Assembly (NCBI GenBank): GCA_046293175.1
Contig: JBKBPM010000002.1
Location: 158,428-222,427 of the forward strand
Origin: Minisyncoccia bacterium
Lineage (GTDB): Bacteria > Patescibacteriota > Minisyncoccia > Phycocordibacterales > UBA918
Length of the DNA: 64,000 nt
Direction of reading: 5' to 3'
Part shown: positions 1 through 64,000 of the stretch, one piece after another
Layout: every line of letters starts with the position of its first letter
How positions within the stretch are numbered: position 1 is the first letter of the stretch
The notes under the pieces: model-generated
What the model saw: the letters and a program-made list of their open reading frames with translations, nothing else
What the model was told of the DNA's origin: nothing
The model's database searches: none
Made by a program: the position numbers and the translations under genes

Positions 1-165
1 CTGGTAAGATACCAAAACCTTCCATCAAATCATCATCGGTCACCACATCATCATCGCTTACTTCATCTAGTAAGTCATCATCAAGGGTTGCTTCATCATC
101 CCCGAGATCAAGATCTTCATCTTCTACTTCATCAGTATTGTCGGTACCAAAATCTTGCGTCATAA
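1..165 (-). CDS. Partial CDS (N-terminal ~55 codons only; continues beyond window start), strongly acidic N-terminus, product unknown
   Basis: ATG at 165 on minus strand, open to window edge; translation MTQDFGTDNTDEVEDEDLDLGDDEATLDDDLLDEVSDDD...; absent from ORF track because truncated. Confidence 0.35.
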
Positions 166-237
166 AAAACATTATAATTATGTGAATGGTTATAACAAAA
201 CTAAAAAAGTTTGCAAGCCCCCTCAATCCAGCTGATT

Positions 238-717
238 CTACCGATTTCGCCCGTACTGCGCAAGGGTGGTGATACCTATCGCAATGGCGTCATATTCGTC
301 ATCTTTCGCTTTTTTTGGGATATTGGGTATCAAGCGCTGTACCATGGCGTAGACCGCAGTTTTATCGCTATTACCATAGCCAGTGACCGCTACTTTCACT
401 TCCTGCGGTCCGTGTTCATAGATAGTTAGTCCGTGATGTTCTGCAATATAGAGTACTACTCCACGCGACTGCGCTACCCCAATACCAGTAGTGATGTTTT
501 TGTTAAAGAAGAGGGTCTCAATACCAAGCGTTGTTGGCTTATATTCGGCAATTATAGTTTCGAGTGCTGCTCCGATAGTCGTGAGGCGTTGGGAAAGTAC
601 AGCTGTCTTATTGGTTGTGATGCAAGTGGAGTAGAGCAATGCTTCTTTACCGTTAACATATTCAAGAACTGCTACGCCGCAGCGGTCAAAACCAGGATCG
701 ATAGCTAGTACTCGCAT
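238..717 (-). CDS. ruvC: Holliday junction resolvase RuvC
   Basis: 159 aa; N-term MRVLAIDPGFDRCG and RNase-H-like fold signature typical of RuvC. Confidence 0.85.
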   Translation of the reverse strand: MRVLAIDPGFDRCGVAVLEYVNGKEALLYSTCITTNKTAVLSQRLTTIGAALETIIAEYKPTTLGIETLFFNKNITTGIGVAQSRGVVLYIAEHHGLTIYEHGPQEVKVAVTGYGNSDKTAVYAMVQRLIPNIPKKAKDDEYDAIAIGITTLAQYGRNR

Positions 718-945
718 ACATGGTTGTAGTATATCATTTGCATTTTTTTAATGTGTAGTAACATCTTAACCAGGAACGTATAAGGGGCGCTTAAACCATA
801 ATTGACGGCTGCGATACGCTCTGCGGAGGAAATCTCATTATTCTGGCTGTCTTGATGTATTCGAACTGATCGCAGGGTAATGACCACTGATGACTTATAT
901 CAAGACAAACCACCCACTATTTTTTGATACTGGACGGTTCCCTAT

Positions 946-1485
946 TTATTCTGGAATATCAGCTGTGGTGAAGATTTCTTGCACATCGTCATGTTCCTCA
1001 AGGGCTTCGATAAGGTTTGCTAAGGCTTCACCATCGGTGTCGTTAAGTTCAATAGGGTTTTGGGGTACGTAACCATCAGCGGTTTTGGTAAAAGCCCACA
1101 TGGCAGTACCCGGCGCACCGAGATTGTAACCAGCTTTAGTGAAGATGTGGCGGATCTCTGGTGAGGTGCGGTTATTGTTATCAGTCACCGCGGTAATGAT
1201 CATACCGACCCCTCCTGGACCAAAGGCTTCAAAGACTACTTCCTCAAGGGCAGCCGCGCCAGCGCCTGCTCCCTTTGCGACCGCGCGGTCAATATTCTCC
1301 TTTGGCATCGAATCTTTCTTGGCGCGATCAATTGCGGCAATGAGACTAGGTGAGGAGAGATTGCCGCCGGCACGACGCGATTCCATCGTGATCATGAGGG
1401 CGTGTTTACTAAACAGCTTACTCTTCTGGGCGTCGGTCGCCGCCTTCTTGTGCTTAATTTTTGACCATTTGTTATGTCCTGACAT
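946..1485 (-). CDS. YebC/PmpR-family probable transcriptional regulator (short form)
   Basis: N-term MSGHNKWSKIKHKK matches YebC/TACO1 family start; 179 aa, shorter than typical ~240 aa. Confidence 0.75.
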   Translation of the reverse strand: MSGHNKWSKIKHKKAATDAQKSKLFSKHALMITMESRRAGGNLSSPSLIAAIDRAKKDSMPKENIDRAVAKGAGAGAAALEEVVFEAFGPGGVGMIITAVTDNNNRTSPEIRHIFTKAGYNLGAPGTAMWAFTKTADGYVPQNPIELNDTDGEALANLIEALEEHDDVQEIFTTADIPE

Positions 1486-1493
1486 ATCAATAT

Positions 1494-1691
1494 TTATCTA
1501 CCAACTTCACGAAAACAAGAGTCTGACTTTTCTCTGTATATGTCATTATCACTACCGTAAAGGGACCACATAGAATCTAGGCAAGAATCGAGCTTTTTAT
1601 CGAGCATGTTAGGCCTAATGACTAAATAATAAAAACTTGAAATACTTATAACGATCCCACAAACAATAAAAATTTTATCTTTAACACTCAT
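1494..1691 (-). CDS. Small hypothetical membrane peptide
   Basis: 65 aa ORF with one hydrophobic helix between ruvB and yebC; no other support. Confidence 0.25.
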   Translation of the reverse strand: MSVKDKIFIVCGIVISISSFYYLVIRPNMLDKKLDSCLDSMWSLYGSDNDIYREKSDSCFREVGR

Positions 1692-1703
1692 ACAATTTCA
1701 ATA

Positions 1704-2696
1704 TTAAATACGCTCTAAATGTTTATACGCCTCACTCGTTGCTACTCGTCCGCGGGGAGTACGTTCTATGAGGCCTTGGCGGATGAGATATGGTTCAATC
1801 ACGTCCTCAATGGTTGATTCTTCTTCACCAGTGGCGGCCGCAATCGTGTTAAGACCAACTGGGCCACCACTAAATTTGTGAATAATTGCCTCAAGGACCG
1901 CTCGGTCCGGGCGGGTGAGACCAATCCTATCAATATCAAGCAGGTCAAAGGTGCGATTAATGATGTCGGCATTAAATGCACCGCCTTCGATCTGAGCTAA
2001 ATCCCGGCAGCGCTTCAAGAGATAATTAGCCGTACGTGGTGTAGCACGGCAGCGCTTCGCGATACCCGATAAAAGTTGGTGTTCTGAGGCGATACCAAGG
2101 AGTTCTGCTGAGCGGGCAAGGATGTTCGTAATCTCTTCGTCACTATAAAATTCGAGGCGGAAGGTCCCACCTGAGAAACGGGAACGGAGTGGGGCTGAAA
2201 GCAGAGAAATACGAGTGGTGGCAGCCACGAGGGTAAACGGAGGGAGCTCGAGCTGAACGGTGCGAGCAGACGGACCTTTACCAATGATGATATCAAGCAC
2301 ACCCGATTCCATAGCAGGATAAAGAACCTCCTCTATACTTTTACTAAGGCGGTGGATTTCGTCGATAAAAAGTACATCACCCGGGGAGAGATTAGTGAGA
2401 ATAGCCGCTAAGTCAGCTACCCGTTCAATGGCCGGGCCAGAGGTGGTGCGCATGTTTGTACCAAGGGTTTTGGCAACCAGGTGTGCTAAGGTAGTCTTGC
2501 CAAGGCCGGGTGGTCCATAGAGGAGAATATGCTCGGCAGCATGACCACGTTCTCGAGCGGCCGTGAGTAAAATACGCAAGTTTTCCTTGGTTTTTGCCTG
2601 TCCGATGTACTCTTCCCAGGATTGTGGACGAAGAGTCTGATCGAGATTCCCAGCATCATCGCGGGTAACTGGTGGGCGGGGGGTTGAGCTAGCCAT
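1704..2696 (-). CDS. ruvB: Holliday junction branch-migration ATPase RuvB
   Basis: 330 aa; Walker A GPPGLGKTT, AAA+ RuvB motifs. Confidence 0.95.
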   Translation of the reverse strand: MASSTPRPPVTRDDAGNLDQTLRPQSWEEYIGQAKTKENLRILLTAARERGHAAEHILLYGPPGLGKTTLAHLVAKTLGTNMRTTSGPAIERVADLAAILTNLSPGDVLFIDEIHRLSKSIEEVLYPAMESGVLDIIIGKGPSARTVQLELPPFTLVAATTRISLLSAPLRSRFSGGTFRLEFYSDEEITNILARSAELLGIASEHQLLSGIAKRCRATPRTANYLLKRCRDLAQIEGGAFNADIINRTFDLLDIDRIGLTRPDRAVLEAIIHKFSGGPVGLNTIAAATGEEESTIEDVIEPYLIRQGLIERTPRGRVATSEAYKHLERI

Positions 2697-3136
2697 AATA
2701 GATTTAGTATATCAGAAAGTGAGCATTGGGGCGGGTAGCTTGACAAATAGTTGAGACTATGCTAGTATAGGTACGTTGAGTTCTCCAGTTCATGTAGTGT
2801 TATATCCAATCGGTATTACCTATTTGGCCGCTCTCCACAAAAAAATAACTAAAAAACGCCCACCAAGGCGCCTTTTATTGTGTTCAAGATGATAACTCTC
2901 TAAGCAACATGAGTACGTTGCGAGGATTGTGGGGTCCCACTCTTGAAGTGGAACACTCTGTATCCCCTTAGCGCGGTATTCACTTTCTATGCGGAAGCTT
3001 GCTTAGAGAGTTATACTCTCGAATACATCTCTATAAAGACGCTGTCAGGGAACTGATTGGTATGTCGACTATAGCGCAGTCATTCTTGTTTGCCTATATT
3101 GACCATATATCCTTTTCTTATTTGAATAAAGTCAAT

Positions 3137-3180
3137 ACAGACGCGCGACCATTTGTGTGGTCGCGCGTCTGTTTGTATTT
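3137..3180. terminator. Bidirectional intrinsic terminator hairpin (15-bp stem ACAGACGCGCGACCA/TGGTCGCGCGTCTGT)
   Basis: Perfect inverted repeat directly at the 3' end of pilB, followed by T-rich tract. Confidence 0.6.
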
Positions 3181-4924
3181 AGACTATATACTTACTGATG
3201 TCGATTTCTTCATCTGACGCTGGCGGTAGGTCTTTAGTTCGTCGTACATTCTGAAGATCAACCACACGCTCGAGTTCATCAATTGTCGTGACACCAGCGA
3301 GTACCTTAATCATACCATCTTCCGCCATACTCGGAATTTTTTGTGGAGCAGCTGCATCAAGAATCATGACTTCACGAGGATCACGAATGACAATTTCCTC
3401 TACCGCATCATCAATAATGATTGCTTCAAATACACCCACTCGACCTTTAAAGCCGGTACCACCACAAACATCACAGCCAACACTTTCATAAATCGTTACT
3501 CCATCTGGGATTGTTACTGGTTCTGGATAATGAGCGAGGGTTTGTCGCATAATAGTTACTTGTTCTGGTGTTGCCACTACCGCTTTTTTACAGTGTGAAC
3601 AAAGGACACGAACGAGTCGTTGTCCGAGCATTACGTTAACTGAACTTCCGATAATACGTGGATCAACACCGAGGTCGATAAGGCGAGGGAAGCCACCAGC
3701 CGCACTGTTGGTGTGTAGTGTAGAAAATACCAAGTGACCAGTCTGGGCTGCGTGAATAGCGGTTTCGGCTACTTCACGGTCACGGATTTCTCCTACCATA
3801 ATGATGTCAGGGTCTTGACGGAGAATGGCACGAAGACCAGAGGCAAATGTGTAATCGGGTCCGATTTGGGTTTGGACAATACCGGTCAGTTTATATTCAA
3901 CAGGGTTTTCAATAGTGATGATTTTTTTCTCACTATCATGAACAGCCCGCAAAAATGCATAAAGGGCAGTGGTTTTACCTGAGCCAGTTGGACCGGTAGT
4001 AATAATAAGACCGTTTGGTCGCTTGAGTTCACGCTCCATCACTGCTTTAAGGTATGGGTTAAGGTCTAGTTTATCGATACTAAAACTCGCAACATTTGGG
4101 TCAAGGAGACGCATTACCATTGATTCGCCACTAGCACCGGGGATTACTGAGGCACGCACTTCAATCTCAGTTTCGCCAAAGACGAATTGAAATCGACCGT
4201 CTTGTGCTTCTTTACGTTCATTGAGGGTCATACCCGACAACAATTTGAGGCGACTCATTAACCGTCCATAGAGGTGACTGTCGATATCAGCAATATCAAG
4301 GAGTACACCATCAAGACGATAGCGGAGTCGAATACCAGTTGCCGCTGGTTCGATATGGATGTCAGATGCCTTGAGTGCGAGGGCTCCTGCGAACATAAGC
4401 TCAAGTGTTTCAGATATTTGGCGTGGGCTGTTAACGGATGAAATTTTTGTGAGACCTTGGTGTACATCACCAATCGTTTTGATGGTACCAGCAGTCGCAT
4501 TAATCGCATCAGTATTGATATCAAGTATCCCTTTCTTACTCGCGGTGGTCATTTTTTGATCTGCGTATCGGATGAGGCCGTGTTCGATACTGGCACGAGA
4601 AGCCAAAAAGACGGAGAGGGTATAACCAGCTTGTTTCAGCTCGTGTAGCAACTGTGCCGTATTTGGTTCTTGAGGGGCCATTACTGCTACCGAGAGGTTT
4701 TGACGCGTCAGGGCAAAAGCGATGACGTTGGCCTGCCTGGCCCGAACTTCCGGCACTTTCATGAGAGCTTCGGGATTGATAGTCACACCATGAAGGTCGA
4801 TATACTTCAGCCCGTATTTTGGTGCCAAACTTTGCATCAAAGCCTCCTCACCTCGCTTGCGAAGGTCAGCGATACGTTTATTAGTATCATCATCATGGAA
4901 CTGATTCATACCCGTATTGTACAT
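3179..4924 (-). CDS. pilB: Type IV pilus/type II secretion assembly ATPase, GspE/PilB family
   Basis: 581 aa; N-terminal GspE_N-like region, Walker A GPTGSGKTT, tetracysteine CSHC..CDVCGGTG motif. Confidence 0.85.
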   Translation of the reverse strand: MYNTGMNQFHDDDTNKRIADLRKRGEEALMQSLAPKYGLKYIDLHGVTINPEALMKVPEVRARQANVIAFALTRQNLSVAVMAPQEPNTAQLLHELKQAGYTLSVFLASRASIEHGLIRYADQKMTTASKKGILDINTDAINATAGTIKTIGDVHQGLTKISSVNSPRQISETLELMFAGALALKASDIHIEPAATGIRLRYRLDGVLLDIADIDSHLYGRLMSRLKLLSGMTLNERKEAQDGRFQFVFGETEIEVRASVIPGASGESMVMRLLDPNVASFSIDKLDLNPYLKAVMERELKRPNGLIITTGPTGSGKTTALYAFLRAVHDSEKKIITIENPVEYKLTGIVQTQIGPDYTFASGLRAILRQDPDIIMVGEIRDREVAETAIHAAQTGHLVFSTLHTNSAAGGFPRLIDLGVDPRIIGSSVNVMLGQRLVRVLCSHCKKAVVATPEQVTIMRQTLAHYPEPVTIPDGVTIYESVGCDVCGGTGFKGRVGVFEAIIIDDAVEEIVIRDPREVMILDAAAPQKIPSMAEDGMIKVLAGVTTIDELERVVDLQNVRRTKDLPPASDEEIDISKYIV

Positions 4925-4996
4925 GAAATACCAGACGGTTAGAGACTAAACGGTGGAAGGCGACAGTGAGTTTTTTCGGTGCTACAATGCGACCAT

Positions 4997-5443
4997 ATGG
5001 AAACCTACGTTGCTCCAACCCTGGCTGCACTCGGTGAGGCTGCCCGAGAGATTCTTACCAACCTGAAGTTATTCCCACGAGCCGGTGCCATGGTACTGAC
5101 ACTCTCTGGAGAACTCGGTGCTGGTAAAACCGCGTTTGTGCAGCAGCTCGGTCTACATCTCGGGATAGCCGACACCATGGTCAGTCCGACCTTTGTGGTA
5201 ATGAAACGATACCAAACTACCGACCAGGTATTTACCAACCTCGTCCATATCGATGCCTATCGCCTCGAAGATGAAGCTGAAACAATACCACTACATTTTA
5301 GTGATATTTTTGCTGAACCACACACACTTATTTGTATCGAGTGGGCTTCTCGTATACCGACAACGATCCCAAGTCCTCATGCCACTTTGTCCATTGTTGA
5401 TGCAGATGGTGTTCGCACACTCACCTATACCAAACCTGTATGA
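4997..5443 (+). CDS. tsaE: tRNA threonylcarbamoyladenosine biosynthesis ATPase TsaE (YjeE)
   Basis: P-loop LSGELGAGKT; ATG at 4997 (METYV...) sits ~8 nt after a TACAAT -10 box, suggesting a leaderless start; ORF track shows GTG at 4979. Confidence 0.75.
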   Translation: METYVAPTLAALGEAAREILTNLKLFPRAGAMVLTLSGELGAGKTAFVQQLGLHLGIADTMVSPTFVVMKRYQTTDQVFTNLVHIDAYRLEDEAETIPLHFSDIFAEPHTLICIEWASRIPTTIPSPHATLSIVDADGVRTLTYTKPV

Positions 5444-7830
5444 CCAAAAAACCTGCCCCTGAAACCCTTGTCCTGTTAGACGCTCACGCGATTTTACACC
5501 GGGCCTTTCATGCGTTGCCTGACTTCACGTCACCAAGTGGAGAACCAACTGGCGCTTTGTATGGGGTAGTAGCTATGCTCTTGCGGATTATTGAAGAGTT
5601 TAAACCAACCTACATTGCTGCTTGTTTTGACTTACCAGAGCCAACCTATCGGCACGATGCGTATGCAGATTACAAAGGGACGCGAACCAAAACGGATGAA
5701 GCACTGGTGATGCAGATCAAACGATCCTATGATATTTTTGCTGCTTTTGGTATTCCCGTCTTTGAAGTAGCTGGGTTTGAGGCTGACGATATGCTCGGTA
5801 CCATTGCCCACCAAATGAAGGAACATAAAACAATTGAAGTTGTTATTGCTTCGGGTGATATGGATACACTTCAGTGTGTAGATAAAAAGCGGGTGAAAGT
5901 ATATACCCTCAAAAAAGGCATTAATGACACCATTCTCTACGACGAGGCAGCAGTGCTCGAACGGTTTGGCTTTCCGCCAAAGCTTGTTCCTGACTACAAA
6001 GGTTTGCGGGGAGACACCTCAGATAACATTCCGGGTATCCGGGGTATTGGCGAAAAGACCGCTAGTGATTTGATTAGGCAATTTGGTAGCCTTGAGGCCA
6101 TCTACAAGGTTCTTAAAAAAGATCCAGAGAAACTCAAAACTGCTGGTATCAAAGATCGGATGATAGGTCTCTTGCGTGATGGGGAAGAGGAAGCGCTTTT
6201 TTCAAAAATGCTCGCGACCATTCGCACCGATGCACCAATTACTATAGATCTTGAAACGATGCGCTGGCGTGAAAAGCTTGATACTGAACGCATTGGCGCC
6301 CTGTTTGGTGAGTTTGGTTTTCGTACCTTAGGAGCTCGGGTCAAAAGTATTATTGGTGCGACGCTTCCGACACCTGATGAGTCTACATTTGGGGCGAGTA
6401 ACGTGAGTCACGAGCAGTTAACTCGACTCCAAATCTATCTTTGGCTGCTTGAGAGTGAGCGTACCAATGCATCCCTTTCAGATATTATCGACTATGGTCG
6501 GGCGTACCTTGGTACCACTGAACCCACTACTATTGAAACCGCGCTCGAGGCACGGCTCAAAGAGGAAGGGACCTGGCGTGTGTACGAAGAAATCGAGGCA
6601 CCTCTGATACCGGTCCTTGCGTACATGCATGAGGTGGGAATTTCACTTGATGTGCCGTACCTGAAGACGCTCTCAGTAAAAATGCACGACGAACTCACCA
6701 AGCTCGAAACCGCGATTTATGAAGCAGCAGGGCAGACCTTTAATATCAATTCTCCAAAACAGCTGGGAGATATCTTGTTTGATACTTTAGGATTAAAACC
6801 AAAGCAGCAAAAGAAAACGGCGGGTGGGCAACGTTCAACCAAAGAGTCTGAACTCGAGAAGATGCGCGATATGCATCCGATCATTGATTACATTATGCGG
6901 TATCGGGAATTACAGAAATTGGTATCGACCTACATCGATAATCTCCCGACCTATGTGGCAAGTGATGGCCGGGTACACACTACCTTCATTCAAACTGGGG
7001 CCGCGACCGGCCGTATGGCGTCACAAAATCCAGGTCTCCAAAATATCCCGGTACGGACCGAAGAGAGTCGAGCTATTAGACAAGCTTTTGTTGCTACGCC
7101 GGGGTACACACTCGTGTCAATCGATTACTCACAAATCGAACTGCGGGTAGCGGCGATTCTCTCGCGTGATGAAAAGCTCATCGATATCTTCAAGCGTGGG
7201 GAGGATGTGCATACGGGGGTCGCTATGCGCGTCTTTGGGGTGACGGCAGAAGAAGTTACGAAGGACATGCGCCGCAAAGCTAAGGTGATCAACTTTGGTA
7301 TTCTTTATGGTATGGGCGTTAATGCGCTGCGGGGTAACCTCGGTGATGATACAAGTCGGGAAGAAGCCCAACAGTTCTACACTGCTTACTTTAATACCTT
7401 CACCACCCTCGCCGCTTACCTTGAAGACACTAAAGCCGCGGCGCGACGTGATGGGTATACAAAAACCCTTTTTGGTCGTCGTCGTCATTTTCCGGGTATC
7501 AATTCAGGTGCACCCTTTATTCGCGCCATGGCCGAACGCATGGCGATTAATGCACCAGTCCAGGGTACGGCAGCCGATATGATGCGGGTAGCGATGATTA
7601 ACATCTACACCCGTCTTACACTTGAGAATAAAACTGATATCGTCCGCATGCTCCTCCAGGTACACGACGAACTCGTTTTTGAGATTAAAGATGAGGTGCT
7701 CGCCAAAGAAATTGGTGTGCTTAAAGCCGAGATGGAAGCGGTACTTGCTGACTTTGAGACCTACGGAGTACCACTGACTGCTGAAGCTGCAACCGGAAAA
7801 AATTGGGGGGAGTTGGTACCCTACAAATAA
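5440..7830 (+). CDS. polA: DNA polymerase I (5'-3' exonuclease + polymerase domains; no obvious 3'-5' exonuclease domain)
   Basis: 796 aa; 5'-3' exo N-terminus, family A polymerase motifs (RRxAKxxNFGxxYG, QVHDELV); start overlaps tsaE stop (ATGA). Confidence 0.9.
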   Translation: MTKKPAPETLVLLDAHAILHRAFHALPDFTSPSGEPTGALYGVVAMLLRIIEEFKPTYIAACFDLPEPTYRHDAYADYKGTRTKTDEALVMQIKRSYDIFAAFGIPVFEVAGFEADDMLGTIAHQMKEHKTIEVVIASGDMDTLQCVDKKRVKVYTLKKGINDTILYDEAAVLERFGFPPKLVPDYKGLRGDTSDNIPGIRGIGEKTASDLIRQFGSLEAIYKVLKKDPEKLKTAGIKDRMIGLLRDGEEEALFSKMLATIRTDAPITIDLETMRWREKLDTERIGALFGEFGFRTLGARVKSIIGATLPTPDESTFGASNVSHEQLTRLQIYLWLLESERTNASLSDIIDYGRAYLGTTEPTTIETALEARLKEEGTWRVYEEIEAPLIPVLAYMHEVGISLDVPYLKTLSVKMHDELTKLETAIYEAAGQTFNINSPKQLGDILFDTLGLKPKQQKKTAGGQRSTKESELEKMRDMHPIIDYIMRYRELQKLVSTYIDNLPTYVASDGRVHTTFIQTGAATGRMASQNPGLQNIPVRTEESRAIRQAFVATPGYTLVSIDYSQIELRVAAILSRDEKLIDIFKRGEDVHTGVAMRVFGVTAEEVTKDMRRKAKVINFGILYGMGVNALRGNLGDDTSREEAQQFYTAYFNTFTTLAAYLEDTKAAARRDGYTKTLFGRRRHFPGINSGAPFIRAMAERMAINAPVQGTAADMMRVAMINIYTRLTLENKTDIVRMLLQVHDELVFEIKDEVLAKEIGVLKAEMEAVLADFETYGVPLTAEAATGKNWGELVPYK

Positions 7831-7840
7831 TAGAGATGCG

Positions 7841-7867
7841 AAAAAGGCGCCCGGAGGCGCCTTTATT
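7841..7867. terminator. Intrinsic terminator hairpin GGCGCC-CGGA-GGCGCC between convergent polA and 7867..8229 ORF
   Basis: GC hairpin flanked by A/T tracts. Confidence 0.5.
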
Positions 7868-8229
7868 CAAGCCGCTTTGTCTTGTTGCAGATTGTTAATC
7901 CAGGCCTTAAGCTCTGGCAACAGTGGCTTACAGTACACAAACGTAACGAGTTGTGAATAAATATGTGCCATCTGTTGTTTGGTTGTGAGGCGATTGCCAA
8001 AGACAAAAATCGGCAACTCCCGATTGCTGACATACCAGTTCTTTCCGATGGTTCGAATAACGCCTGGTTGTGGATCGCTGGGAGCTATGACTCCGTCAAA
8101 AAAGCCATGGGTTTCCTCGAACGCTTTGTTCAGGAGGGCGGCACTTTCGACGATTTCATAATCGACACCAGTTGCATCAAGGTGTCGTTTGATAGTTTTG
8201 GTTGGGGAGATGACTAAGAGACGCATCAC
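7867..8229 (-). CDS. Hypothetical protein
   Basis: 120 aa ORF convergent with polA, no recognisable motif. Confidence 0.4.
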   Translation of the reverse strand: MMRLLVISPTKTIKRHLDATGVDYEIVESAALLNKAFEETHGFFDGVIAPSDPQPGVIRTIGKNWYVSNRELPIFVFGNRLTTKQQMAHIYSQLVTFVYCKPLLPELKAWINNLQQDKAA

Positions 8230-8336
8230 CTTTTCCTTTCATCTTGTACTAATTCGTTTCCGCGCACACTGTAGTCTTTTAATAAGTATCTGTCAACTCA
8301 AGCGAGGTTTACAATGTTTGCTACAATAATGGCACT

Positions 8337-9041
8337 ATGATGAAACTCTTTTATGGGACGGATACGATTAAAGTGAGACAGGTAGCAATGGCCGAAGCTG
8401 ATACTTTGCGCGAGGGTGGGGTAAGCGTCGAGCGGCTTGAAACCAGAGATATCACGACAGCAAGACTGATTGATATTGCTTCCTCAGTGTCACTTTTTGG
8501 AGGTGAGACTGCGTATGTATTTGATACTCCGTCGGAGGATAAAGAAGTAGAAGAAATATTACTAAAGCACTTATCGGCTTTGGCAGAAAGTGGGCATACA
8601 ATACTCATTATTGAGACAGCAGTATTAGCGTCGGTGACAAAGCAGTACGAAAAAGCCGGAGCAGAACTTGTTGAATATAAAAAAGAAACAGGCAAACAAA
8701 CTTTTGACCCGTTTTTATTAGCCGGGGCGCTACTGACCAAAGACAAAAAAACCATGTGGATGTTACTCACTGAATCAGTCAGGCTTGGTATTCCAGCAGA
8801 AGAAACGGTCGGGATTATTTGGTGGCAACTGAAGACCTTGCGTCTCGCGGCGGTGGGGAAGTCGGCAGAGGAAGTGGGACTGAAATCCTATTCATATGAT
8901 AAGGCGAAGCGAGCTTTGCGGAATTTTGCGCCGGGGGAATTGGAGCGGTTGTCGGAGACATTGCTGTCTGTACATCATGAGGCGAGAAGTGGGCGGACGG
9001 AGTTAGGAGTGGGGTTAGAGAAGTGGGTGTTGGGGGTGTAG
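8337..9041 (+). CDS. holA: DNA polymerase III delta subunit-like (HolA-like, short)
   Basis: 234 aa; N-term LFYGTD... and overall pattern resemble short delta subunits; weak assignment. Confidence 0.55.
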   Translation: MMKLFYGTDTIKVRQVAMAEADTLREGGVSVERLETRDITTARLIDIASSVSLFGGETAYVFDTPSEDKEVEEILLKHLSALAESGHTILIIETAVLASVTKQYEKAGAELVEYKKETGKQTFDPFLLAGALLTKDKKTMWMLLTESVRLGIPAEETVGIIWWQLKTLRLAAVGKSAEEVGLKSYSYDKAKRALRNFAPGELERLSETLLSVHHEARSGRTELGVGLEKWVLGV

Positions 9042-9086
9042 GGATCTTCCCCTACGGGACGGTACAGGTTTCGTAACATTATTTGT

Positions 9087-9200
9087 GGTCACGAATCACT
9101 AAGTATATTTCTTCACTACGTTCGAAATCTACTAAGTGTTCGCGACCCCGCCTCGCGGTTTTCTGCTTTGGTCAAGCAGAAAACATCGCTGCGGCTCGCG
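9087..9200 (+). repeat. tRNA-downstream structured module, copy A (18-nt mini-repeat 9087-9104 + ~90-nt main repeat 9112-9200), antisense to tRNA-Lys
   Basis: ~80% identical to reverse complement of 36206-36290; the hairpin shows compensatory changes (GGTTTTCTGCTT/AAGCAGAAAACA here vs GGTTTTCTTTT/AAAAGAAAACA in copy B); partial copies at 32058-32118 and 33237-33302. Confidence 0.6.
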
Positions 9201-9236
9201 CCACCGTCGCAAGCAATACTAATTGCTTGCTAAACC

Positions 9237-9270
9237 AAAAACATCCCCATTAGCTAATGGGGATGTTTTT
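9237..9270. terminator. Intrinsic terminator hairpin AAAAACATCCCCATTAGCTAATGGGGATGTTTTT downstream of tRNA-Lys
   Basis: Perfect 12-bp stem flanked by A5/T5. Confidence 0.6.
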
Positions 9271-9279
9271 GGTTTTCGG

Positions 9280-9356
9280 TGGTGCGCCCAGTAGGGATCG
9301 AACCTACGACCTTCTCCTTAAAAGGGAGCTGCTCTACCGGCTGAGCTATAGGCGCA
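9280..9356 (-). tRNA. tRNA-Lys (anticodon TTT), CCA encoded
   Basis: Manual fold: acceptor GCGCCTA/TGGGCGC, T-arm GGTTCGATCC, anticodon loop CTTTTAA. Confidence 0.9.
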
Positions 9357-9395
9357 TTCTTTTTTATGTAAAAAAGGTGCGAGCACTATACCATA

Positions 9396-9794
9396 TTAGA
9401 TTGGTAAATCAAACGCTAGTGATCCAGCGCCAGTGATAAAGAGCGTGATGCCAATAGCGAGTAGCAGGATGGTGGTTCGGGTATCGGGGAAGCTTGAGTC
9501 ACTGAAGTAGCGTCTGAGGACCAGTAATTTTAGGCACCAGAGAATAGATAATAGTGCTGCCACTTGGGTAAAGAGGCCGATGATAAAAAGTCCACCAATC
9601 ACAAATTCGGTAATGATAATCATCACAACTGCAAATTTTGGCCAAGGCCAAAGCGGAAGACGAAGTGTTTCCGTAAGTCGGGCACCGTCTTGTTTATGGC
9701 GCAGTGCTAGCTCAATCCAAACAAAACCAACTACAATACGGAGAATGGCATACCCAAAGAGAGCAAGGAATTGCAAAGGGACTAGATTCAACAT
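9396..9794 (-). CDS. DoxX-family membrane protein
   Basis: 132 aa, 4 predicted TM helices, DoxX-like pattern. Confidence 0.6.
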   Translation of the reverse strand: MLNLVPLQFLALFGYAILRIVVGFVWIELALRHKQDGARLTETLRLPLWPWPKFAVVMIIITEFVIGGLFIIGLFTQVAALLSILWCLKLLVLRRYFSDSSFPDTRTTILLLAIGITLFITGAGSLAFDLPI

Positions 9795-9818
9795 ACTTAC
9801 TCTGGTAGTCTAGCACAT

Positions 9819-10292
9819 ATGCGGTATGTCATTCTCCATAACATTCGAAGTAAATACAACGTTGGTGCTATTTTTCGTACCGCTGATGCGGCGCGAGTGA
9901 CAACACTTTTTCTTACCGGATATACACCAGGTCCGAAGGACCGTTTTGGTCGGGTTGACCAAGAAATTATGAAAACCTCGCTTGGTGCCGTGGAGACAGT
10001 TCCGTATGAGCATGCCCCCACCGTCGAAGCTGTGGTAGAGAGGCTACAGCGGGAGGGGGTGGAAATTGTGGCTGTAGAGATTGCACCCGGAAGTGTCTCT
10101 CTCTACGATTATCAACCTAGACGGGATGTGGCGTATATATTTGGAAATGAAATCGAGGGTGTACCAAAAAGCGTGTTAGCGAAGGTTGATCGTATTCTAG
10201 AAATCCCAATGGGTGGGATGAAAGAGTCACTTAATGTATCTGTGACGGCTGGAGTGGTATTATTGCATCATCCGTATGATGTCTCGACTTAA
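9819..10292 (+). CDS. SpoU/TrmH-family RNA 2'-O-methyltransferase
   Basis: 157 aa; SPOUT motifs (IFGNE..GVP, EIPM.G...SLNVSV). Confidence 0.8.
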   Translation: MRYVILHNIRSKYNVGAIFRTADAARVTTLFLTGYTPGPKDRFGRVDQEIMKTSLGAVETVPYEHAPTVEAVVERLQREGVEIVAVEIAPGSVSLYDYQPRRDVAYIFGNEIEGVPKSVLAKVDRILEIPMGGMKESLNVSVTAGVVLLHHPYDVST

Positions 10293-11763
10293 GATTTTTT
10301 TTGATTGGTTGGTGGATCATCCGCGTTATGCGGGGATGATAGTCGGGGTGGGGCTCGGATCAGCTTTTGTATGGCCACTTGCCACACCATTTGTCATGGT
10401 GTGTTTATTTTTGGCGGTGTATCTTATTGAACGAGTTCCACTAACAGTCCTCCCGACAGTCCTTATGCTGGTCTTTGGCATAAAGTCGCTTATCGCCTTA
10501 TCGTGGTTTTGGAGTACCTACCCGATTTCATGGTTATTTGAATTAGCACCCAGTACGCAATATATTGCTATATTTTTTTATTGGACCAGCTCCGCTTTAT
10601 GGTTGTCATCAGCTGGGTTGATATTGGCGCTGTTGTGGCGGTTTAGTCCATTGCGGTATCGTCGGTATTTACTGCCAGCAGTATGGGTCTTGGCAGAATA
10701 TCTTGGGGCAGTTGTTTTTTCGATTTTAACTGCAGGTCCGGGATCATATATCACCGGCGCCTTTTCGTTTGGACATATTGGCTATCTTTTTCCGTACCTA
10801 ACACCAATTGCAGTATGGGGTGGGGTATATGCGGTCGGCTTGATTGGACTTATATTGGTGGTGATTATATATGACTACTTCACCACTAAACGACTGTTCC
10901 GTTTTGGGGTGATGATATGTATGTTACTAATAATCATAGCGGGGTCAGTTTTGTACCGAGTACCAGCAACACCATTACCAGTCGTGGTCGCAATTAATAC
11001 TACTTTTCCGGCTGCCACCAATCAAGAGACGCGGCAGGCAGCGCTTGATGAGATGATGAAGGTAGCGGTTAGTTTGCAGCCAGAGTACATTATCTTGCCA
11101 GAAGACTCACGGTATCTCTATACATACAAATCTGATCAGTTGGGAGCTGCTGTTGCGGTAGAGGCCTGGCAAATCCTTCATGCTACCAGTACGGCAATGG
11201 TGATTGATAGTGGTCGTACCACCGATGAAGTAACCGGTAAGATCGTGGCGCGGGCATTTTTATGGGGTACCAGTTCGAGTTTATACACAGCCGATAAACA
11301 GTACTTGGTACCCCAAGGGGAGTACATGCCGTCACTCTATGCATTTGTTTTACGTTTTATTGGGCTTGGTGTAGTAGCTGACGCTTTATCAGAAACCATT
11401 AACTACACTTCAAGTCGGCGTGTGGTGGCAGCGGAGGCCTTACCGTATGTCCCTAACCTCCTTTTTTGTTTTGAGAGTGTCAGTCCGCTGGCAGCTAAAC
11501 GACTGATTGCAAATCGATCAAGTGATTTTATTGTGCACCCGATGTCACATAGTTGGTTTAATGAACCGCGCGTATTGTGGCGACAGCTCGAGACCATGCT
11601 TCGCTATCAGGCGGTGTTTGCGCGTACGCCGATTGTGAGCGTAGGGAATGAAATCCGCGGTCAGGTGTACCAACCAAATGGTGAAATAGAAACATATACC
11701 ACCATTGCTACATTTCCCTTTGGAACTATTGATAGTACCCCGGCGGCACGAGTGGCCAACTAG
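10276..11763 (+). CDS. lnt: Apolipoprotein N-acyltransferase-like (Lnt-like): N-terminal polytopic membrane domain + C-terminal CN-hydrolase-like domain
   Basis: 495 aa; ~7 N-terminal TM helices followed by soluble domain of nitrilase/CN-hydrolase size; architecture-based call. Confidence 0.5.
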   Translation: MMSRLKIFFDWLVDHPRYAGMIVGVGLGSAFVWPLATPFVMVCLFLAVYLIERVPLTVLPTVLMLVFGIKSLIALSWFWSTYPISWLFELAPSTQYIAIFFYWTSSALWLSSAGLILALLWRFSPLRYRRYLLPAVWVLAEYLGAVVFSILTAGPGSYITGAFSFGHIGYLFPYLTPIAVWGGVYAVGLIGLILVVIIYDYFTTKRLFRFGVMICMLLIIIAGSVLYRVPATPLPVVVAINTTFPAATNQETRQAALDEMMKVAVSLQPEYIILPEDSRYLYTYKSDQLGAAVAVEAWQILHATSTAMVIDSGRTTDEVTGKIVARAFLWGTSSSLYTADKQYLVPQGEYMPSLYAFVLRFIGLGVVADALSETINYTSSRRVVAAEALPYVPNLLFCFESVSPLAAKRLIANRSSDFIVHPMSHSWFNEPRVLWRQLETMLRYQAVFARTPIVSVGNEIRGQVYQPNGEIETYTTIATFPFGTIDSTPAARVAN

Positions 11764-11766
11764 TTG

Positions 11767-13035
11767 TTACAGACGAGCCAGTTCTTCTTTTACTACCTCA
11801 GCATCACTCCACACTTGTCGTGTGTTATTTGGTCCCATGATATATGGATCGGTCCCTTTACCTGAAATAAGGACATACCCACCTTCAGGTGCCATAGCAA
11901 GCGCTGCACGGATAGCCTCACGTCGGTCCATAATAATGGTGAGTTTACTTTTGTCGTCTATACCTTTGGCCATATCGTCAACAATCTTGCGTGGGTTTTC
12001 ATCGTACGGATCTTCGTTAGTGAGGATAACCTGATCACAGTAGTGGGCAGCAATACTACCCATCTCGGGTCGCTTCCAGGTATCTCGACCACCACCGGTG
12101 TTACCGAGGATACACACTTTAGGAACATTGGGGAAAGCTTCGTAGAACTGCTTAAGTGAATCAGGGGTATGGGCGTAGTCCACCACGGCAGTCACAGCCT
12201 TTTTGTCTTTGCTGCTGTGGAATTGTTCAACCCGGCCATGGACAGGTGGTAGGGAACGAAAAGCCCGTTCGATAGTGCTCAAATCAACACCAAGTGCCCG
12301 AGCCAAGGTGGTAGCAGCAAGTGCGTTGTAGACATTAAATAATCCAACGAGCGGAACGCGAATCGTAGTGTTTTCTATAACCATAGTGACACTCTCTTTT
12401 TGTAACGTGTACAACGACACATCACTCAGTCCGTAGCCAATTTTGTGTTCAACATCAAAATTAAGGAAATCGACTCCATGCTCATTATCGGTATTGGCAA
12501 TAAGGTAACGTGGCCGCTTCTTTGAACGAAAGACTGCTCCAGCAATACGGAGCTTGGCATTTTTATAATTTTCAAATGACCCATGCGACTCGATATGCTC
12601 CGGACTGAGATTGGTGAAAATGAGGGCATCAAACTCAATAAAGCGGTGACGGAATTGTTTGGCTCCTTCGGAGGTCATCTCAAGTACGACATGCGTACAG
12701 CCGGCATCAGCGGCCTTACGCAAAAATCGCTGGACGAAGAAACGCCCCGGGGTGGTCATCTTAAATAGATTCTTTGTCTCTTCGTCTCCAATCATAAAGC
12801 GGATGGTGGAGAGAGAAGCGACTTTAAACCCATGGGTGCGTAGGAGATGAGCGGTCATTTCAGTCACGGTGGATTTACCCTTGGTGCCAGTAACCGCAAT
12901 CACCGCCAGATGGCGGCTTGGATGGCGATACCAGACTGCACCAGTGTAGGCGAGGAGAAAGTGATAAAGCGGGCGGACCTGTTGTAATAGGGTTTTGGGA
13001 ATAAAACGCTTGAGACGATACAAGATTGAGTCCAT
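11767..13035 (-). CDS. Mur ligase family protein (MurE/MurF-like UDP-MurNAc-peptide ligase)
   Basis: 422 aa; ATP-binding VTGTKGKST motif and Mur ligase middle/C-terminal domain pattern. Confidence 0.8.
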   Translation of the reverse strand: MDSILYRLKRFIPKTLLQQVRPLYHFLLAYTGAVWYRHPSRHLAVIAVTGTKGKSTVTEMTAHLLRTHGFKVASLSTIRFMIGDEETKNLFKMTTPGRFFVQRFLRKAADAGCTHVVLEMTSEGAKQFRHRFIEFDALIFTNLSPEHIESHGSFENYKNAKLRIAGAVFRSKKRPRYLIANTDNEHGVDFLNFDVEHKIGYGLSDVSLYTLQKESVTMVIENTTIRVPLVGLFNVYNALAATTLARALGVDLSTIERAFRSLPPVHGRVEQFHSSKDKKAVTAVVDYAHTPDSLKQFYEAFPNVPKVCILGNTGGGRDTWKRPEMGSIAAHYCDQVILTNEDPYDENPRKIVDDMAKGIDDKSKLTIIMDRREAIRAALAMAPEGGYVLISGKGTDPYIMGPNNTRQVWSDAEVVKEELARL

Positions 13036-13135
13036 ATCTCTTTATTATACGGCGTTCTCATGGCTTTGGCTAATCAGAACAAAACCGGTTTTACTATAGC
13101 AAAGTGACTTCTCCCGCCGTATACTTATAACTGTT

Positions 13136-14083
13136 ATGCTGGGCTATGTTATTAATAAAATTGCCAGTCTACTCATTCCAATAGTGGCCATAGCGGTGGT
13201 GGTTGCACTGGTGCCTGTGCCGCAAAGTTGGACCTTACTCCTCGTTCTGGTGTCGCTGCTTGGGTACACCCACTATTTCATTGGTGCCTACTACCAACAT
13301 CAAGCTTGGCGTCGTCGTGGCATGTATAGACGTTTTTTATATAGATTTACACTACTGAGTGTAGTTTCAGTTGGATTGGTAGTTTTGGCAATCTTGAATG
13401 ATCTCCTTTGGTTAGTAGCAATTTTGACCATTCCATACTTTGTTTGGCATGGGTATGAAAATGAACATACACTCTTCACTCGTGCGACCGGTCAGCAGCT
13501 GTCTGTGTGGTTACTAGGGGGTATTAGCGCCGTCGCTGTTGGAGCGACCATTGATGCCTTTCGGCATACGAGTGCCAACTTCTCTTATTCACTTATCTAT
13601 ACAGCGGGACTCATCCCAAAATTTACAGGTACATTGGCAGAGCTGGATTCGTATTTGTACTTCGTTGGTTTTGGTCTAATGTTAGTGGGGAGTATGGCAA
13701 TTTGGTTCGCTACATTCAAACGCTACTCCAGAGCCAATGTTTTTTGGAGTGTAGCATCAGCTACTGCACTTATATGGTTTTTTATTGACAATCCACTGCC
13801 ATATATTTGGCTATTTGTATTATTACTCGGGTACCATTTTCTCACGTGGGGAATTCACTACGGAGTCGTTTTTTGGCCACAAACAAAAAAATTCTTTAAC
13901 TACCTCATGGTACATGGTCTGGTGGTGGTTGGGGTAGTAGTAGTTTCTATGGGTATTGGTTTGATTACTAGTCAATTTCCACTGGGTTTACTGAATAGTG
14001 AATTCTTTTTGACTGCCACACTTGTGCATATCTCGACTTCATTCTTGAACGACAACTGGTTACAAAAAGCCCTCGGGTTATAA
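13136..14083 (+). CDS. Hypothetical polytopic membrane protein (~9 TM)
   Basis: 315 aa, highly hydrophobic, no motif. Confidence 0.55.
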   Translation: MLGYVINKIASLLIPIVAIAVVVALVPVPQSWTLLLVLVSLLGYTHYFIGAYYQHQAWRRRGMYRRFLYRFTLLSVVSVGLVVLAILNDLLWLVAILTIPYFVWHGYENEHTLFTRATGQQLSVWLLGGISAVAVGATIDAFRHTSANFSYSLIYTAGLIPKFTGTLAELDSYLYFVGFGLMLVGSMAIWFATFKRYSRANVFWSVASATALIWFFIDNPLPYIWLFVLLLGYHFLTWGIHYGVVFWPQTKKFFNYLMVHGLVVVGVVVVSMGIGLITSQFPLGLLNSEFFLTATLVHISTSFLNDNWLQKALGL

Positions 14084-14153
14084 CCAACGTGTATAATATA
14101 TGTAAGAAATATCAGTTGATATTATCGGTACATTACTAACATAATTTTATCAT

Positions 14154-14963
14154 ATGGAACCAGAGATTGAAGGACGTCTCGTGAGCGACCATAAAGTGAT
14201 ATCTCGCCGTACATACAAACGGATTGGAATAACTTTCGTTGGCCTCTGTTTCTTGGTGGGAGCTCTATACACTGGGTATATGTTTTATGCGGCGCCAACC
14301 ATTCGTGAAGATAAACTATGGCAAGAGTTTGAAGCCAAAATAGCTGAAATAGAAGCCAATCCCCCAGCCTTTGAATTCATCGTTGTACCAAATGCTCTCG
14401 AAGCTATTTCTCTCCCAGAACGTATCAATCAAGATCCTGAAGAACTAAAGACTGAGTTCTTGTTGGCTCAAGCCAAAACCTCTCGCGTTAATGAGGAGCC
14501 GCCTACTATCTTTGATATGCCAGTTGGAGAAACTACGTATATCGAATACATCAATAATCTTCCGGTAGAGTTGCAAGAGACGCTGTTCCAAATGCACGAC
14601 GAGTTGCGGGCCGTAACCAGGTCGCTTGGTACGATGTATGAGCAGGTGCCACTAGCCGAGCGTATCGGAGAAGGTGATCAAGTAGCCTACAAAGACTTAC
14701 TGACTCCAGAGAAAGACCAACCACTGGTCTACCCCAGTCTTCGTGTGGTTGAGGCAGAGTTCATTCACCAAGTGTTAGCCACCCAGTTCCCAACAAATGC
14801 GCCTTTTTACCAGGAATATGTGAACTCATACATCGCAGATGGAGTGGGATATGGGTACTATTCTGCACTTGAGGCTGATGTAGCTAAAATGGTGGTAAGT
14901 GATTACCTAGCGGCCGCAAGACAAAATGCCTCTACAGCCGCAGTGTTACAATCATTAGAATAA
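14154..14963 (+). CDS. Hypothetical single-pass membrane-anchored protein
   Basis: 269 aa, one N-terminal TM (ITFVGLCFLVGALYTGYMFYAA), acidic soluble domain. Confidence 0.5.
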   Translation: MEPEIEGRLVSDHKVISRRTYKRIGITFVGLCFLVGALYTGYMFYAAPTIREDKLWQEFEAKIAEIEANPPAFEFIVVPNALEAISLPERINQDPEELKTEFLLAQAKTSRVNEEPPTIFDMPVGETTYIEYINNLPVELQETLFQMHDELRAVTRSLGTMYEQVPLAERIGEGDQVAYKDLLTPEKDQPLVYPSLRVVEAEFIHQVLATQFPTNAPFYQEYVNSYIADGVGYGYYSALEADVAKMVVSDYLAAARQNASTAAVLQSLE

Positions 14964-14967
14964 AGGT

Positions 14968-16752
14968 ATGATATTCACTCTAAAACTTGGTTCTGCATTA
15001 ATAATTATTGCAAGCCTCAGTATATTTGGACTCATTCAGCATGTTGAAGCGGGAGGCGGTGGAGGAAATAGTAATGGTGGAGGAAATAGTAACTCACGGC
15101 CGGCCGCAAGCCCCACATATAATTGGAGTAGAGCAGCTGCAAATGCTACTACTCAAGCCTATAACAACTTAGCTCGGTCACTCAATCGTAATTATACGTA
15201 CAGTACCCGTACAACATATAACTCAACGTATGGTTGGGGTTACACAACAGTAAGAAATGTGCCTGAGCGGGGCGGTGGCAATAACATTAATTTTGGTAGA
15301 GGTATCCCAGACACTCCATCAACAACTTGTGAAAATCAAAACCTCACAACGATTGATATATTTTTTGTTCCTGCCGGTGCACAACCAGCGCCTGGTAACA
15401 CTAATCCTTCAACACAAGGGGTTTCCTTAGCAGTACTCACTTCTAACCCATATCAGCGGCATATAATTCCCAACAATGAACTTGAGGTTGGAGTCTTGTA
15501 TGATCCAATAGTGCAGGTACGAAATTACGCTTTAAATTGGATGCCGAGCACTTGTGCCCCTAGTCCAGCGTCTGGAGCACGAGGCTTTCGTTTAATTCCA
15601 ACCGTGCACGCAGGTGGTGGCAGTAGTGACAGGGGTGCGACACCGCAACCAAACGACTACCCCAATAACTTCCGGACCCAAGCCCCATTTGGCGCAAATG
15701 GCTCGTTCCCAATTCGGGCTCGCATTGATGTAGGGAATAACAATACCTATGAGTGGGAACAGTACCTCAACGCTCTAGGCCCAATCGCTAATGGTCGAAG
15801 TATATTCGTGCGTTTGCCGTCGTTCTCGACACCTGAAGGTGGTACCCATACAATCGAAGTTGTTACCGATATCCGCCACAATGTTGATCCGGGACGTGGC
15901 TGCTTTGCTGCCAGTACACCAGCCTCAGCCGGTTGGGGTTGCGTCCGCGAAACGAGTGAGACTGATAATGATCGCAGTGAAGCCTTCACGACTCGTGTTG
16001 GTAATGCGAGTTACCGACTGGCGGTTGATGTTTCAGATGTTACCGTGCGAGCTGGCTCAATGCTGACCGAGGTACCATTTGTGGGTATCAACACTGGCCT
16101 GGCAACCATTAATGACTATCGATACCGAGTAACCATAAACGGCGCAACTTTCGCGAGCACCACTCGCACCACCAGTCTCGCTCCATCAGCCAGAGAGACT
16201 GTCCGCGCTACTGGTAGCTACACCGCACCTATGACACCAACATCATTACCACTGATAGTTTGTGCTCGGATCGCTACCAGTACCGAAGTATGTGATACCG
16301 CTCGTCTTATTGTGACCACCCCACAGTGTTCAGATACTCGAGATAATGAACCAGACGGCACCTTAGATGCTAATGATCCAGGTTGTTATGGTGACCCACT
16401 GGATCCAACCACCTATGATCCAAACGATGATAACGAAGGGGATATGGCTACCACCTCACCATCGGTAACTATCGAATTCAAACCAGTAGTGAATCCAGTT
16501 CGGTACAATACCGGTGCAGCACTCGAGTACGTGATCAATGGTCCCGCCCTAATGTCCTGTGTGGTAACTGGTGGGGAAACGAATAGTCCTATCATGCATA
16601 CACCACCTCGCACCACCGGACAGATAACCACCGCGCCCGTGACTAGTACCCAACAGTACACACTCCGCTGTACCGTCAGTGTTGGTGGCAGTATCCTCCA
16701 GTTTGAGCGTACAACTACAGTAGATGTCTTGCCACAAATTCAAGAAACGTAA
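14968..16752 (+). CDS. Large secreted protein, Gly/Asn/Thr-rich, with conserved C-terminal Cys-containing domain shared with 17670..19931
   Basis: 594 aa; signal/anchor MIFTLKLGSALIIIASLSIFG; GGGGGNSNGGGNSN low-complexity; C-terminal ~65 aa aligns with C-terminus of next large protein (C..G...H....TTG.I.T.P.TSTQ.(F/Y)TL.C). Confidence 0.6.
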   Translation: MIFTLKLGSALIIIASLSIFGLIQHVEAGGGGGNSNGGGNSNSRPAASPTYNWSRAAANATTQAYNNLARSLNRNYTYSTRTTYNSTYGWGYTTVRNVPERGGGNNINFGRGIPDTPSTTCENQNLTTIDIFFVPAGAQPAPGNTNPSTQGVSLAVLTSNPYQRHIIPNNELEVGVLYDPIVQVRNYALNWMPSTCAPSPASGARGFRLIPTVHAGGGSSDRGATPQPNDYPNNFRTQAPFGANGSFPIRARIDVGNNNTYEWEQYLNALGPIANGRSIFVRLPSFSTPEGGTHTIEVVTDIRHNVDPGRGCFAASTPASAGWGCVRETSETDNDRSEAFTTRVGNASYRLAVDVSDVTVRAGSMLTEVPFVGINTGLATINDYRYRVTINGATFASTTRTTSLAPSARETVRATGSYTAPMTPTSLPLIVCARIATSTEVCDTARLIVTTPQCSDTRDNEPDGTLDANDPGCYGDPLDPTTYDPNDDNEGDMATTSPSVTIEFKPVVNPVRYNTGAALEYVINGPALMSCVVTGGETNSPIMHTPPRTTGQITTAPVTSTQQYTLRCTVSVGGSILQFERTTTVDVLPQIQET

Positions 16753-16771
16753 AAGTTAAAAATAGCAGATA

Positions 16772-16803
16772 CCAAAAAAAGCGCCAGGTTGGCGCTTTTT
16801 TTG
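16772..16803. terminator. Intrinsic terminator AAAAAAAGCGCCAGGTTGGCGCTTTTTTT
   Basis: GC hairpin with flanking A/T runs after 14968..16752. Confidence 0.55.
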
Positions 16804-16828
16804 GTATCCACGAATTTAGTTTTAGAAA

Positions 16829-17665
16829 GTGTCCGTCTTTGTAAGAGCATGCCATAATATGATTATGGATTCGTTACAACAAAAATTCGGCGGAGAACCG
16901 GATATTATTACCCCAAAAAGACCTTGGCTCCCGTTGGTAGGACTCGGCATTATGAGCTTAATCGGATTTGGAGTGATTGGTTACTGGTGGTTACAACCAG
17001 CTCCAACTCCAATAGTGAAAGACGTTGTTCCCGTGACACTGACAGTTGAAGAGGTGGAGTCATATCGTGCGTCATTACCACGTACCTTCAATGGTGCTGA
17101 ACCGGTAGTAGAAGGATCCACTTCGGAAGAACTTATTGTGCCAACAAAACAAACGTTGACAGATCCGATGATTGAAAATTTTGATGAGAATAACAATGCT
17201 GGGAATGTCACTAATGATGTAGCGGTATCGTATGTGCCACCAGCTGAGGCGGTAGGTGTGCCGGTTACGATTGCGATGGGTAGTGACGCGACGGCCAACA
17301 TGACCAGTGTCATGCCAAACAACACCTCATATGTCGAGGGAGACGTTACGATTAGTGACGTTACTATTACACAGCCAGATCGTAGCGAAAAGACTCCTTT
17401 TTCGGCCACCGGTGTTGTTAACGGTACTGACGACAATTTACAGAAAGTGAGCGTTTCAAGTAACGGGGAAGTGATTGAGCTTGAGGTGTCTGGTGGATCT
17501 ATTAAAACAACTGATGGTCGATTAATTCCATTTTCGGCATTACGTACAAACGATATTGTTGAAATTTATGGACAACGATATAAGGACGTCCCAGTGGTAG
17601 CTGAAGTCACCATAACTTTGATTGGTGTCCAAGAATTTATTCCGGCGATTGATATTGGTGTATAA
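16829..17665 (+). CDS. Hypothetical single-pass membrane protein
   Basis: 278 aa; TM LPLVGLGIMSLIGFGVIGYWW, Thr/Val-rich extracytoplasmic part. Confidence 0.5.
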   Translation: MSVFVRACHNMIMDSLQQKFGGEPDIITPKRPWLPLVGLGIMSLIGFGVIGYWWLQPAPTPIVKDVVPVTLTVEEVESYRASLPRTFNGAEPVVEGSTSEELIVPTKQTLTDPMIENFDENNNAGNVTNDVAVSYVPPAEAVGVPVTIAMGSDATANMTSVMPNNTSYVEGDVTISDVTITQPDRSEKTPFSATGVVNGTDDNLQKVSVSSNGEVIELEVSGGSIKTTDGRLIPFSALRTNDIVEIYGQRYKDVPVVAEVTITLIGVQEFIPAIDIGV

Positions 17666-17669
17666 ACAT

Positions 17670-19931
17670 ATGAAAAAGGTAATAATTTTAGCTCTGGCCC
17701 TACTATTCCTTCAAACTGCGTCACCAGCGGTAGCGGCTGTCGGCGGCTGGGAACACTTTCAAGCCCAGCAATTAGGACGCCATAATGGTGATTGTTCATC
17801 AGGGCAGTCAAAGCGCGACTTCATTCTCAAAGACTATAGTAATAATGACATTAACCCGCAAGGGTTACGAATGAAAGCACAGGTTGTTGGTCGTAATGAT
17901 GGTAATGGTGCTTGGGAGGTTACAAGAGAAACTGAGTGGGTAACCAACACAAACATTAGTCCGGCTGTTTGTTACAGTCCCGATACCGAGTCTACCCGAG
18001 TAGTAGTAGAAGCGGCCGATAGTTCACCGTACATGCCCTTTTACGGGGCTGGTTGGTGGGGGGAAACGGCAGCTTCACGTGAGGTTGAGCGTGGTCGCTA
18101 TCAGCGCGGCGTGGTCCACCTAAAAGCCAAAGGGGTACCCACAATCGATCTTATGGCACCCGCTGAAGTGTTCCTACGAACCAGTACGCCAACTTTTATC
18201 GTCCGCACTAATGATGCCCCATTGCTCTACAATGCTACCGCAATGTCGAGAACTTTTATTGGGTTTTGGCAAAACAACCGTCGTACTGCTCGTTTTGCTC
18301 AAGAGCACGGTGGGCTCAGTGGAGTACGGCAATTTACTCCAGGCAATTTTCCAGATGGTTTATATACCTGGACAGTAGTGCAACAGCTCAACGGTGTAGC
18401 CGATGTTGAGCAAATGCTCAATACCTTCGATCGGTCATGTGGTGCTGCCGTGGAGCGTGTTGATTATGCACTTCGAGAACAGGGAGGTATCAGGCCAATA
18501 AACCCTCGTGATATAACAGCGAGTGTCGTCGTGCGAAATAGTAGAACGCAGGCAATTGTCAGTGAAACCCCATTTGCTGCTGGCTCGACAGTTTCTCCGG
18601 CGGTTTGTTACGACCAGAGTACTCAGAGCATCGGTTTAAGATTACAGGTTGATGCAAATGCTTACTACTTCAATGGTGGTACTGAGACAGTACGGCAAAG
18701 TTCACAAGTAACCGCAAACGCCCAAGGAAAATTGTACTTCCGTATCATTGCCGAACTTCCTGCTCGAACAAGACAGGTTACTGAACCAATCAATATGCAA
18801 TTTACTCCAATCGGGAACATCAACACCCTCAAAGACTTGTATACACAACGGTGGAGGTGGGTTCCGGGGACTGGTATTTCAGAAACCAAACAGTTCTATA
18901 TTGATAGAACATTACCAACCTTAACAGCCTCATTGCAGGCTGCTACATCAACAGCTGGATCGCAGGCGATTGCTACCGTAAACGCTCGTGATATGGGTTC
19001 AGGTCTGCGACAAATTAATATGGTTTTCACACCTGTTAGCGGACAAGGAAGTGTTGCCACAGTAACAATTCCATTTGCAGTCGGAACCGGCATCATCGGT
19101 GGTCCAAAAGATACTCAAGTGGTTACTTGGCGTACAAATCTCCGACCAGGCACTACGTACCGCTACGTTGCTACTGCTGTTGATGTGGCCGGCAACACAA
19201 TGAGTACTGCTGCCCGCACCTTCACTGCGCCAACACTAACGCCTGATATTGCCTTCCAAAACTTCTTTATCCGCAGCACGTGTACACCTGAGGCAGTGAA
19301 CTTTGTGGTAGATGCATTTTGTCCATTAACCACCGTAGCTATGGCGATTCGTAATACCAGTAATGGTGTTATCAACCGCGGGGTGAATATTCCGTATCGT
19401 ATTGAGTACCGCTACCCAGGTAATGACACGGGTGTTTGGACTGAGGTTTATCGTGGCAATTATGCGGGTGGCTTAGAAGCCCAGGCTACTACACCGGTAT
19501 TTAATGTCGCTATAGCCCGAAGTATGCGGGGAAGTGGACAGCTACGCGCCTTGGTCAATATGGCGCCCCAAACGAACAATTCGATTGGTGAAACAGAATT
19601 CAGTAATAACACCAGCCCAACCCGTACCATTGTATTTGCGACAACGCCGCCGACGCTCACCCTCACTACCGATCGTAGTACTGTCAGAAGTGGACAAACG
19701 GTCACTCTAACGTACAACATTGAGTCACCACAGCCGTTTACTTGTGAATTGCGTGGCAATGGTACACCAACGGTTATTCGTCATGAAGGTGGAGACACGA
19801 CTGGTTCAATCCAAACTACTCCTATCACCAGTACTCAGACGTTTACCCTATCTTGTGTCAGTGATATGGGTGGTGAACCAACGGAGCAAAGTATAACGGT
19901 TGAAGTGATACCGTTTATTGATGAGGTCTAA
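17670..19931 (+). CDS. Large secreted protein, paralogous C-terminal domain with 14968..16752
   Basis: Start moved to MKKVIILALALLFLQTASPAVAAVGG (classic signal peptide) inside ORF 17622..19931; 753 aa; shared C-terminal domain. Confidence 0.65.
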   Translation: MKKVIILALALLFLQTASPAVAAVGGWEHFQAQQLGRHNGDCSSGQSKRDFILKDYSNNDINPQGLRMKAQVVGRNDGNGAWEVTRETEWVTNTNISPAVCYSPDTESTRVVVEAADSSPYMPFYGAGWWGETAASREVERGRYQRGVVHLKAKGVPTIDLMAPAEVFLRTSTPTFIVRTNDAPLLYNATAMSRTFIGFWQNNRRTARFAQEHGGLSGVRQFTPGNFPDGLYTWTVVQQLNGVADVEQMLNTFDRSCGAAVERVDYALREQGGIRPINPRDITASVVVRNSRTQAIVSETPFAAGSTVSPAVCYDQSTQSIGLRLQVDANAYYFNGGTETVRQSSQVTANAQGKLYFRIIAELPARTRQVTEPINMQFTPIGNINTLKDLYTQRWRWVPGTGISETKQFYIDRTLPTLTASLQAATSTAGSQAIATVNARDMGSGLRQINMVFTPVSGQGSVATVTIPFAVGTGIIGGPKDTQVVTWRTNLRPGTTYRYVATAVDVAGNTMSTAARTFTAPTLTPDIAFQNFFIRSTCTPEAVNFVVDAFCPLTTVAMAIRNTSNGVINRGVNIPYRIEYRYPGNDTGVWTEVYRGNYAGGLEAQATTPVFNVAIARSMRGSGQLRALVNMAPQTNNSIGETEFSNNTSPTRTIVFATTPPTLTLTTDRSTVRSGQTVTLTYNIESPQPFTCELRGNGTPTVIRHEGGDTTGSIQTTPITSTQTFTLSCVSDMGGEPTEQSITVEVIPFIDEV

Positions 19932-19938
19932 CTAATTA

Positions 19939-19980
19939 AAAAACAAAACACCCCACTTTGGTGGGGTGTTTTGTTTTTTA
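19939..19980. terminator. Bidirectional terminator AAAACAAAACACCCCACTTTGGTGGGGTGTTTTGTTTTTT between convergent genes
   Basis: Perfect GC-cored hairpin with symmetric A/T tracts. Confidence 0.6.
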
Positions 19981-20541
19981 ATTGAGTTGCCGCAGAGCTT
20001 CTCCGACAATTGCACTGGTCGAATCACCAGAACCAATCGCGTCAAGTACCTGCCGTACTGACTGTGGGTTGTACCCGAGCGTGACGAGTGTATCAAAGGC
20101 GTCTTGGTAGACGGTACCGCGTACCGGTGCAGTTGGTACAATTGTCGTATCAAGTTTGTCTTTGAGTCCGAGGATAATTTTTTCGGCCGTTTTTTTTGAA
20201 ATACTCGAGAGTTTTGTCAGGTGTAGTGGGTCTTCAGCAGCCACCGCTTCAACAATTAATGTACGATCAGCCTGGTCCATAATTTGGAGAGCACTTTTTG
20301 GTCCAATACCGGAGATGGTAAGGAGGAGTTCAAAGAGGTCGAGATCTTCACGGTTCACAAATCCATAGAGGTCTAAGGCGGTTTCGCGTACTGCCAGGTG
20401 CGTATAGAGACGAATGATTTCCCCTGGAAGGGTAATTAGTCGGTGGGTGACCGCTACCATATACCCAACGCCACTTGAGGTCTCAATAATAAGTGTGTTA
20501 CCGCTAGTCTCGACGACAGTGCCAGAAATGAGGCGAATCAT
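19978..20541 (-). CDS. ruvA: Holliday junction DNA helicase subunit RuvA
   Basis: Start taken at MIRLISGTVVE (canonical RuvA N-terminus) within ORF 19978..20583; HhH motifs ISGIGPKSA. Confidence 0.85.
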   Translation of the reverse strand: MIRLISGTVVETSGNTLIIETSSGVGYMVAVTHRLITLPGEIIRLYTHLAVRETALDLYGFVNREDLDLFELLLTISGIGPKSALQIMDQADRTLIVEAVAAEDPLHLTKLSSISKKTAEKIILGLKDKLDTTIVPTAPVRGTVYQDAFDTLVTLGYNPQSVRQVLDAIGSGDSTSAIVGEALRQLN

Positions 20542-20633
20542 AGTGTTTCTATTGTACACTAATCTGCGGCGGATGGTCGCCATTGATTTATTTTGTCAAA
20601 TACCGTATAGTACGCACCACATAACAAATCAAT

Positions 20634-20906
20634 ATGGCAATTACTAAAAATGCAAAAAAAGCAGTCCGCAGTAGTGAGCGAAAGCGTGTATACAACCTTC
20701 GCCGTATTACCGCAATGCGCGAAGTAGTGAAGTCGGTCCGAAAGTCGGCTGCTCTAGGTACTGTTACAGACGCCAAGGCTGATCTCGCAAAGGCGTACAA
20801 AGCTATTGATAAGGCTGCTAAGCGTGGTGTTATCAAAGCTAATACTGCAGCACGAAAGAAGTCTCGTTTGGCTGCTGCAGTCAAAAAGTCAACCAAAAAG
20901 GATTAA
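20634..20906 (+). CDS. rpsT: 30S ribosomal protein S20
   Basis: 90 aa, MAITKNAKKAVRSSERKR... lysine/alanine-rich S20 pattern. Confidence 0.9.
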   Translation: MAITKNAKKAVRSSERKRVYNLRRITAMREVVKSVRKSAALGTVTDAKADLAKAYKAIDKAAKRGVIKANTAARKKSRLAAAVKKSTKKD

Positions 20907-20968
20907 ATCTTGGTAACAGAACAAAAACCACTCGCATGATGTGAGTGGTTTTTGTATACTAGTGGCAT

Positions 20969-21754
20969 ATGAAAGCAACCTACATGATTGTGGTGCTGAT
21001 GTTATTTACGCTTATCGGTGGTTTGGGATGGCTCATGAGTCGTTACCTTGATACCACACCAACGTCAATATCAGAAGACGAAGCTGCACGTTTTGCAGAT
21101 GCTACAAAAGTTTTTTATAAAAGCGAAGCAGGGGAGATCACTGTTGAATATATAAGTAATCTAGCGCGGGTATCGGGTGGAGCTTACGACGGGATGGTTT
21201 TTAGGCAAGTGGTGGCTGCTTCCGGTGCAAAGTACAAAGGCGAAAGAGGTGTTACTTTATGGACTAAAAATAATGAGGTGCGCATTGAAACCCCACAGCA
21301 GGTGGTCTATACCGGAACTGCGGTGCCGAGAGAGGAGCCGGTTCCAACACCGCCTCCAATAGTTCCTGAGACGCTGGTCGCCACATCATCAGTCGCAACA
21401 ACATCCCCTGAAACGAGTAGTCTCACTGAAAAAACCTGGGTATGGGAGTCTGCGATTCAAGGTAGTGAAACCATACAACCGAAGAAAGCTGATGCTTTTT
21501 CACTTATCTTTACGGCTGACGGTACGATGCAAGGAAAAACCGATTGTAATGGCTTTGGTGGGGAGTACACTATTGCTGGTTCAGAAATCAAACTAGGCGC
21601 GCTCCAGTCAACGCTCATGTTCTGCGAAAACTCAGAAGAAGGACTGTTTGTAAGCTTGATAGAAAGTCCTTTGACGATTGTTGCAGTGACTGACACTACA
21701 CTTGAATTCAAAAATGCTTCGGGTGATATGTTGCGCTTTAAGCGTGGGGAGTAG
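20969..21754 (+). CDS. Membrane-anchored protein with MliC-like (lysozyme-inhibitor) N-domain and META/HslJ-like C-domain
   Basis: 261 aa; N-terminal TM; YKSEAGEITVEY...GVTLWTKNNEVRIE (MliC-like); TDCNGFGGEY...LMFC (META/DUF306-like two-Cys pattern). Confidence 0.55.
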   Translation: MKATYMIVVLMLFTLIGGLGWLMSRYLDTTPTSISEDEAARFADATKVFYKSEAGEITVEYISNLARVSGGAYDGMVFRQVVAASGAKYKGERGVTLWTKNNEVRIETPQQVVYTGTAVPREEPVPTPPPIVPETLVATSSVATTSPETSSLTEKTWVWESAIQGSETIQPKKADAFSLIFTADGTMQGKTDCNGFGGEYTIAGSEIKLGALQSTLMFCENSEEGLFVSLIESPLTIVAVTDTTLEFKNASGDMLRFKRGE

Positions 21755-21769
21755 CTCTCTTACCAATGC

Positions 21770-22400
21770 GCTAGTCTCTTTAACTATTACTCGGATATAT
21801 TCATCGGTGCAACACGATACTACAATTTACTTGATTGGAGTGAAATAAAGATTTCGTTATCGTAGCTGATTCCTTGATAATAGATTCGTACTATGAGACT
21901 TTGATTTTCAAAGTAATCTTTTGGACGAATAGATATTTTACGGTGATATATCTTGTTCAGTTTTAAGGGTATAACATCAATTTGGTATCGAAGTGGTTTA
22001 CCAGGAAGTGGTTCAAGGCTAAGTATTTCAATTTTTTCCGTCCCATTTATTACTTGTATCTCCATTTCTTTCGAAGGATATAACCATTCTAAAAGTACAC
22101 TTGGGATTCTAAAACGAAAGAGTCCATATCACACTTTTGGTTTAAGTGAAAAACTTATATCAGTTACAGTTAGATTGAAAGCCGCAGCTTCTGGCCAGAA
22201 TATGTTTTTTGATTTAAGAAATTATGAACTATGGATGTCTAAATCCTCTGGAATAAAGAAAACCTTAAACGTAAGAGGTATAAATTTCTTTAACAATGGT
22301 TTCATTGTAAATTTAATTACTCCTAGAATCAATGCCAAGCCAATAGTTATTTTAATCATAATGTTACATTTTACCACCTGAGAGAGATTCGGTCGCTACA
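21770..22400. other. AT-rich islet (~33% GC vs ~50% flanks) abutting the 3' end of tRNA-Ser; possible remnant of foreign DNA
   Basis: Compositional break visible by eye; only weak ORFs; ends at an inverted copy of the tRNA-Ser 3' end. Confidence 0.5.
21820..22065 (-). CDS. Hypothetical small protein inside AT-rich islet
   Basis: 81 aa, MEIQVINGTEKIEILSLEPLPGKPLRYQIDVIPLK; plausible beta-rich protein, no homology assignable. Confidence 0.3.
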   Translation of the reverse strand: MEIQVINGTEKIEILSLEPLPGKPLRYQIDVIPLKLNKIYHRKISIRPKDYFENQSLIVRIYYQGISYDNEIFISLQSSKL

Positions 22401-22496
22401 CGACCAGTACACCTTTTGGGTACTTTATTTCGCACGGCTCATAAAGTTCTGCAAAAGGTTTTCGAATCCCTACGCACAAGCTCCCAGCTTGTGCTC

Positions 22497-22556
22497 TCTC
22501 TCCGCGAACAAAAAAGGCGCCAAACGGCGCTCTATTTTGTACTCGCGGAGAGAGAG
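22497..22556. repeat. 14-bp perfect inverted repeat (CTCTCTCTCCGCGA / TCGCGGAGAGAGAG) made of the tRNA-Ser 3' acceptor end and an inverted copy, flanking a GC hairpin
   Basis: Read directly; inverted copy continues into a degenerate T-arm-like TTCGAATCCCT at 22474-22484. Confidence 0.6.
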
Positions 22557-22632
22557 GGATTCGAACCCTCGAGGAGCTTTCACCCCTAACAGTTTTCAAG
22601 ACTGCCGCCTTCAACCACTCAGCCATCTCTCC
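22546..22632 (-). tRNA. tRNA-Ser (anticodon TGA), long variable arm
   Basis: Manual fold: acceptor GGAGAGA/TCTCTCC, anticodon loop CTTGAAA, variable arm ~18 nt, T-arm GAGGGTTCGAATCCCTC; ORFs 22396..22749(-) and 22489..22815(+) are translation artefacts of this gene. Confidence 0.9.
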
Positions 22633-22756
22633 AATATATGCAATTTTTGTAGGTGGTTGAAGGTTCGTCCACCTGGCACTGGTTCGCTTTCGCTCACATC
22701 GTGCCTCCGCGATTTGATCGCGGAACGGATCAAAAGTGAAACTTTTCACTTTTCAT

Positions 22757-22774
22757 CCACTCAGCCATCTCTCC
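22757..22774 (-). repeat. Direct partial copy of tRNA-Ser 5' end (GGAGAGATGGCTGAGTGG) 125 nt upstream of the gene
   Basis: 18/18 identity to 22615-22632; followed by hairpin-rich sequence, no matching 3' half. Confidence 0.55.
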
Positions 22775-22899
22775 AAATATATTCAGTTGTGGCATGCACT
22801 ATAGCATTTTTTTGATTTTATACAACCATAGCTCGTAGGGGTGCGAGGGTAGGGGAAAGACCACTTTGACGTCCATCCCCATGCTAAAATAAAATTACT

Positions 22900-23370
22900 A
22901 TGAATGAAGCAATGCGGAGCATTACCTGGGAAGCCCCAGAACGTGCGCGTGGCGACAAAGGCGGGGATTGGTACTTTGCACTAAGTATTTTAACGGTGGC
23001 GGTAGTGATTGCCGCTATTATTTTTGGTAACTTCCTTTTTGCAATTTTGGCTGGTCTCTCTGGGGCGTCGCTCGCGGTCGCTGCGTCACAACCACCGCGG
23101 ATTATCCGGTACGGGGTCAGCGTCCGTGGGGTGCTTGAGGAGAACATCGTTCATCCTTTTGCGTCACTGCGGGCTTACTCGATTAATGAAGATGACCCGC
23201 GTGGGCCACAACTTCTCATTCTTTCGACGAAGACATTTGCCCCGATGATTGTCATGCCGATTCCCGAGGAATACATTGATGATATTGATGCTATCTTGTC
23301 TGAACGACTACCAGAGGAAGCTCTCGAGGAACCACTGTTTAATCGGTTGCTTGAACTAGCTGGATTCTGA
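22900..23370 (+). CDS. Hypothetical membrane protein (2 TM)
   Basis: 156 aa; TM YFALSILTVAVVIAAIIFGNFLFAILAGLSGASLAVA. Confidence 0.5.
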   Translation: MNEAMRSITWEAPERARGDKGGDWYFALSILTVAVVIAAIIFGNFLFAILAGLSGASLAVAASQPPRIIRYGVSVRGVLEENIVHPFASLRAYSINEDDPRGPQLLILSTKTFAPMIVMPIPEEYIDDIDAILSERLPEEALEEPLFNRLLELAGF

Positions 23371-23427
23371 TACTATCTTTCCCGTAACGTGACAAACAAA
23401 AAAGCTTGTGGTACTATGCCACGCATC

Positions 23428-23499
23428 GCTCTCATAGTTTAATGGATAGAATGCCGGTTTGCGGTACCTGCGATCCAGGTTCGATTCCTGGTGAGAGCA
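23428..23499 (+). tRNA. tRNA-Arg (anticodon GCG by manual fold; one C-T mismatch in anticodon stem)
   Basis: Perfect 7-bp acceptor GCTCTCA/TGAGAGC, T-arm CCAGGTTCGATTCCTGG, D-arm TAGTTTAATGGATAGAAT; TACTAT -10-like box 10 nt upstream; ORF 23406..23618 is an artefact. Confidence 0.7.
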
Positions 23500-23566
23500 C
23501 AAACGGCCGACCCATATGCGCAAGCATATGGGTCGTTGCCGTTTGTAGCTCTCACCAGGAATCGAA
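23481..23566. repeat. ~38-bp imperfect inverted repeat: tRNA-Arg 3' end plus trailer pairs with an inverted copy (loop CGCAAG)
   Basis: Arm 23481-23518 vs arm 23525-23566; followed by second GC hairpin 23569-23601. Confidence 0.6.
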
Positions 23567-23762
23567 AGACTGTTCCGGGGTCCCCTTAGGGCCGGAACAG
23601 TCCGGGTCGGGCGAATGAGATATTTTATGAGGCACGAAATAAAATATCCATGAGCGTGACCGATTCCTTCTAAAGAATTGCGTTAGGAATCGAAGCCCGA
23701 TTGAGCTGGATTATGAGCTTGCGAAATAATCCAGCCAATTGGGTGACTTCCCCTGTAAGGAC

Positions 23763-23782
23763 CGATTCCTGGTGAGAGCACA
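23763..23782 (+). repeat. Direct repeat of tRNA-Arg 3' end (CGATTCCTGGTGAGAGCACAA) ~270 nt downstream of the gene
   Basis: 20/20 identity with 23483-23502; att-like duplication signature but no integrase nearby. Confidence 0.55.
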
Positions 23783-23899
23783 ACTACGAAAAAGCGCACC
23801 CTTATGAGTGCATTTTTCGTTCGTGCTCCCATCAAAAACTACCTGAAGCATAATGTAAAACAGCATCCCTTTCGGGAGCTGTTTTACATGAGCTAATTA

Positions 23900-25795
23900 T
23901 TAATCGACAATTGTTACAACACTTGTCTCAAAGCGGTTTGCCGGAGCTGCTGTCCATGTTTGGTTTGGATTAGTAGCAGTTGCAGCATACTCGAGAGTGA
24001 GGAGTCGAAGTCGGCTTGATGTTAGCGGTGACTGTGGCTGGTGGGTAACTGAGAGGGTAACCGTCCTGGTCTGTCCTTCTGGAATAAAGAAGTAGTTCCC
24101 TTGTTCTCGAGCCGATGATGAGATGACGGCAGTACCAGTTGCAGAAAGACTATTTCCACTTGCGTCGCGAAGTTCATATGATATCGCAGCTGTATTTGAT
24201 GGCATATACACATCTTGGTTAATCGCTGTGACATCAATTGAAATCTGATAGGTGGCATAGTCATTTAGGCTGCCATTTGTACTTGTGACTACTGCATTGG
24301 TATTTTTGATAGTCACTGCCGCTCCAGCTGTTTGAAGAATATGGGTATCACCAGATACTGTGCCTGAGAGTTGGTTGCCGCTGAGATCGTCAGCACCTTC
24401 GGCTTTGATAGTCGAGCCAACCACGCGGCCTGAAATTGTGGTCCCTTCATACATTGCAGGTAAGGCTTTGAAGTCTACCTCAACAATAGCGGTGACTCTG
24501 TCGCCAGCATCTATGACCAGCTCATTGCTTTTAAAGTCGAATGTGACAATTCCTGTTGTGCCGTCAACAAGTGCTTTACGGGTATAGGTTTTACCATCAA
24601 TTATGATTCGCACGTCGCGCACCAACGTATTCATGGTTCCTGTACTGACGGATAATTCTATTGGTAGGCTGTTAATTTCTATGTCATTGATACTGTCATC
24701 AGTATCAAGGTCAAAGGCAAATACAGGGGTGAATCCTGAACGAGTAGTTCGATTGAGTACCAAAGTGGTGGCATCAATGTCATCATCACTAGTACGAATC
24801 ATCAATTCGTCACCAGTCCCCGCTTCTTCAAGTGTAATTTCAACTTGTTCACTATTATTGCCGATCTCAACCGTTGTTCGCTCTGCATCAAGAGCACGAA
24901 TACCGTTGTTTGGTACATAAACCGTCCAGTTTTCTCCATCACTGATACCGCGGATACTATTTGCAGCAGATACCTTAACTGTTAATTGTGTATCACTGTC
25001 TTCGGCTAGGAAGTGATTGAGACCTGAAATACGGAGCGTTGCTTCTCCTGTAGATCGGTTTATATCACGCCAAGCTGATTTTGAACTAGTATTAATGCGG
25101 GCAATACGGTTATTACCGTCCCAGATGCTCACGTCACTGAAAGTGTCCCAAGCATCCTTTTCATTGTTAGCAGTATTTGGTTTAAAAACCAAATCAATAC
25201 GTTGTAGTGTTGCGTCCCCGTCTTCTACGGTAAACTCGATATCAGCAATCGAACGGTTCTCGTCACGTTCTTCAAGAGTGGTATCATCTCCTGCTTTAAA
25301 TTGATAATCTCGAAACGAAGCTTCTCCCTGTGGGGTTGGATTTGTTGGAGTGGTGGTACCAGTGCCAGGGTTAATTGGAGTTGATACACAAGTTGCATTT
25401 ACTTTAGATCGAGTAACGGGACCGAAGTAACCAACGGCTGGTGTAATGTTTTGACTTCGCTGATAACTGCTAAGCGCTTGTCTTGTTTGTTCACCAAAAT
25501 ATCCTGTCGCTCCAGCAGAAATAGTGTGCCCTTTCGCTATAAGATACTGTTGTAGACGAGTAACTTCACTCCCGGTACGTCCAACCGTTAGATCTGATGT
25601 AAACGGAAGACAAGTCGTTGGGGCAGTGTTATTGCGCAATGCCTCAAGCTGTGCAAGTAATTGTGTAATCTGAGCTTGTAGATCTGCTACCGTGGTGTTA
25701 GCAGAGGCTGTGGGCGCAGGGACGCCCGCTGTCAAAAGGGAAAGTGCGAGCATACTGCCCACCACACCTTTCTGGATTTTAGAATACGGTTTCAT
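23900..25795 (-). CDS. Large secreted protein with peptidoglycan-binding (PG_binding_1-like) domain and long beta-rich C-terminal region
   Basis: Start moved to MKPYSKIQKGVVGSMLALSLLTAGVPAPTASA (signal peptide); TRLQQYLIAKGH...GYFGEQTRQALSSYQ resembles PG-binding repeat. Confidence 0.65.
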   Translation of the reverse strand: MKPYSKIQKGVVGSMLALSLLTAGVPAPTASANTTVADLQAQITQLLAQLEALRNNTAPTTCLPFTSDLTVGRTGSEVTRLQQYLIAKGHTISAGATGYFGEQTRQALSSYQRSQNITPAVGYFGPVTRSKVNATCVSTPINPGTGTTTPTNPTPQGEASFRDYQFKAGDDTTLEERDENRSIADIEFTVEDGDATLQRIDLVFKPNTANNEKDAWDTFSDVSIWDGNNRIARINTSSKSAWRDINRSTGEATLRISGLNHFLAEDSDTQLTVKVSAANSIRGISDGENWTVYVPNNGIRALDAERTTVEIGNNSEQVEITLEEAGTGDELMIRTSDDDIDATTLVLNRTTRSGFTPVFAFDLDTDDSINDIEINSLPIELSVSTGTMNTLVRDVRIIIDGKTYTRKALVDGTTGIVTFDFKSNELVIDAGDRVTAIVEVDFKALPAMYEGTTISGRVVGSTIKAEGADDLSGNQLSGTVSGDTHILQTAGAAVTIKNTNAVVTSTNGSLNDYATYQISIDVTAINQDVYMPSNTAAISYELRDASGNSLSATGTAVISSSAREQGNYFFIPEGQTRTVTLSVTHQPQSPLTSSRLRLLTLEYAATATNPNQTWTAAPANRFETSVVTIVD

Positions 25796-25944
25796 TATAA
25801 GTTTATTAGATGTTTTGTAAGTAGACGATGGGTCGTCAGTACGCGTCCGTACAAATATATAGACACGAGACCTTGGCAAATCTCACACGAAGTAATAGTT
25901 GACAGTGGCAGTCGTCATAGTACTGTGAGGAAACAGAGCGAGCG

Positions 25945-26463
25945 GTGTCTATATATATGGATAAAGAAACATGGTTTACAAAATTGTACGACTCTCACGC
26001 AGATGCAATCTGGCGATATTTTATGGTACGTCTTGCAAATGCAGAGCGCGCAAATGAATTAACTCATGACACATTTTTGCGAGTCTGGGAGGTTGTCACA
26101 AAAGGGGATATTATAGAATATGAACGGACTTATCTTTACGTAGTAGCAAAACGTTTGTTTCTCAATGAGATTCGCAATAAAAAGATCATGACATCACTAG
26201 ATGACTTAACAGAAATTGGTTTTGATATCCCTGATACTGAAGTTTTGCCAGACCGTGCAGCTGAGCACCAAGAGCTCTGGCAAAATCTCAGTATGATCTT
26301 ACCGTCGTATCAAGAAGTTCTTATTTTGCGATACGTGGACGGTTTGCCGGTCAATGAGATAGCCAAACTCCTGGAGGTGCAGGAAACGAATGTATCGATG
26401 AGAATTAAACGAGGAATTGATGCACTGCTAAACCTATATCAAAAAAAACCGCACACGACATGA
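25945..26463 (+). CDS. ECF-type RNA polymerase sigma factor (sigma-70 regions 2 and 4)
   Basis: 172 aa; region 2 (DTFLRVWE) and region 4 HTH (LRYVDGLPVNEIAKLLEVQETNVSMRIKRG). Confidence 0.85.
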   Translation: MSIYMDKETWFTKLYDSHADAIWRYFMVRLANAERANELTHDTFLRVWEVVTKGDIIEYERTYLYVVAKRLFLNEIRNKKIMTSLDDLTEIGFDIPDTEVLPDRAAEHQELWQNLSMILPSYQEVLILRYVDGLPVNEIAKLLEVQETNVSMRIKRGIDALLNLYQKKPHTT

Positions 26464-27299
26464 AAAATCAACACGACATCGAACAACTACTTTCTACATT
26501 ATCTCCCGACGATACGTCATTTGACCGTGCCGGTGTAAAGTCACGGCTGATGAAAAAAATTTCAGAAAAACCAATTCCATCATTGTATTATTCACATGTG
26601 CGTAGGTTTGGAGTAAGTATTGCAATGCTTTGTATATTGTTCACGGGGACTAGTTATGCATCACTTTCGAGTCTTCCAGGTGAACCACTGTATATAGTTA
26701 AAGTTAATGTGGCTGAAGAGTTGGTTGCTCTAACAAAACGTTCACCGGATACAGCACTTGATTATGCGATTGAACGCCTCGAAACCCGGCAATTTGAGCT
26801 TGTTACACTGCAGCGTGGTCAAACACCATTAGTTACATCTGTGGCTGATGATTTGAGTGAGCAATTAACCGAAGATATCAATACCATTGAAAGTATTGTA
26901 GATAGTATTAAAGTTGATGCAAAAACTGAAGAGGTTCTCTCAAAGCTTGCTAGAATGAAGTCTTTAGTTATCACTAATAATGATTTAACAGCTGATTTAT
27001 TGGCGACAACTAGTGTTTCTGTTGCTGGCCTTGCTTCAGAAAATAATGCCGTTGAAATATTTGAAAGCGAAGTGGCAGAATATGTCGCCTCGACTGCTAC
27101 CTCAACAGTAATAGACTTTGTTTCAGATCAGTTGTCAGAAATTGAAGACGTCTTATTGGCATCTTCAACCCCAAACACCTTGCACTATGAGAGTGAAATG
27201 AAGTTACAGACGATGATCGATTACCTGAATGAGGAAAATTTCACCGAAGCAATTATTGAGACATTAGAGTTAGCAGAAACCTTAGATGTAAATAGCTAA
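26460..27299 (+). CDS. Putative anti-sigma factor / membrane protein (translationally coupled to ECF sigma)
   Basis: 4-bp overlap with sigma gene; cytoplasmic N-terminus, one TM (GVSIAMLCILFTGTSYASL), acidic extracytoplasmic domain. Confidence 0.5.
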   Translation: MKNQHDIEQLLSTLSPDDTSFDRAGVKSRLMKKISEKPIPSLYYSHVRRFGVSIAMLCILFTGTSYASLSSLPGEPLYIVKVNVAEELVALTKRSPDTALDYAIERLETRQFELVTLQRGQTPLVTSVADDLSEQLTEDINTIESIVDSIKVDAKTEEVLSKLARMKSLVITNNDLTADLLATTSVSVAGLASENNAVEIFESEVAEYVASTATSTVIDFVSDQLSEIEDVLLASSTPNTLHYESEMKLQTMIDYLNEENFTEAIIETLELAETLDVNS

Positions 27300-27349
27300 C
27301 TTATAGCAAGTCAGCAGTTTGCAATTAGTGATTAAAAATTAGGTATAAG

Positions 27350-27382
27350 AAAATCGGCCTCTTTGAGGCCGATTTTCTTTAT
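27350..27382. terminator. Bidirectional terminator AAAATCGGCCTCTTTGAGGCCGATTTTCTTT
   Basis: GC hairpin between convergent genes. Confidence 0.55.
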
Positions 27383-27408
27383 ATGTGCAGGTTTTGTTAC
27401 CTCACAAT

Positions 27409-28467
27409 TTACATAGACAACTTGAGCTTAAGTAGTTGCTGCAAGAGACTTATGATTTGCTGCATTAATTTGATGTTCAATTCGTTATTTTCAACAGCTT
27501 CGACAACTTCCTCGACTTCATCCACTTCTTCTTCCTCTACCACTTCTTCATCTTCGTCAGTGTTATCCGGAGCACTGACGTAGTTTACTCCTTGGTTAAT
27601 GACTATGTTAGGGTTTTGCTTACGGGCTTCGTAATTAAGATGAACCTTGCTCGGTTGGAAGTTTATTTCACGCCAAATGTTTGGAACACTACCAGTATAT
27701 TTGGCAATCGAATCAGATGTTACATAGCCCCAGTGACCATCAGCCACACGGAGCTTGTACCAAGTTTTTCCACCAATCGTTTGCGGTGTATAGAAGTACA
27801 GAATTTCCGTCAGACTCCCTTTGGCGACAACGAACTTACGGTTGCCGTTTGGTGCATCGTAGTAGGTGGCGTCTTTACTCAATACCACAATTTCACCACC
27901 CTTGAATTCTTTCGTAGGGGTTGGAGTAGGAGTTGGTGTTGGGGTCGGTGTTGGGGTAGGAGTTGGTGTTGGAGTTGTATTCCCGCCACTATTTGCAGGA
28001 GCTCCCGCTGGTGGGGTAACGTAATTAACTCCTTGGTCAATAACGATATTGTAATTTACTTTACGAGCTTCGTAGTTGAGGTGTACCTGACTTGGTTGGT
28101 AGTCAATTTCACGCCAAATAGTTGGAACGGTACCTGTATATTTGGAAATCAAACTTTCTCGCACATATCCGTAATATCCGTCGGCCACACGTAGTTTGCG
28201 CCAGATTTGCCCATTGCGCACTTCCGGATCGGCGAAGTAAAGTACTTCTGCTAAGGTGCCTGGCGCGACCACAAATCGCACTGCCTCATTTCCTGGTTCG
28301 TAATGGAATGGTGTGTTTTGGTTAAGTATAACAATCTCAGACCCAGCAAAAGCGCTTGTCTGGGCGTGGGTAACAGCTGGGCTAAAACAAACTATATATG
28401 CCGTAGCGATAAACGCCATTCCGACTACAAGTTTGCGAAACAAACTTTGGTAACTAATTATTTGCAT
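27409..28467 (-). CDS. Secreted protein with two SH3b-like repeats separated by a (TP)n linker and an acidic C-terminal tail
   Basis: 352 aa; signal peptide; two ~110-aa internal repeats (..KLRVADG.WGYV..IAKYTG.VP.IWREI..QPS.VHLNYEARK..NIVI.QGVNYV); TPTPTPTPTPTPTPT linker; EDEEVVEEEEVDEVEEVVE tail. Confidence 0.6.
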   Translation of the reverse strand: MQIISYQSLFRKLVVGMAFIATAYIVCFSPAVTHAQTSAFAGSEIVILNQNTPFHYEPGNEAVRFVVAPGTLAEVLYFADPEVRNGQIWRKLRVADGYYGYVRESLISKYTGTVPTIWREIDYQPSQVHLNYEARKVNYNIVIDQGVNYVTPPAGAPANSGGNTTPTPTPTPTPTPTPTPTPTPTKEFKGGEIVVLSKDATYYDAPNGNRKFVVAKGSLTEILYFYTPQTIGGKTWYKLRVADGHWGYVTSDSIAKYTGSVPNIWREINFQPSKVHLNYEARKQNPNIVINQGVNYVSAPDNTDEDEEVVEEEEVDEVEEVVEAVENNELNIKLMQQIISLLQQLLKLKLSM

Positions 28468-28627
28468 AAAATGCTTCTGCAGAATTTAGGTAGTGATTAA
28501 TAATTTTGAACGAAAATATGGTCAGATCACAATCTGACCACACCTCCCCTTATTATAGAGTACCCAAAACCGTGAATTTCCCGCCCTGGGCATAAGAATT
28601 TGTAGGCAAAACCATTAATTTTTGCCA

Positions 28628-28661
28628 ACCCAAACATTTTCGCCTACAATACGACACATAT
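28628..28661 (+). promoter_or_regulatory. Sigma-70-like promoter (TTGCCA-17-TACAAT) immediately upstream of ruvX
   Basis: Hexamers and 17-nt spacing read from sequence. Confidence 0.4.
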
Positions 28662-29040
28662 GCGACTCATGGGAATTGATTACGGTACCAAAAAAGTAGG
28701 GATTGCCTTCACCGATGAGAGTGGGACGATGGCCTTTCCCCACGCAGTGGTGCCCAACACTCCCAAGCTTCTTGATGTTATTACTGGTTTGATCAATGAA
28801 AAAGGGGTTGGTGCGGTTGTCATTGGTCACTCGCTTGATAAAGAAGGAAAGCCAAACGCGGTTCATGCCGCAGTTGAAGCGCTCATGCTCGACCTCACGC
28901 TTGCGACCGGCCTCCCAATCCATCTTGAGCCAGAACAGTACTCAACCCAGGCCGCTATGCAGCTACAAGGACGAAATGCTAACACCGATGCTTCCGCTGC
29001 CGCCCTGATTCTCGACGGATTCCTTACTCGCAAAAAATAA
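28660..29040 (+). CDS. ruvX: Putative pre-16S rRNA nuclease / Holliday junction resolvase-like YqgF (RuvX)
   Basis: 126 aa; MRLMGIDYGTKKVGIA... RNase H-like YqgF signature. Confidence 0.85.
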   Translation: MRLMGIDYGTKKVGIAFTDESGTMAFPHAVVPNTPKLLDVITGLINEKGVGAVVIGHSLDKEGKPNAVHAAVEALMLDLTLATGLPIHLEPEQYSTQAAMQLQGRNANTDASAAALILDGFLTRKK

Positions 29041-29051
29041 TCATTATCTCT

Positions 29052-29384
29052 ATGGAACAAATCAGCTACGAAGATTTTGCAAAATTACACATTGGTATTG
29101 GTACCATTCTGTCCGTTGAAATTGTAGAGGGAGCCGATAAGCTCCTTAAGCTCGCGGTTGAAGTAGGGGAGGAGACACCGCGGCAGATTCTCTCTGGTAT
29201 TCGTGAATACTTTGAAGATCCACAATCACTCGTTGGAAAACAATTTCCGTTTGTACTCAATCTCGCACCGAGAGTGATTCGTGGCTTTGAAAGTCAGGGG
29301 ATGATTTTGGCAGCGAGTCACGAAGACAGTCTCGCCTTATTGGCACCAACTATCGTCGTACCACCAGGAACAAAAGTTAAGTAG
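29052..29384 (+). CDS. tRNA-binding domain protein (CsaA/Myf/EMAP-like OB fold)
   Basis: 110 aa; pattern F..L....G.I......E.ADKL.....VG.E..RQI.SGI resembles MetRS C-terminal/CsaA domain. Confidence 0.65.
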   Translation: MEQISYEDFAKLHIGIGTILSVEIVEGADKLLKLAVEVGEETPRQILSGIREYFEDPQSLVGKQFPFVLNLAPRVIRGFESQGMILAASHEDSLALLAPTIVVPPGTKVK

Positions 29385-29441
29385 AAATAGTTGGGGGTTT
29401 TGGCTGAGATTTTTAACCCACCTACCCGTATAATAGAAGGA

Positions 29442-30536
29442 ATGTCGATTAGTTCGTTACTCGCGCGCTATTTACCGCCGCCCCAGTTCCTTTCTATGCC
29501 AAGCCTTGGGGTGGATATTTCTGATACCTCACTCAAGTACGTACAGTTTGGTGATGAAAAGCGGGGGATGCGCCCGCTCAAAATGTGGGGAGAAATTGAT
29601 ATTCCTACTGGGGTACTCGATCGGGGGTATGTCCACGATCAAAAGAAGTTGGCTGAAGTACTTAAAGAGTGTAAGCAAAAGACTAATGCTACCTTTGTGC
29701 GAGTTTCTCTTCCAGAGGAACGAGCGTACCTATTTGAAACCGAAATAAAACGTTCAACTCCGACCAAAGAGATCCGTAGTCTCCTCGAATTTCGCCTAGA
29801 AGAAAACGTTCCCATCCCAGCCCGGGAAGCCTTTTTTGATTTTGATATCCTCAAAGGGGAGACGACTGATAAGACCGTACGTGTAGTGGTAGCAGCGTAT
29901 GCACGTGAGACCATCCTCAATTATTTTGATGCCTGTAATGAAGCTGGACTCATACCACTCTCTTTTGAAGTAGAGGCGCAGGCGATGGTGCGTTCCGTGT
30001 TACCAACTGGCGCACGTGGTGCCCATATGTTGGTGGACTTTGGGAAGACGCGTACCGGGGTGGGGATAGTGCTTGATGGCACTTTGATGTACACCTCCAC
30101 TATCGACTTTGGTGGGAATCAACTTTCAGAGGTGTTACGTAAGGTACATGGACAAATTACTGAAGGGGAGCTCACCACCATCAAAAATACCCAAGGACTC
30201 ATTAAGGGGGTGCACGATACACGTAGCTATGATGCACTTATTTCGACTATCTCGGTGATTAAAGATGAACTTTCGTCTCGGATTCAATACTGGCACGGTG
30301 GTAATTACAAAACCGACTCCCGTCGCATTCAGTCAGTGACGCTCTGTGGTGGTAGTTCAAATCTCAAAGGCCTGCCGGAATACTTTACCGAGACGCTTGG
30401 TATTCCGACCTCACGGGCGAGTGTCTGGCAAAATGCTTTTCGAGTTGATGACTACATCCCACCAGTGAGTGTCCGATATTCGTATGGCTATGCTACTGCG
30501 ATTGGTCTCGCGTTGCCGTCACAAAATCCTCTATGA
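29442..30536 (+). CDS. pilM: Type IV pilus assembly protein PilM (actin-like ATPase fold)
   Basis: Start chosen at ATG preceded by GAAGGA SD and TATAAT; LGVDISDTSLKYVQF N-terminus and actin-like motifs typical of PilM. Confidence 0.75.
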   Translation: MSISSLLARYLPPPQFLSMPSLGVDISDTSLKYVQFGDEKRGMRPLKMWGEIDIPTGVLDRGYVHDQKKLAEVLKECKQKTNATFVRVSLPEERAYLFETEIKRSTPTKEIRSLLEFRLEENVPIPAREAFFDFDILKGETTDKTVRVVVAAYARETILNYFDACNEAGLIPLSFEVEAQAMVRSVLPTGARGAHMLVDFGKTRTGVGIVLDGTLMYTSTIDFGGNQLSEVLRKVHGQITEGELTTIKNTQGLIKGVHDTRSYDALISTISVIKDELSSRIQYWHGGNYKTDSRRIQSVTLCGGSSNLKGLPEYFTETLGIPTSRASVWQNAFRVDDYIPPVSVRYSYGYATAIGLALPSQNPL

Positions 30537-31069
30537 TAAACCTGATTCCACCTAGTGCTGAAAAGCTAATCATCAAAGAGTATTGGCTCCGCGTCTTGGC
30601 GGTATGGTTGTTCTTGTTTGGAACAGGCTGCTTGATTGTGGCGAGTTTACACCTCCCGACCTATGTGCTGTTGCGCAATGAGCTCACCAGTCTCCGCGAA
30701 CAGGTCGCGAACAACGCTGCAGAGACGGCTTCGTTTGATACTGGTTCAGCAGCGCTTGCTACCGCTATGGCCGAAGCTGCGCTCTTGCAATCGGCAGGTA
30801 CGAGTAGTGCTCTTCATGTAGATGACATCAAAGCTCTAACTGAAATTGCTGGGAGTGAAGTCATCTTGTCATCTTTTGTGTTTACCAAGGCGGATAGTAC
30901 AACAATGGTGACCCTGATCGGGACGGCGCGCACCCGCGCCGCTCTGGCAAATTTTCGTGATGCTATTGAGGCTGATCAACGTTTTGCTGATGCGATTTTG
31001 CCAATTTCGAGTCTCATCAAAGATCGCAATATTGACTTTACTATGACCGTAACAAGTACCCACCTATGA
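30533..31069 (+). CDS. pilN: PilN-like inner-membrane pilus assembly protein
   Basis: 178 aa; N-terminal TM after conserved INLIP motif; overlaps pilM stop. Confidence 0.6.
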   Translation: MINLIPPSAEKLIIKEYWLRVLAVWLFLFGTGCLIVASLHLPTYVLLRNELTSLREQVANNAAETASFDTGSAALATAMAEAALLQSAGTSSALHVDDIKALTEIAGSEVILSSFVFTKADSTTMVTLIGTARTRAALANFRDAIEADQRFADAILPISSLIKDRNIDFTMTVTSTHL

Positions 31070-31575
31070 CCAAACAAACTGTCACAACGCTTGGTGTTGC
31101 TTCTCTCTACTTTGTGATTGTGGCGTCGGTTATGGTGTATGCGTTTATATCGGTACGTTCGCAAAAAGCTGATGCGCTGGCACTGGCGACTACATTGGCA
31201 GAACAGACGAGTAAACAATCGGTCGCTCGCACAGTAGCCACTACCATTGAATCAACCGCCGCACTTCGCGAAGAGGTCAGCACGTACTTTTTAGAAGAGA
31301 AAGAAACCATCTCGTTTATTACCGAGATTGAAGGTCTCGCTGGTGTACTTGGAGTGACGATTGAAACAACCTCCCTAGATATGACTAAAACAGAAGGTGG
31401 TCGGGGTGAGCTCAAAACTGGCTTTTCAGTAAAAGGCACCCGAGCAGCGGTGCTCCGTTTTATGGAGGCAATTGAAACACTCCCATACCATAGTCGGATT
31501 GCGACCATGCAGGTGACCGGTGAGGGTAATGAATGGCGTGGACAGGTAGATATCTTTGTTACAATAAAACCATGA
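31066..31575 (+). CDS. pilO: PilO-like pilus assembly protein
   Basis: 169 aa; single N-terminal TM, coiled-coil, position after pilN with 4-bp overlap. Confidence 0.5.
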   Translation: MTKQTVTTLGVASLYFVIVASVMVYAFISVRSQKADALALATTLAEQTSKQSVARTVATTIESTAALREEVSTYFLEEKETISFITEIEGLAGVLGVTIETTSLDMTKTEGGRGELKTGFSVKGTRAAVLRFMEAIETLPYHSRIATMQVTGEGNEWRGQVDIFVTIKP

Positions 31576-32030
31576 TAGACCAAGCGCGTATTCAACAAAT
31601 AGTAAAACGTCTTCTGAAGTCGCCTTCGGTCGAGGAACGACAAGCCATTAATCCACCACGGGAATGGGCCCTTGGTATTATGCTTTCACTAATTGGTGTT
31701 GGGGTAGGAGGGGCGGTGAGTTACCTTTCATATCTAAATACCGTATCGGTTGAGGTGGTGGCTCCGGTAGTTGTTGAACCTGCAGCGTATAGCGGGGTAG
31801 TAGTCGAAGGTGCCGCGATGCAATTCCGAGAGCGGGCAGCGCGGTTTGCCGAGCTGCGCGGGGACACTAGTGTTCCGGTTCCAGCGCCAATTGAAACTGT
31901 GGCAACTACAACAAAAGCCGAAGTACCGCCACCGACAGAAGTTGAAGTTGTGCCGGAGATACCAGAGACACCAGTCGATGAGGCTCCGGCTTCGGAACCG
32001 GATGGTTTGACACCGGAGTTGGGTGTGTAG
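31572..32030 (+). CDS. Hypothetical membrane protein with Pro/Glu/Val-rich C-terminus (possible PilP/PilQ-associated)
   Basis: Start taken at ATGA overlap with pilO stop; one TM (ALGIMLSLIGVGVGGAV). Confidence 0.45.
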   Translation: MIDQARIQQIVKRLLKSPSVEERQAINPPREWALGIMLSLIGVGVGGAVSYLSYLNTVSVEVVAPVVVEPAAYSGVVVEGAAMQFRERAARFAELRGDTSVPVPAPIETVATTTKAEVPPPTEVEVVPEIPETPVDEAPASEPDGLTPELGV

Positions 32031-32057
32031 GGTACAGTTACAAATCGTGAATCATTT

Positions 32058-32118
32058 GGTCACCAGTCACTAATTATAATTGTTCACTACGTTCGAAATC
32101 TACTAAGTGTTCACGACC
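32058..32118 (+). repeat. tRNA-downstream module, partial copy C (mini-repeat + first ~36 nt of main repeat), antisense to tRNA-Arg(TCT)
   Basis: TTCACTACGTTCGAAATCTACTAAGTGTTC identical to copy A for 30 nt. Confidence 0.5.
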
Positions 32119-32249
32119 TTGGCTTGGAATCGTCCTGACGGTCACCAAGCTAGATTGTTTCGTATACACTCACAATCTAGCAGGTGCCGCGGGACACGGC
32201 TCGCCGGCCCTAAACTTGCAAAAGCGTCCCACGCTTTCTCACCCGGCTT

Positions 32250-32340
32250 TGCCGTTCGATTCCAAGCCGTGCCTACAAATGGCAACAGCCAGAACGCATG
32301 CGCGTGCTGGCTGGCCATTTGTGCCCCGGCTTGGAATCGA
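32250..32340. repeat. ~36-bp inverted repeat: tRNA-Arg(TCT) T-arm/acceptor/trailer pairs with an inverted copy; inner palindrome CGCATGCG
   Basis: Arm GTTCGATTCCAAGCCG.GGCACAAATGGC.AGCCAG on both strands; same architecture as at tRNA-Arg(GCG). Confidence 0.6.
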
Positions 32341-32392
32341 ACCAAGAATAACGGCTTAGAAGTCCGCAGTTATATCCATTTAACTACCGGGA
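32321..32392 (-). tRNA. tRNA-Arg (anticodon TCT)
   Basis: Manual fold: acceptor GTCCCGG/CCGGGGC (one G-U), D-arm GTTAAATGGATATAAC, anticodon loop CTTCTAA, T-arm CTTGGTTCGATTCCAAG; 72 nt; ORFs 32107..32406(+) and 32142..32345(-) are spurious. Confidence 0.7.
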
Positions 32393-32487
32393 CGCACCCC
32401 ATCTAAAGATGAGGTGAAGCTAGCATAGCAAAAAAATGCTGTGTCGGAAACTTCGTAAATCGTGGCAGGTTTTGTATACTAAGGCGT

Positions 32488-33225
32488 ATGCAAACACGAC
32501 CGACTATTCTCTTGGTACAATTCAGACAAACTCCTGCTGCAGATTTGCTTGAACGACAGAGTATTGAACGTGAAGTTTCTCCTTTTGTAACTGTAAAAAC
32601 AATTTGTGGTGTCACTGAAGATGTTCGGGCAGTATTAAACGAAGTCGATGGAGTGATTCTTGGTGGTTCGGGCGACTACGACTTTGATGGGGCGCGGTCA
32701 GTTGATGATCCGGTGCGGGCTCGTACTGAGAGCCTCTTCCGTTCTCTTGGTCCGACGCTTGATTATTTATTTACTATCGATAAACCCCTCCTTGGTATCT
32801 GTTTTGGACACCAGCTCATGGGTGCCTTTCGAGGGGCTAGTGTCTATCATGATAAAGAGCAGAGTAAGTTGAAGACTCACACGGTGACCATGCATGAGGA
32901 AGGGCGAAATCATCGCCTGTTCGCGAACATGCCGACTACCTTTGATGCGCAGTATGGGCACAAGGATGTACTTGCACATATTCCGACGGGCGCAACGTTG
33001 CTCGCCCACGGCGGTGAGTCGTGTCGGGTCTCAGCGCTCGCGTATAGTGATAATATTATCTCGACACAATTCCATCCCGAATTGACCTTAACCGATATGT
33101 ATGACCGTGTGGCCCATATTCCACACTATTTGCCTGAGGGAACGACCGTGGATGAAATGTTTTTTGATACTCCGCACGCGCGGACGATTTTGCATAATTT
33201 TGCGAAGGTGGTGGCGGTGGGGTAG
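32488..33225 (+). CDS. Class I glutamine amidotransferase-like protein
   Basis: 245 aa; nucleophile elbow GICFGHQLM and His/Glu region typical of GATase1. Confidence 0.7.
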   Translation: MQTRPTILLVQFRQTPAADLLERQSIEREVSPFVTVKTICGVTEDVRAVLNEVDGVILGGSGDYDFDGARSVDDPVRARTESLFRSLGPTLDYLFTIDKPLLGICFGHQLMGAFRGASVYHDKEQSKLKTHTVTMHEEGRNHRLFANMPTTFDAQYGHKDVLAHIPTGATLLAHGGESCRVSALAYSDNIISTQFHPELTLTDMYDRVAHIPHYLPEGTTVDEMFFDTPHARTILHNFAKVVAVG

Positions 33226-33236
33226 GGGCGGGACTT

Positions 33237-33302
33237 GGTCATAAGTCACTAAGCTTTTTATTGAACTCAGTTCATAAAAATCTAAGTACTTGCGACCCCT
33301 CC
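33237..33302 (+). repeat. tRNA-downstream module, partial copy D, antisense to tRNA-Val
   Basis: GGTCATAAGTCACTAAGC + TTCATAAAAATCTAAGTACTTGCGACCCCTCC; ~75% identity to copy A. Confidence 0.5.
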
Positions 33303-33418
33303 TTGACTCTCTCTTTCTCCGCTTCGCTCCGAAATTCGCATGAGTCCCCGGCTTTCAAGTCCCTTATCGCCAGACCAACAGCAACGGCCGGAACACTAAC
33401 GTGTTCCGGCCGGCTGAT

Positions 33419-33494
33419 TGGTGGGCGATGAGGGACTTGAACCCCCGACCTTCTCAGTGTAAATGAGCTGCTCTACCAACTGAGCTAATCGCCC
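33419..33494 (-). tRNA. tRNA-Val (anticodon TAC), CCA encoded
   Basis: Manual fold: acceptor GGGCGAT/ATCGCCC, anticodon loop TTTACAC, T-arm GGGGGTTCAAGTCCCTC. Confidence 0.9.
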
Positions 33495-33573
33495 GCACTT
33501 AGTTGCCTAAGGTAGCCACTATACTACCTGCTTTTGAAAATATTTCAATAGCTGCTCATTATTAGGTATACTG

Positions 33574-33855
33574 GTGACTATGATAGAGCTGCACGCAACC
33601 GTAACCGGAAAAGTCCAAGGCGTCCGCTACCGGGACTATGTTCAACAAGTAGCTACCAATATGGGATTGGTTGGTTCGGTCGAGAATCGGAGAGATGGTT
33701 CAGTTTTTGTGATTGCCCAAGGTATGCCTGACGTACTTAAGGAATTTGTTGAGTACCTCCATGAGGGATCTCTCCTTTCTAAGGTAGATGGGGTAGCGGT
33801 TGAGTGGCGGAGCCAGGCGAAGGTTTACCAAGAGTTCTCCATTCTTTTTACTTAG
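33574..33855 (+). CDS. acyP: Acylphosphatase
   Basis: 93 aa; V.G.VQGV.YR motif (VTGKVQGVRYRDY) and GxVxN (GSVENRRDG). Confidence 0.85.
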   Translation: MTMIELHATVTGKVQGVRYRDYVQQVATNMGLVGSVENRRDGSVFVIAQGMPDVLKEFVEYLHEGSLLSKVDGVAVEWRSQAKVYQEFSILFT

Positions 33856-33859
33856 CTGT

Positions 33860-34546
33860 ATGACAGATAGCCCAATACGTCCCACCTGCGTTGGTTTTAT
33901 CATGGATGGTAACCGTCGCTGGGCACTCGAGCAAAATGCGGAAACAATCTTTGGTCACGAAGCCGGTGAAAAAAAATTTTATGAAGTGGCACAGTGGATA
34001 AAAGAAGCGCATATTCCACACGCGGTCTTTTATGCGTTTTCCAGTGAGAACTGGAAGCGTAGTTTGCTTGAGGTGACCTATCTTCAAGAACTCTTTTTGC
34101 GCTTCACGAAGCGAATGTTGGCCGAAGTGCACCAATGGCAGGTGAGAGTCAACGTTTTTGGAGATCTCTCCCTATTTAGTGATGAGCTGCGACAAGCAGT
34201 TGGTGAACTCATGCAGGAAAGTGCCCGCTATGAGACTACTACTATTTGGGTAGCGCTCTCTTATGGTGGGCGAGCAGAGATAGTGGCGGCAGTCAACAAA
34301 GCAATCGTTGTAGGGCGACCAGTTGATGATGTGACCTTTGCTCGTCACCTGGCTACCGCTGGAATGCCAGACCCTGACCTTATTATTCGGACTGGGGGAG
34401 ACGTTCGACTGTCTAATTTTTTACCGTGGCAGTCGGTCTACAGCGAGCTTATGTTTACTCCTACCTATTGGCCGGCATTTACTAAAGACGAATTTATGAG
34501 TATGCTGACGCAGTATGGAGATAGAAAACGTCGTTTCGGACGCTAA
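33860..34546 (+). CDS. uppS: Undecaprenyl (isoprenyl) diphosphate synthase, cis-prenyltransferase
   Basis: Start at MTDSPIRP...; motifs FIMDGNRRWA, ENW.R, RTGG..RLS.FLPWQ. Confidence 0.85.
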   Translation: MTDSPIRPTCVGFIMDGNRRWALEQNAETIFGHEAGEKKFYEVAQWIKEAHIPHAVFYAFSSENWKRSLLEVTYLQELFLRFTKRMLAEVHQWQVRVNVFGDLSLFSDELRQAVGELMQESARYETTTIWVALSYGGRAEIVAAVNKAIVVGRPVDDVTFARHLATAGMPDPDLIIRTGGDVRLSNFLPWQSVYSELMFTPTYWPAFTKDEFMSMLTQYGDRKRRFGR

Positions 34547-35291
34547 AGATATAACTGAGCCAGTGGTCCTCTTTGAAAATGAGGCTGTGTTGGTCGTGAA
34601 TAAGCCCTACGGTATGCTCGTTCACGAGGATTGGCAAAAAGCCGATACGACACTTGTCGATTGGTTCTTGATCCGCTGTCCGGAGGCGAAGGGAGTGGGG
34701 GAAGCGACCGCGACCCCTGATGGGAAGCCACTTGAACGCTCTGGGGTAGTCCACCGACTCGACCGTGATACTTCCGGCGTCATGATCCTGGCAAAGACGG
34801 CGGAGGCTCATGCGCACCTCAAGGCCCAGTTCCATGATCGTCACGCCAAAAAAGAATATCGTGCCTTTGTCTACGGTCGCCTCAATGAACGGTGGGGAAC
34901 GATTAATCGCCCGATTGGTCGCAATACCCAGAACTTCCGCCTACGCTCCGCCCAGCGGGGTGCCAAAGGTACGTTGCGCAGTGCCGTGACAGATTGGGAA
35001 CGAATTGCGGCCGGCGAGTACGCAGGAGAGCCCTTTTCCTATGTAAAGCTTATCCCGAAGACTGGACGTACTCACCAGCTGCGCGTCCACCTCAAAGCCA
35101 TTGACCGACCAATTGTGGGGGATGTCCTCTACAGCGGCAAAAAGCGAGAACTTTCTAACAATCTTGAGCTCGACCGTTTGGCCCTCCATGCTCATGTCCT
35201 TGAGCTTACGTTGCCAAATGGAAGCCTTGAACGCTTTATTGCTCCGGTACCCCACAGCTTTGAACTAGCAGCGGAACGTATTGCAGAATAA
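34515..35291 (+). CDS. RluA-family pseudouridine synthase
   Basis: 258 aa; catalytic HRLDRDTSGVMILAKT motif. Confidence 0.8.
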   Translation: MEIENVVSDAKDITEPVVLFENEAVLVVNKPYGMLVHEDWQKADTTLVDWFLIRCPEAKGVGEATATPDGKPLERSGVVHRLDRDTSGVMILAKTAEAHAHLKAQFHDRHAKKEYRAFVYGRLNERWGTINRPIGRNTQNFRLRSAQRGAKGTLRSAVTDWERIAAGEYAGEPFSYVKLIPKTGRTHQLRVHLKAIDRPIVGDVLYSGKKRELSNNLELDRLALHAHVLELTLPNGSLERFIAPVPHSFELAAERIAE

Positions 35292-35357
35292 GGGAGCTTG
35301 TGGTAGATTAGGGCACGTTTTACACGGACCAGAGGCATTTATTGTTATTATTATTGT

Positions 35358-35930
35358 ATGAACACAGCATTACAAGGCGTTGCTATCTCGCCAGTACAGA
35401 TGGCAGACCGCAAAGCGCTCGGCATCAAGCCAGGTGACACAGTTAAGGTGCACCAGAAAATCGTCGATAAGGGAAAGACTCGTCTTCAGGTATTTGAAGG
35501 TGTGGTCCTTGCTCGTAAGCATGGCAATGAGCCAGGCGCTACATTCACCGTCCGTAAGGTTTCAAGTGGGGTTGGCGTAGAGAAGATTTTCCCGCTCTAC
35601 ACACCACTGATTGAAAAAATTGAAATTGTGAAGCGCGCCAAGGTCCGTCGTGCCAAGCTCTATTACATCCGCGAGAAGGTGGCGCGTGAAATCAAGCGTC
35701 AAATGCGCCGCATGTCTCTCGTTTCGATGTCTACTGAAAGTGAGACTGAAGCGAACGCTCGTATTGAAGCAGAAGCAAACGCGGTCGCCGAAGCTGCCGC
35801 CGCTGCAGAAGCAGCAGCACTCGCAGCTGCAGCACCAGCGATAGAAGAAACTCCAGCTGAAGCCACACCAGCGGTGGCTGAAGAAACTTCGGCTGTTGAA
35901 ACACCCGCTGAAGAAGAGAAGAAGGACTAA
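35358..35930 (+). CDS. rplS: 50S ribosomal protein L19 with Ala/Glu-rich C-terminal extension
   Basis: N-terminal 115 aa canonical L19; ~70-aa low-complexity AEAxAAA tail. Confidence 0.9.
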
Positions 35931-36040
35931 AGAATTTTCCTCACAAAAACCGAACGCCTCGTGCGCTCGGTTTTTGTTATGGTTGCAAATTACGTACTTT
36001 CCGTGCATAATGTCGCCACTTGAGAAATCAAGGGACACCT

Positions 36041-36124
36041 GCCCAGGTGGCGAAATTGGTAGACGCACTACCTTGAGGTGGTAGCGCCTTCACAGGCATG
36101 CTGGTTCAAATCCAGTCTTGGGCA
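36041..36124 (+). tRNA. tRNA-Leu (anticodon GAG), long variable arm, CCA not encoded
   Basis: Manual fold: acceptor GCCCAGG/CTTGGGC, anticodon stem CTACC/GGTAG loop TTGAGGT, T-arm CTGGTTCAAATCCAG. Confidence 0.9.
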
Positions 36125-36127
36125 CAA

Positions 36128-36155
36128 TATAAAAGACGCACCGAGGTGCGTCTTT
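36128..36155 (+). terminator. Intrinsic terminator AAAAGACGCACCGAGGTGCGTCTTTT after tRNA-Leu
   Basis: Perfect hairpin with A4/T4 flanks. Confidence 0.6.
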
Positions 36156-36205
36156 TATATTGTGCCCAAGAAGAAAAGCATTAATATGCTTTTCGTCTGG
36201 ATTTG

Positions 36206-36290
36206 AAAGCCGCAGCGTTGTTTTCTTTTAACAAAAAAGAAAACCGCGAGGCGGGGTCGAGAGTACTTAGATTTTTATGAACGAAGTGAA
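36206..36290 (-). repeat. tRNA-downstream module, copy B main repeat (reverse complement of copy A), antisense to tRNA-Leu; mini-repeat at 36523-36540
   Basis: ~80% identity to 9112-9200 with compensatory hairpin substitutions; mini-repeat ACTTAGTGATTCGTGACC identical to copy A. Confidence 0.6.
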
Positions 36291-36592
36291 ATAAAAAGCT
36301 TTGTAACTTGTGACCTAATCCAGTCTTGGTTATTCATAATACCGAAACGGGTGAGCCCTGGGTGAGAAATGGGAAAGGGACCCATTTCGCAAGACCTTTT
36401 GAGAAATCTTTTATTTCCAAAAGGGGTACTGCTCCTGTAAGGAGGAAGTTCTTACTAGAATTGGAGCGAAGCAAACAATTATAGTTAGCAACTTGACCCC
36501 AGTGAAAATACGCACCTCAAAAACTTAGTGATTCGTGACCAAGACAAACAACTTCTGACCAAATCCACTCTCTACACCACCGTCTATAGCTG

Positions 36593-37999
36593 ATGATATA
36601 CTACTCCCGTATGACCTACTCGCTTGCCCCACAGTTTCTAAAAGCCTTCAAAGATGCTGATATTCGTGGGACCTATCCCGAAGAGATTAACGAGGGAGTT
36701 GCCTACGCTGTAGCGCGTGCCTTTGTGGAGGAGTTTGCCTATACCAAGGTGGTGGTGGGACGAGATATGCGACTGTCTTCACCAGAGCTACACACCGCTT
36801 TTGTGGCTGGTGTGCGAGACGCCGGTGCGGACGTTATTGATGTGGGGATGGTAGCGACCCCACAGCTCTACTTTGCCTCTGGGTCCATGGATATCCCCGG
36901 GGTGATGATTACCGCCTCGCACAGTCCAGCTGAATATAATGGGATGAAGCTCGTGCATGCACAGGCGATACCGCTCACTAAGCGCAATGGCCTCGCGCAA
37001 CTCCTCAAACGAGTGAAAAAAGGGCAGCGGGTGACACCGAATAAAAAAGGAAAGTACACCAAAAAGAATATTGACGCTGGCTATCAGAAGCAAGTCCTCG
37101 CCGGCATCAAACCAAAGCGCTACGCCGGTATTCGTCTCGCGACCGATATTGGTAACGGGATGGCGCATGATATTGTGCCACTCTTAGCCGCAAAGCTCCC
37201 CATTAAGTTTGATACAATTTTTGCCCGCCGTGATGGTCATTTCCCGAATCGGGACTCTGATCCAAACCTCCGCGAGAATCAAATTGCGCTTGATAATAAA
37301 ATTGATCACGGTCACTATGACTTCGGTATCTCCTTTGATGGTGATGCTGACCGTATTGCTTTCTTAGACGAACATGGTAACTACGTAAACAGTGCCGCTA
37401 TTGGTGCCTTGATTGCGAAGCGTATTTTGGCTCGCGAACCAAAAGCGAAGATCGCCTCAACTAATCTCAATAGCCGTATCTACGACGAAACGATTAAAAA
37501 GCATGGAGGGAAAGTAGTAATGGCACGTACGGGACACACCTTTGTGAAAGAAGCGATGCGCAAACATCAAGCTGTCTTTGGTTGCGAATACTCAGGCCAC
37601 TTCTTCTTTCGTGATTTCTTTTATACCGATTCGGTGGTATTAACCCTCCGTGAGGTGCTTGATGCCTATGTCGAAGGTAAAGCCGCTGGGCAGACCTTCA
37701 GCCAGCTTATGGCACCGTACCTCATCTACGAACAGACCGAAGATATTGTCATACCAGTTAAAGATAAGGATGTCGCTATGGCGAAGGTTCATGACTATCT
37801 CGTCTCTCTAAAACCTAAAACACTCAAGAAATTTGATGGCTACTTTGTTGATTTCGGTGACGTGTGGGGTGCGGTCAAAATGAGTGTGACCGAATACGGC
37901 GTGAAGTTGATGTTTGAATCAACGAGCAAAACGAAAGCTCAAAAGCTTCAGCGGAAGATTCAGCAGTTTGTGAAATCGATTACCAAAGATACTCAATAG
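36593..37999 (+). CDS. Phosphoglucomutase/phosphomannomutase family protein
   Basis: 468 aa; active-site ITASHSPAEYNGMK, metal loop FDGDADR. Confidence 0.8.
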   Translation: MIYYSRMTYSLAPQFLKAFKDADIRGTYPEEINEGVAYAVARAFVEEFAYTKVVVGRDMRLSSPELHTAFVAGVRDAGADVIDVGMVATPQLYFASGSMDIPGVMITASHSPAEYNGMKLVHAQAIPLTKRNGLAQLLKRVKKGQRVTPNKKGKYTKKNIDAGYQKQVLAGIKPKRYAGIRLATDIGNGMAHDIVPLLAAKLPIKFDTIFARRDGHFPNRDSDPNLRENQIALDNKIDHGHYDFGISFDGDADRIAFLDEHGNYVNSAAIGALIAKRILAREPKAKIASTNLNSRIYDETIKKHGGKVVMARTGHTFVKEAMRKHQAVFGCEYSGHFFFRDFFYTDSVVLTLREVLDAYVEGKAAGQTFSQLMAPYLIYEQTEDIVIPVKDKDVAMAKVHDYLVSLKPKTLKKFDGYFVDFGDVWGAVKMSVTEYGVKLMFESTSKTKAQKLQRKIQQFVKSITKDTQ

Positions 38000-38001
38000 C
38001 A

Positions 38002-39126
38002 TTAATCAACCATGACCTCAGAGGCAATGGGGAAGGAGTTGTAGCCACGAGCACGCATACTGGCACAGTAGGCGCCGGTGTCATAGATACGGACCTCGTC
38101 ACCAATGTGAGCAGTTTTAAGTTTCCTTGGGGCAACTGATTCTGAGTCACCTGGTACGGTCGTGAAAATATCACCTGACTCGCAATTGTGTCCGACTACC
38201 ACATATTCCTCGTAGGTTTCTTCATCATTTATCACGGCAATCTTGTGTTGCGCGCCGTACATAGTAGTGCGAAGAAAGTCATTCATACCAGTGTTGAGTT
38301 TGAGGAAGGTGTAGCCGTTTTTACCAGTATCGACGATATCATCAATGGTGGCCACAAGCGTACCAGCATGCGCAATAAAGTAGGTGCCGGGTTCAATTTC
38401 AAGTGCTAACTGGCGTCCGGTGGAGGCGGCAAAAGCTTCGAGTTGTCGTTTGAATTCGGCAGCGATGATAGACATATCGGCTTCTTTTTCTTCGGCAAAG
38501 CGATGGACTTTATACCCACCACCAATATCAAGTGTGGTGACGTCAGGAAAGAGAGTAACTATCTCGAGCGCTCGAGCCATTACTTCACTCCAAACTTTTG
38601 GGTCAGCCCCGGAACCGATGTGGAGATGGAGACGATCAATGGTCCCTCCTGCCGCATCAGTACGTGCGAGGATATCAGGTATGTACTCATACCAGATACC
38701 AAAACTGGCGGACACCCCACCGGTACTCGTGCGAGCATTATGACCCATGCCCAAATCAGGATTAATGCGGACTGCAACGGTATCCGGACGACCTGGCGTA
38801 TCCAGAAAAAGCTCGAGTTGATGAAGTGATGTCGCTACAAACTGGACTTTGGCTGCGAGTAACTCGGGAAGATTGTGTGGCGTTTGCTGGGAAGAGAGTG
38901 AGATATGTGCGCCAGGGATACCAAGTGCGAGGAGCTCGCTTGCTTCATAGCTTGAGCTCGCATCAAAGTGCACACCATTTTTATGCATCAGAGCGATGAT
39001 GTCGGGGAAGGGGTTAGCTTTAACCGCGTACCGAACCGTGAGGCCGTAGGGTAGATCAAGGTTGGTGAGGAGATTAATTCGATCGCTAATGACCTGACGA
39101 CTATACTCGTAACGTGGGGTAGACAT
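38002..39126 (-). CDS. PLP-dependent group IV decarboxylase (diaminopimelate/ornithine decarboxylase-like)
   Basis: 374 aa; YAVKAN PLP-lysine motif, GGG loop, TIM-barrel + beta-sandwich pattern. Confidence 0.7.
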   Translation of the reverse strand: MSTPRYEYSRQVISDRINLLTNLDLPYGLTVRYAVKANPFPDIIALMHKNGVHFDASSSYEASELLALGIPGAHISLSSQQTPHNLPELLAAKVQFVATSLHQLELFLDTPGRPDTVAVRINPDLGMGHNARTSTGGVSASFGIWYEYIPDILARTDAAGGTIDRLHLHIGSGADPKVWSEVMARALEIVTLFPDVTTLDIGGGYKVHRFAEEKEADMSIIAAEFKRQLEAFAASTGRQLALEIEPGTYFIAHAGTLVATIDDIVDTGKNGYTFLKLNTGMNDFLRTTMYGAQHKIAVINDEETYEEYVVVGHNCESGDIFTTVPGDSESVAPRKLKTAHIGDEVRIYDTGAYCASMRARGYNSFPIASEVMVD

Positions 39127-39177
39127 TGTTCAAGTATAGAATAGTAGCAGGTTAGACGCCAGATGGCATTTTTATTG

Positions 39178-39250
39178 GGCGGCTACCGGGAATTGAACCC
39201 GAATTGAGAGTTCCACAAACTCCAGTAATAACCATTATACCATAGCCGCC
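39178..39250 (-). tRNA. tRNA-His (anticodon GTG) with genomically encoded G-1
   Basis: Manual fold: G-1 + acceptor GCGGCTA/TAGCCGC, anticodon loop TTGTGGA, T-arm TCGGGTTCAATTCCCGG. Confidence 0.85.
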
Positions 39251-39466
39251 ATATGTGTCGGCGAGCAATTGGTTGCTCGCGTGACCACTGTTATACCTAT
39301 TTTTTGGGAAAAAGTCGAGCCCTGTGTTGTCATTGGTAGTTAGCGAGATATTTTGTATACTTACGTATACCACTATGGATCAAGAAACCCTCTTAATTGC
39401 TATTTTCTTCACCTTTATGATTGGTGCGGGAATTGGTTTTTACGCCACCAAAGTTATTATTGGCGT

Positions 39467-40597
39467 ATGAGTCGCTGGTTGTTTGGGGTAGTGACTGGTC
39501 TTTCCCTACTTATCGGGGGAGTATCGGTCTCTGCTCAGGAGGTTCACCAGGAACTGCAAGAGACCGTACGAGCCGAGGTCCTTGAGATTGTTGAGCAATA
39601 TGACCGAGATATCCTTGGTACCGGAGCGACGACCACAGTCCAGGAGCTTCGTGCTAAGCTCCTCTCGGGGAGTAAAGAAGGTGAGGTGGTGCGATTTGAA
39701 AACGACCTTATGGTACTTGAGGTGGGGGATAAGATATTCGTCAATCGTCTGATTGCCATTGATGGCGAGGAATACTATACCTTTAAGGATATCGAGCGGC
39801 GACCGCAGCTGTTGATTCTAGCGATTGTGCTTTCCATCCTCGTCGTGGTGTTTGCGCGCTGGCAAGGGCTGCGGGCGCTCCTGAGTCTCGCCCTCAGTGC
39901 GATCGCGATTATCTTCCTTCTTGTACCCGCCCTCCTCGCCGGCTATGATCCGGCGCTCGCAAGCTTTGCGATTGCAGCGGTCATCCTTGCCCTTACGCTC
40001 TTTTTGACCCATGGGTTTGGCATCTATGTGCGGATTGCGTATTTTGGCACTATGGCGGCGGTGGGGGTGACCTGTCTTATTGCTTGGGTGTCAGTCTCGT
40101 GGCTCCACCTCACGGGCTTTAGTGCGGATGCATCGGTGTATCTCAACTTCGCCACGGGCGGACAGCTTGATCTTGCTGGGCTCCTTCTTGGCGGAATTAT
40201 CATTGGGCTCCTGGGGGTTCTCGACGATGTCTCGATTACTCAGGCTTCAGTGGTCCAGGAGCTTCGCCGAGCCAACCCTACCCTCGGTATCCGGTCACTC
40301 TATGAACGAGGGGTACGGGTAGGTCGAGATCACGTTGGGTCGCTTGTTAATACCTTGGCGCTAGCCTATGTTGGTACCACACTCCCGCTTGTACTCCTCT
40401 ACGCCCAATCACAAGCGCCATTTTTGGATATTCTTAATCAGGAAGTAGTAGCCGCCGAGCTTGTGCGTATTATTGTGGGGAGTATTGGCCTTGTTCTGGC
40501 CGTACCATTCACCACTCTGGTCGCTGCTTACTACTTTTCTCGTCACGAAATTGACAACGATTCGTCCCCATCGCACAACCACCACCATTATCATTAG
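39467..40597 (+). CDS. YibE/F-family polytopic membrane protein with His-rich C-terminal tail
   Basis: Start at MSRWLFGVV (signal-like) inside ORF 39353..40597; many TM helices; ends ...SPSHNHHHYH. Confidence 0.6.
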   Translation: MSRWLFGVVTGLSLLIGGVSVSAQEVHQELQETVRAEVLEIVEQYDRDILGTGATTTVQELRAKLLSGSKEGEVVRFENDLMVLEVGDKIFVNRLIAIDGEEYYTFKDIERRPQLLILAIVLSILVVVFARWQGLRALLSLALSAIAIIFLLVPALLAGYDPALASFAIAAVILALTLFLTHGFGIYVRIAYFGTMAAVGVTCLIAWVSVSWLHLTGFSADASVYLNFATGGQLDLAGLLLGGIIIGLLGVLDDVSITQASVVQELRRANPTLGIRSLYERGVRVGRDHVGSLVNTLALAYVGTTLPLVLLYAQSQAPFLDILNQEVVAAELVRIIVGSIGLVLAVPFTTLVAAYYFSRHEIDNDSSPSHNHHHYH

Positions 40598-40651
40598 AAG
40601 CGTATACTATTATTACCTTTATTTAATCAAGGGTAATTTTTAAACAAAATT

Positions 40652-41044
40652 ATGAAAGCATTTTTAGAAGAATTCAAAGCCTTCGCCATGCGAGGGAACG
40701 TTGTTGATTTGGCCGTAGCGGTGATTATTGGTACCGCTTTTGGCAAGATTGTCTCATCACTCGTTGAGAACATCTTTATGCCAATCATTGGCATCTTGGT
40801 CGGTGGGGTGGACTTTACCGGCTGGACATTGACTGTTGGCGAAGCAAATATTACCTACGGCGCGTTTATTCAGAGTGTTTTTGACTTTATCATTGTGGCC
40901 CTCGTCATCTTTATGGTGGTGAAGGCGATGGCTAAAATGAAGAAGACTGCAGAAGAAGCACCAACAAAGCCAGTAGAACCATCAGCTGAGGTAAAGCTGT
41001 TGACCGAAATCCGCGACAGTCTTCGCCACCATCACCACAACTAA
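40652..41044 (+). CDS. mscL: Large-conductance mechanosensitive channel MscL (His-rich C-terminus HHHHN)
   Basis: 130 aa; [24 protein letters not shown]... canonical MscL. Confidence 0.9.
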
Positions 41045-41521
41045 AGATAAAGATTGTTGTGGCGAGATACAACCCGCAAAACAGCCAAAGCGCGTGACAG
41101 CATAGTCACGTGCTTTTGCTTTCTCTCGCCAAAGTCATAAATCAGTATTCCAATACGTACTGTCCACCAGTTATCCACATTTGGTGGGGTGTGGTGGCGA
41201 ATATAACTATATTTTTCAATCCTATTTCCGAAAAGACTGGTCTTTTTACAAGAAAGCAAAACCACTCTATGATAGAGGTACCGCACGAGTTCTCCAATCG
41301 TGCGTGTCGGAGGTATAGACACGCCACGTGCACGCCAATTTCATGACGTGAACCATGGCCAGCATGTTCTGGTGTGTCTTTATTTCCCTCATTCTTTCCC
41401 AGACCCAATCGGCACGTAGGACACTAGAGTTAGTCGCTTGAGTACTATACGCACCACCACAGATTGTGTTTGGATGAGAAACCAATTATTACCACTGTCG
41501 CCTAACTGTTCTTGTTGTGAT

Positions 41522-42835
41522 ATGGAAATTAAGCAGATAAAAAAGCGTGACGGTTCAATCAAGCCTTTTGATATTGCAAAGATTGAGCACGCCATTCTGA
41601 GGGCTCTCATGGAGACCAATGCCGGTGGAGAAGCAGATGCCAAAAAAGTTGCAACGCTCGTCCATCAAAAAGTAGTATCAATGTGTGTCCAAGCCGGCAC
41701 GGCTGAAGCTGGTGATCCAAAGGCGCAGAAATGTGTTGATGGATACCCAACCGTCGAAGAAATCCAAGACCTGGTTGAGGCGTCACTCATGGAGCTTAAC
41801 TATTTTGATACCGCCAAGGCGTACATCATTTATCGTAATGAGCGGAAGAAGATGCGTGAGCGAGATATTTTCCGCAAACGCCAGCACCTCAAGCCCTACG
41901 AGTACCCAGAACTGTACGAGTATGTTGATGCTATCCGCCACTCCTACTGGGTACACACTGAATTCAACTTTACCGGTGACGTGCAGCACTTCCACGTGAA
42001 CGTCAACGATGCTGAACGAAACGCTATCAAGAACACAATGCTTGCTATCGCGCAGATTGAAGTCGCGGTGAAAAGCTTTTGGGGGGACATATACAAGAAG
42101 ATGCCAAAGCCAGAGATTGGGGCGGTGGGGTCTACTTTTGCGGAATCTGAGATTCGTCACACTGATGCCTATTCACACCTGCTTGAAATTCTTGGTCTCA
42201 ATAATGAGTTTGCCAAGATCAAAGATATTCCTGTGATTAAGCAGCGTATGGACTACCTTGATAAGGTAGCTGAACTCTCACGTACGCAGGAGAACCGTGA
42301 GTACGCACACGCGATCATGCTCTTCTCACTTTTTATAGAACATGTGTCATTGTTCTCACAGTTCCTCATCATGATGTCATTTAACAAGCACAAGAACTTG
42401 TTTAAAGGTATCAGTAATGCGGTCGAGGCAACCAGTAAAGAAGAGAACCTTCACGGCCTCTTTGGTATTGATGTGATCAACATCATTAAAGAAGAACACC
42501 CAGAATGGTTTGATAAGGCGATGCAAGAAGCAATCTTAAAGGCATGTGAAGAAGCGTACGAAGCTGAAAGTCGCGTGGTGGACTGGATTTTCGAAGCGGG
42601 AGAACTCGACTTTTTGCCGTCACAGAACGTGAAGGAATTTATCAAGAATCGTCTCAATAACTCACTTGCGGCTATTGGTATGCCTCGCCACTTTGAAGTA
42701 AGTGAAGCTCTCCTTGAGGAAACTGATTGGTTTGATAATGAAGTCATTGCGACCAAACACGTCGACTTCTTCGATAAGCGTTCAATCAACTACAACAAAC
42801 GCGCTGCCAGTGTCACCAGTGAAGATTTATTCTAG
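41522..42835 (+). CDS. nrdB: Class I ribonucleotide reductase small (beta/R2) subunit with N-terminal ATP-cone domain
   Basis: Start at MEIKQIKKRDGSIKPFDIAKIEHAI (ATP-cone pattern K.RDG....F...KI); remainder is a ferritin-like R2 fold with the metal-ligand E..H pair (AESEIRHTDAYS); the N-terminal 28 codons of the ORF-track call are discarded. Confidence 0.75.
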   Translation: MEIKQIKKRDGSIKPFDIAKIEHAILRALMETNAGGEADAKKVATLVHQKVVSMCVQAGTAEAGDPKAQKCVDGYPTVEEIQDLVEASLMELNYFDTAKAYIIYRNERKKMRERDIFRKRQHLKPYEYPELYEYVDAIRHSYWVHTEFNFTGDVQHFHVNVNDAERNAIKNTMLAIAQIEVAVKSFWGDIYKKMPKPEIGAVGSTFAESEIRHTDAYSHLLEILGLNNEFAKIKDIPVIKQRMDYLDKVAELSRTQENREYAHAIMLFSLFIEHVSLFSQFLIMMSFNKHKNLFKGISNAVEATSKEENLHGLFGIDVINIIKEEHPEWFDKAMQEAILKACEEAYEAESRVVDWIFEAGELDFLPSQNVKEFIKNRLNNSLAAIGMPRHFEVSEALLEETDWFDNEVIATKHVDFFDKRSINYNKRAASVTSEDLF

Positions 42836-42856
42836 TAATGCTGTATTTCTGTCCAT

Positions 42857-44551
42857 ATGTCTATTAACTACCAAGAGCCGTGGTACTGGGTAAATGAAAA
42901 TACCCGAGCCTTCATGTCCCGGGGGTACCTCGTTGACGGTCAGACGACCGAAGAACGAGTTCGTTACATTGGCGAGTACGCCGAAAAAGTATTAAATAAA
43001 CCAGGCTTTGCGAAGAAGTTTGAGGATTATATGAGTCGTGGCTGGATTTCGCTCGCCACACCAGTATGGGCCAACTTTGGTCTTAAGCGTGGTCTACCAA
43101 TCAGTTGTTTTGGCTCGTTTGTGGCAGATGATATGGCGAACATTCTCCATACGCAGGCCGAAGTTGGGATGATGAGTAAGTACGGTGGGGGATGCTCTGC
43201 TTATTTTGGTGATCTTCGTCCACGTGGTAGCGAAATTACCCAGAATGGACACTCATCTGGTCCAGTCCACTTCATGCAGCTGTTTGAAAAGATTCTTGAT
43301 GTGGTGAGTCAAGGAGCAACTCGTCGTGGTGTTTTTGCTGCCTACCTGCCGGTTGAACATCCCGATATTCTTGAGTTTCTCGATATTGGCACCGAAGGGA
43401 ATCCGATTCAAAAAATCAACCATGCAGTGACGGTAACTAATAAGTGGATGGAAGAGATGGTGGCGGGCGATGCTGATAAGCGTGCAATTTGGGCGAAGGT
43501 GATACAGCGCCGCGGTGAAATCGGCTACCCGTACATTATCTTCATTGATAATGCGAACGAAGGGAAGCCAGACGTCTACAAGGACAAGAATCTCCCGATT
43601 TATGCAAGTAATGTCTGTAGTGAGATTATGCTCCCGAGTAACCGTGATTGGTCATTTGTGTGTTGTCTCTCGTCTATTAACATCATGCATTATGATGACT
43701 GGAAGGATACTGATCTCGTCGAAACGATGACCTACTTCCTTGACGCGGTGATGAGTGAGTTTATCTCGAAGCTCGAAGTCATGCGTGATCACGAGGATAA
43801 GGACAAGCGTCTAGCCTTCCGTTTTATGGAACGACCATACAACTTTGCGGTGGCGAACCGTGCGCTGGGACTTGGGGTGCTGGGGTACCACTCATACTTA
43901 CAGTCAAAAGGTCTGCCGTTTGAAAGTGAAGAAGCTAGACGTATCAACAAAGAGATTTTTGCCTTGATGCAAGAGCGGTCACTGAAGGCTTCAGCTGAAA
44001 TGGCTAAAGAGTACGGTGAACCAGAAATCCTTAAGGGTTATGGCCGCCGCCACACAACCACCATGGCGATTGCCCCGACTACCTCATCAGCCTTTATTCT
44101 TGGTCAGGTGTCACAGGGGATTGAACCAATCTGGTCCAACTGCTACATTAAGGACGTGGCGAAGCTCAAGGTGGTTATTAAGAACCCAACACTTGAAACC
44201 TTGCTTGATGAGAAAGGGAAGAACACCAAAGAAGTCTGGGACAGTATTCGTGACAACGATGGTTCGGTGCAACACCTTGATTTTCTCTCTGATGATGAAA
44301 AGGCGGTATTCCGCACCTTTGCCGAGATTGATCAGAGCAAGCTCATTATGCACGCTGGTGAACGGCAAAAGTTTATTGACCAAGGGCAATCACTCAATGT
44401 GATGGTGGCGCCTGATACGCCAGTAAAGGAAATCAACCAGCTCTACCTCCAGGCCTGGAAGCAGGGTTGCAAGGCACTCTACTACCAACACAGTATGAAC
44501 GCCGCACAGCAGTTGACTCGCAAGAAGATTCAGGAACGAGCGCAGAAGTGA
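42857..44551 (+). CDS. nrdA: Ribonucleotide reductase large (alpha) subunit, short form lacking N-terminal ATP-cone
   Basis: 564 aa; conserved catalytic core motifs (CFG...NLC..I pattern: ISCFGSFV, SNVCSEI); paired with ATP-cone NrdB upstream. Confidence 0.85.
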   Translation: MSINYQEPWYWVNENTRAFMSRGYLVDGQTTEERVRYIGEYAEKVLNKPGFAKKFEDYMSRGWISLATPVWANFGLKRGLPISCFGSFVADDMANILHTQAEVGMMSKYGGGCSAYFGDLRPRGSEITQNGHSSGPVHFMQLFEKILDVVSQGATRRGVFAAYLPVEHPDILEFLDIGTEGNPIQKINHAVTVTNKWMEEMVAGDADKRAIWAKVIQRRGEIGYPYIIFIDNANEGKPDVYKDKNLPIYASNVCSEIMLPSNRDWSFVCCLSSINIMHYDDWKDTDLVETMTYFLDAVMSEFISKLEVMRDHEDKDKRLAFRFMERPYNFAVANRALGLGVLGYHSYLQSKGLPFESEEARRINKEIFALMQERSLKASAEMAKEYGEPEILKGYGRRHTTTMAIAPTTSSAFILGQVSQGIEPIWSNCYIKDVAKLKVVIKNPTLETLLDEKGKNTKEVWDSIRDNDGSVQHLDFLSDDEKAVFRTFAEIDQSKLIMHAGERQKFIDQGQSLNVMVAPDTPVKEINQLYLQAWKQGCKALYYQHSMNAAQQLTRKKIQERAQK

Positions 44552-44659
44552 AATGAGCCAAGGAGGCTACAAGCCGACTATGGTGAATTTCCACCTGTGA
44601 GGCTTATCTTTAATGGCCTCATCGACGCACTACCACTTTGTTTATTAAATTGCCAAAGA

Positions 44660-44698
44660 AAAAGCCCGCCGATGTCCGTATCGACGGGCTTTTTTGGT
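44660..44698 (+). terminator. Intrinsic terminator AAAAAGCCCGCCGATGTCCGTATCGACGGGCTTTTTT after nrdA
   Basis: GC stem-loop with flanking A5/T6. Confidence 0.6.
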
Positions 44699-44708
44699 GG
44701 GAGAGTAA

Positions 44709-45029
44709 TCAGTGGGCAAACTGCTCGCAGAGGATGGCGAGCATGTTTTCGGCCGTAAGCGCATCCTTGTCGCGCTTTTGCCAGTCCTTTTCAAGCTGGC
44801 GAAAGGTTTTTGGTCGCTGACAGCCAAGTATCTCGCCGATAGCGAAGAGCAGATTGATCAGATGATCGTTGACCTGTTTCTTGCGTAGACTGAGTTGACC
44901 AAAACGAAGCCTCTGGTCTTCTTTTTCGAGTTTACGAAACTCGGCGACCACCTCGGGGAGGGTGATGCTGCCATCGGTCAGATGGATATTGGCAGCGTGC
45001 ATGAACGGGGAGATGGGAAGATCAGTCAT
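44709..45029 (-). CDS. Hypothetical protein
   Basis: Start taken at MTDLPISPF within ORF 44709..45080; no motif. Confidence 0.4.
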   Translation of the reverse strand: MTDLPISPFMHAANIHLTDGSITLPEVVAEFRKLEKEDQRLRFGQLSLRKKQVNDHLINLLFAIGEILGCQRPKTFRQLEKDWQKRDKDALTAENMLAILCEQFAH

Positions 45030-45595
45030 CAGTCGTCCTTTCTGCCACAACGGGCTTGGTTGATGTTTCCGCACTACCATACAACAGTCCTTTGATTTTG
45101 TATACAGTAGCCGTGGATATGTCCCTTCGGTAACTGCACACCTCGTGTATGATAGAGGGTAAGGAAGCCAAAGCGGTGTTGGGCAGGGACTATGTTTCGC
45201 GACGACATGGTCCCCGCCGAGTACCGCTTTGCTTTATATACATGGGCTGATACACTAAATGGTAGTGTAGTCTCAATTGGCGCAGGGAGGTGTCAATGTT
45301 CCCGTTTTTTCTAAACGTGTCTGGTCTCCTCTTTGGGAGCGCTGAGATAGTACTACGGCCCAACTTTCCTTCGTGTGAGCGGTGGGAAGCGCCACAGGTA
45401 CAAGTCGAGCAAGTGGCTTGCTTGTGCAAAGAAGTAGCAGGTCTAGATTTTTGTGTGGGAAATTTACTTCGCCGTACAAAATTCATCGAGGTGTATCTAA
45501 TCCCGCGAAATGGACAACATCCGCTTCTGTACTTGAAGATGAAGTTGGAAAAACAATGAACGGGGCGACCAACGGTCGCCCCTTCGCCTGCAATT

Positions 45596-45991
45596 TTGTA
45601 TAATATCATCATGGATTCATACCTTGACCAAGTAATACAAAGTCCCTCGCGTGTGCTTGCCACCTATGGTCCGGCTGGACTAAATGTGGTGCCGGTGTCT
45701 GTAGTTACCAAAGAGGGTGACACACTCACCCTCTACGATTTTTTTATGGGGAAGACTGTCGTTAATATCAAAGCTACTGGTGAGGTGGCATTAACCGCTT
45801 GGGATGGACTGTCAGGTATTCAAATCAAGGGTCAGGCTTGTTACGAATCATCAGGGGAATCGTATACTAATGCGGTGACCGTCATGCGCGGGCGGTTTCC
45901 AGAACGAACGCTTCGTGGCCTTATTCGTATTAGTCCAAAGACGGTATTTTTGGTTTCACCTGGTACTGAGGCTGGACAACAATTAGTATAG
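45596..45991 (+). CDS. PNPOx/flavin-reductase-like split-barrel protein (putative FMN-binding)
   Basis: 131 aa; pattern resembles pyridoxamine 5'-phosphate oxidase-like fold; weak. Confidence 0.45.
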   Translation: MYNIIMDSYLDQVIQSPSRVLATYGPAGLNVVPVSVVTKEGDTLTLYDFFMGKTVVNIKATGEVALTAWDGLSGIQIKGQACYESSGESYTNAVTVMRGRFPERTLRGLIRISPKTVFLVSPGTEAGQQLV

Positions 45992-46001
45992 GCATATTGG
46001 T

Positions 46002-46943
46002 ATGCTCAGAACTCTGTCGTTATTATTAATAGTCTCTTTAGCGCTCTACTGGTATGCGGCGGTGGGACAGGTGTGCCAGGCGCCACTCTCGTACCAGATT
46101 GTCGGACCAATCGATGAACGATTTGGTATCACTGAGGCAGAAGCCGCCGAAGCAGTCAAAGAGGCAGAGACGGTCTGGGAAGAAGCGCTCGGGCGAGAGC
46201 TCTTCTATGTGGCAGCGGGAAGTCGCGCTGACGTCACGATTAATTTCGTATTTGGTGAGCGACAAGCTACCGCAATCGCTGAAGCTGACTTTAGGGAGCG
46301 TCTTCTCGACAAACAAATGTCTTCAAGTGATTTGCAGGCAGAGTACGATAAGCTCGTCAGTGCATATCAAGCCGCCCGAAAGGCACACGAAGCTCGGGTA
46401 GGAACCTACGAAGCACGACTAGCCTCATACAATGCAGAGGTTGCTCGCTACAACAATGAGGGCGGAGCACCGCCTGATGTGTATGAACGGTTAGATCAAA
46501 CTGAAGGGGAGTTGGCTAAAGAAGCCGACTCCCTCGAGGCCGAAGCCGCTGTGCTCCAAGAGCAGGCCGCTGAGATCAATAAACTCGGTGAAGCTGGTAA
46601 CCAAATTATTCGCCAGTACAACGCCGGTGTAGAGTCGTACAACGAGCAATTTGGCACCGCTGAAGAGTTTACCGAAGGGGACTACCAAGATGGTCGTATC
46701 AATATCTATACTTTTGCCAATGAGGCAGAATTAGTGAAGGTACTCGCGCATGAACTTGGGCACTCCTTATCAGTGTCTCACGTTGAGGGGAGCAATTCCG
46801 TGATGTATTATTTACTCGAGGATCAACCGACGCCTTTGACCTTATCACCACAAGATACTGCTGCCGTGACAGCTGTCTGTGGAGAGACCGGCAGTGTTGG
46901 GACGAAAGTAAGAACACTTATTAATCGTTATATATTATTATAG
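46002..46943 (+). CDS. Membrane-anchored zinc metallopeptidase (metzincin-type HExxHxxxxxH)
   Basis: 313 aa; N-terminal TM; VLAHELGHSLSVSHVEGSNSVMYY; coiled-coil middle region. Confidence 0.65.
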   Translation: MLRTLSLLLIVSLALYWYAAVGQVCQAPLSYQIVGPIDERFGITEAEAAEAVKEAETVWEEALGRELFYVAAGSRADVTINFVFGERQATAIAEADFRERLLDKQMSSSDLQAEYDKLVSAYQAARKAHEARVGTYEARLASYNAEVARYNNEGGAPPDVYERLDQTEGELAKEADSLEAEAAVLQEQAAEINKLGEAGNQIIRQYNAGVESYNEQFGTAEEFTEGDYQDGRINIYTFANEAELVKVLAHELGHSLSVSHVEGSNSVMYYLLEDQPTPLTLSPQDTAAVTAVCGETGSVGTKVRTLINRYILL

Positions 46944-46945
46944 TT

Positions 46946-47734
46946 ATGAATAGTTTGTTTAGTACTGTGCTCAATCGTACCTTAGCGACACTTGTTCTCG
47001 TTGGGATCGTAGCTGCGCTTGGTAGTTATGCGTACGTAACGCTCAAAAATGCAGGCGGTTGGGTTGGGCCAACAACAATTAATGTGGTTGGTAATGGTGA
47101 AGTAACGGCCGTGCCTGATATTGCAACCTTCTCATTTTCAGTGAAGGCGGAAGGGGCTGATGCAGCCGCCGCTCAGGCCAAGTCAACTGAAGCAATGAAG
47201 GCCGTCAATGATTACTTGAAGGGTGAGGGGGTTGAAGAAAAAGATATCAAAACAACAGGATACAATTTGATGCCAAAGTACACCTACGAAACAAAACCTT
47301 GTGCGATGGGTATGTGGTGTCCACCTGGGGAGCAGAAGCAAGATGGCTTTGAGGTTTACCAAACGGTGACCGTCAAGGTGCGCGATACCGCAAAGGCTGG
47401 CAACCTGCTCACTGGAGTTGGAAGCAAGGGAGCTACTGATATCAGTGGTCTTGGTTTCACCATCGATGATGACGAGAAGTACAAAGCTGATGCTCGCAAG
47501 CTTGCTATTGAAGACGCCAAGGCACAAGCTGAAGCGCTTGCGGAACAGCTCGGTGTCCGTTTGGTTGAGATGACAGGCTACTACGAAGAGTCGCCAATGA
47601 ACCCAATGCCATACTACGGTATGGGTGGTGACATGGCGATGTCTGCCAAGGCAGAGATGGCGCCAGCCGCTGATGTACCAATGGGTGAAAACACTATCAC
47701 CAGTCGCGTCAATTTGACCTACACAATTCGCTAG
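46946..47734 (+). CDS. SIMPL-domain (DUF541) secreted/periplasmic protein
   Basis: 262 aa; N-terminal TM/signal; NVVGNGEVTAVPDIATFSFSV...DYLK pattern typical of SIMPL/26-kDa periplasmic immunogenic protein family. Confidence 0.65.
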   Translation: MNSLFSTVLNRTLATLVLVGIVAALGSYAYVTLKNAGGWVGPTTINVVGNGEVTAVPDIATFSFSVKAEGADAAAAQAKSTEAMKAVNDYLKGEGVEEKDIKTTGYNLMPKYTYETKPCAMGMWCPPGEQKQDGFEVYQTVTVKVRDTAKAGNLLTGVGSKGATDISGLGFTIDDDEKYKADARKLAIEDAKAQAEALAEQLGVRLVEMTGYYEESPMNPMPYYGMGGDMAMSAKAEMAPAADVPMGENTITSRVNLTYTIR

Positions 47735-47750
47735 TTTAATCGATTTAGGC

Positions 47751-47783
47751 AACACAAAAGACCCCGCCGGGGTCTTTTGTTTT
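47751..47783 (+). terminator. Intrinsic terminator AAAAGACCCCGCCGGGGTCTTTTGTTTTG
   Basis: GC hairpin plus U-tract. Confidence 0.6.
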
Positions 47784-47882
47784 GCCTGCGGTTGACACCC
47801 TCATAACGGGGGAGTATAGTAGTACTAAATCGCCCCCGAGGCGTTTTTATTTTGACCACCTATTCGTTAATTAATTACTATT

Positions 47883-48071
47883 ATGGAACGTTTTTCTCGT
47901 TACATTCGCGCTACCATCGCTGAAATGAAGCATGTAAAGTGGCCAACTCGCCATCAGGCTGGGGTGTATACCGTGCTCGTTATTGGTATTTCTGCTATCG
48001 TGATGGTTTTTGTGTCACTCGCAGACTTTGTCTTTACCTCTGGTATCGACTTTATTATTAATCGCTTCTAA
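47883..48071 (+). CDS. secE: Preprotein translocase subunit SecE
   Basis: 62 aa; ..EMKHVKWPTR....T..V.. single TM; position before nusG. Confidence 0.85.
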   Translation: MERFSRYIRATIAEMKHVKWPTRHQAGVYTVLVIGISAIVMVFVSLADFVFTSGIDFIINRF

Positions 48072-48076
48072 ATCGT

Positions 48077-48622
48077 ATGGCCAAACAACATTCAACCGGT
48101 GAACGTCGTTGGTATGCTATCCATACCTATTCTGGTTACGAAAATGCGGTAGCCCGTAACCTTCGCCAGCGTATTGATTCACTCAACATGCAGGAGAAGA
48201 TTTTTGATGTGGTTGTCCCGTCAGAGAAGAAGATTCGGGTCAAAGGAGGTAAGCGTGTCACTGAAGAAGAGAATCTTTTCCCCGGGTATGTCTTGGTGGA
48301 AATGATTGTAGACGACGAATCATGGTACGTCGTGCGTAATACGCCTCGGGTTACCGGCTTTGTTGGTTCAGGCACCCAACCGGTACCACTCTCAGAGGCT
48401 GAATATCGCGCGCTCGTGCGTCAAATGTCTGATGACACGCCAACCCACAAGGTTGATCTCTCAGTTGGTGACATGGTTATTATTGCCGATGGTCCATTTA
48501 AGGATCTTGAAGGTAAGGTAGGGGAGGTAGATGAGAAGTCAGGTAAGGTGAAGGTACTTGTGGCGATGTTTGGGCGGGAGACTCCCGTGGAACTCGACTT
48601 CCTCCAGATTAAAAAAGTATAA
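48077..48622 (+). CDS. nusG: Transcription termination/antitermination factor NusG
   Basis: 181 aa; NGN domain (WYAIHTYSGYENAV) and KOW (GDMVIIADGPFKDLEGKV). Confidence 0.9.
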   Translation: MAKQHSTGERRWYAIHTYSGYENAVARNLRQRIDSLNMQEKIFDVVVPSEKKIRVKGGKRVTEEENLFPGYVLVEMIVDDESWYVVRNTPRVTGFVGSGTQPVPLSEAEYRALVRQMSDDTPTHKVDLSVGDMVIIADGPFKDLEGKVGEVDEKSGKVKVLVAMFGRETPVELDFLQIKKV

Positions 48623-48755
48623 ACGGGCAAATAGCTTTGTCGGTACGAAGTTTTTCTCAGTCATCGTACAAGAAGTACGCCTTCTTCCAAAAATTTCTAG
48701 CCTCCTCGCTCTTTATCCCGTTTCTACATTTTTAGAAGTCTAAGCAAGACAATAA

Positions 48756-48786
48756 AGACGCCGGCCTATAGGCCGGCGTCTTTAGA
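48756..48786 (+). terminator. Intrinsic terminator AAAGACGCCGGCCTATAGGCCGGCGTCTTT after nusG
   Basis: Perfect 11-bp stem. Confidence 0.6.
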
Positions 48787-48900
48787 TGGTTGCAAAATAG
48801 CCGTTTTCTTGTATACTGCGTGAGCTTCTAAAAGCTAGACGCTCGTGGCTATGGAAAACACGGCGGGTAGCGCACACGTTAATTATTTCAATCACACACC

Positions 48901-49329
48901 ATGGCAAAGAAACTTGTAAAGAAAATCAAGGTTCAGGCAGTGGGCGGTAAGGCAACTCCCGCTCCACCACTTGGACCAGTACTCGGTCAGGCCGGTATCA
49001 ATATCGGTGAATTCGTTAACCAGTTCAACGAACAAACTCGTGCCGAACGCATGGGCGAAGTGGTCCCGGTAGAACTCTCAGTCTTTGATGACCGTTCGTT
49101 CACGTTCATCCTCAAGACCTCACCGGCTTCACGTCTTATCCTCAAGAAGATGGGCAAGGAGAAGGGTTCACAGAAGCCAGGTACCCAGAGTGGTGGTACT
49201 ATCACCAAGGCGCAGATTCGCGAGATCGCCGAAATCAAGGCTGTTGACCTCACTGCCGCTTCAGTTGAAGCAGCGATGCGCAGTATCGAAGGTACTGCAC
49301 GATCAATGGGTGTAAAGGTCGTAGATTAA
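48901..49329 (+). CDS. rplK: 50S ribosomal protein L11
   Basis: 142 aa; canonical L11 sequence (VGGKATPAPPLGPVLGQAGINI...). Confidence 0.95.
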   Translation: MAKKLVKKIKVQAVGGKATPAPPLGPVLGQAGINIGEFVNQFNEQTRAERMGEVVPVELSVFDDRSFTFILKTSPASRLILKKMGKEKGSQKPGTQSGGTITKAQIREIAEIKAVDLTAASVEAAMRSIEGTARSMGVKVVD

Positions 49330-49355
49330 TCCACATCTTATACTCTAAACAAAAT

Positions 49356-49380
49356 GCACCCACCAGGGTGCTTTTTGTTT
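49356..49380 (+). terminator. Intrinsic terminator GCACCCACCAGGGTGCTTTTTGTTT after rplK (no rplA follows)
   Basis: GC hairpin and T-run. Confidence 0.55.
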
Positions 49381-49527
49381 ACGGGTCTGAGATTACGGTT
49401 GACGCACTCATGCTGTTGTCCTCTTATGTACCCATTATCTTGGTCTCTGTAAGAAATAGGGAAGTGAGGCGTCAAAGGGTTTGGAGCCCCAATAATGGGG
49501 TGAGTTCAATAATACAATGGGGCAGAG

Positions 49528-49932
49528 ATGCTTGACCAACTATTAACTATCAAGAGGCCCGAACTTGTTATCGTGGTCCACGATCCAGTCCCAGGCGAGT
49601 CACCCTTTTCTAGACCTTCGCCGCGGATTGTCTCGACTATGGTTGCAAAGCAACCTTCAATCTGGGGTGTTGCCAAACGTGTGCAGATGTTACTTGTCCC
49701 ACCGAATGACCGTGTAACCAATTCGTTCACTGTCCACGAGTCTCGGCGCGTTGAAGTGAATGGTGTCGACCGATTCTACTTCATGGTTAGCGGTCATAAC
49801 TTTAGCTTTGGCAAACGACTTCGGAGGCAGTTCTTCCAACCAGGTTCAGCGGCCGCTATGTTTGGTCCGGTTGATGGTCCGGTCGTCGAAGAGATGATTC
49901 AAAAGTTCCTCGACGAACTAAAGCGGAAGTAA
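49528..49932 (+). CDS. Hypothetical protein (first gene of the deoxynucleotide island)
   Basis: 134 aa; no recognisable motif. Confidence 0.4.
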   Translation: MLDQLLTIKRPELVIVVHDPVPGESPFSRPSPRIVSTMVAKQPSIWGVAKRVQMLLVPPNDRVTNSFTVHESRRVEVNGVDRFYFMVSGHNFSFGKRLRRQFFQPGSAAAMFGPVDGPVVEEMIQKFLDELKRK

Positions 49933-50061
49933 GTCGCTAATACATCAGCCATGCTGACAATCCACCCGTCCAGTTCGTGTAACTGGGCGGTTTTTGCATG
50001 TGATTGCGTTTGGGTTCATAGTTTGTTACCTTTGTCCCAGTTGTTGGACAAGGAGATCCAC

Positions 50062-50490
50062 ATGTTAGAAGTGTACGTTGGTGCTGCTCTTACCGGAGCT
50101 CCGCCTGAATTCGTCAATAACTTCCTGCCGGCACTTAAGGCAGGAATTCGCCAGATGGATATCCATGTGTTCGACTTCATCGGTCTGGAGGGAGAAACGG
50201 CACTCAAGGTCTATATTCATGACCGGAACTGCACCGAGCTGGCCGATGTCTGTGTTTTTTTGGTTGGTGAACCATCGACTGGCCTCGGCATGGAAATCAT
50301 GCTGCGGGAGGGGACAGGGAAACCTGCTCTGTTCTTTGCACAGGAGAACGCTCGTGTGACCCGCATGCTTCTCGGTTTTCTCGAGGTGCGCGGGCAGAAA
50401 CTCCACCGCTACAACACTGCCGAAGACATTTGTCATGTGCTGCGGGAGCATGTCCTCGCTCGGGATCCGAACTACTGGTCGCGCGGCTAG
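50062..50490 (+). CDS. Nucleoside 2-deoxyribosyltransferase-like / Rcl(DNPH1)-like protein
   Basis: Start at ATG preceded by AGGAGA SD (inside ORF 49951..50490); N-terminal VYVGAALTG..F and C-terminal ADVCVFLVGEPSTGLGMEIMLREGTGKPAL match the NDT-family A-D/G/E-x-GT-x-E-x-G-x-A-x-GKP signature. Confidence 0.6.
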   Translation: MLEVYVGAALTGAPPEFVNNFLPALKAGIRQMDIHVFDFIGLEGETALKVYIHDRNCTELADVCVFLVGEPSTGLGMEIMLREGTGKPALFFAQENARVTRMLLGFLEVRGQKLHRYNTAEDICHVLREHVLARDPNYWSRG

Positions 50491-50507
50491 GGGCAGAGCT
50501 GAATCAA

Positions 50508-50540
50508 AGAAAGGGCGCGGGAGACTGCGCCTTTTTCTTA
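50508..50540 (+). terminator. Intrinsic terminator GGCGCGGGAGACTGCGCCTTTTTCTT
   Basis: GC hairpin plus T-run after NDT-like gene. Confidence 0.5.
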
Positions 50541-50570
50541 TCTCATATCACTGCTATACTACTAACCAAT

Positions 50571-51674
50571 ATGGAATTGTCGCGACAGGGAGCCTTGCCC
50601 GCCCAACAGCTACAACAGCTTATGGACAGTGGTTTTATAAAAGGAGCAGACACCACTCATGTGTCACCAGCTTCACTTGATCTCACCGTCAGTGATGAGG
50701 TGTATGAAATTGAAGGGCTCCTCTTACCAAAAAGTGGGGAGACCATTAAGAGTCTCTTGCCACTTATGGATGCAAGGCGTATTGATTATAGTAATCCCTG
50801 TCGAGCGAAGAAACTTTACCTCGCTCGCCTCAATGAATCCCTCGAGCTTCCATCTGCTATCTATGGGTACTGCAATCCGAAATCATCAACCGGAAGACTT
50901 GATGTCCATGTACGGGTGCTCGCTGATGGGGTACCACGCTTTGATTCAGTGACTCCAAAGGGTTTTGTAGGTGAGTTATGGGTGGCGATTATCCCGCAGT
51001 CTTTTTCTGTCCAACTTCATGTGGGAACGCCGCTGACCCAGCTCCGCCTTTTTACCGCTGATACCCGCTTTTCAGAACTTGATTTAGAAATTGCCATGAA
51101 AGAAGGTTTGGTCTATAGTCGTGAATCTGGTGAAAAACTTTCGTATAGTGAATTGGTAACTAACGATCAAGATGGGGCAGTGGTACTCACCGCTTTAGTC
51201 GAAGAAGGGCTTTGTGGCTATGAGTGTATAGCGATCCCTGACCAAATTATTGACGTGGCACAAGTGGGTGGCTATGAAGCAGCCGAGTTTTTTAAACCGC
51301 TAACCATTGACCGCGGGGCACTGCGTCTTAAGCGCGACCGCTTTTACATACTCTCGGGTGCTGAAGCCGTACGGATTCCACCAGGATTAGCCTCTGAGAT
51401 GGTGCCAATGGATGAACGCAGTGGTGATTTTCGCTCCCACTATGCCGGTTTCCTTGACCCTGGATGGGGCTACGGACAGGACGGTGCTGGGAAGGGGCGC
51501 CCGTTTACGCTTGAGGTCCGACCGTTTGAGGATTTAGTAGTGAGACCAGGTCAACCAATCGCGAAGATTCGTTTTGAGCGAATGGCTGAGGTGCCCACCT
51601 TTCATTACGACACAAAACAATCAAACTACCTCATCCAGTTTGGTCCAAAACTTGGAAAGCAATTTAAGAGCTAA
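50571..51674 (+). CDS. Tandem dUTPase-fold dCTP deaminase-like protein (PF06559 'DCD'-like)
   Basis: Start at MELSRQG.. (upstream 47 codons overlap previous gene and terminator); both halves resemble Dcd (KSSTGRLDVHVRV ~ GRSSLARLGLMVHV; FLDPGWGYG...FTLEVRPFEDLVVRPGQPIAKIRFERM ~ IDPGWSG..IVLEFYN...LRPGMLIGALSFE). Confidence 0.65.
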   Translation: MELSRQGALPAQQLQQLMDSGFIKGADTTHVSPASLDLTVSDEVYEIEGLLLPKSGETIKSLLPLMDARRIDYSNPCRAKKLYLARLNESLELPSAIYGYCNPKSSTGRLDVHVRVLADGVPRFDSVTPKGFVGELWVAIIPQSFSVQLHVGTPLTQLRLFTADTRFSELDLEIAMKEGLVYSRESGEKLSYSELVTNDQDGAVVLTALVEEGLCGYECIAIPDQIIDVAQVGGYEAAEFFKPLTIDRGALRLKRDRFYILSGAEAVRIPPGLASEMVPMDERSGDFRSHYAGFLDPGWGYGQDGAGKGRPFTLEVRPFEDLVVRPGQPIAKIRFERMAEVPTFHYDTKQSNYLIQFGPKLGKQFKS

Positions 51675-51678
51675 ACAA

Positions 51679-51708
51679 AAACCCCGCGACAATGTCGCGG
51701 GTTTTTTT
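51679..51708. terminator. Bidirectional terminator AAAAACCCCGCGACAATGTCGCGGGTTTTTTTG between convergent DCD-like and thyX-like genes
   Basis: Perfect GC hairpin with A5/T7 flanks. Confidence 0.6.
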
Positions 51709-51714
51709 GTTTAG

Positions 51715-53076
51715 CTAGTCCTTTTTTACGATATCGTGCTCACCACGTTTGATATTGAAGCGCCCTGGTTCAGGGTCAAGATGGAGTATAAGGCCACTGT
51801 CACCATAAGCATCTTCAAGCATGTGGGCCATCTCAGCCGCTCTTGCGGCGAGGGTGGGGTGGACGACACTCGTAGCCCGGAGTTCAACGAGATACACCAG
51901 AGCCGGTAGGTCACCGGTGAGGTAATTACTGATGTTGTTGCCCATGGCGTGGTAGTACTGAGCGATATACGCATCATTGGTCAAGGCTTCAATAGCAGCT
52001 TTTTGATTAGCAATAAGCGCTTCTGCTTCGCTGCGCAGGGTTGGGGTGAGTTCATCAAGATACCACTCATGGAAACCGATTTCAGTGGTGAGGAGTGGCA
52101 TGCGCTGTGTCACTGCGCGGTGGCGCTGGATGTCACGGAAGGAACCAAAGTCGAGCGTAAAAGCAAAAGCTACTTCACCAGTTGTACCGAGCCACTTTGG
52201 CAACTCAGTTTTGGCCGGGCGGTTTTTAAGCAGAGACTCGTACGGAATCAGTTCAGTGCGATCAATGCCATCACGCACCAGAGCGAGAGATGGAGTTTCT
52301 GGATCGTGATAGTAATAGTGTGCCATGGTCTCGGCCACATATGCCTCCGTTGCTTCATAGCGCTTCTTTTCGCGACTAAATGAGTTGGGATAGGCAGCAA
52401 TCATGCCGTCTTCGAGCTTCTGCGCAATATCACGTACTTCTGGCAGTGGATGGTGGCGGAGAATAACAATCCGATCTGCAAATTGACGAAGGGTACCACT
52501 CCACGCGAGGTTCGTTGAAGCACCAGCCGGGAGGAAGCCACGACAGATATCAAAAGCTCTAGCGGCAATAGCCTTATCGTATACGGCTTCCTTCTCACCG
52601 TCGCCAAGTGGGTACCGCTCTTTGAGAGCGTCTTTCATCTCGGCGACAGCTTTGAGATAAAAGGCCCGCCAGTTTTCGAGAATGCTTGTACCGGCGTCTG
52701 AAGCAATTGGGTTAATAAACGGTTGATGAGCAAAATCTATATAACGAGTTGATGCCTCCTGGCCGTTGTAGAGCTTGTAGTCCTGAATCGCTTTAGCGGC
52801 GAGCATTGATACTCCTTCAATAAAAACGACCGCAAAACCGCAGTCACCAATTGATTTATGGCCGTAGCCGACATAGTACGTCGACATGAATTTGTCTGCG
52901 CCTTTTTCGGCAAGTACAGTGAGGTGTTCAGCGACACCACCAACCGAGCGAGAGTGGAGCGCTTGGAGCATTGCGAGCGCTTCAGCGGTGAGAGTGGCGC
53001 CTGGATCAATAATAACAATATGACCACCGTCTTTAAGTAATTCTTTTTGATGATTAAGGGATTCAATTGATTGCAT
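51715..53076 (-). CDS. thyX: Flavin-dependent thymidylate synthase ThyX-like, tandem-fused (two ThyX folds in one 453-aa chain)
   Basis: First half aligns to ThyX core but has QDYK in place of RHR while keeping Q.S.RY-like QEASTRY; second half has RHR (DIQRHRAVTQRMP) but lacks the S..S.RY segment; both halves retain the C-terminal R..LP / R.L..F pattern. Confidence 0.7.
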   Translation of the reverse strand: MQSIESLNHQKELLKDGGHIVIIDPGATLTAEALAMLQALHSRSVGGVAEHLTVLAEKGADKFMSTYYVGYGHKSIGDCGFAVVFIEGVSMLAAKAIQDYKLYNGQEASTRYIDFAHQPFINPIASDAGTSILENWRAFYLKAVAEMKDALKERYPLGDGEKEAVYDKAIAARAFDICRGFLPAGASTNLAWSGTLRQFADRIVILRHHPLPEVRDIAQKLEDGMIAAYPNSFSREKKRYEATEAYVAETMAHYYYHDPETPSLALVRDGIDRTELIPYESLLKNRPAKTELPKWLGTTGEVAFAFTLDFGSFRDIQRHRAVTQRMPLLTTEIGFHEWYLDELTPTLRSEAEALIANQKAAIEALTNDAYIAQYYHAMGNNISNYLTGDLPALVYLVELRATSVVHPTLAARAAEMAHMLEDAYGDSGLILHLDPEPGRFNIKRGEHDIVKKD

Positions 53077-53230
53077 ATATCTCTATTGTACGCTTTTTCT
53101 AGGGCAACAATTAAACGATTCTCGGTTTTGACAGGGGACAGTCACTTTGACTAGATTGACCGTTGAGCAAAGCTGTTTTTGAGTGCCTCGAATATTTGGC
53201 TTGAAACCGTGGTATTAGGTAAAATAGCGT

Positions 53231-53926
53231 ATGCCTGGAACTTTAATTGTCCTTGATGGTGCTGATGGCGCTGGCAAGGCTACTCAAACTCGTTTACTCG
53301 TTGATCGCTTAAATGCTGAAGGGTATGTCGTTCATACTCTCGATTTCCCGCAATACACCCAGAATCATTTTGGTCGTCTCCTCCGTGAATGTCTCGATGG
53401 TAAGCGCGGTGATTTTATTGGCCTTGATGCCCGGTTGGCCTCAACGATTTTTGCTGCCGACCGTTTTGAATCAGCGCCGATTATTCGAGAATGGCTTGAA
53501 AGTGGGGCAGTGGTAATTCTCGACCGGTATGTGAGCTCAAATATGCTGCATCAAGGTGCCAAGATTTATGATGCCGAAGAACTATCAAACTTTTTAACCT
53601 GGCTTGATCATATGGAACATGGTGTCTTTGGCATTCCTCGTCCCGACACTATCGTGTATCTTGATGTGCCATTTGATGTTCGAAAAAAGCTCAAAGCTGA
53701 AGCGGTGGCAGCTGGAAAACATGGGGTAGAAGTAAAACTCGATCAAGCCGAAGCTAACGACCAGCATCAGCAAGATGCTGAGGAGAATGCTAAACGTTTA
53801 GTGGCGCTTCATAATGAATGGCGGACGGTAGTTTGTGTAGATGGTGATACACTTTTATCTCGTGAAGCTATCCATGAGCAAGTCTACGAAACCGTAAAGC
53901 CAATCTTGCCGCCACGTTACGAGTAG
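53231..53926 (+). CDS. tmk: Thymidylate kinase-like P-loop kinase (paralog 1)
   Basis: 231 aa; P-loop IVLDGADGAGKATQ, DRY motif (LDRYVSSNMLHQG), Tmk length. Confidence 0.7.
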   Translation: MPGTLIVLDGADGAGKATQTRLLVDRLNAEGYVVHTLDFPQYTQNHFGRLLRECLDGKRGDFIGLDARLASTIFAADRFESAPIIREWLESGAVVILDRYVSSNMLHQGAKIYDAEELSNFLTWLDHMEHGVFGIPRPDTIVYLDVPFDVRKKLKAEAVAAGKHGVEVKLDQAEANDQHQQDAEENAKRLVALHNEWRTVVCVDGDTLLSREAIHEQVYETVKPILPPRYE

Positions 53927-53929
53927 GGT

Positions 53930-54352
53930 ATGGAACTCAAAGTCAAAAAGCTACACCCCGATGCCAAGCTACCGAGCTATGCGCACGCGAGTGATGCGGG
54001 GATGGATTTGTATACGGTTGAGTATTTTGTTATCGAACCAGGAGCGCATGTGATTGCAAAGACCGGTATCGCCCTTGTTATACCAGATGGGTATGCCGCC
54101 CTTGTATGGGACAAAGGTGGTATTGCGAACAAACGTCACCTCAAAACCGTGGGCGGCGTGTTTGATACTGATTATCGGGGGGAGTATCTCATCGGCCTCT
54201 ACAATTTTGGGACGGAAGCACAGGCTTTTAAGGCAGGTGATAAGATTGCGCAGCTCATTATACAACGAGTTGAACACCCGACTCTCATTGAGGTGACTGA
54301 ACTCGATGCAACACCCCGTGGGGAAGGCCGATTTGGTAGTACTGGAGAGTAG
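53930..54352 (+). CDS. dut: dUTP diphosphatase (dUTPase)
   Basis: 140 aa; all five dUTPase motifs (ASDAGMDLY, KTGIAL, GVFDTDYRGE, RGEGRFGSTG). Confidence 0.9.
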   Translation: MELKVKKLHPDAKLPSYAHASDAGMDLYTVEYFVIEPGAHVIAKTGIALVIPDGYAALVWDKGGIANKRHLKTVGGVFDTDYRGEYLIGLYNFGTEAQAFKAGDKIAQLIIQRVEHPTLIEVTELDATPRGEGRFGSTGE

Positions 54353-54361
54353 CGTACAATA

Positions 54362-55051
54362 ATGAAAACATTTATGGAAAAAGCAAAATTGATTGTCGTA
54401 GACGGTGGGGCAAATATTGGTAAGGCGACACAAGCCGACATGCTCATGAACCGGCTCATGAATGAAGGGTATACGGTTGGGAAGATGGATTTCCCGCGCT
54501 ACAACCAAAACACTATTGGCCACTTCATCAATGAGTTTATTGATAGTGATAGTCCATCTTTGGCGACCTTGCCACCCAAGTGTTTTGCGATTCTCTTTGC
54601 GGCTGACCGTTTTGAATCAAAAAAGCAGATTGAAGAATGGATAGCCGAAGGACGGGTGATTATCTTTGACCGGTACGTCAGCGCCTCGATGCTGCACCAG
54701 GGGAGTAAGATTACCGATATCGATGCGCGGGAGGAGTTCCTTCGTTGGGTAGAGCACGTGGAGTATGAAATATTTGGTATGCCGCGCCCCGACCTCACGG
54801 TCTATCTTGATGTACCACCAAATGAGAGTGATAAGCTTCTCGGTTATGTAGAAGAGCTTGGGGTGAAAGTCATAAACGATGAAAGTAAGGCAAAGATCGA
54901 CCAAGCCAAAGTTTCTGATTGCGCAAAGTACCTTGCTGCTATTAATCACAACTGGGTGACGGTACCGTGTATGGCTGATGGTAACCTCCGCAACCGTGAT
55001 GATATTCACGAAGAAGTGTATCAGGCGGTCAAAAGTAAGGTGTTGATTTAA
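54362..55051 (+). CDS. Thymidylate kinase-like P-loop kinase (paralog 2, divergent P-loop)
   Basis: 229 aa; IVVDGGANIGKATQ, FDRYVSASMLHQG; clear paralog of 53231..53926. Confidence 0.6.
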   Translation: MKTFMEKAKLIVVDGGANIGKATQADMLMNRLMNEGYTVGKMDFPRYNQNTIGHFINEFIDSDSPSLATLPPKCFAILFAADRFESKKQIEEWIAEGRVIIFDRYVSASMLHQGSKITDIDAREEFLRWVEHVEYEIFGMPRPDLTVYLDVPPNESDKLLGYVEELGVKVINDESKAKIDQAKVSDCAKYLAAINHNWVTVPCMADGNLRNRDDIHEEVYQAVKSKVLI

Positions 55052-55172
55052 GAGTCTAGTCAAAAAAGCCTGCAGACAAGGAACGAGAGCGAGTAAATGT
55101 GAAGCGTATTAGATATACGATGAACTTTTACGAGCGAGCAGTGACGTCGTATCCAGGTTTTTTGGACGGACT

Positions 55173-55544
55173 CTAGTACATGGCGGTGCGAGCCCGGTTT
55201 ACTATCTCCTTTACATCATGACTTGCTTTTACGATGTAGTCTTCTGGCTTGAGTGATACCGCCTCATAGACATTTTCTGGAGCGCTGTAGTTTGTAAGGT
55301 AGATGACCTTGGCGGTTCGTCCCCAAGCATCTTCACGGATTTTTTTCATCGCTTCATATCCATCCATATTTGGCATATCAATATCCATGAGAATGAGTGA
55401 CGGGTGATATTCAAGCGCAAGAGCAATCGCCTCAGTATTGTCTTTGGCGATTAACACATTGATACCGGCCTCACTAAACGCAAAGCGGTACATTTCGCTC
55501 AGTACCATATCATCATCAACGAGTAAAATAGTTTTTTGGTCCAT
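55173..55544 (-). CDS. Stand-alone response-regulator receiver domain (CheY-like)
   Basis: 123 aa; LLVDDD...LILMDIDMPNMDG...K motif set of receiver domains; no output domain. Confidence 0.8.
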   Translation of the reverse strand: MDQKTILLVDDDMVLSEMYRFAFSEAGINVLIAKDNTEAIALALEYHPSLILMDIDMPNMDGYEAMKKIREDAWGRTAKVIYLTNYSAPENVYEAVSLKPEDYIVKASHDVKEIVNRARTAMY

Positions 55545-55704
55545 ATTGACAGTATATCACCTGCGTAGGCTAGTGGGTAGCAAATCGTTTTCTTTAGCTT
55601 CACTGCCAAAAATCTTGTATACTACAGCTACTAAATATCCGCCCTATGATCTAAGTACCTGCGACATTGATGAGAGGAATTATCTAAAGCTAATTTACTA
55701 TCGT

Positions 55705-56973
55705 ATGGAACACTATTCATTCATCAAAGCGCAGGATCCAGAATTGTATACCGCTCTTGTTGGCGAAGAGGCCCGCGAAGCGCGCGGGGTAGAGCTTATC
55801 CCAAGTGAGAACTACGTCTCACGAGCGGTACTTGAGGCCAATGGTTCTGTGTTTACCAATAAGTACTCTGAGGGGTATCCCGGCAAGCGGTACTACGGCG
55901 GACAAGAGTATACTGATATTGCGGAGACGCTCGCTATCGAGCGGGCCAAAGAACTTTTTAAGGCCAAATATGCTAATGTGCAGCCACTTGGGGGTGCAGC
56001 AGCGAACGTCGCGATGTACTTTGCTTTGATGGAGCCAGGTGATACCGTCCTTGGTATGGATCTCAGTCATGGGGGACACCTCACCCATGGACATCCCACT
56101 ACTGCCATAAACAAAGTCTTCAACTTTGTCCGCTATAAGATGAAAGATGTTGAGACGGGAGAAATCGATTACGAGGAATTACGTCGTGTCGCCCTCGAAT
56201 ATAAACCAAGGGTTATCCTGGCTGGCTTCTCTGCGTATAGTCGTGAGCTTGATTATCAAAAGTTTGTTGATATCGCCAAAGAAGTTGGTGCGTACACCGT
56301 CGCAGATATGGCTCATATTGCTGGACTGATTGCCGGTGGGGTAGCGAAGAATCCGTTTGACTTCGGTTTTGATGTGATTACCACCACTACCCACAAGACA
56401 CTTCGTGGTCCACGTGGGGGAATGATTCTTGTTCGTGATGATGAAGAGATTGCGAAGAAAATCAATAAGGCAGTTTTCCCCGGTATGCAAGGTGGTCCAC
56501 ATATGCACATTATTGCAGCGAAGGCGGTCGCTTTTGGAGAGGCGCTCACACCAGCCTTTAAGGTCTATGCGGCCCAGATTCTCAAAAATGCCAAAGCAAT
56601 GGAAGCGGTCTTTAAGGCTGAAGGTGTACGTCTGCTCTGTGGCGGAACAGATAACCATCTCCTCGTGGCTGATGTCTTTGGAAGTCTTGGGGTCACTGGT
56701 CAGGAGGCCGAGACGGTGCTTGATGAGGTCGGTATCACCCTTAATAAGAATATGATTGCCGACGATACTCGTACGGCGATGGATCCGTCTGGTATTCGCT
56801 TTGGTACCCCAGCGATGACTACTCGAGGCATGAAAGAAGGGGAAGCGACCAAGCTCGCCGAAATCATGATTACTGCCATGCGCGCGAAGTCCGATGCTAG
56901 GAAGAAAGCCGAACTCCAGAAAGAGGTGCAAGCGCTTTGTGAGGCGTTCCCCGTCCCAGAGAAAATGGTTTAA
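55705..56973 (+). CDS. glyA: Serine hydroxymethyltransferase
   Basis: Start at MEHYSFIK (inside ORF 55438..56973; upstream part overlaps the receiver gene on the other strand); PLP-lysine motif TTTTHKTLRGPRGG. Confidence 0.9.
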   Translation: MEHYSFIKAQDPELYTALVGEEAREARGVELIPSENYVSRAVLEANGSVFTNKYSEGYPGKRYYGGQEYTDIAETLAIERAKELFKAKYANVQPLGGAAANVAMYFALMEPGDTVLGMDLSHGGHLTHGHPTTAINKVFNFVRYKMKDVETGEIDYEELRRVALEYKPRVILAGFSAYSRELDYQKFVDIAKEVGAYTVADMAHIAGLIAGGVAKNPFDFGFDVITTTTHKTLRGPRGGMILVRDDEEIAKKINKAVFPGMQGGPHMHIIAAKAVAFGEALTPAFKVYAAQILKNAKAMEAVFKAEGVRLLCGGTDNHLLVADVFGSLGVTGQEAETVLDEVGITLNKNMIADDTRTAMDPSGIRFGTPAMTTRGMKEGEATKLAEIMITAMRAKSDARKKAELQKEVQALCEAFPVPEKMV

Positions 56974-57126
56974 ATCGCGTTTTCTAAACCCACATACTTT
57001 GTCGTGTTTCATTCGTTAATATTCACCGTATAACAAATACGTCTCACATCCCCCTCAATCACACTCCTCGTCTCTGGGGTCATAAAACCCGATTTATCAT
57101 GACTGCATTTAGTGTTGAATCTCAAA

Positions 57127-57165
57127 ACCACCGGCCTAAAGGGCCGGTGGTTGCTTTTTTGTTTC
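57127..57165 (+). terminator. Strong intrinsic terminator AAAACCACCGGCCTAAAGGGCCGGTGGTTGCTTTTTTGTTT
   Basis: 11-bp GC stem, T-run. Confidence 0.65.
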
Positions 57166-57186
57166 TGATGTGTCATAATCATGTTG

Positions 57187-57290
57187 AGGCACGGGACCGG
57201 AACCCCGTAACTCTCTTCACTGTCCCTCGTTCCGCGACTGGGCGCCTGAGAGCAATCTTGGGCGCCATTTTTTATTTAGCCCGTTAGAAG
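57187..57290 (+). ncRNA. Candidate small RNA (~100 nt) between two intrinsic terminators
   Basis: Putative promoter TTGCTT-17-CATAAT (57152-57180) then hairpin ACGGG/CCCGT and terminal hairpin GGGCGCC...GGGCGCC + T6 at ~57250-57290; no ORF. Confidence 0.3.
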
Positions 57291-57387
57291 TTTCCATATA
57301 GCGTTTTTTAGCGTTTTTTATAGTAACGATGACACTTCATTAAAAATTGAAGAAATTCTAACGGGCTCTATCTGCTACAATACCTCT

Positions 57388-58479
57388 ATGGACGACGAGC
57401 GGGAACCATTTTTAAAACGTATCAAGCATACGGTCAAACACCACTGGCTGACACTGGCTTTTGTCGGTGGATTTATCACTGACTTCCTCCTCCTCAATCG
57501 TGTTGATGATGCAATTGATAATGCGATTCTTACCGCGTATGTGGTACTCGCCACCATCTCACTGCTGCTCTTTTATGCTGGCATTGCGCAGCGCTTTGGG
57601 TACATCTGGTCGCCACGCGTGCAAAAAGGGGCGAGTATCGTCATGCAGTATGCGTACGGTGGTCTCTTCTCGGGCATGCTCATTTTTTATGGCAAGAGCG
57701 GCGCGATTCTCTCGAGTTGGCCGTTTCTCCTTCTTATCATTATTGCGATTCTCGGCAACGAATTGATTAAGAATCGGGGACAGCAGCTGGTCTTTAACCT
57801 CTTTGCCTATTTTGTTGGACTCTTCTCGTTTATGGTACTTCAAGTACCTGTCTTAAGTGGTTACATGGGTGGCTGGATATTTTTTGGTTCGGGGCTTCTC
57901 GCACTCTTTGGGGTGTACATTGTCATCCAATTGCTGACCTTTATTATTCCCAACTACCTCCTTCTCGAGATGCGGAAGATTGTCTTTGTGATTCTCGGTA
58001 CGTTTGTCGTCTTTCAGGGTTTCTATATTACAAACATCATTCCACCAATCCCACTATCACTAAAGGAAATTACTATTGCGCAATCCGTTGTTCGGGTAGG
58101 GAATGATTATGAGGTAGTCTATGAACCGGCACCGTGGTGGCAGTTCTGGGTGCGCGCACATGAGACCTTTCATCCCGCCACAGGATCAGTGGCTTGCTTT
58201 ACTCGGGTCTTTGCACCAACAAAGCTCTCGACTGAAATAGAGCATGTCTGGGAATACAAAGACCCCAAGACGGGGAAGTGGGTGCACCATTTTAGCTTGC
58301 CATTTCCGATTGTCGGTGGAGGTGAAAATGGCTATCGGGGCTTTACCGCTATTTCGAGTTATCGCGATGGTACCTGGCGCTGTCGGGTGACGACGAAGCG
58401 TGGCCAGGTGATTGGTCAACAGATATTTACGATTGATTCGACCGAAAAACCTGGTCGGACTGAACGACGGGTTGAGTAG
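57388..58479 (+). CDS. Hypothetical polytopic membrane protein with C-terminal soluble domain
   Basis: 363 aa; ~7 TM helices then ~120-aa hydrophilic domain. Confidence 0.55.
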   Translation: MDDEREPFLKRIKHTVKHHWLTLAFVGGFITDFLLLNRVDDAIDNAILTAYVVLATISLLLFYAGIAQRFGYIWSPRVQKGASIVMQYAYGGLFSGMLIFYGKSGAILSSWPFLLLIIIAILGNELIKNRGQQLVFNLFAYFVGLFSFMVLQVPVLSGYMGGWIFFGSGLLALFGVYIVIQLLTFIIPNYLLLEMRKIVFVILGTFVVFQGFYITNIIPPIPLSLKEITIAQSVVRVGNDYEVVYEPAPWWQFWVRAHETFHPATGSVACFTRVFAPTKLSTEIEHVWEYKDPKTGKWVHHFSLPFPIVGGGENGYRGFTAISSYRDGTWRCRVTTKRGQVIGQQIFTIDSTEKPGRTERRVE

Positions 58480-58515
58480 TTCATAATTTAGGGTTTTCTG
58501 TTATAGTGTGCCCAT

Positions 58516-60201
58516 ATGGAAGCTGTTATCTGTGCTGCTATCAAAGACGCGCTGGTCGAACTTGGTCTCCCCGAGGTAGTTTTTTCCATTGAGCACCCGA
58601 AGATCCTTGATCATGGTGATTACGCCTGCAACATAGCGATGGTTCTGGGTAAGCAGGTGGGGCAGGCACCACGCACGCTAGCGGAGCAAATCCTTGCGAA
58701 GCTTCAAGGTCAGATTGAGTATGTTGAGCGGATCGAAATCGCTGGTCCGGGTTTTTTGAACTTTTACCTCAGTCGAGACTTGTTCTCAGCTGAAGCTGTC
58801 CGTGTTTTACAGCTGGGAGACACTTGGGGTAAAAATGATAGTTGGTCAGACAAAAAAGTAGTTGTTGAATATACCGACCCCAATCCGTTTAAAGAGTTTC
58901 ATATTGGTCATCTTTTTACCAATGCCGTTGGTGAATCAATCGCTCGTCTTTTTATGATGAATGGAGCTGAAGTGAAGCGTGTTTGTTACCAAGGTGATGT
59001 TGGTCTTCATGTGGCGTATGCGCTTTGGGGTATGCAAGAACTTGGTATTACTGCGCAGAGCGATTTTACTGCAAAGGATTTGGGTCGTGCCTATGCCCTT
59101 GGTGCCACCACGTACAAAAACGATGAGTCCAAGCAAGAGATGATTCGATCGATTAATAAGGCGGTGTATGATCGTAGTAACGAAGAACTAAACGCCCTTT
59201 ATGACGCAGGACGAACTATTTCTCTAGCGTATTTTGAAACTATTTATCAGACAGTAGGAACCAAGTTCGACGAGTACTTTTTTGAAAGTGAAGCTGGTCC
59301 ACGCGGCAAACAGCTGGTTTTAGATAACCCTACCCATTTCGGAGAAAGTGATGGTGCGCGTGTATTTAAGGGTGAAGACTACGGGCTTCATACTCGAGTA
59401 TTTCTAAATAAAGAAGGTCTCCCGACGTACGAAGCAAAAGAGCTTGCACTTGCAAAAATGAAAGAAGAAAAGCTTGGTGTTTACGATCACTCAGTCATTT
59501 CTACCGCCAAAGAAATCAATGAGTATTTCAAGGTACTTCTAAAGGCTATGAGTTTTGTCTATCCCGATTTAGCTGCTAAGACCGAACATATTGGTCATGG
59601 TATGGTTCGTCTTACTACTGGGAAGATGTCATCGCGAACAGGTGATGTTATTCCAGCTCTTGAATTTATTGAGGATGTCGCAGCTACTGCGCGCGAACGA
59701 ATTGATGCGTCAGGTGTTTCCAGAGCTACCGATACACTTGCGACCCAAATCGCTGTGGCCGCTATAAAGTACGCAACTCTAAAGGGAAGTATTTTCCAAG
59801 ACTCTGTTTTTGATAAAGAGAAAGCCCTCTCTTTTGAAGGGGACTCCGGTCCATACCTGCAATACACGTATGCGCGCTGTCTTTCAGTCCTTGAGAAAGC
59901 GAGGGACGTAGGAATCGAGCCGCAACTTGCGCCAGCACCTGAAGTCCCATACGTGCTAGAACGTATTCTCTACCGTTTTCCCGAAGCGGTGGAGGAGGCG
60001 CTAGACGAGCGAGCGCCACACACTGTCGTAACATACCTCACCGAACTGGCCGGAGAATTTAATTCTTTCTATGCGCATGAAATGATTGCAGATGCGAGTG
60101 ATATATACGCACCATACAAAACCTTACTGACCAGTGCGGTGGCGACCACACTCAAGAACGGCCTTTGGGTCCTTGGTATTGAAGCACCAGAACGACTCTA
60201 A
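58516..60201 (+). CDS. argS: Arginine--tRNA ligase
   Basis: 561 aa; HIGH-type motif PNPFKEFHIGHL, class I ArgS C-terminal anticodon-binding pattern. Confidence 0.9.
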   Translation: MEAVICAAIKDALVELGLPEVVFSIEHPKILDHGDYACNIAMVLGKQVGQAPRTLAEQILAKLQGQIEYVERIEIAGPGFLNFYLSRDLFSAEAVRVLQLGDTWGKNDSWSDKKVVVEYTDPNPFKEFHIGHLFTNAVGESIARLFMMNGAEVKRVCYQGDVGLHVAYALWGMQELGITAQSDFTAKDLGRAYALGATTYKNDESKQEMIRSINKAVYDRSNEELNALYDAGRTISLAYFETIYQTVGTKFDEYFFESEAGPRGKQLVLDNPTHFGESDGARVFKGEDYGLHTRVFLNKEGLPTYEAKELALAKMKEEKLGVYDHSVISTAKEINEYFKVLLKAMSFVYPDLAAKTEHIGHGMVRLTTGKMSSRTGDVIPALEFIEDVAATARERIDASGVSRATDTLATQIAVAAIKYATLKGSIFQDSVFDKEKALSFEGDSGPYLQYTYARCLSVLEKARDVGIEPQLAPAPEVPYVLERILYRFPEAVEEALDERAPHTVVTYLTELAGEFNSFYAHEMIADASDIYAPYKTLLTSAVATTLKNGLWVLGIEAPERL

Positions 60202-60275
60202 TGACCTTGACGGTAATACTGACGGGTGTACGATTATAGTCTATCCGCTTCAGAGAGGAGATGATGAAGATGGGG

Positions 60276-60377
60276 TGATGTTTTTTGTGGTAATTATCGG
60301 TCTGTTAGGACTGATGCTCTACGACATACTCGAAATAAGTATGCGTTGTGGTCGAGCAAGGAAACTGAGCGGGTAAC
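60276..60377 (+). CDS. Candidate small hydrophobic peptide (33 aa, one TM helix)
   Basis: GAGGAG SD-like at 60252; MFFVVIIGLLGLMLYDILEISMRCGRARKLSG; followed by terminator GAGCGGGTAACACCCGCTCTTTGCTTTG. Confidence 0.3.
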
Positions 60378-60516
60378 ACCCGCTCTTTGCTTTGTATCAT
60401 TCGCCAAACCAAAGAATCGTGGTACTATCTGAATTACCGGCCTGATATGTCGGTGTAAGTAAGGGGTCCGACCCCTAACTGGCATTAATAATGTCTGATA
60501 TACATTTTATATTTTT

Positions 60517-63500
60517 ATGTCTAAACAACACGGTCGTGAAAACGACAGTGTCGAGGTAGTAACCTCGACCCCAAAGAGTGACGTTGCTCTGCGCGAAGAG
60601 ACTATTCTCGCGTTTTGGCAAGAGCACGATATTTTTAATAAAACACTAGCGACCCCAGCTGGGGAAGCACCAATTGGTGACTACGTCTTCTATGACGGAC
60701 CACCGTTTGCGACCGGGACACCACACTACGGTCATATACTAGCAAGTACCATCAAGGACGCTGTGCCACGCTTTTGGACTATGCGCGGTTACCGCGTCCC
60801 ACGGAAGTGGGGCTGGGACTGTCATGGTCTGCCACTTGAAAACCTCATCGAGAAGAAACTTGGCCTCGCCACGAAGCGCGACATCGAAGACTATGGCGTG
60901 AAGAACTTCAACGAAGCCGCGCGTGGCACCGTGATGGAGTATGCTGATTATTGGAAGATGGCTATCCCTCGGATGGGACGCTGGGCCGACATGGAGAATG
61001 ACTACAAGACCATGGACAGTACCTACACCGAAAGTGTTTGGTGGGTCTTCTCTGAACTCTACAAAAAAGGTCTTGCCTTTGAAGGCTTCAAGACTATGCA
61101 CCTCTGTCCACGCTGTGGGACAACCCTCTCAAACTTTGAAGTAAACCAGGGCTATAAAGATATCAAAGATATCGCGGTGACGGTGAAGTTGCCACTCCTT
61201 GATGAACAGGGTGCTGTGACTGATACCTCACTCCTCGTGTGGACGACCACTCCCTGGACACTCCCAGGGAACTTGGCGGCTGCTATCAATCGTGAGTTTG
61301 ATTATGTGAAGGTGGCGTTGACTTCCGATGGCGTAACAGAAAATCTTATTATCGCCAAAGGACGCCTCGTACAGCTCGGTGATGCATCGTACGACATAAT
61401 CGAAGAAATGAAGGGCGAAGCCTTGATTGGTCGACGTTATCAACCACCATTTCCATTTTTGGCAGGACAGTCGTTTGACCAGACGAATGCCTGGAAGATT
61501 TGGCATGCGGACTATGTCGAGCTCGGTGAAGAGGGGACCGGTGCTGTGCATATTGCTCCTGCTTATGGTGAGGATGACATGCAGCTCGCGAAGACTAATG
61601 GCGTGCCAATTGTTCACCACGTCGACGAGAGCGGTCGCTTCAAAGACTGGGTGACGGGCTTTAACTGTGCGCTGGTGAAGCCAAAAGATGATGATGCTGC
61701 AGGTGTCGATCACAAAGACACTGATATCGAAATCCTCAAGTCTCTCCAGGCCGCGGGCAAGATTTTTAAGAAAGAGAACATCACGCACAGCTACCCACAC
61801 TGTTGGCGCTGTGATACGCCACTCCTCAATTACGCGACTACCTCGTGGTTTGTGAACGTACCAAAGATCAAAGACGAACTCGTCGCCGTGAACAGCGAAG
61901 TTAATTGGGTGCCAGATCACGTCGGTACCAATCGCTTCGGGAAGTGGCTTGAAGGCGCCCGCGACTGGGCTATCTCTCGTCAGCGCTACTGGGGAGCACC
62001 ACTCCCAATCTGGAAAAATCCGACCACTGGTGAGGTGAAGGTTATTGGCTCGCTTAAGGACCTCCAGTCATATATTCGTAAGAGTGGCAACACCTACACC
62101 ATCACCCGTCATGCTGAGGCAGAGAGTAATATCACGGGTGTGATTGACGCGTTTGCCGATGAGAGCAATCACCTCACTGATAATGGTCGGGCACAGGCCA
62201 AAGCTACTGCCGAGACACTTCGATCTCGCGGTGTTACCCGAATTGTCCACTCGGGAATGACCCGAGCCCGCGAGACGGCCGAACTTATTGCAGCCGAACT
62301 CGGACTTCCGAGTGATGCTGTCATTGCCGATGTAAGACTACAAGAATTTAAGGTAGGAACCGAGTGGGAAGGTAAGACCTGGGCCGAGTTCAACTCGCAG
62401 TTTGCCACTGAGGAAGAAAAGTTTGAGAAGACTTTTACTGGAGGAGAGAGTCGGTACGATCTCCTCAAGCGTGTCGGAGCGTGGCTTTATGAATATGAGT
62501 CCAAGCACCAAAATGAACATACTCTGGTTGTTGGGCACGGTAGTTCACTGTTTGCCCTTGAGGCGGTAGCGCGTGGAGCCAATCACGTAGAAATGATGAC
62601 ACTCAAAAAACAGGGTTACCTGAGCAATAGTGAAGTCCGTGACTTGCCATTTACACCGGTCCCACACAATGACCTCTTCCAGCTCGACTACCATCGACCA
62701 TATATCGACGAGATAGAACTCTTCGATACTGACGGTACGAAGCTCGAGCGTATCAAAGACGTCTTTGACTGTTGGTTTGAAAGTGGGTCGATGCCGTACG
62801 CGCAGCACCACTACATGGGAGAGAATCCTGAAGCCTTTGTGGGTACCTGCTTCCCAGCACAGTTTATCGCCGAAGGGCTGGATCAGACACGTGGATGGTT
62901 CTACTCACTGATTGTGCTTGGTACCGCACTTTTTGGTCGCTCTCCGTACGAGAACGTGATCGTAAACGGTCTGGCACTCGCGGAAGATGGCAAGAAAATG
63001 TCGAAGAGTCTCCGCAATTATCCTGATCCGATGGAGCTCGTAGACCGGGTTGGTGCCGACGCTATCCGTTACTACATGATGTCTGCGCCAATTATTCGTG
63101 GCGAAGACCTCAACTTCAGTGAGAAGGAAGTAACTGAACAACAGCGCAAGAATATTGGTCGTTTGCACAATGTACTCGCCATGTACGAGATGTACGCAGA
63201 TGGTACCAAGGCAGATGGTACATCGAGCAATGTCCTCGACTGCTGGATTGTCTCACGCCTCAATCAGCTGATTGGGGAAGTGACAGCTGGCTACGAAAGC
63301 TACGAGCTTGATAAAGCCACTCGTCCACTGGCTGACTTTATCGATGATGTGTCTGTCTGGTACCTCCGCCGCAGTCGTGAGCGCCTGAAGCAGGATTCGA
63401 AAATTGAGGCATCTCCGTCGTTGCGGGTCCCAGCCGATTCTTTCGCCGTAGCAGAAAGTACGTCTCCATCATCAGCTTTCCCGCGCCTTGCATCTGACAC

Positions 63501-64000
63501 TCAATTATCAAATCCTGAGACAAGCGATAAAGAATTGGCATTAGGAACCCTCCGCTTTATCCTGCGAGAACTGGCGAAGGTAATGGCACCAGCCATGCCG
63601 TTCTACGCTGAGTATCTCTACCGCGCGGTGCGCGATGAGAGCGAAGCTGAGAGTGTGCATCTCACGAAGTGGCCGGTAGCAGGGGATACAAACGAGGAGG
63701 TTGTTGAATTGATGAAGCAGGTACGAGAAGTGGTGACCGCAGCCCTTGAAGCACGCACCAAGTCTGGTATCAAAGTGCGTCAGCCCATCGCGAGTGTCAC
63801 TGGTCCAGAGTTGCCAGCGGAGTACCAGTCAATTGTCCTCGATGAACTTAATGCCAAGAGCTATCTAGTAGGGGAGATGATAGCGATTGATACCAACCTC
63901 ACCCCAGAACTTATCGCCGAAGGAGCGGTGCGCGAACTCATGCGGGCCATCCAGGATATGCGTAAAAAGGCCGACCTTACTCCAGCGGATCTCGTTATAC
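60517..64000 (+). CDS. ileS: Isoleucine--tRNA ligase, 5' partial (runs off window end), with inserted histidine-phosphatase-like domain
   Basis: My own frame-1 translation (no track ORF, because no stop in window): PPFATGTPHYGH (HIGH), ...KMSKS; insertion ~62030-62760 contains RHAEAESN...LVVGHGSS (histidine phosphatase/PGAM signature). Confidence 0.9.
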   Translation, partial: MSKQHGRENDSVEVVTSTPKSDVALREETILAFWQEHDIFNKTLATPAGEAPIGDYVFYDGPPFATGTPHYGHILASTIKDAVPRFWTMRGYRVPRKWGWDCHGLPLENLIEKKLGLATKRDIEDYGVKNFNEAARGTVMEYADYWKMAIPRMGRWADMENDYKTMDSTYTESVWWVFSELYKKGLAFEGFKTMHLCPRCGTTLSNFEVNQGYKDIKDIAVTVKLPLLDEQGAVTDTSLLVWTTTPWTLPGNLAAAINREFDYVKVALTSDGVTENLIIAKGRLVQLGDASYDIIEEMKGEALIGRRYQPPFPFLAGQSFDQTNAWKIWHADYVELGEEGTGAVHIAPAYGEDDMQLAKTNGVPIVHHVDESGRFKDWVTGFNCALVKPKDDDAAGVDHKDTDIEILKSLQAAGKIFKKENITHSYPHCWRCDTPLLNYATTSWFVNVPKIKDELVAVNSEVNWVPDHVGTNRFGKWLEGARDWAISRQRYWGAPLPIWKNPTTGEVKVIGSLKDLQSYIRKSGNTYTITRHAEAESNITGVIDAFADESNHLTDNGRAQAKATAETLRSRGVTRIVHSGMTRARETAELIAAELGLPSDAVIADVRLQEFKVGTEWEGKTWAEFNSQFATEEEKFEKTFTGGESRYDLLKRVGAWLYEYESKHQNEHTLVVGHGSSLFALEAVARGANHVEMMTLKKQGYLSNSEVRDLPFTPVPHNDLFQLDYHRPYIDEIELFDTDGTKLERIKDVFDCWFESGSMPYAQHHYMGENPEAFVGTCFPAQFIAEGLDQTRGWFYSLIVLGTALFGRSPYENVIVNGLALAEDGKKMSKSLRNYPDPMELVDRVGADAIRYYMMSAPIIRGEDLNFSEKEVTEQQRKNIGRLHNVLAMYEMYADGTKADGTSSNVLDCWIVSRLNQLIGEVTAGYESYELDKATRPLADFIDDVSVWYLRRSRERLKQDSKIEASPSLRVPADSFAVAESTSPSSAFPRLASDTQLSNPETSDKELALGTLRFILRELAKVMAPAMPFYAEYLYRAVRDESEAESVHLTKWPVAGDTNEEVVELMKQVREVVTAALEARTKSGIKVRQPIASVTGPELPAEYQSIVLDELNAKSYLVGEMIAIDTNLTPELIAEGAVRELMRAIQDMRKKADLTPADLVI

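Follow-up and report, generated by a model that had tools for sequence, protein, structure and literature searches.

The segment at positions 9,087 to 9,200 of the 64-kb stretch of DNA analysed here (the window) reads, with a probability of about one half, as the right-hand part of a 197-nt insertion element without open reading frames (ORFs), located at 9087-9283 on the minus strand, the segment comprising its P2-H3 hairpin and its end hairpin H4. The same even odds are given to the wider reading, that the element belongs to an ORF-less family which sits at tRNA 3' ends, recurs in Patescibacteria and moves as a folded single strand. This family is without description in Rfam or in the literature searched, and one nucleic-acid strand appears to define both of its ends by the way it folds. 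Patescibacteria, whose genomes are tiny, are thought to be poor in mobile elements; in the window, six of the seven tRNA genes have a copy from a single family exactly at their 3' end, and the family recurs in many lineages.

The original prediction described a homologous module downstream of tRNA-Lys, tRNA-Leu(GAG), tRNA-Arg(TCT) and tRNA-Val, in a constant orientation relative to the tRNA, and this was borne out. Pairwise blastn within the window aligned the copies with E values of 3e-16 to 7e-19, and a covariance model matched 9087-9147(-), 36255-36315(+), 33237-33297(-) and 32058-32118(-) with E values of 3e-19 to 7e-13. The GC-rich box (CCGCGAGGCGG followed by GGTCG) was found, as was the hairpin with compensated differences between copies (GTTTTCTGCTT/AAGCAGAAAAC in copy A versus GTTTTCTTTT/AAAAGAAAAC in copy B), and the segment 36523-36541 matched the 3' arm of copy A at 19 of 19 positions. 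The repeats were of a different nature than proposed. Their consensus, ACTTAGT-(4-6)-TTCG-(2)-ACC, had no match in the window, and the heptamer ACTTAGT was not enriched (6 occurrences against 6.6 expected), with two exact copies in copy A only. Each copy does contain two similar heptamer-related segments about 31 nt apart; these segments, taken for iteron-like direct repeats, form the two near-palindromic arms (5' and 3') of a single imperfect hairpin of 61 nt, H4. The predicted extent covered the right-hand part of an element that continues to 9283, and the predicted list, correct for its four loci, did not include the related elements at tRNA-Arg(GCG) and tRNA-Ser, nor the older remnants that follow tRNA-Leu and tRNA-Arg(TCT).

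Selection on secondary structure, also part of the prediction, received strong support from H4 covariation and from the folding of whole elements. H4 is 94.4% paired, with double changes in nine pairs (136 cells), and its covariation score of 0.294 compares with 0.10 in shuffled and at most 0.085 in slid controls. It contains an invariant G·U pair, and its apex is a C-GNA-G triloop. RNAalifold predicted 68 pairs in 17 whole elements, 51 of them with compensatory changes. The module folds better on the tRNA-sense strand than on the antisense strand: G·U outnumbers A·C by 78 to 6 on the sense strand, and the covariance model scores 89.8 bits on this strand versus 32.8 bits on the other. Two further candidates, a Tn7/CAST transposon end and an opposite-strand RNA gene resembling tmRNA or tRNA, were dropped because the arms pair with each other and the sense strand is the folded one. 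A K-turn geometry was a poor fit by eye.

From the tRNA end onwards, the elements consist of P1, H1, H2, the P2-H3 hairpin and H4 (Table 1), with a length of around 190 nt (median 188 nt, range 170-240 nt) and no ORF. The P2-H3 hairpin has an outer and an inner helix of 3 bp each, with an asymmetric G(C/G)A / GA internal loop between them, followed by a variable stem. The palindrome H1 of element A could act as a bidirectional intrinsic terminator, judging from its layout; a simple terminator consensus scan, in which its T-run is counted as stem, did not flag it. Every copy has a long perfect palindrome, and the terminator-like layout is visible in nearly all of them. Element A provides A73-CCA and all downstream sequence for tRNA-Lys(TTT), and its right flank, past GTGACC, begins with ACAAATAA, the discriminator A being first.

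Table 1. Positions of the insertion elements, their parts and the displaced tRNA fragments in the window
Feature	Position	Strand	Description
Element A, complete, class 2	9087-9283	-	Follows C72 (9284) of tRNA-Lys(TTT) and precedes its original trailer
P1 5' strand, element A	9277-9286	-	Last 3 acceptor-stem nt (9284-9286) and the element's first nt
H1, element A	9232-9275	-	20-bp perfect palindrome: A-tract, GC core, T-tract
H2, element A	9209-9230	-	9-bp hairpin with 4-nt loop: GCAAGCAAT TAGT ATTGCTTGC
P1 3' strand, element A	9197-9206	-	Its 3' part, 9197-9199, pairs with positions 70-72 of the tRNA acceptor stem
P2-H3 hairpin, element A	9148-9194	-	GC-rich box plus hairpin of the original prediction
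H4, element A	9087-9147	-	61 nt: GGTCG...ACTTAG...C-GNA-G apex...CTTAGT...TGACC; right end of the element at the H4 foot
Element B, class 1	36108-36315	+	Behind C56 of tRNA-Leu(GAG); replacement tRNA 3' end 36108-36125
H1, element B	36116-36171	+	
H2, element B	36173-36194	+	
T-arm complement, element B	36197-36207	+	
P2-H3, element B	36210-36254	+	
H4, element B	36255-36315	+	
Region past element B	36316-36541	+	Displaced original tRNA-Leu 3' fragment 36316-36333 (TAATCCAGTCTTGG...), then older-element remnants
Older remnant, type III hairpin	36395-36424	+	
Older remnant, decayed H4	36444-36500	+	
Older remnant, lone H4 3' arm	36523-36541	+	
Element C1, class 1	32131-32338	-	Behind C56 of tRNA-Arg(TCT); variant type IV end hairpin 32131-32196; tRNA 3' end, H1 and inverted copy form a single palindrome, 32255-32341
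Region past element C1	32058-32130	-	Truncated displaced tRNA-Arg 3' fragment 32120-32130 (ATTCCAAGCC) joined to an older H4 (type I, 5'-truncated, 32058-32118)
Element D, class 1	33237-33438	-	Behind C56 of tRNA-Val(TAC); palindrome 33355-33440, H4 33237-33297; H2 missing, P2-H3 region degenerate
Displaced original tRNA-Val 3' fragment, decayed	33216-33236	-	AAGTCCCGCCCCTACCCCACC; overlaps the stop codon of the convergent ORF 32488-33225
Composite behind tRNA-Arg(GCG)	23483-23785	+	Class 1 element with type II end hairpin 23605-23661; next, a remnant with type III hairpin 23695-23744; last, the intact displaced tRNA 3' fragment 23762-23785 with native trailer and terminator
Class 1 element behind tRNA-Ser(TGA)	22376-22562	-	Palindrome including the tRNA 3' end 22495-22565; H2 22474-22494, type III hairpin 22411-22459, small terminal hairpin 22390-22406, displaced fragment 22376-22389

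The elements always lie on the sense strand of their target and use two insertion points, after tRNA position 56 in the T-loop (class 1) or after position 72 (class 2). Class 1 elements carry a copy of the tRNA 3' end together with the perfect inverted complement of that copy; the replacement end keeps the gene intact, and the displaced original decays beyond H4. They are flanked by direct copies of the tRNA 3' end of 16-30 nt. Class 2 elements insert exactly at C72|N73, the first two nucleotides of the element repeating N73-C74, and their junctions share 2-4 nt of identity. The right flank begins at position 57 or at the discriminator, and with G in 9 of the 11 cases where the tRNA has G73. 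No terminal inverted repeats were found: the longest terminal inverted match averages 4.4 nt in 98 elements, against 4.7 nt after shuffling. A functional tRNA-like RNA built on the distal 3' fragment was ruled out, the fragment being decayed in most copies. Upstream of tRNA-Ser there is a further insertion of roughly 125 nt (22633-22790), a candidate for a mirror-image family at 5' ends.

Both junctions take part in pairing. The triplet of the left flank (positions 70-72 or 54-56; TTC in class 1 and variable in class 2) pairs with an internal triplet immediately 5' of P2, and the last triplet of the element, ACC, pairs with GGT at the foot of H4, so that a P1/P2/H4 three-way junction brings both junctions together. 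Pairing extends outwards to tRNA position 54 in 36 of 82 elements and to position 70 in 16. In the RNAalifold alignment, tRNA positions 70 and 71 are paired in 17/17 sequences, with the variants CG, UA, GC and AU.

Pattern scans recovered the same module at about 190 loci, almost all labelled Patescibacteria (Paceibacteria, Kaiserbacteria and Parcubacteria are among the labels), mostly 100-140 nt downstream of a tRNA or tmRNA and always in sense; the link to tRNA 3' flanks claimed at the outset thus extends to the relatives. The genome scan gave 73 loci, with 45 of 74 hits lying 69-248 nt downstream of a tRNA on the same strand. Among the covariance-model hits, 52/92 were within 250 nt of a tRNA or tmRNA and 14/92 in tandem arrays, and 70 of the 123 metagenome hits were near such genes (within 250 nt), covering 19 tRNA identities and tmRNA. 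A few copies with the same architecture were found at the 3' ends of ftsZ and rpsI, and in ftsZ the module lies within the 3' end of the coding sequence.

A given site can be filled by different elements in close relatives. The relative L072, with flanking proteins up to 99% identical to those of the window, has a class 2 element inserted precisely at the C72/A73 boundary of tRNA-Arg(GCG); the same site is empty in the window, where this tRNA has another element. Identical H4 sequences were found behind at least four different tRNAs in five assemblies. This turnover, the precise junctions and the recurrence of the same H4 behind different tRNAs suggest that the elements are mobile. Other insertions are held in common, such as that behind tRNA-Val in the window and in L012, and orthologous copies in L072 and L027 show compensated changes in the palindrome. 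At the tRNA-His locus, the window and the relatives L037 and L063 gave no clean contrast between filled and empty sites, as the genes downstream are different.

Searches for an enzyme gave negative results. No transposase, integrase or reverse transcriptase was found in the window, Pfam revealed no recombinase, HUH protein or reverse transcriptase among ten of its ORFs that had no assignment, and Y1 (HUH) transposase TnpA, RAYT and intI were not detected in it either. Neither an integrase nor a rep-like ORF was present in the window or the flanks examined, and tblastn with an IS200 TnpA query, which is a weak test, returned nothing significant in 1.1 Mb of flanks. No conserved protein neighbour was found at 70 genome loci, the sole recurrent 'family' consisting of spurious ORFs across H4 in two frames. 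Scanning a viral collection with these patterns revealed no autonomous relative, only chance hits inside coding sequence that lacked the context of an element. With Rfam 15, tRNA and tmRNA alone reached threshold (gathering and E-value), and an E-value scan of 31900-36700 gave no relevant family with E below about 0.05. A literature search that included exact sequence strings found no description of the element family. No sigma-70-like promoter was found inside element A on either strand, nor any promoter conserved between H4 subtypes.

The preferred explanation is that of a non-autonomous mobile element whose moving form would be a folded single strand, with DNA likelier than RNA. Its ends would be recognised by base pairing, by analogy with IS200/IS605 elements and their REP/PATE derivatives, and cutting and joining would be carried out by an enzyme encoded elsewhere. 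Several features speak for single-stranded DNA rather than RNA: the H1, H2 and H3 stems contain few G·U pairs (6/880, the remaining 874 being Watson-Crick), the H1/H2 loops listed are atypical (none is GNRA or UNCG), H4 has its C-GNA-G triloop at the apex, the terminator-like H1 lies upstream of the conserved core, between it and the host gene, and there is no internal promoter. Several observations sit poorly with a single-stranded DNA element. A guide of 3 nt cannot alone account for so strong a preference for tRNA ends, an RNA-level process would more naturally give the strict sense orientation relative to transcription, and the inverted copy of the target end has no explanation in it. Judging by GC skew, four of the six occupied tRNAs are off the lagging-strand template, unlike the usual IS200/IS605 bias. 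The negative searches for an enzyme in the window, for conserved neighbours at 70 loci and for an autonomous relative in the viral collection also count against it, as does, weakly, the tblastn result for 1.1 Mb of flanks.

A bolder proposal, on balance rather unlikely, is that of a new class of mobile element: a gene-less single strand of ~190 nt, DNA or RNA, whose own fold would bring its ends close to each other and which chooses its target by pairing, through the 3-nt guide and, in class 1, a hairpin mimicking the 3' end of the gene, to be cut and joined by a conserved host enzyme or by self-catalysis. If true, this would amount to a 'minimal transposon', programmable and dependent on its host, which mends the gene it has interrupted.

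Several of the features above could be read at the RNA level. The element would then be co-transcribed by read-through from the tRNA, tmRNA or mRNA, with the P1/P2/H4 junction as a functional RNA. This RNA could serve processing or stability, be a small ribozyme of the self-cleaving or splicing type, or belong to a non-autonomous retroelement; R2 elements, which free themselves from the rRNA co-transcript by a ribozyme, are a proposed parallel. The constant sense position downstream of highly expressed genes, the invariant G·U and the excess of G·U over A·C in H4, the tandem G·A motifs in P2 and at the H4 apex, and the left-flank pairing, which resembles exon-binding pairing of introns, all agree with such an RNA. 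We consider it unlikely, since a terminator-like perfect palindrome would separate the host gene from a core that has no internal promoter, G·U pairs are nearly absent from the other three stems, the loops listed include no typical RNA tetraloop, Rfam gave no match to a ribozyme or intron family, and no reverse transcriptase is nearby (window and flanks examined). Quite improbable is an origin as miniature integrative elements or attP-only satellites, inserted by Campbell-type recombination through the tyrosine (or serine) integrase of a larger island, plasmid or phage, with the element's copy of the tRNA 3' end recombining with the chromosomal gene. The T-loop and the 3' end of tRNA and tmRNA genes are reportedly the classic integrase sublocations, class 1 elements have direct tRNA 3'-end repeats with the functional copy derived from the element, and tandem arrays occur at single sites. 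However, the class 2 junctions share only 2-4 nt, short of the identity block of about 7 bp or more expected of integrase sites, which the 16-30 nt of class 1 do reach; the targets lack a common core, no integrase was found in the window or flanks examined, and both the conserved mismatches and the strand asymmetry of the covariation argue for a single-stranded fold rather than double-stranded arm sites; a double-stranded circle of about 190 bp would also be sterically unfavourable.

The remaining alternatives do without insertion. Vertically inherited terminator or insulator modules could be under selection behind tRNA genes, their palindromes growing and staying perfect by template switching during replication and the modules being exchanged between loci by homologous recombination. 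The layout of H1, the perfect palindromes with compensated changes between the L072 and L027 copies, and insertions common to relatives, such as the tRNA-Val one, are consistent with this, but identical H4 sequences behind different tRNAs in different genomes, the differing occupancy between near-identical genomes, the displaced 3' fragments and nested arrays that record serial insertion, and the module inside the ftsZ coding end make it very improbable. Of the three functions offered in the original prediction, two are hardly credible, namely duplex-DNA iterons bound by a regulator or replication protein and small antisense RNAs transcribed towards the tRNA. The pair of similar heptamer-containing segments in each copy had spoken for them; these segments are the complementary arms of one hairpin with nine covarying pairs, their consensus has no match, the heptamer is not enriched, and no rep-like gene was found in the window or flanks examined. 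As for an antisense RNA, that strand folds worse, A·C replacing G·U, and promoters are missing both from element A and as a conserved trait of the H4 subtypes. The third, att or arm sites of an element targeting tRNA trailers, came closest in its targeting of tRNA 3' ends, except that the module, rather than serving a larger element as a site, is in its own right a complete insertion element, ORF-less and precise in its junctions.

If the fold-defined ends and the guide-like triplet of the folded single-strand element are real, they would constitute a very small, possibly reprogrammable insertion system for chosen single-stranded sites. The replacement gene end and the terminator would likewise be a natural case of an element neutralising its own damage. 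For annotation, the elements account for many conserved mini-ORFs labelled 'hypothetical' in metagenome-assembled genomes and for odd flanks of tRNA genes there, and they are markers of strain-level turnover.

Known systems share parts of this architecture. Like classical MITEs (Correia/NEMIS, RPE, ERIC, BOX), the elements are short and structured, have no ORF, occur in multiple copies and often lie between genes, close to gene ends, and the ability of MITEs to act as terminators recalls the terminator-like layout of H1. A classical MITE was nonetheless rejected, as terminal inverted repeats and a short target duplication of fixed length are lacking, the target is a precise position and not a dinucleotide, and the host gene 3' end is replaced. 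R2 retrotransposons and their internally deleted derivatives sit in rRNA genes, and group IIC introns behind terminators. They resemble the present elements in their sense position within or after a conserved RNA gene of high expression, in the pairing of the 5' flank with the element and in having non-autonomous derivatives; in the present elements there is no reverse transcriptase and no recognisable ribozyme or intron domain, and a terminator-like hairpin lies upstream of the core.

The attP of CTX-phi (XerCD) and integron attC are folded single-strand sites of which one strand is active, with conserved extrahelical bases and mismatches. H4 is likewise an imperfect hairpin with conserved extrahelical bases and mismatches on one strand only, and the order of a direct target-like copy, spacer, inverted copy, rest of the element and second direct copy is that of hairpin-folded single-strand integration. 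The elements differ in targeting many gene ends and not dif or attI, and in having neither phage genes nor cassette ORFs. An integron attC was rejected given the absence, on inspection by eye, of GTTRRRY-type R-boxes (RYYYAAC ... GTTRRRY) and of intI in the window, the H4 foot being GGTCG...TGACC, or GGTCA...CGACC on the other strand. With islands and prophages of tyrosine integrases, the elements share T-loop and 3'-end targets, a gene kept intact by the 3' end borne on the element, a displaced fragment as direct repeat, and tandem arrays. Unlike those islands, they are about 190 nt long without integrase or any ORF, share only 2-4 nt in class 2, contain an inverted copy of the target end and give evidence of a single-stranded fold.

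IS200/IS605 elements are without terminal inverted repeats and have strand-specific subterminal imperfect hairpins at both ends; their left cleavage site, in the flank, pairs with an internal guide immediately 5' of the left hairpin, and the guide that pairs with their right cleavage site, which is the element end, lies at the right hairpin's foot. In IS200, a perfect palindrome near the left end doubles as a terminator. In the present elements, by contrast, the guides are triplets that merely extend helices, a self-folding P1/H1/H2 module of about 100 nt lies between the left cleavage site and the guide, and the targets are tRNA, tmRNA, ftsZ and rpsI 3' ends and not a fixed tetra- or pentanucleotide. 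Class 1 holds a replacement target end with its inverted complement, no Y1 transposase was found (window and 1.1 Mb of flanks), and the window shows no lagging-strand bias. The two nevertheless agree in the absence of terminal inverted repeats, in imperfect hairpins at both ends (P2-H3 and H4) that are strand-specific by covariation and asymmetry, and in a terminator-like perfect palindrome near the left end, H1. With the left-flank triplet pairing 5' of P2 and the terminal ACC pairing at the H4 foot, the modelled guide pairing of both ends resembles IS200/IS605 end recognition in its geometry. ORF-less derivatives of IS200/IS605 are known as PATEs, and REP/BIME sequences are mobilised by RAYT tyrosine transposases; like them, the present elements would be non-autonomous and dependent on an enzyme encoded elsewhere.

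The homologous module that the original prediction placed behind tRNA-Lys, tRNA-Leu, tRNA-Arg(TCT) and tRNA-Val, in constant orientation to the tRNA, was recovered at the four loci, and within-window blastn aligned its copies at 72-86% identity across 77-143 nt (E 3e-16 to 7e-19). Both full copies, A (tRNA-Lys) and B (tRNA-Leu), also contain the GC-rich box and a hairpin whose differences from one copy to the other are compensated. The observation was real but inaccurately described, and the interpretation was partly right: the consensus given for the direct repeats had no matches, the ACTTAGT heptamer was at chance level (6 seen vs 6.6 expected), and in folds of either copy the two segments base-pair with each other as arms of a single hairpin, H4, because ACTTAGT almost equals its own reverse complement. 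The finding is considerably larger than was first seen, and deserves follow-up. The window otherwise contains ordinary housekeeping genes, such as RuvC, RuvB and PolA, and ARAGORN and Rfam searches found seven tRNA genes and no further known RNA in it.

Extra copies were gathered with the pattern GGTCGNNANNACTTAGNNNNTTNNGAAC, using one genome per species. The scan yielded 73 loci, nearly all of them labelled Patescibacteria, with three to four evident chance matches (~17 expected by our own arithmetic). Proteins flanking several of the Patescibacteria-labelled loci (Paceibacteria, Kaiserbacteria, Parcubacteria) showed up to 99% identity to those of the window. In 56 distinct 61-nt H4 sequences, 94.4% of the cells were paired and nine pairs showed two-sided changes (136 cells). 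The covariation score of the aligned copies was 0.294 vs 0.10 shuffled and at most 0.085 with slid partners, and the varying pairs were mostly free of constraint from the search pattern. Conserved irregularities include G5·U57 (55/56), A6·G56, U14·U47, G19·A42 and a bulged A52, and the apex, closed by a GNA triloop, has two Watson-Crick pairs and two G·A positions of the sheared type. The G·U to A·C ratio was 78:6 (23:6 once the invariant pair is left out) and the covariance model scored 89.8 bits on the sense strand vs 32.8 bits on the antisense, indicating that the folded strand is the tRNA-sense strand. In one locus (L020, 6288-6405) the apical loop of H4 holds a 57-nt nested hairpin with a ATGAGCTTGCGAAT loop motif, and the model aligns end to end regardless.

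Upstream of H4, one common fold was found in 45 tRNA-linked copies. The tRNA end and the next nucleotides pair with a segment ~100 nt downstream (P1), which encloses H1, a stem of 16-27 unbroken pairs with an A-tract, GC core and T-tract whose sequence differs in every copy, and H2, with 9 bp and a 4-nt loop in 29/45 copies. It is followed by P2 (3 bp, an asymmetric G(C/G)A over GA loop and 3 bp, with varying pairs), detected in 78/134 copies against ~1% expected by chance, then by a variable H3 and H4. RNAalifold on 17 full elements of the second insertion class described below independently recovered P1, H1, H2, outer P2, H3 and H4, with compensatory changes in 51 of 68 pairs. The length from N73 to the end of H4 has a median of 188 nt (interquartile range 182-199), and the elements contain no terminal inverted repeats. 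At least three further end-hairpin types (II, III and IV) substitute for H4 in sister elements and recur in loci of relatives, such as L001, L009, L018, L055 and L071; they share the apical loop form ATGA(A/G)C...(C/T)GAAAT, and type III hairpins have GTACTG and a further, small hairpin after them.

The module tracks tRNA 3' flanks across relatives, since 45/74 genome-scan matches lie 69-248 nt (mostly 100-140 nt) downstream of a same-strand tRNA. The covariance model found 92 sense copies in these loci: 52 within 250 nt of a tRNA or tmRNA, 14 farther away in tandem arrays, 8 cut by the locus end and 18 others. Copies away from tRNAs are mostly tandem arrays or lie at tmRNA and at the 3' ends of ftsZ and rpsI. 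Among the matches listed from the metagenome scan (at least 120 loci), 70/123 were no more than 250 nt away from a tRNA or tmRNA, covering at least 19 tRNA identities and tmRNA. Within the window, all covariance-model matches with E <0.1 sit behind a tRNA. Six of the seven tRNAs have an element; the exception is tRNA-His (39126-39249), a site with a class 1 element in relatives L037, L063 and L011; in L037 the downstream gene differs too. Three tandem H4 copies lie behind one tmRNA in L040. Typical elements were also found in L065, labelled Acidimicrobiales, and in several Saccharibacteria-labelled loci, some of which (e.g. L012, L072) encode proteins closely matching those of the window; these taxon names seem to result from mistakes in binning or labelling.

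Location of the elements and related features (window positions unless a locus is named)
Feature	Location	Detail
Element A	9087-9283(-)	tRNA-Lys
Element B	36108-36315(+)	tRNA-Leu(GAG)
Class 1 elements		tRNA-Val, Leu, Arg(TCT), Arg(GCG), Ser
Class 2 element		tRNA-Lys
Decayed H4 copy	36444-36500	covariance model, E <0.1
Variant end hairpins	32131-32196, 23605-23661, 23695-23744	covariance model, E <0.1
Types II-IV end hairpins	23605-23661, 23695-23744, 22411-22459, 36395-36424, 32131-32196	
H4-crossing ORFs	9083-9253 (+); L004, L007, L009, L037, L044, L055 and others	
tmRNA elements	L017, L023, L040, L070 (and L100)	
ftsZ/rpsI-end elements	L043 3165-3600, L033 6760-7120, L016 5370-5800, L002 6730-7340, L086, L105, L118; L013 3780-4100	

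The right flank, directly after ...GTGACC, defines two classes. In class 2 (47/90 non-redundant tRNA-linked elements) it begins with the discriminator base (A where the tRNA has A73, and G in 9/11 G73 cases), so the element lies directly after position 72 and ahead of the original N73. In class 1 (17 under strict, gap-free matching and ~15 more whose T-loop part has indels of 1-4 nt) it begins at position 57 and goes on to repeat the tRNA 3' end, often in decayed form. Here the functional 3' end adjoins the tRNA body and is followed by H1 and then by its perfect inverted complement, interrupted by H2 at the T-stem/acceptor-stem boundary; some copies also include a few nucleotides of the native trailer. 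The ftsZ elements have the class 1 layout, with a hairpin made from the final codons and stop; past H4 the coding 3' end is present a second time, decayed. A layout with both a copy of the target's 3' end and its perfect inverted complement would result either from template switching at the hairpin or, in the manner of CTX-phi, from a single strand integrating in its folded state.

Elements at ftsZ lie inside the coding 3' end (...DDWGAVPAFLRRSKLK-stop) and those at rpsI at the gene end; both carry replacement last codons and a stop, with the decayed original past H4. Many displaced tRNA 3' fragments are intact but for a 2-nt (sometimes 4-nt) T-loop insertion just past the junction (GA[AC]TTCC, GAA[AT]TCC; L175, L187, L188, L124, L182, L157, L094, L062, L110), which could be a trace left by the chemistry of insertion. 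In the window, the convergent ORF 32488-33225 has its stop and last codons inside the decayed tRNA-Val 3' fragment (33216-33236), and element debris is therefore now part of a coding 3' end.

Turnover is indicated by L072, whose flanking proteins show up to 99% identity to those of the window. In its tRNA-Arg(GCG), a type I element of class 2 separates C72 from A73 with no offset; the window's version of this site (...GAGAGC/ACAACTACGAAAAAGCG) is empty, and the window bears there a class 1 element with another end hairpin. One and the same 61-nt H4 sequence recurs in five assemblies, following four or more different tRNAs, whereas copies inside the window's single genome are up to 28% divergent. 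Nested and tandem arrangements are a record of serial insertion on the tRNA-proximal side. Upstream of tRNA-Ser(TGA), at 22633-22790, a ~125-nt insertion stands between the tRNA and a second copy of the gene's initial ~20 nt (22756-22785). It holds a complement of the D-arm region and a ATGTGAGCGAAAGCGAAC loop motif resembling H3 of the 3' elements, and may be a mirror-image relative for tRNA 5' ends that brings a new promoter-proximal copy.

Several other readings were considered. The family failed defining tests for iterons, its repeats being arms of H4, for antisense sRNAs (the sense strand folds better), for classical MITEs (no terminal inverted repeats), for integrase-bearing islands and for attC sites. 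Searches of the 64-kb window detected no transposase, integrase or reverse transcriptase, the 70 genome loci had no conserved protein neighbour, and scans of a viral collection brought up no viral or plasmid-like carrier; a tblastn search of 1.1 Mb of flanks with an IS200 TnpA query, a weak test, gave nothing significant. ORFs of 56-130 aa cross H4 in two frames (WSRITKYICSLRSKSTKCSRPRL and GHESLSIFVHYVPNLLSVLDP), giving a false appearance of a conserved protein family, and are likely carried as hypothetical proteins in genome annotations. No Rfam family matched, and a full-text literature search including exact sequence strings returned no description of the family.

Whether the folded strand acts as DNA or RNA draws evidence on both sides. 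An RNA-level stage is favoured by the strictly sense orientation behind highly expressed genes, the conserved G·U in H4 and the tandem G·A motifs. The strand asymmetry itself fits DNA and RNA alike, because G·T is the best-tolerated mismatch in DNA. A single-stranded DNA stage is favoured by the near-pure Watson-Crick stems (Watson-Crick to G·U pairs 462:1 in H1, 216:0 in H2 and 196:5 in H3) and by self-complementary H1 centres (8/24 vs 1.5 expected), by which the stems resemble true DNA palindromes. The loop types point the same way, with no GNRA or UNCG among the listed H1 or H2 loops; the C-GNA-G triloop, the form of the H4 apex, is especially stable in DNA. So do the position of the terminator-like H1 ahead of the conserved core and the lack of an internal promoter in element A. 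Judged by GC skew, four of the six tRNAs with elements are probably not on the lagging-strand template, unlike the usual IS200/IS605 bias.

The outermost tRNA position paired by the element was 54 in 36/82 elements (53-56 in 49), with a second cluster at position 70 in 16/82 (69-72 in 25), exactly three nucleotides left of the 56/57 or 72/73 junction. RNAalifold paired positions 70 and 71 in 17/17 elements through CG, UA, GC and AU, and thus the internal triplet, located two purines 5' of P2, covaries with tRNA identity. At the right end, the terminal ACC triplet pairs with GGT at the H4 foot. With the left flank entering through P1 and the right flank leaving from H4, the junctions meet at the P1/P2/H4 three-way junction. 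We propose that the family is a small non-autonomous insertion element, and there is a real chance that it will prove a new class once an enzyme, or self-catalysis, has been identified. Its choice of target and its restoring of the gene are features in common with integrase-driven tRNA islands. By its pairing of flank and end, it behaves most like non-autonomous elements of the IS200/IS605 type, which lack inverted repeats and act as single strands. The same end logic is found in IS608 and ISDra2, where left-flank and right-end cleavage sites are read by guide pairing beside subterminal hairpins, and in IS200 a palindrome near the left end stops transcription. PATE and REP-like derivatives, moved by a transposase encoded elsewhere, would be the match for an element made of a left and a right end alone.

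Follow-up and report, generated by a model that had tools for sequence, protein, structure and literature searches.

A two-cysteine C-terminal domain with a conserved tail in a Paceibacteria bacterium as a widespread tag of predicted exported proteins

Results

Two dissimilar exported proteins share a C-terminal domain

We found that two large, otherwise dissimilar proteins of a CPR bacterium, Candidatus Paceibacteria (class Minisyncoccia), end in a common two-Cys domain; judged by sequence, this domain and its tail together make up a widespread C-terminal tag, absent from family catalogues, on exported proteins. The proteins, p3 and p5, are encoded in a 64-kb window, the whole stretch of DNA analysed here. 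A check of the ORFs placed five plus-strand genes, p1 to p5, at the coordinates given beforehand by an earlier, sequence-only reading of this DNA, which had described a polytopic p1, single-pass p2 and p4, a 594-aa p3 and a 753-aa p5, all co-directional. That reading had also taken the organism for a small-genome bacterium, which agrees with its CPR affiliation; NCBI lists the identical p1 protein under 'Candidatus Paceibacteria bacterium'.

BLASTP between p3 and p5 returned one significant segment, residues 511-593 of p3 against 672-752 of p5 (40% identity, E 4e-11); nothing else was significant, and all other alignments were no better than E 8. When either C-terminus was searched against the six frames of the window with tblastn, the two copies were recovered (E ~2.5e-11) and the next match had an E of 0.07. 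Because BLASTP and tblastn give just that segment, we conclude that the likeness is genuine and confined to the C-terminus. The sequence-only reading had proposed a shared domain of ~65 aa; the domain is indeed alignable, but its length is ~85-92 aa. The proposed consensus, C...G.G...H...TTG...P.TSTQ.[FY]TL.C...V.V.P.I.E, agrees with a 16-member alignment in which a V, both Cys, P(-6) and E(-2) are invariant.

The domain occupies residues 500-594 of p3 (16465..16749, + strand), with C531, C568 and the tail LPQIQET (16729-16749, +), and residues 662-753 of p5 (19653..19928, +), with C692, C729 and the tail IPFIDEV (19908-19928, +). An AlphaFold check for an Ig-like fold had been suggested with the first reading; AF2 predicts an Ig-like beta-sandwich of seven strands for the p3 domain, with a pLDDT of ~92 for residues 500-589 and ~52 for the last residues. 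In p5 the domain body has a pLDDT of ~68-87 and residues 750-753 fall below 50. In these models, the low-confidence tail on a confident body is consistent with a linear motif that lies exposed on a folded scaffold. One B-F disulfide is presumed. Similarity of the p5 domain to Pfam Ig_3 is weak (E 0.039).

The domain and its tail define a large family

We defined the family as a domain of ~90 aa flush with the C-terminus, with V-R near its start, exactly two Cys ~37 residues apart, G-x-G after the first Cys and the end V-[ED]-V-[VIL]-P-x-x-[QED]-E-[IVT]-COOH. Both p3 and p5 have the VR and the Cys pair, and they finish in VDVLPQIQET and VEVIPFIDEV, respectively. An exhaustive search of 1.84e9 representative proteins with the tag profile, clustered at 50% identity, yielded 1078 protein clusters at E<=1e-3, of which 151 reached E<=1e-10; the matches that we inspected were the best 150 of the 1078. 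The tag ended at the last residue in 131 of the 172 proteins examined, and all 131 terminal copies had exactly two Cys. The passenger regions fell into at least 15 groups that are mutually unalignable at E<=1e-5 over 40% of their length, so the idea of a common C-terminal module on otherwise different exported proteins holds well beyond the window. Few members carry an organism name, and all that do are Patescibacteria.

The terminal copies end in a tail with the consensus V-E-V-[VI]-P-x-x-[QE]-E-[IVT]-COOH. Of the 131 copies, 126 have P(-6) and 129 have E(-2), and 114 finish in I, V or T. By information content, E(-2) (4.21 bits) and P(-6) (4.06 bits) rank directly behind the two Cys (4.32 bits), whereas the rest of the domain is only 25-35% identical across passenger groups. 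The same domain also occurs inside proteins in tandem, with as many as 13 repeats in one protein; P..[QE]E[IVT] was found in 98 of 133 terminal copies compared with 0 of 283 internal tandem copies. Searching metagenome contigs for the DNA pattern VEV[VI]PxxQEI-stop gave 52 in-frame matches, 47 of which were the tag domain by HMM.

Among 106 complete-looking members, 89 have an N-terminal hydrophobic segment. A hydrophobic 19-mer lies within the last 60 aa of only one, and therefore the family has no C-terminal TM anchor. Pfam-A, NCBIfam and PDB do not cover the tag, although weak similarities to Ig_3, Ig_2 and Ig_7 appear among its sequences. Since it matches no catalogued Ig-like family, the outcome named beforehand as speaking against a sorting role, membership of a common family of that kind, is not what we found.

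The large proteins are predicted adhesin-like beta-sandwich arrays

The protein p3 (14968..16752, +; 594 aa) is predicted to be an exported multi-beta-sandwich protein with an N-terminal hydrophobic segment. Read from the sequence, residues 1-28 (14968..15051, +) form a predicted signal peptide that would be cleaved before GGGGG (...HVEA|GGGGG), and the family consensus around this region is V.AG..GG. The predicted mature N-terminus is thus oligo-Gly, and a low-confidence stretch rich in Gly and Asn extends from there to about residue 124 (pLDDT <50 for residues 21-127). A predicted CARDB-fold beta-sandwich (residues ~336-450; 15973..16317, +) is joined to the C-terminal domain by an acidic, Cys-flanked, Asp-rich linker (residues 452-497; 16321..16458, +; PQCSDTRDNEPDGTLDANDPGC...), in which C454 and C473 are invariant along with D/N positions. 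The linker has a pLDDT below 50 and a match to NCBIfam acid_disulf_rpt (E 3.4e-4) that is below the cut-off. The second large protein, p5 (17670..19931, +; 753 aa), appears to be an exported, all-beta, multi-domain protein with a putative signal peptide at about residues 1-23.

Taken together, the models predict that p3 and p5 are strings of Ig/FN3/CARDB-like beta-sandwiches, which is in line with their earlier nomination as adhesin candidates. No enzyme fold was found in either protein, the folds being generic adhesin-like beta-sandwich arrays, and the N-terminal domains had no specific match. Compared with adhesin stalks such as SiiE BIg, the Lap repeats and CARDB (PF07705), all Pfam models stayed below the cut-off. 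A 724-aa family member at another locus (L012) has an apparently uncleaved N-terminal TM anchor. Where members have such an apparent anchor, a C-terminal one would be redundant and the tag would lie at the distal end.

Single-pass partners co-vary with the N-terminal part of the large proteins

Each large protein is preceded by a single-pass, N-in membrane protein. The partner of p3 is p2 (14154..14963, +; 269 aa), with a TM segment at residues 26-44 (nt 14229-14285), and that of p5 is p4 (16865..17665, +), with a TM segment at residues 21-39 (nt 16925-16981). We count p4 as 266 aa from the ATG of the public gene call; an alternative GTG at 16829 gives 278 aa. Neither p2 nor p4 has a match in Pfam, NCBIfam or PDB.

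The gaps between successive genes from p1 to p5 are 70, 4, 112 and 4 nt, with the stop codons of p2 and p4 each 4 nt upstream of the p3 and p5 starts. The cluster had been called tightly spaced, and so it is, but this does not make it one operon: strong terminators follow p3 and p5. Both are intrinsic and bidirectional: one in the p3/p4 gap (16765..16811; A7-GCGCC-aggtt-GGCGC-T7) and one, read in the sequence, between the convergent genes p5 and ruvA (19938..19979; A-rich, CCCCAC-tttgg-GTGGGG, T-rich). A promoter-like site lies between p1 and p2. We prefer to describe the cluster as two modules of translationally coupled genes, p2-p3 and p4-p5, with p1 standing apart.

All five genes occupy a variable slot between murE and ruvA, which in relatives holds one to three partner-plus-passenger modules, with a partner-to-passenger gap of <=43 nt in all loci. 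In 8/8 modules a p3-type N-terminus is preceded by a p2-type partner, and in 4/4 a p5-type N-terminus is preceded by a p4-type one. The latter count includes a natural hybrid (P0008) that joins a p5-type N-terminus to a p3-type C-terminal half and has a partner with a p4-type ectodomain. We conclude that partner type tracks the N-terminal side of the large protein rather than the common C-terminus, in a sample of related, syntenic loci with one discriminating hybrid. At one locus (L011), two genes are identical over ~400 C-terminal aa.

A conserved His-rich membrane protein is an improbable handler of the tag

The first gene encodes p1 (13136..14083, +; 315 aa), a polytopic protein with at least six hydrophobic segments. 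It has six invariant His (46, 105, 144, 234, 260 and 298), further invariant residues at Q54, N109, E110, N287 and N305, and the motifs GYTHY..G..YQ, WHGYENE, DAFRH and YHFLTW. The sequence-only reading had suggested p1 as a dedicated exporter or anchor, and we considered whether it could be an exporter, sortase or anchor that handles the common domain of p3 and p5. It adjoins modules in 6/7 distinct loci, and its strong conservation, with the invariant His and polar residues in or near TM segments, would suit a membrane enzyme. Its position varies, however: the slot holds a module without p1 in L002, p1 is found beyond murE in L011, and it is placed between modules in L009. In the window, the promoter-like site separates it from p2. 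The p1 family was also far smaller in the searches run, with 25 clusters compared with 1078 for the tag, although these counts come from a word-indexed search at 90% identity and an exhaustive one at 50% and are not directly comparable. No transporter, secretion or peptidase family, nor any other entry, matched p1 in NCBIfam, PDB or PHROG, and Pfam gave no consistent match among 17 members at E<=1. Further, p1 has zero Cys, and therefore no sortase or exosortase-type chemistry. The suggestion was thus not borne out, and we consider such a role highly improbable.

The tag differs from known C-terminal sorting domains

The T9SS CTD resembles the tag in fold and position: it is an Ig-like beta-sandwich of ~80-100 aa and seven strands that closes diverse Sec-exported surface proteins. 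In many cases it follows another Ig-like domain, and the region of its C-terminal strand is critical for function (PMC4804311). The Cys pair and the tail P-x-x-[QE]-E-[IVT]-COOH are missing from it, however, and it is a PorU-removed outer-membrane translocation signal of Bacteroidota with Por/Gld machinery, whereas the bacterium studied here belongs to Patescibacteria. Por_Secre_tail (TIGR04183 / PF18962) matched neither p3 and p5 (Pfam E<=1, NCBIfam E<=0.1) nor 40 diverse tag sequences, and Por components were absent among the window ORFs scanned.

The WxL csc clusters of Lactobacillales/Enterococcus, which are monoderm, parallel p2-p5 in combining large exported proteins, which have variable N-terminal domains (binding domains in the csc proteins) and a common C-terminal domain, with a single-pass partner. 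In those clusters, the membrane-anchored WxLIP (DUF916-DUF3324) is proposed to hold the exported proteins at the surface (PMC1534035, PMC10599100). The TM helix of WxLIP is C-terminal, and its binding target is the common WxL domain; p2 and p4, in contrast, carry their TM segment near the N-terminus and vary together with the N-terminal part of the passenger rather than with the tag. The C-terminal domains of p3 and p5 have no Pfam match to WxL (PF13731) and no WxL motif, and their last 92 aa contain zero Trp.

Diverse exported proteins of a single lineage also share short, conserved terminal signatures in the case of LPXTG, PEP-CTERM, PGF-CTERM and GlyGly-CTERM, the signals for sortase, exosortase, archaeosortase and rhombosortase described by Haft and colleagues, where phylogenetic profiling of such signatures exposed the dedicated sorting enzymes (e.g. 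PMC1569441, bioRxiv 10.1101/2023.06.07.544157). Each of these signals has three parts (motif, TM helix and basic tail), whereas the tag motif is the last six residues on a folded domain, with no leaving group longer than one residue possible. We rejected the tag as a sortase or exosortase signal, given that it ends six residues past the invariant Pro and that a C-terminal hydrophobic 19-mer is all but absent (1/106). NCBIfam sorting-domain models gave no match to the tag, and no sortase or PDZ protease was recognisable among the window ORFs scanned.

Fold-level matches included the sulfur-carrier protein SoxY (2nnc, 2oxg), which like the tag is an Ig-like beta-sandwich with a conserved flexible C-terminal end. 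In SoxY, this mobile extreme C-terminal peptide is the functional element that partner enzymes are offered.

Discussion

From the position and conservation of the tail, we propose that partners and passengers form surface modules in which the tag retains or sorts proteins at the surface through its free C-terminal tail, a reading to which we give even chances. The passenger, with its adhesin-like stalk, would be exported by Sec. After export, the Ig-like scaffold would present the tail to a common envelope component (perhaps a receptor or a processing enzyme, perhaps the cell wall itself), and recognition would retain or sort the passenger at the cell surface. The cognate single-pass protein may bind the N-terminal part of the passenger as a module-specific membrane tether or assembly factor. 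Of the roles suggested by the sequence-only reading, anchoring and sorting are those that the positional and tail conservation suggest. A secretion signal is unlikely, because 89 of the 106 members already carry N-terminal Sec-type signals and because CPR/Patescibacteria are generally regarded as single-membrane bacteria without an outer membrane.

Tail conservation is also compatible with a structural or ligand-binding role. One such alternative, which we consider rather unlikely, is that the tag forms the distal tip of N-terminally tethered stalks and binds a host or partner ligand or oligomerises, with the tail as part of the interface. The folds are adhesin-like, the cognate partner may tether the N-terminal side of the passenger, some members seem to retain an N-terminal TM segment, and the T9SS CTD, also C-terminal and Ig-like, dimerises by C-terminal strand swapping (PMC4804311). 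A host-binding tip, however, would be expected to vary among lineages that have different hosts, whereas across the passenger groups no part of the domain is more conserved than the tail, and conservation fixed on the free carboxyl end suggests that the reader is a conserved self component.

The proteins could instead be ordinary surface proteins whose Ig-like repeat spread among paralogues by duplication and cassette recombination, the tail being a structural cap with no part in sorting. Plain internal tandem repeats of the identical domain type, recombinant genes such as the hybrid, the L011 pair, and the weak Ig similarities all speak for this. On the other side, the p3 and p5 C-termini have diverged yet both retain the tail, and at only 40% identity they have therefore not undergone recent gene conversion. 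In addition, a motif absent from all 283 internal copies, as informative as the disulfide Cys and outside the confidently folded core speaks against a mere cap, and we judge this alternative unlikely.

A stronger form of the sorting proposal, which we offer tentatively and as the less probable version, is that the tag is the cargo label of an unrecognised Patescibacteria sorting or attachment system, with the tail read by a dedicated, widely conserved envelope factor. This factor might act like a carboxypeptidase/transpeptidase, removing the final residue and joining the invariant Glu to the wall or a second protein, or instead like a PDZ-type receptor. The upstream single-pass proteins would then be module-specific co-receptors. 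If this were true, it would be the means by which these epibionts show a wide variety of adhesin-like proteins on their surface.

The tag would bear on how CPR/Patescibacteria, few of which have been cultured, display surface proteins and attach to hosts; the bulk of their exported proteins lack annotation. It would give a simple sequence rule for listing the candidate surface proteome of any genome that carries it. It would also offer a handle on the machinery that reads it, through phylogenetic profiling, as exosortases were reached from PEP-CTERM. Further, the murE-ruvA slot, with its interchangeable modules and natural hybrid, is a compact natural experiment on which parts must co-evolve.

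Two gene pairs and p1 lie between murE and ruvA

The sequence-only reading had described five co-directional genes at 13136-19931, and an ORF listing confirmed all of them on the + strand. The first, p1 (13136-14083), codes for 315 aa with at least six hydrophobic segments and no Cys. It is separated by 70 nt from p2 (14154-14963; 269 aa, one transmembrane (TM) segment at aa 26-44), and only 4 nt separate p2 from p3 (14968-16752; 594 aa). After a gap of 112 nt comes p4 (16865-17665), which has one TM segment at aa 21-39 and is 266 aa long from the ATG of the public gene call, with a GTG at 16829 also possible. The last gene, p5 (17670-19931; 753 aa), again follows after 4 nt. The stretch is flanked by murE on the p1 side (11767-13035, - strand) and on the p5 side by ruvA (19978-20583, - strand), which is convergent with p5. 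One bidirectional intrinsic terminator (A7-GCGCC-loop-GGCGC-T7; 16765-16811) stands 3' of p3, and a second (19938-19979) lies between p5 and ruvA. The genes had been taken for one tight cluster, and the 4-nt gaps agree with this within each pair, but the terminators split the stretch. We conclude that it consists of two modules, p2-p3 and p4-p5, each a single-pass partner gene followed by the gene for a large exported passenger, plus p1.

The other genes of the window are housekeeping genes: ruvC, yebC, ruvB, a PilB-like ATPase, polA, rpsT, pilM, uppS, rplS, ribonucleotide reductase, glyA and argS. The group ruvC, yebC and ruvB is found at the window start (238-2696), with ruvA 17 kb distant. 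Type IV pilus genes are near the modules without adjoining them (PilB-like ATPase, 3179-4924; pilM, 29391-30536), and three small ORFs with no family match directly follow pilM. A 495-aa ORF (10276-11763), polytopic in its N-terminal half and soluble in its C-terminal half, adjoins the SpoU-type methylase gene and murE in all related loci. It had no Pfam or NCBIfam match; its 'CFES' motif recalls apolipoprotein N-acyltransferase.

p3 and p5 share a C-terminal domain with a conserved tail

Comparison of p3 with p5 by BLASTP yielded a single significant segment (p3 511-593, p5 672-752; 40% identity, E 4e-11), the rest having E values of 8 or more. The claim that both proteins end in an alignable domain is thus borne out, with a length of about 85-92 aa in place of the ~65 aa first proposed and with two invariant Cys. 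When either C-terminus was searched against the whole window by tblastn, only the two copies were recovered. Both proteins end six residues past an invariant Pro (LPQIQET in p3, IPFIDEV in p5). Searches of p1-p5 against Pfam-A, NCBIfam and PHROGs gave nothing above cut-off.

We searched 1.84 billion representative proteins exhaustively with a 16-sequence profile of this domain, hereafter the tag, and obtained 1078 matching proteins at E<=1e-3 and 151 at E<=1e-10. We then examined 172 proteins, made up of the best 150 of the 1078 matches and 26 p3/p5 homologues, two sets that partly overlap. The domain was flush with the C-terminus in 131 of the 172 (lengths 131-1547 aa) and occurred as internal tandem repeats, of up to 13 copies, in 41. 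Every one of the 131 terminal copies has exactly two Cys, and their consensus end is V-[ED]-V-[VI]-P-x-[IVA]-[QE]-E-[IVT]-COOH. Within this tail, Pro is found at -6 in 126 copies, Glu at -2 in 129, Q, E or D at -3 in 124, and I, V or T as the last residue in 114. By information content the two Cys (4.32 bits) are followed by E(-2) with 4.21 and then P(-6) with 4.06. The motif P..[QE]E[IVT] was present near the end of 98/133 terminal copies and of 0/283 internal ones. A degenerate DNA pattern for VEV[VI]PxxQEI-stop, run on metagenome contigs, gave 52 in-frame matches, 47 of which are the tag domain by HMM. The same pattern had zero matches in 2.9 M viral contigs, so phage contigs gave no instance of this form of the tag.

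An N-terminal hydrophobic segment is present in 89 of 106 complete-looking tag proteins, and a hydrophobic stretch near the C-terminus in only one. Their passenger regions sort into at least 15 groups if the threshold is loose and 49 if it is strict. Forty diverse tag sequences matched no family consistently in Pfam-A and NCBIfam, with stray Ig_3, Ig_2 and Ig_7 matches above E 0.004, and no Pfam family covers the repeat of the internal-repeat relatives. Among PDB sequences, profile searches detected no relative of the tag, p1, p2 or p4, and literature searches turned up no description of the tail motif.

AlphaFold2 models of p3 and p5 were built with homologue alignments. The p3 model has a mean pLDDT of 61, reaching ~90 in residues 336-450 (the CARDB part) and 500-589 and falling below 50 in the Gly/Asn-rich stretch 21-127 and the acidic linker 453-497. 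The p5 model (mean pLDDT 74.7) is all-beta over its whole length. In both, confidence over the domain is good except at its end, the tail, where it is low.

At the other end of the protein, the p3 family (window 14968-15100, p3 aa 1-45; homologues P0009-P0026, P0030, P0041 and P0068) has a predicted signal-peptidase site V-x-A|G (cleavage between A and G). A run of 4-13 Gly or Gly/Ser directly follows, so that the predicted mature N-terminus would be oligo-glycine. Such runs lie within the first 80 aa in 17/106 tag-bearing proteins. In sortase reactions the classic nucleophile is an N-terminal oligo-Gly, but no link to a sortase was found. In p5 and its homologues P0001 and P0002, a ~140-aa segment is present that is missing from the ~610-aa relatives P0003-P0006. 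It has weak BLAST matches to the N-terminal domain of those relatives (p5 aa ~257-334 vs aa ~30-110), which suggests that this domain was duplicated internally.

Tag genes also have a different, recurrent context in other lineages (loci L019, L028, L034 and L046, also L027 and L038). The order there is fusA (EF-G), a ~415-450-aa tag protein with GYAWS-type repeats, a ~105-155-aa single-pass protein, and then a protein with an N-terminal TM segment and the motif 'W..PT..PP..N...PIN'. On a 486-kb contig (L012), tag proteins of 724 aa (5628-7802) and 434 aa (10001-11305) are encoded 2 kb apart. The larger seems to keep its N-terminal TM anchor uncleaved, a point that matters for whether the tag is proximal or distal to the membrane. 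Over 17 metagenome loci, single-pass neighbours upstream or downstream of tag genes were frequent but heterogeneous, and with no background rate for comparison we do not read them as a general feature of tag genes.

Partner type varies with the N-terminal part of the passenger

Relatives of p3 and p5 form 18 and 8 clusters, respectively. They come entirely from metagenomes and MAGs, and those that carry names are Patescibacteria or Parcubacteria. Their contigs share the order polA ... SpoU-type methylase, 495-aa membrane protein, murE(-), a variable slot, ruvA(-), rpsT. The slot holds one module and no p1 in L002, p1 and one module in L005, p1 and two modules in the window, L003 and L007, and three modules with p1 in the middle in L009; L011 has two modules in the slot and p1 on the other side of murE.

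The gap from partner to passenger is at most 43 nt in every locus. The single-pass partners belong to two unrelated families: a p2-type partner stands upstream of a p3-type passenger in 8/8 modules, and a p4-type partner upstream of a passenger with a p5-type N-terminus in 4/4. One passenger, P0008 (L003 10001-11890), is a natural hybrid: its N-terminal half is p5-type, and its C-terminal half of CARDB, linker and tag is p3-type. Its partner (L003 9167-9997) is chimeric, joining a p2-like cytoplasmic/TM segment (aa 10-51) to a p4-type ectodomain. The pair is evidence of cassette recombination within the slot. Because the hybrid, with its p3-type C-terminus, has a p4-type partner ectodomain, partner type appears to track the N-terminal part of the passenger and not the shared C-terminus; since the loci are related, this co-variation is suggestive and not statistical proof.

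The tandem modules of L011 (13187-14773 and 16241-17839) encode passengers of 528 and 532 aa that differ in their N-termini and are identical over the C-terminal ~400 aa; the pair arose by very recent duplication or else is an artefact of assembly in that MAG. The last residues of p4 (17630-17665) read ...VQEFIPAIDIGV, and those of its L003 orthologue ...VQEFIPAIDLGL. Both ends resemble the p5 tail ...VEVIPFIDEV (19899-19928), and the two other p4-type partners lack this ending. The likeness may be chance.

p1 resembles a metal-dependent membrane enzyme

Six His of p1 (46, 105, 144, 234, 260 and 298) are invariant over 17 homologues, down to 29% identity (alignment A6), as are Q54, N109, E110, N287 and N305. 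Six invariant His with several invariant polar residues would be expected in a metal-dependent membrane enzyme, and p1 looks like an undescribed one. CPBP/Rce1, exosortase and PAQR-like assignments were rejected because motif spacings do not fit, Cys is absent and there is no HMM match. A scan of genome contigs for p1 gave only two loci. A protein identical to p1 is recorded at NCBI as a hypothetical protein of a Candidatus Paceibacteria MAG, on a 256-kb contig. The gene sits beside cell-envelope genes, namely murE and that of the 495-aa membrane protein.

The tag may act in retention, sorting or assembly at the envelope

The tag combines a folded, Ig-like scaffold, in which two Cys are conserved, with a strictly terminal, exposed and highly conserved tail. 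It is carried by many otherwise different exported proteins with no C-terminal TM segment and, in this lineage, a cognate single-pass partner gene lies a few bases upstream. The shared module, read earlier as a common signal, is thus real and general; its role we infer. Passengers of the p3/p5 type would be exported by Sec, and cleavage of p3 after VEA would expose oligo-Gly at its N-terminus. CPR cells are commonly considered to have a single membrane, in which case a second secretion signal at the C-terminus would serve no evident purpose. For a tag with conservation anchored on a free carboxyl end, the most economical role would then be in retention, sorting or assembly at the envelope. Whatever reads the tail would have to be far more widespread than p1, p2 or p4, families that were small in the searches run. 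The partners may supply module-specific tethering or assembly via the N-terminal domains of the passengers. Taken as a whole, from Sec export through tail-dependent action at the envelope to tethering by partners, we consider this mechanism about evenly poised between right and wrong.

An unlikely though credible alternative is that the tag forms a distal tip or oligomerisation domain, which fits tethering at the N-terminus and the fact that some tag proteins seem to keep an N-terminal TM anchor, but fits less well with a tail conserved over many lineages. That the tag is merely an inherited Ig repeat whose end forms a structural cap is rather improbable: internal-repeat relatives exist and recombination is evident, in P0008 and in the two L011 genes, but the restriction of the tail motif to terminal copies opposes it. 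The sequence-only reading had also offered p1 as an exporter. A dedicated exporter or a sortase is a very improbable role for p1, as its presence and position vary among loci, its family was small in the searches run, and it has neither Cys nor any family match.

Among known systems, the T9SS CTD (PMC4804311) is alike in its logic, since there too varied cargo exported by Sec ends in an Ig-like domain, but the tag has no model match, and phylum and envelope are wrong for T9SS. The WxL/csc clusters (PMC1534035, PMC10599100) likewise combine large proteins sharing a C-terminal domain with a single-pass partner, whereas the tag has no model match or WxL motif and the partner here co-varies with the variable end of the passenger. 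The p3/p5 tag and cluster belong to neither. Nor is the tag a signal of the sortase/exosortase type, since the motif is followed by neither a TM helix nor a basic tail; a sortase-like reading of 'LPQIQET' was rejected on this ground.

SoxY was among the fold matches. As an analogy only, it sets a precedent for an Ig scaffold that carries a mobile, functional peptide at its C-terminus.

Epibionts of the class Paceibacteria, which is the class Minisyncoccia of Patescibacteria/CPR, are reported to show high expression of secreted proteins that carry Ig-like, PKD and peptidoglycan-binding domains (PMC10936435). We conclude that the tag is of a known kind, the C-terminal beta-sandwich tags of surface proteins, and that the uncatalogued family and its terminal motif are new. 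Its main value is that it gives the study of surface display in CPR bacteria a lead that can be tested.

Follow-up and report, generated by a model that had tools for sequence, protein, structure and literature searches.

Repeats around a tRNA-Ser gene as one copy of a candidate family of small gene-less insertion elements at tRNA 3' ends in Patescibacteria

The 3' ends of tRNA, tmRNA and protein genes are the classical target spectrum of tyrosine integrases. Folded single-strand att sites are used as well: the attP(+) hairpin of CTX-phi and integron attC are acted on by XerCD or IntI at one fixed target (dif or attI), and single-strand integration with a target-mimicking hairpin stem yields the order site, loop, inverted site, body, second site. 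Two groups of transposons also bear comparison with the locus described here. Members of the IS91 family, rolling-circle insertion sequences with an HUH transposase, insert 3' of 5'-GTTC, GTCC or CTTG; their subterminal palindrome adjoins the GTTC cleavage site, and adjacent DNA can be co-mobilised (PMC13181058). IS608 chooses its target by pairing of an internal guide with the flank (PMC3201880), and in IS200/IS605 a change of the guide retargets insertion (PMC3201880, PMC5934647).

We analysed a 64,000-nt stretch of a Minisyncoccia bacterium (Patescibacteriota; GCA_046293175.1, contig JBKBPM010000002.1, 158,428-222,427), here called the window. A sequence-only reading had noticed that a tRNA-Ser gene is accompanied by an inverted copy of its own 3' end, and had proposed either recombination scars at an integration hotspot or a processing or termination structure. 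The inverted copy is there: its arms (22494-22515 and 22535-22556) are 22 nt long and 86% complementary across a 19-nt spacer, and between them stands a GC hairpin (22516-22531) with an A run and a T run at its sides, scored as terminator-like on both strands. Its continuation into the T-arm, described as degenerate in that reading, turned out to be an exact complement (Table 1). The repeat stretch folds at -76 kcal/mol (z = -9.1).

Table 1. Coordinates of the tRNA-Ser locus, its surroundings and the elements behind other tRNA genes of the window
Feature	Position	Strand	Details
AT-rich islet	21755-22379	minus	81-aa orphan ORF (21820-22065) and 45-aa ORF
A2 remnant	22380-22390	minus	GAATCTCTCTC, decayed direct copy of tRNA-Ser tail from T-loop position 57
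Type B right-end module	22391-22410	minus	GTACTG and mini-hairpin GGTCG-TGTA-GCGACC
Type B core hairpin	22411-22460	minus	tip TTTATGAGCCGTGCGAAATAAA resembles apical part of family H4
A', T part	22461-22471	minus	TTCGAATCCCT, exact 11-nt complement of T-loop and T-stem 3' strand (22555-22565; tRNA positions 54-64)
H2	22472-22493	minus	9-bp hairpin between acceptor part and T-arm part of A'
A', acceptor part	22494-22507	minus	CTCTCTCTCCGCGA, reverse complement of tRNA-Ser acceptor 3' strand and trailer, 14 nt exact
Trailer (X) and H1	22508-22541	.	apex of A-H1-A' palindrome
A	about 22542-22565	minus	tRNA-Ser T-loop-to-3'-end segment and trailer, repeated by element
tRNA-Ser(TGA), intact	22545-22632	minus	ARAGORN; Rfam RF00005, 59.1 bits
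Putative decayed short-class element behind old tRNA-Ser	22652-22716	minus	A'-like ATCGCGGAGG 22705-22714; H3 22672-22706; possible H4 stump 22652-22673
Putative decayed older tRNA-Ser	22717-22788	minus	13-nt leader, first 25 nt of tRNA, hairpin, T-loop/3'-end remnants (TTGATCC, GTTCCGCGA)
Remnant of HNH-endonuclease gene, 3' end	22800-22835	.	
tRNA-Lys short-class element	9087-9279	minus	H1 9232-9275, H2 9209-9231, A' 9196-9206, H3 9148-9195, H4 9087-9147
tRNA-Arg(GCG), two tandem long-class units	23480-23782	plus	A 23480-23507, H1 23508-23535, A' 23548-23566, H3 23568-23602, H4 23605-23661, second unit 23662-23761, A2 23762-23782
tRNA-Arg(TCT), two units	32058-32342	minus	H1 32286-32313, A' 32254-32269, H4-like 32131-32196, A2 about 32119-32130, second H4 32058-32118
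tRNA-Val long-class unit	33230-33441	minus	H1 33385-33412, A' 33354-33382, H4 33237-33297, short A2
tRNA-Leu(GAG) units	36116-36500	plus	56-nt perfect palindrome 36116-36171 including last 10 nt of tRNA; H2; A' T part 36199-36209, H3 36210-36254, H4 36255-36315, A2 36316-36330, second H4 36444-36500

The same composite element lies 3' of six of the seven tRNA genes of the window, each time on the tRNA strand; tRNA-His is without one. Read on that strand, a unit runs from the tRNA tail (A) through a palindrome H1, sometimes followed by H2, to the inverted copy A', then H3 and H4, and often ends at a direct copy of the tail (A2). Units are about 130-280 bp long and gene-less, with no ORF between A and A2, and the original trailer and terminator of the gene are located after the distal tail copy. 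H1 arms measure 18-29 bp and reach into the tRNA itself in about one copy in eight (7/58). The H3/H4 module of the family has the form GGTCG…GAACGnAGTGAA…GTGACC, its right end falling exactly after the last C. Canonical H4 (GGTCG-N19-GAACGnAGTGAA-N17-19-GTGACC) gave full matches of 42-85 bits at five window tRNAs other than tRNA-Ser, whose unit matched only in part. The tRNA-Lys element scored 85 bits against the covariance model and folds at -111 kcal/mol (z = -13.5); at tRNA-Arg(GCG) the original terminator follows the units at 23786-23818, and the region folds with z = -14. All covariance-model matches in the window with E < 0.1 were 3' of a tRNA. Those with E < 1e-6 were all on the tRNA strand, and weaker ones on the opposite strand mirror the same hairpins.

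A search of 185,579 species genomes with the H4 pattern returned 101 stretches, about 97 of them genuine and in Patescibacteria MAGs, against a chance expectation of about 12 that is a rough estimate and not a computed control. We excluded four loci (L022, L065, L086, L102) where the pattern had matched GC-rich coding DNA in other phyla by chance. Essentially all copies of the element are thus restricted to one phylum. We fetched the loci carrying H4-pattern matches (about 100, numbered L001 and so on). Of 108 modules, 75 were found at most 600 nt 3' of a same-strand tRNA, with 26 anticodons represented; the module was absent after 54 of the 134 tRNAs in these loci, most of them bystanders, so that about 60% carry one. 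Further copies were located behind tmRNA genes; across Patescibacteria as a whole, such architecture follows about 100 genes for tRNA or tmRNA. Targets are not limited to these genes: the ftsZ 3' end harbours a unit in three genomes, and in two of them, L046 and L101, the stop codon is preserved by a direct repeat (37 nt at most) whose start is matched by A'.

The arm A' is specific to the tRNA it follows. Among 59 tRNA-element pairs from many genomes, 81% contained a perfect complement, 9 nt or longer, of their own tail, versus 3.9% with another tRNA's tail; A2 was present in 31%, versus 0.9% in the control. After the terminal GTGACC, the next three bases fit tRNA position 57 in 26 of 59 copies and fit the discriminator in 24 of 59. 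At the latter junction the discriminator base agrees with the tRNA, being G for Trp and A for the others. In short-class elements A' spans exactly positions 70-76 (NNN, discriminator, CCA) plus the trailer.

Turnover is evident among close relatives, in which the element behind an orthologous tRNA can be of another class or form a tandem array. At tRNA-Arg(GCG), where upstream gene and downstream terminator are shared, the window has two long-class units and L042 and L105 have one short-class unit. The L001 site differs again: its unit has an A' that suits another tRNA, which indicates that A' travels with the element. Near-identical cores occur behind different tRNAs (window Arg-TCT and L001 Ser), and identical 61-mers are shared between different species. 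A2 copies are usually decayed. At tRNA-Ser(TGA) the architecture was kept at all six loci examined, which could reflect retention for function.

The tRNA-Ser unit itself gave only a partial match to the covariance model, at 22420-22449 on the minus strand (model positions 16-45, E = 6.4), and a loop motif match was also seen for its core hairpin. Its right-end motif occurred 21 times in the sequences examined versus 2.8 in shuffles; most of these copies lie 85-340 nt 3' of a tRNA, with the tail of this tRNA repeated after them. The orthologue in L042 has an intact A2 of 21 nt at the matching place, and the two Ser units are 82% identical over 22459-22632 (tRNA, H1, A' and H2). The position of H2 was matched in L011, L012, L017, L023, L026, L036, L039, L042 and the window tRNA-Leu. 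In its right-end module the tRNA-Ser unit matches type B, and it is probably a member of the family.

The AT-rich islet next to this unit is real (GC 0.29-0.36, versus about 0.47 for the window), but it lies outside the recurrent architecture. Five orthologous tRNA-Ser loci have the repeats without the islet (its absence being noted by name for L001, L042, L095 and L028), which, under the refuting condition named in the sequence-only reading, argues against a one-off integration scar. Its 81-aa ORF had only two homologues among 5.8 billion proteins, and their context was uninformative. By this comparison the islet is best read as a strain-specific passenger.

On the other side of the gene, the direct copy of the tRNA 5' end and the stable hairpins following it that had been pointed out earlier both hold up. 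The copy is 25 nt long at 96% identity (22610-22634 vs 22752-22776, spacing 142 nt); the leader is repeated too (about 13 nt, 85% identity, 22633-22645 vs 22776-22788); and four hairpins are predicted between the 5'-end copies (z = -6.4). Positions 22759-22813 align with the L001 tRNA-Ser 5' end and upstream flank, which puts them at the position of the relatives' tRNA-Ser gene, and 22717-22788 is probably a tRNA-Ser pseudogene. The motif of an H3 subtype, TGTGAGC-N-GCGAAC, has a single occurrence in the window, inside the short element at 22652-22716 (chance expectation 0.00), and is present within 30 nt 5' of an H4 match at four other loci, L012, L061, L090 and L094 (L002 is the same haplotype as the window, and L052 is outside this count). 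We infer that the upstream copy and its hairpins are an older tRNA-Ser with its own element, both decayed (22652-22788); the second tRNA-Ser, with the type B unit, would now be the functional copy. In relatives an HNH-endonuclease gene lies upstream of tRNA-Ser; it is deleted in the window. A relative with flanks 95-98% identical has a different 1.1-kb segment at the tRNA-Ser locus. The idea of integration at a tRNA thus survives in part, as the repeats do appear to mark inserted DNA and the locus is strain-variable. An integrase-island scar special to tRNA-Ser does not survive, with six of seven window tRNAs and about 100 elsewhere alike and no integrase in the scanned window ORFs.

Searches for known families and for a partner enzyme returned little. 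Rfam (4227 families, gathering threshold) found only tRNAs in the whole window, and permissive scans of 22300-23900 and 36030-36620 yielded nothing that reached threshold; the weaker matches were mainly to microRNA precursors, which is to be expected with long hairpins. Neither small self-cleaving ribozymes (in Rfam) nor group II intron domain V was matched. Two core patterns had no match in viral contigs, and blastn of the full unit had none in phages and plasmids; topic searches of the literature on Patescibacteria/CPR returned no description of such an element. A Pfam scan of the window's roughly 45 ORFs revealed housekeeping genes only, and no transposase, integrase or reverse transcriptase. 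When 939 ORFs of about 100 loci were clustered, the families recovered were syntenic housekeeping ones only, with no recurrent companion enzyme, and an HUH Y2 transposase gene was found neither in the window ORFs nor in the recurrent ORF families. Two candidate companions were rejected: the HNH gene is conserved as a neighbour of tRNA-Ser(TGA), an HTH_23 gene is beside tRNA-Gly(GCC) at three of its five loci, and neither accompanies the element in general. In L091, one of two loci (with L104) where the gap between tRNA and module is 1.2-1.6 kb, the gap contained only a membrane protein. Neither an autonomous copy nor an excised circle turned up, nor did any pair of empty and filled sites that differ by precisely one unit.

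Three other identities for the unit were discarded. The opposite strand lacks the T-stem 5' strand that a tRNA-like or minihelix gene would need, and the G.U bias favours the tRNA strand; a T-loop intron or split tRNA is at odds with the usual decay of A2; and A' fits the gene trailer, not CCA, where CCA is unencoded, contrary to a mature-tRNA primer-binding site.

Comparison with described transposons reveals an analogy that is loose. In a possible likeness to IS91, IS801 and IS1294 and their miniature or one-ended derivatives, the long-class and type B junctions lie directly after GTTC, here the T-loop G53-T-T-C56, although GTTC is universal in T-loops and the short-class junctions follow other GNNC sites, without the T conserved at position 2 of IS91 targets. 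The type B mini-hairpins end in TGTTC and H4 in GACC at the junction, perhaps resembling the IS91 ter end; palindromes stand at the other end too, and co-mobilisation of the IS91 kind would explain the tRNA tail carried by the units. IS91 is, however, autonomous and about 1.5 kb long, has no target-complementary arm, leaves no direct repeat and is not tRNA-specific, and no transposase gene was found with the units in the window ORFs or the roughly 100 loci. With IS200/IS605 (IS608), PATEs and REP/RAYT the elements share strand-specific subterminal imperfect hairpins with bulges and mismatches. The IS608 guide at the 5' foot of a hairpin recalls the sequence within the element that is complementary to its left flank, and PATEs are likewise short gene-less copies at many intergenic sites. 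The IS608 guide is 4 nt, whereas the arm here is 7-25 nt and one or two hairpins away from the target; IS608 makes no duplication, whereas repeats here are 2-4 nt or, in long-class units, 20-37 nt; and no Y1 transposase was found here. Nor is that family known to be specific for tRNA tails. Classical MITEs have terminal inverted repeats and a short target-site duplication of fixed length. The two ends of the present units bear no relation to each other, their inverted repeat is formed by target tail and internal arm, and repeat length falls in two classes plus a 37-nt case.

Folded integration sites come close in other respects. The order of parts matches that of an integrated CTX-phi or attC-type product, with strand-specific folded sites, extrahelical bases and conserved structure. 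The units differ from these in being gene-less and in addressing dozens of tRNA tails. Tyrosine-integrase islands too occupy tRNA/tmRNA 3' parts, often from the T-loop, and protein-gene 3' ends, restoring the gene and leaving a direct repeat; here we see about 200 bp, an inverted copy of the repeat, a structured module and nearly all tRNA species. The 130-280 bp between A and A2 are not kb-sized as in such islands, and no integrase was found among the scanned window ORFs. H1 is plausibly like a bidirectional intrinsic terminator, with a GC-rich stem between an A run and a T run directly after the tRNA gene. This likeness is confined to H1 and does not extend to the remainder of the element; the arms of 18-29 bp, followed by conserved non-terminator modules, are unlike intrinsic terminators.

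We give about an even chance to the interpretation that the tRNA-Ser repeats are one copy of a family of small gene-less site-specific insertion elements at tRNA/tmRNA, and occasionally protein-gene, 3' ends in Patescibacteria, with proposed single-strand movement. Each unit would supply a replacement target tail (A), keeping the gene intact, and A2 would be the displaced original tail, followed by the gene's original trailer and terminator. Movement may be as a folded single strand, DNA likelier than RNA, and the candidate enzyme, acting in trans, would be of the HUH type known from IS91 and IS200/IS605, or else some other recombinase that recognises hairpins. Pairing of A' with the target tail would select and position the insertion site. 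Joining might occur after a C that is single-stranded in a cloverleaf-folded tRNA gene strand, either that of G53-T-T-C56 in the T-loop or one where the acceptor stem ends at the discriminator. That this amounts to a previously unrecognised base-pairing-targeted transposition system, with a programmable 7-25-nt A', H3-H4 recruiting the enzyme and joining at cloverleaf-exposed sites on ssDNA or RNA, is a more speculative and rather unlikely extension. Against a mobile element stand the lack of a companion enzyme among the ORFs scanned, the lack of autonomous, excised or cleanly empty forms, and the fit of A', which is 2-3 nt better at the integrated junction than it would be at a hypothetical circle junction; this last point also separates the units from CTX-phi/attC.

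Structural evidence that we take to support the element would fit a functional RNA equally well. In H4, 12 pairs show double changes, G.T exceeds A.C by 25:4, the loop is invariant and non-Watson-Crick pairs (G.A, G.U, U.U) are conserved; the base of H3 covaries through six pair types and has a conserved G.A-type internal loop; and both hairpins have very high sequence conservation. A host-encoded cis-acting RNA module would control pre-tRNA 3' processing, quality control or stability, H1 terminating, A' pairing with the tail or A2 in read-through transcripts, and H3/H4 binding protein. Its constant place on the tRNA strand, the exact fit of short-class A' to positions 70-76 and trailer, the extremely stable folds and the conservation at all six tRNA-Ser(TGA) loci speak for it, yet we consider it unlikely. 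With the terminator-like H1 standing upstream, transcription from the tRNA promoter is expected to reach A', H3 and H4 only rarely; complete pairing of A with A' would destroy the tRNA fold; and H1, a near-perfect palindrome family-wide, has mismatches with no strand bias (G.T 5, A.C 5), as has the A:A' stem. Many tRNAs do without the module (window tRNA-His among them), and it is also present at the 3' end of ftsZ, where the end of the gene is duplicated. Hallmarks of insertion are seen in the decaying A2 copies, the tandem arrays, the A' for another tRNA and the class switching at one orthologous tRNA. Of the earlier suggestion of a processing or termination structure, the terminator part remains plausible for H1, while a purely built-in processing role is disfavoured by the direct repeats, tandem arrays and ftsZ insertions.

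The same symmetry of mismatches, with H1 and A:A' palindromes of up to 27-29 bp per arm and loops of 0-4 nt, and the central palindrome deletions seen in second units, would suit a mutational by-product, in which terminator hairpins grew by intramolecular template switching in replication and copied the tail inverted, with no function and no mobility. We regard this as very improbable, since it leaves unexplained the H3-H4 module directly after A', the sharp boundary after GTGACC, the direct A2 copies, the two discrete junction positions and the one-phylum restriction; the unit with an A' for a different tRNA shows in addition that A' was inherited with the unit. Attachment-site scars (attL/attR) of integrase-borne islands or prophages, repeatedly integrated and later deleted, as in the sequence-only reading, would account for direct tail repeats from the T-loop through the 3' end, for the original trailer and terminator after the distal copy, for the choice of tRNA, tmRNA and protein-gene 3' ends, and for a strain-variable locus with an adjoining AT-rich islet. 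We nevertheless think such scars improbable. Units of 130-280 bp with an interior conserved in about 100 copies are unlike random deletion remnants, a single integrase lineage would be unable to recognise at least 26 different tails, and an inverted copy of the whole identity block is foreign to integrase scars; neither an integrase, in the scanned window ORFs or recurrent ORF families, nor matches in viral contigs, phages or plasmids were found.

If the insertion-element interpretation is true, one element family takes a noticeable share of the scarce intergenic DNA in some of the smallest bacterial genomes, and the 3' flank of many tRNA genes has been colonised without gene breakage, because each copy brings a spare tail and terminator. 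It would be a compact natural case of target choice by base pairing, with an arm that co-varies with at least 26 tRNA tails, and the conserved H3-H4 module would be a handle for finding the enzyme. Should base-pairing transposition hold, it would provide a natural, retargetable, tRNA-end-specific machinery for single-strand insertion; should the RNA module be correct instead, tRNA biogenesis would have a step peculiar to this phylum. On the insertion-element interpretation, CPR genomics would be affected in practice too: the palindromes and repeats would fragment assemblies, mislead the annotation of tRNAs and terminators, and pass for integration scars.

In the window, the tRNA-Ser(TGA) gene is followed by an inverted copy of its own 3' end around a GC hairpin and adjoins an AT-rich islet, as the sequence-only reading had reported (see table). 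The inverted T-arm part that it called degenerate also exists, but as an exact 11-nt complement, set off from the acceptor part by a 22-nt hairpin. The reported 18-nt exact copy of the tRNA 5' end, 125 nt upstream and followed by hairpins, measured 25 nt at 96% identity and 142 nt upstream. The two 5' copies enclose four hairpins, and the leader is also repeated upstream (∼13 nt, 85% identity).

Features of the window tRNA-Ser locus and positions of the ftsZ-linked copies
Feature	Sequence	Position	Strand	Remark
tRNA-Ser(TGA)	window	22545-22632	minus	
Complement of tRNA-Ser acceptor 3' strand and trailer	window	22494-22507		
GC hairpin between A run and T run	window	22516-22531		terminator-like, both strands
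Exact 11-nt complement of tRNA-Ser T-loop and T-stem	window	22461-22471		
AT-rich islet	window	21755-22379		GC ∼0.3
Decayed A2 of tRNA-Ser unit	window	22380-22390		directly after type B right end
ftsZ copy	L032	∼4268-4600	minus	
ftsZ copy	L046	2678-3000	minus	
ftsZ copy	L101	5100-5460		

These repeats are no peculiarity of tRNA-Ser, since five further window tRNAs share the arrangement. Behind tRNA-Arg(GCG), Arg(TCT), Val and Leu, the segment from T-loop to 3' end recurs reverse-complemented downstream, past a perfect inner hairpin; tRNA-Lys has a shorter version. The sole window tRNA with neither element nor terminator is tRNA-His (39177-39249), where the next gene starts ∼50 nt 3'; tRNA-His has an element in two of five assessable loci, such as L096 (L numbers denote loci fetched from other genomes). 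Long, near-perfect intergenic palindromes with A and T runs also occur at 16759-16817, 19934-19983, 20921-20955, 47747-47787 and 48753-48784, and this genome appears to use bidirectional terminators as a rule. An intergenic inverted repeat at 2879-3027, flanked by ruvB and a type II/IV secretion ATPase gene (29-nt arms, 86% complementary, 91 nt apart), is unrelated to the tRNA elements.

The unit comprises the tRNA tail (A), a near-perfect palindrome (H1), the reverse complement of the tail (A') and two conserved hairpins. The second, H4, reads GGTCG-N19-GAACGnAGTGAA-N17-19-GTGACC, and in the window is restricted to the 3' side of tRNAs, on the tRNA strand. The first, H3, lies 5' of H4 and has a conserved, covarying base, xyCGnAG...CGAGy'x'GG, which was outside the search pattern used. 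A direct tail copy (A2) often follows GTGACC, such as CGATTCCTGGTGAGAGCACAA at 23762-23782 behind tRNA-Arg(GCG), with an ordinary terminator next.

Scanning the H4 pattern against 185,579 species genomes yielded 101 stretches versus ∼12 by chance, the latter a rough estimate made without shuffles. Four matches in other phyla were GC-rich chance matches; the remainder were in Patescibacteria MAGs (Kaiser-, Yonath- and Nomurabacteria, Paceibacteria, Parcubacteria, WWE3, and MAGs labelled Saccharibacteria). The contigs L008 and L061 both come from a MAG labelled Patiriisocius (Flavobacteriaceae); their elements and tRNA contexts are typical of Patescibacteria, and they are likely mis-binned or mislabelled. 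A same-strand tRNA was within 600 nt upstream of 75 of 108 modules, usually at 100–137 nt, with 26 anticodons represented; many bystander tRNAs lacked the canonical module. Of 59 tRNA-module pairs, 81% had 9 nt or more exactly complementary to their own tRNA tail, versus 3.9% with another tRNA's tail, and 31% had an A2 of at least 8 nt (control, 0.9%). Among the 59 copies, 26 resume after GTGACC with the three bases expected for T-loop position 57 (long class) and 24 with those expected from the discriminator onward (short class); in the latter, the discriminator base agrees with the tRNA, being G for Trp and A otherwise. In three loci a ∼220-aa protein with an N-terminal HTH_23 domain is encoded next to tRNA-Gly(GCC): in L001 (4398-5078) and L037 its gene directly precedes the tRNA on the same strand, and in L044 it is adjacent.

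The tRNA-tail units are inserted DNA. At the orthologous tRNA-Arg(GCG) locus, where several genomes share the upstream 156-aa gene, promoter and downstream terminator, the window has two long-class units, L042 and L105 have one short-class unit directly after the discriminator, and L001 has a different second unit. The A' of that second unit fits another tRNA, and therefore A' travels with the unit. Different tRNAs are backed by nearly identical cores, and several species share identical 61-mers. Modules without an ARAGORN tRNA were found directly behind tmRNA genes (...ATCTCCACCA) in L033, L051, L056 and L082, their A' and A2 matching the tmRNA tail. Three different MAGs have other modules within an ftsZ-like gene, at its 3' end (...DDWGAVPAFLRRSKLK, then stop). 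The ftsZ end, including the stop codon, is repeated after GTGACC for up to 37 nt in L046 and L101, where an A' matches the beginning of this repeat; the repeat in L032 is degenerate.

The unit behind the window tRNA-Ser is a variant, type B. Its A' is split by an extra hairpin (H2), its core hairpin resembles H4 only at the tip (partial model match, 22420-22449), and GTACTG with a TGTA-loop mini-hairpin makes up its right end. This right-end module occurred 21 times versus 2.8 in shuffles, mostly 85–340 nt 3' of a tRNA (including Ser, Leu, Arg and Trp), and copies include the orthologous tRNA-Ser of L042 and L064. The tail of the same tRNA comes after these tRNA-linked right ends.

A-H1-A' is present at all six comparable tRNA-Ser(TGA) loci (window plus five relatives), with A2 also visible in four of six; the sixth, L052, is largely masked and readable for the H1 3' arm and from A' onward. 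The masked run (∼4100-4200) spans most of the element there. The islet is no part of this architecture, since all five relatives have the repeats without it. L002, from an independent sequencing run, is 100% identical to the window haplotype. L001 has flanks 95–98% identical to the window, with 21755-22879 replaced. Five relatives keep a 183-aa HNH endonuclease gene next to tRNA-Ser(TGA), on its upstream side (L001 2432-2983); in the window it is deleted, leaving ∼35 nt of its 3' end at 22800-22835. Window 22759-22813, the upstream 5' copy and flank, aligns with the L001 tRNA-Ser 5' end and HNH gene 3' end. Between the two 5' copies is an H3 of recognisable subtype, TGTGAGC-N-GCGAAC (once in the window, 0.00 expected by chance), also seen no more than 30 nt 5' of an H4 match in L012, L061, L090 and L094; 5' of it is the A'-like ATCGCGGAGG. 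From this alignment, the H3 subtype and ATCGCGGAGG, we infer that 22652-22788 is probably what remains of an older tRNA-Ser and a short-class unit, both decayed. A possible true orphan gene lies in the islet, an 81-aa ORF (21820-22065, minus strand) for which 5.8 billion proteins include just two homologues: an identical one and another that shares 68% identity along its full length.

Neither classical integrase scars at tRNA genes, close to the recombination scars that the sequence-only reading had offered as one of two options, nor palindrome growth alone accounts for these units; both leave the conserved 200-bp architecture unexplained. A cis-acting RNA module for tRNA 3' processing is possible. 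The H4 hairpin (∼24 bp) has double changes at 12 pairs, conserved G.T, A.G, T.T and G.A oppositions and a bulged A, and a G.T:A.C ratio of 25:4 in its variable pairs; therefore the tRNA-sense strand folds, as RNA or single-stranded DNA. This G.U bias, the G.A loops and the architecture retained at tRNA-Ser would suit an RNA module, but the ftsZ copies, arrays of units, decaying A2 copies and terminator-like H1 upstream of the module speak against it. The bias is absent from H1 (arms averaging 17 bp, maximum 29, almost perfect; G.T 5, A.C 5) and from the A:A' stem (12:8), so that the left half of the unit behaves as a symmetric DNA palindrome or bidirectional terminator and the right half as a strand-specific fold.

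We rate the tRNA-tail unit as a site-specific non-autonomous insertion element. The left junction is at the discriminator/CCA end in short and long classes. On the right, the flank resumes at one of two points, the discriminator or T-loop position 57 (after G53-T-T-C56), and A' always overshoots the repeat by 2–3 nt. Both junction sites would be single-stranded if the sense strand of the tRNA gene folded as a cloverleaf. In CTX-phi, a hairpin-bearing single strand integrates to give the order site, loop, inverted site, body, site, which is also the order of the tRNA-tail unit. The IS91 family inserts 3' of GTTC or GTCC, with a palindrome end beside the GTTC cleavage site, and can co-mobilise adjacent DNA (PMC13181058). 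A right flank in the T-loop restarts after GTTC, but GTTC is universal in T-loops. In IS608, an internal guide at the hairpin foot pairs with the flank to choose the target (PMC3201880), and A' would pair with its target likewise. The unit does not show all defining features of either the IS91 family or IS608, and no mobilising enzyme was found among scanned window ORFs or next to element copies. Given the junctions and these resemblances, we favour a gene-less single-strand element that would be mobilised in trans, with A' recognising the insertion target. The element had no match in Rfam families or in viral contigs, phages and plasmids, and the literature searched on Patescibacteria/CPR held no description of such an element. 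The targeting principle and the enzyme stand a real chance of being new.
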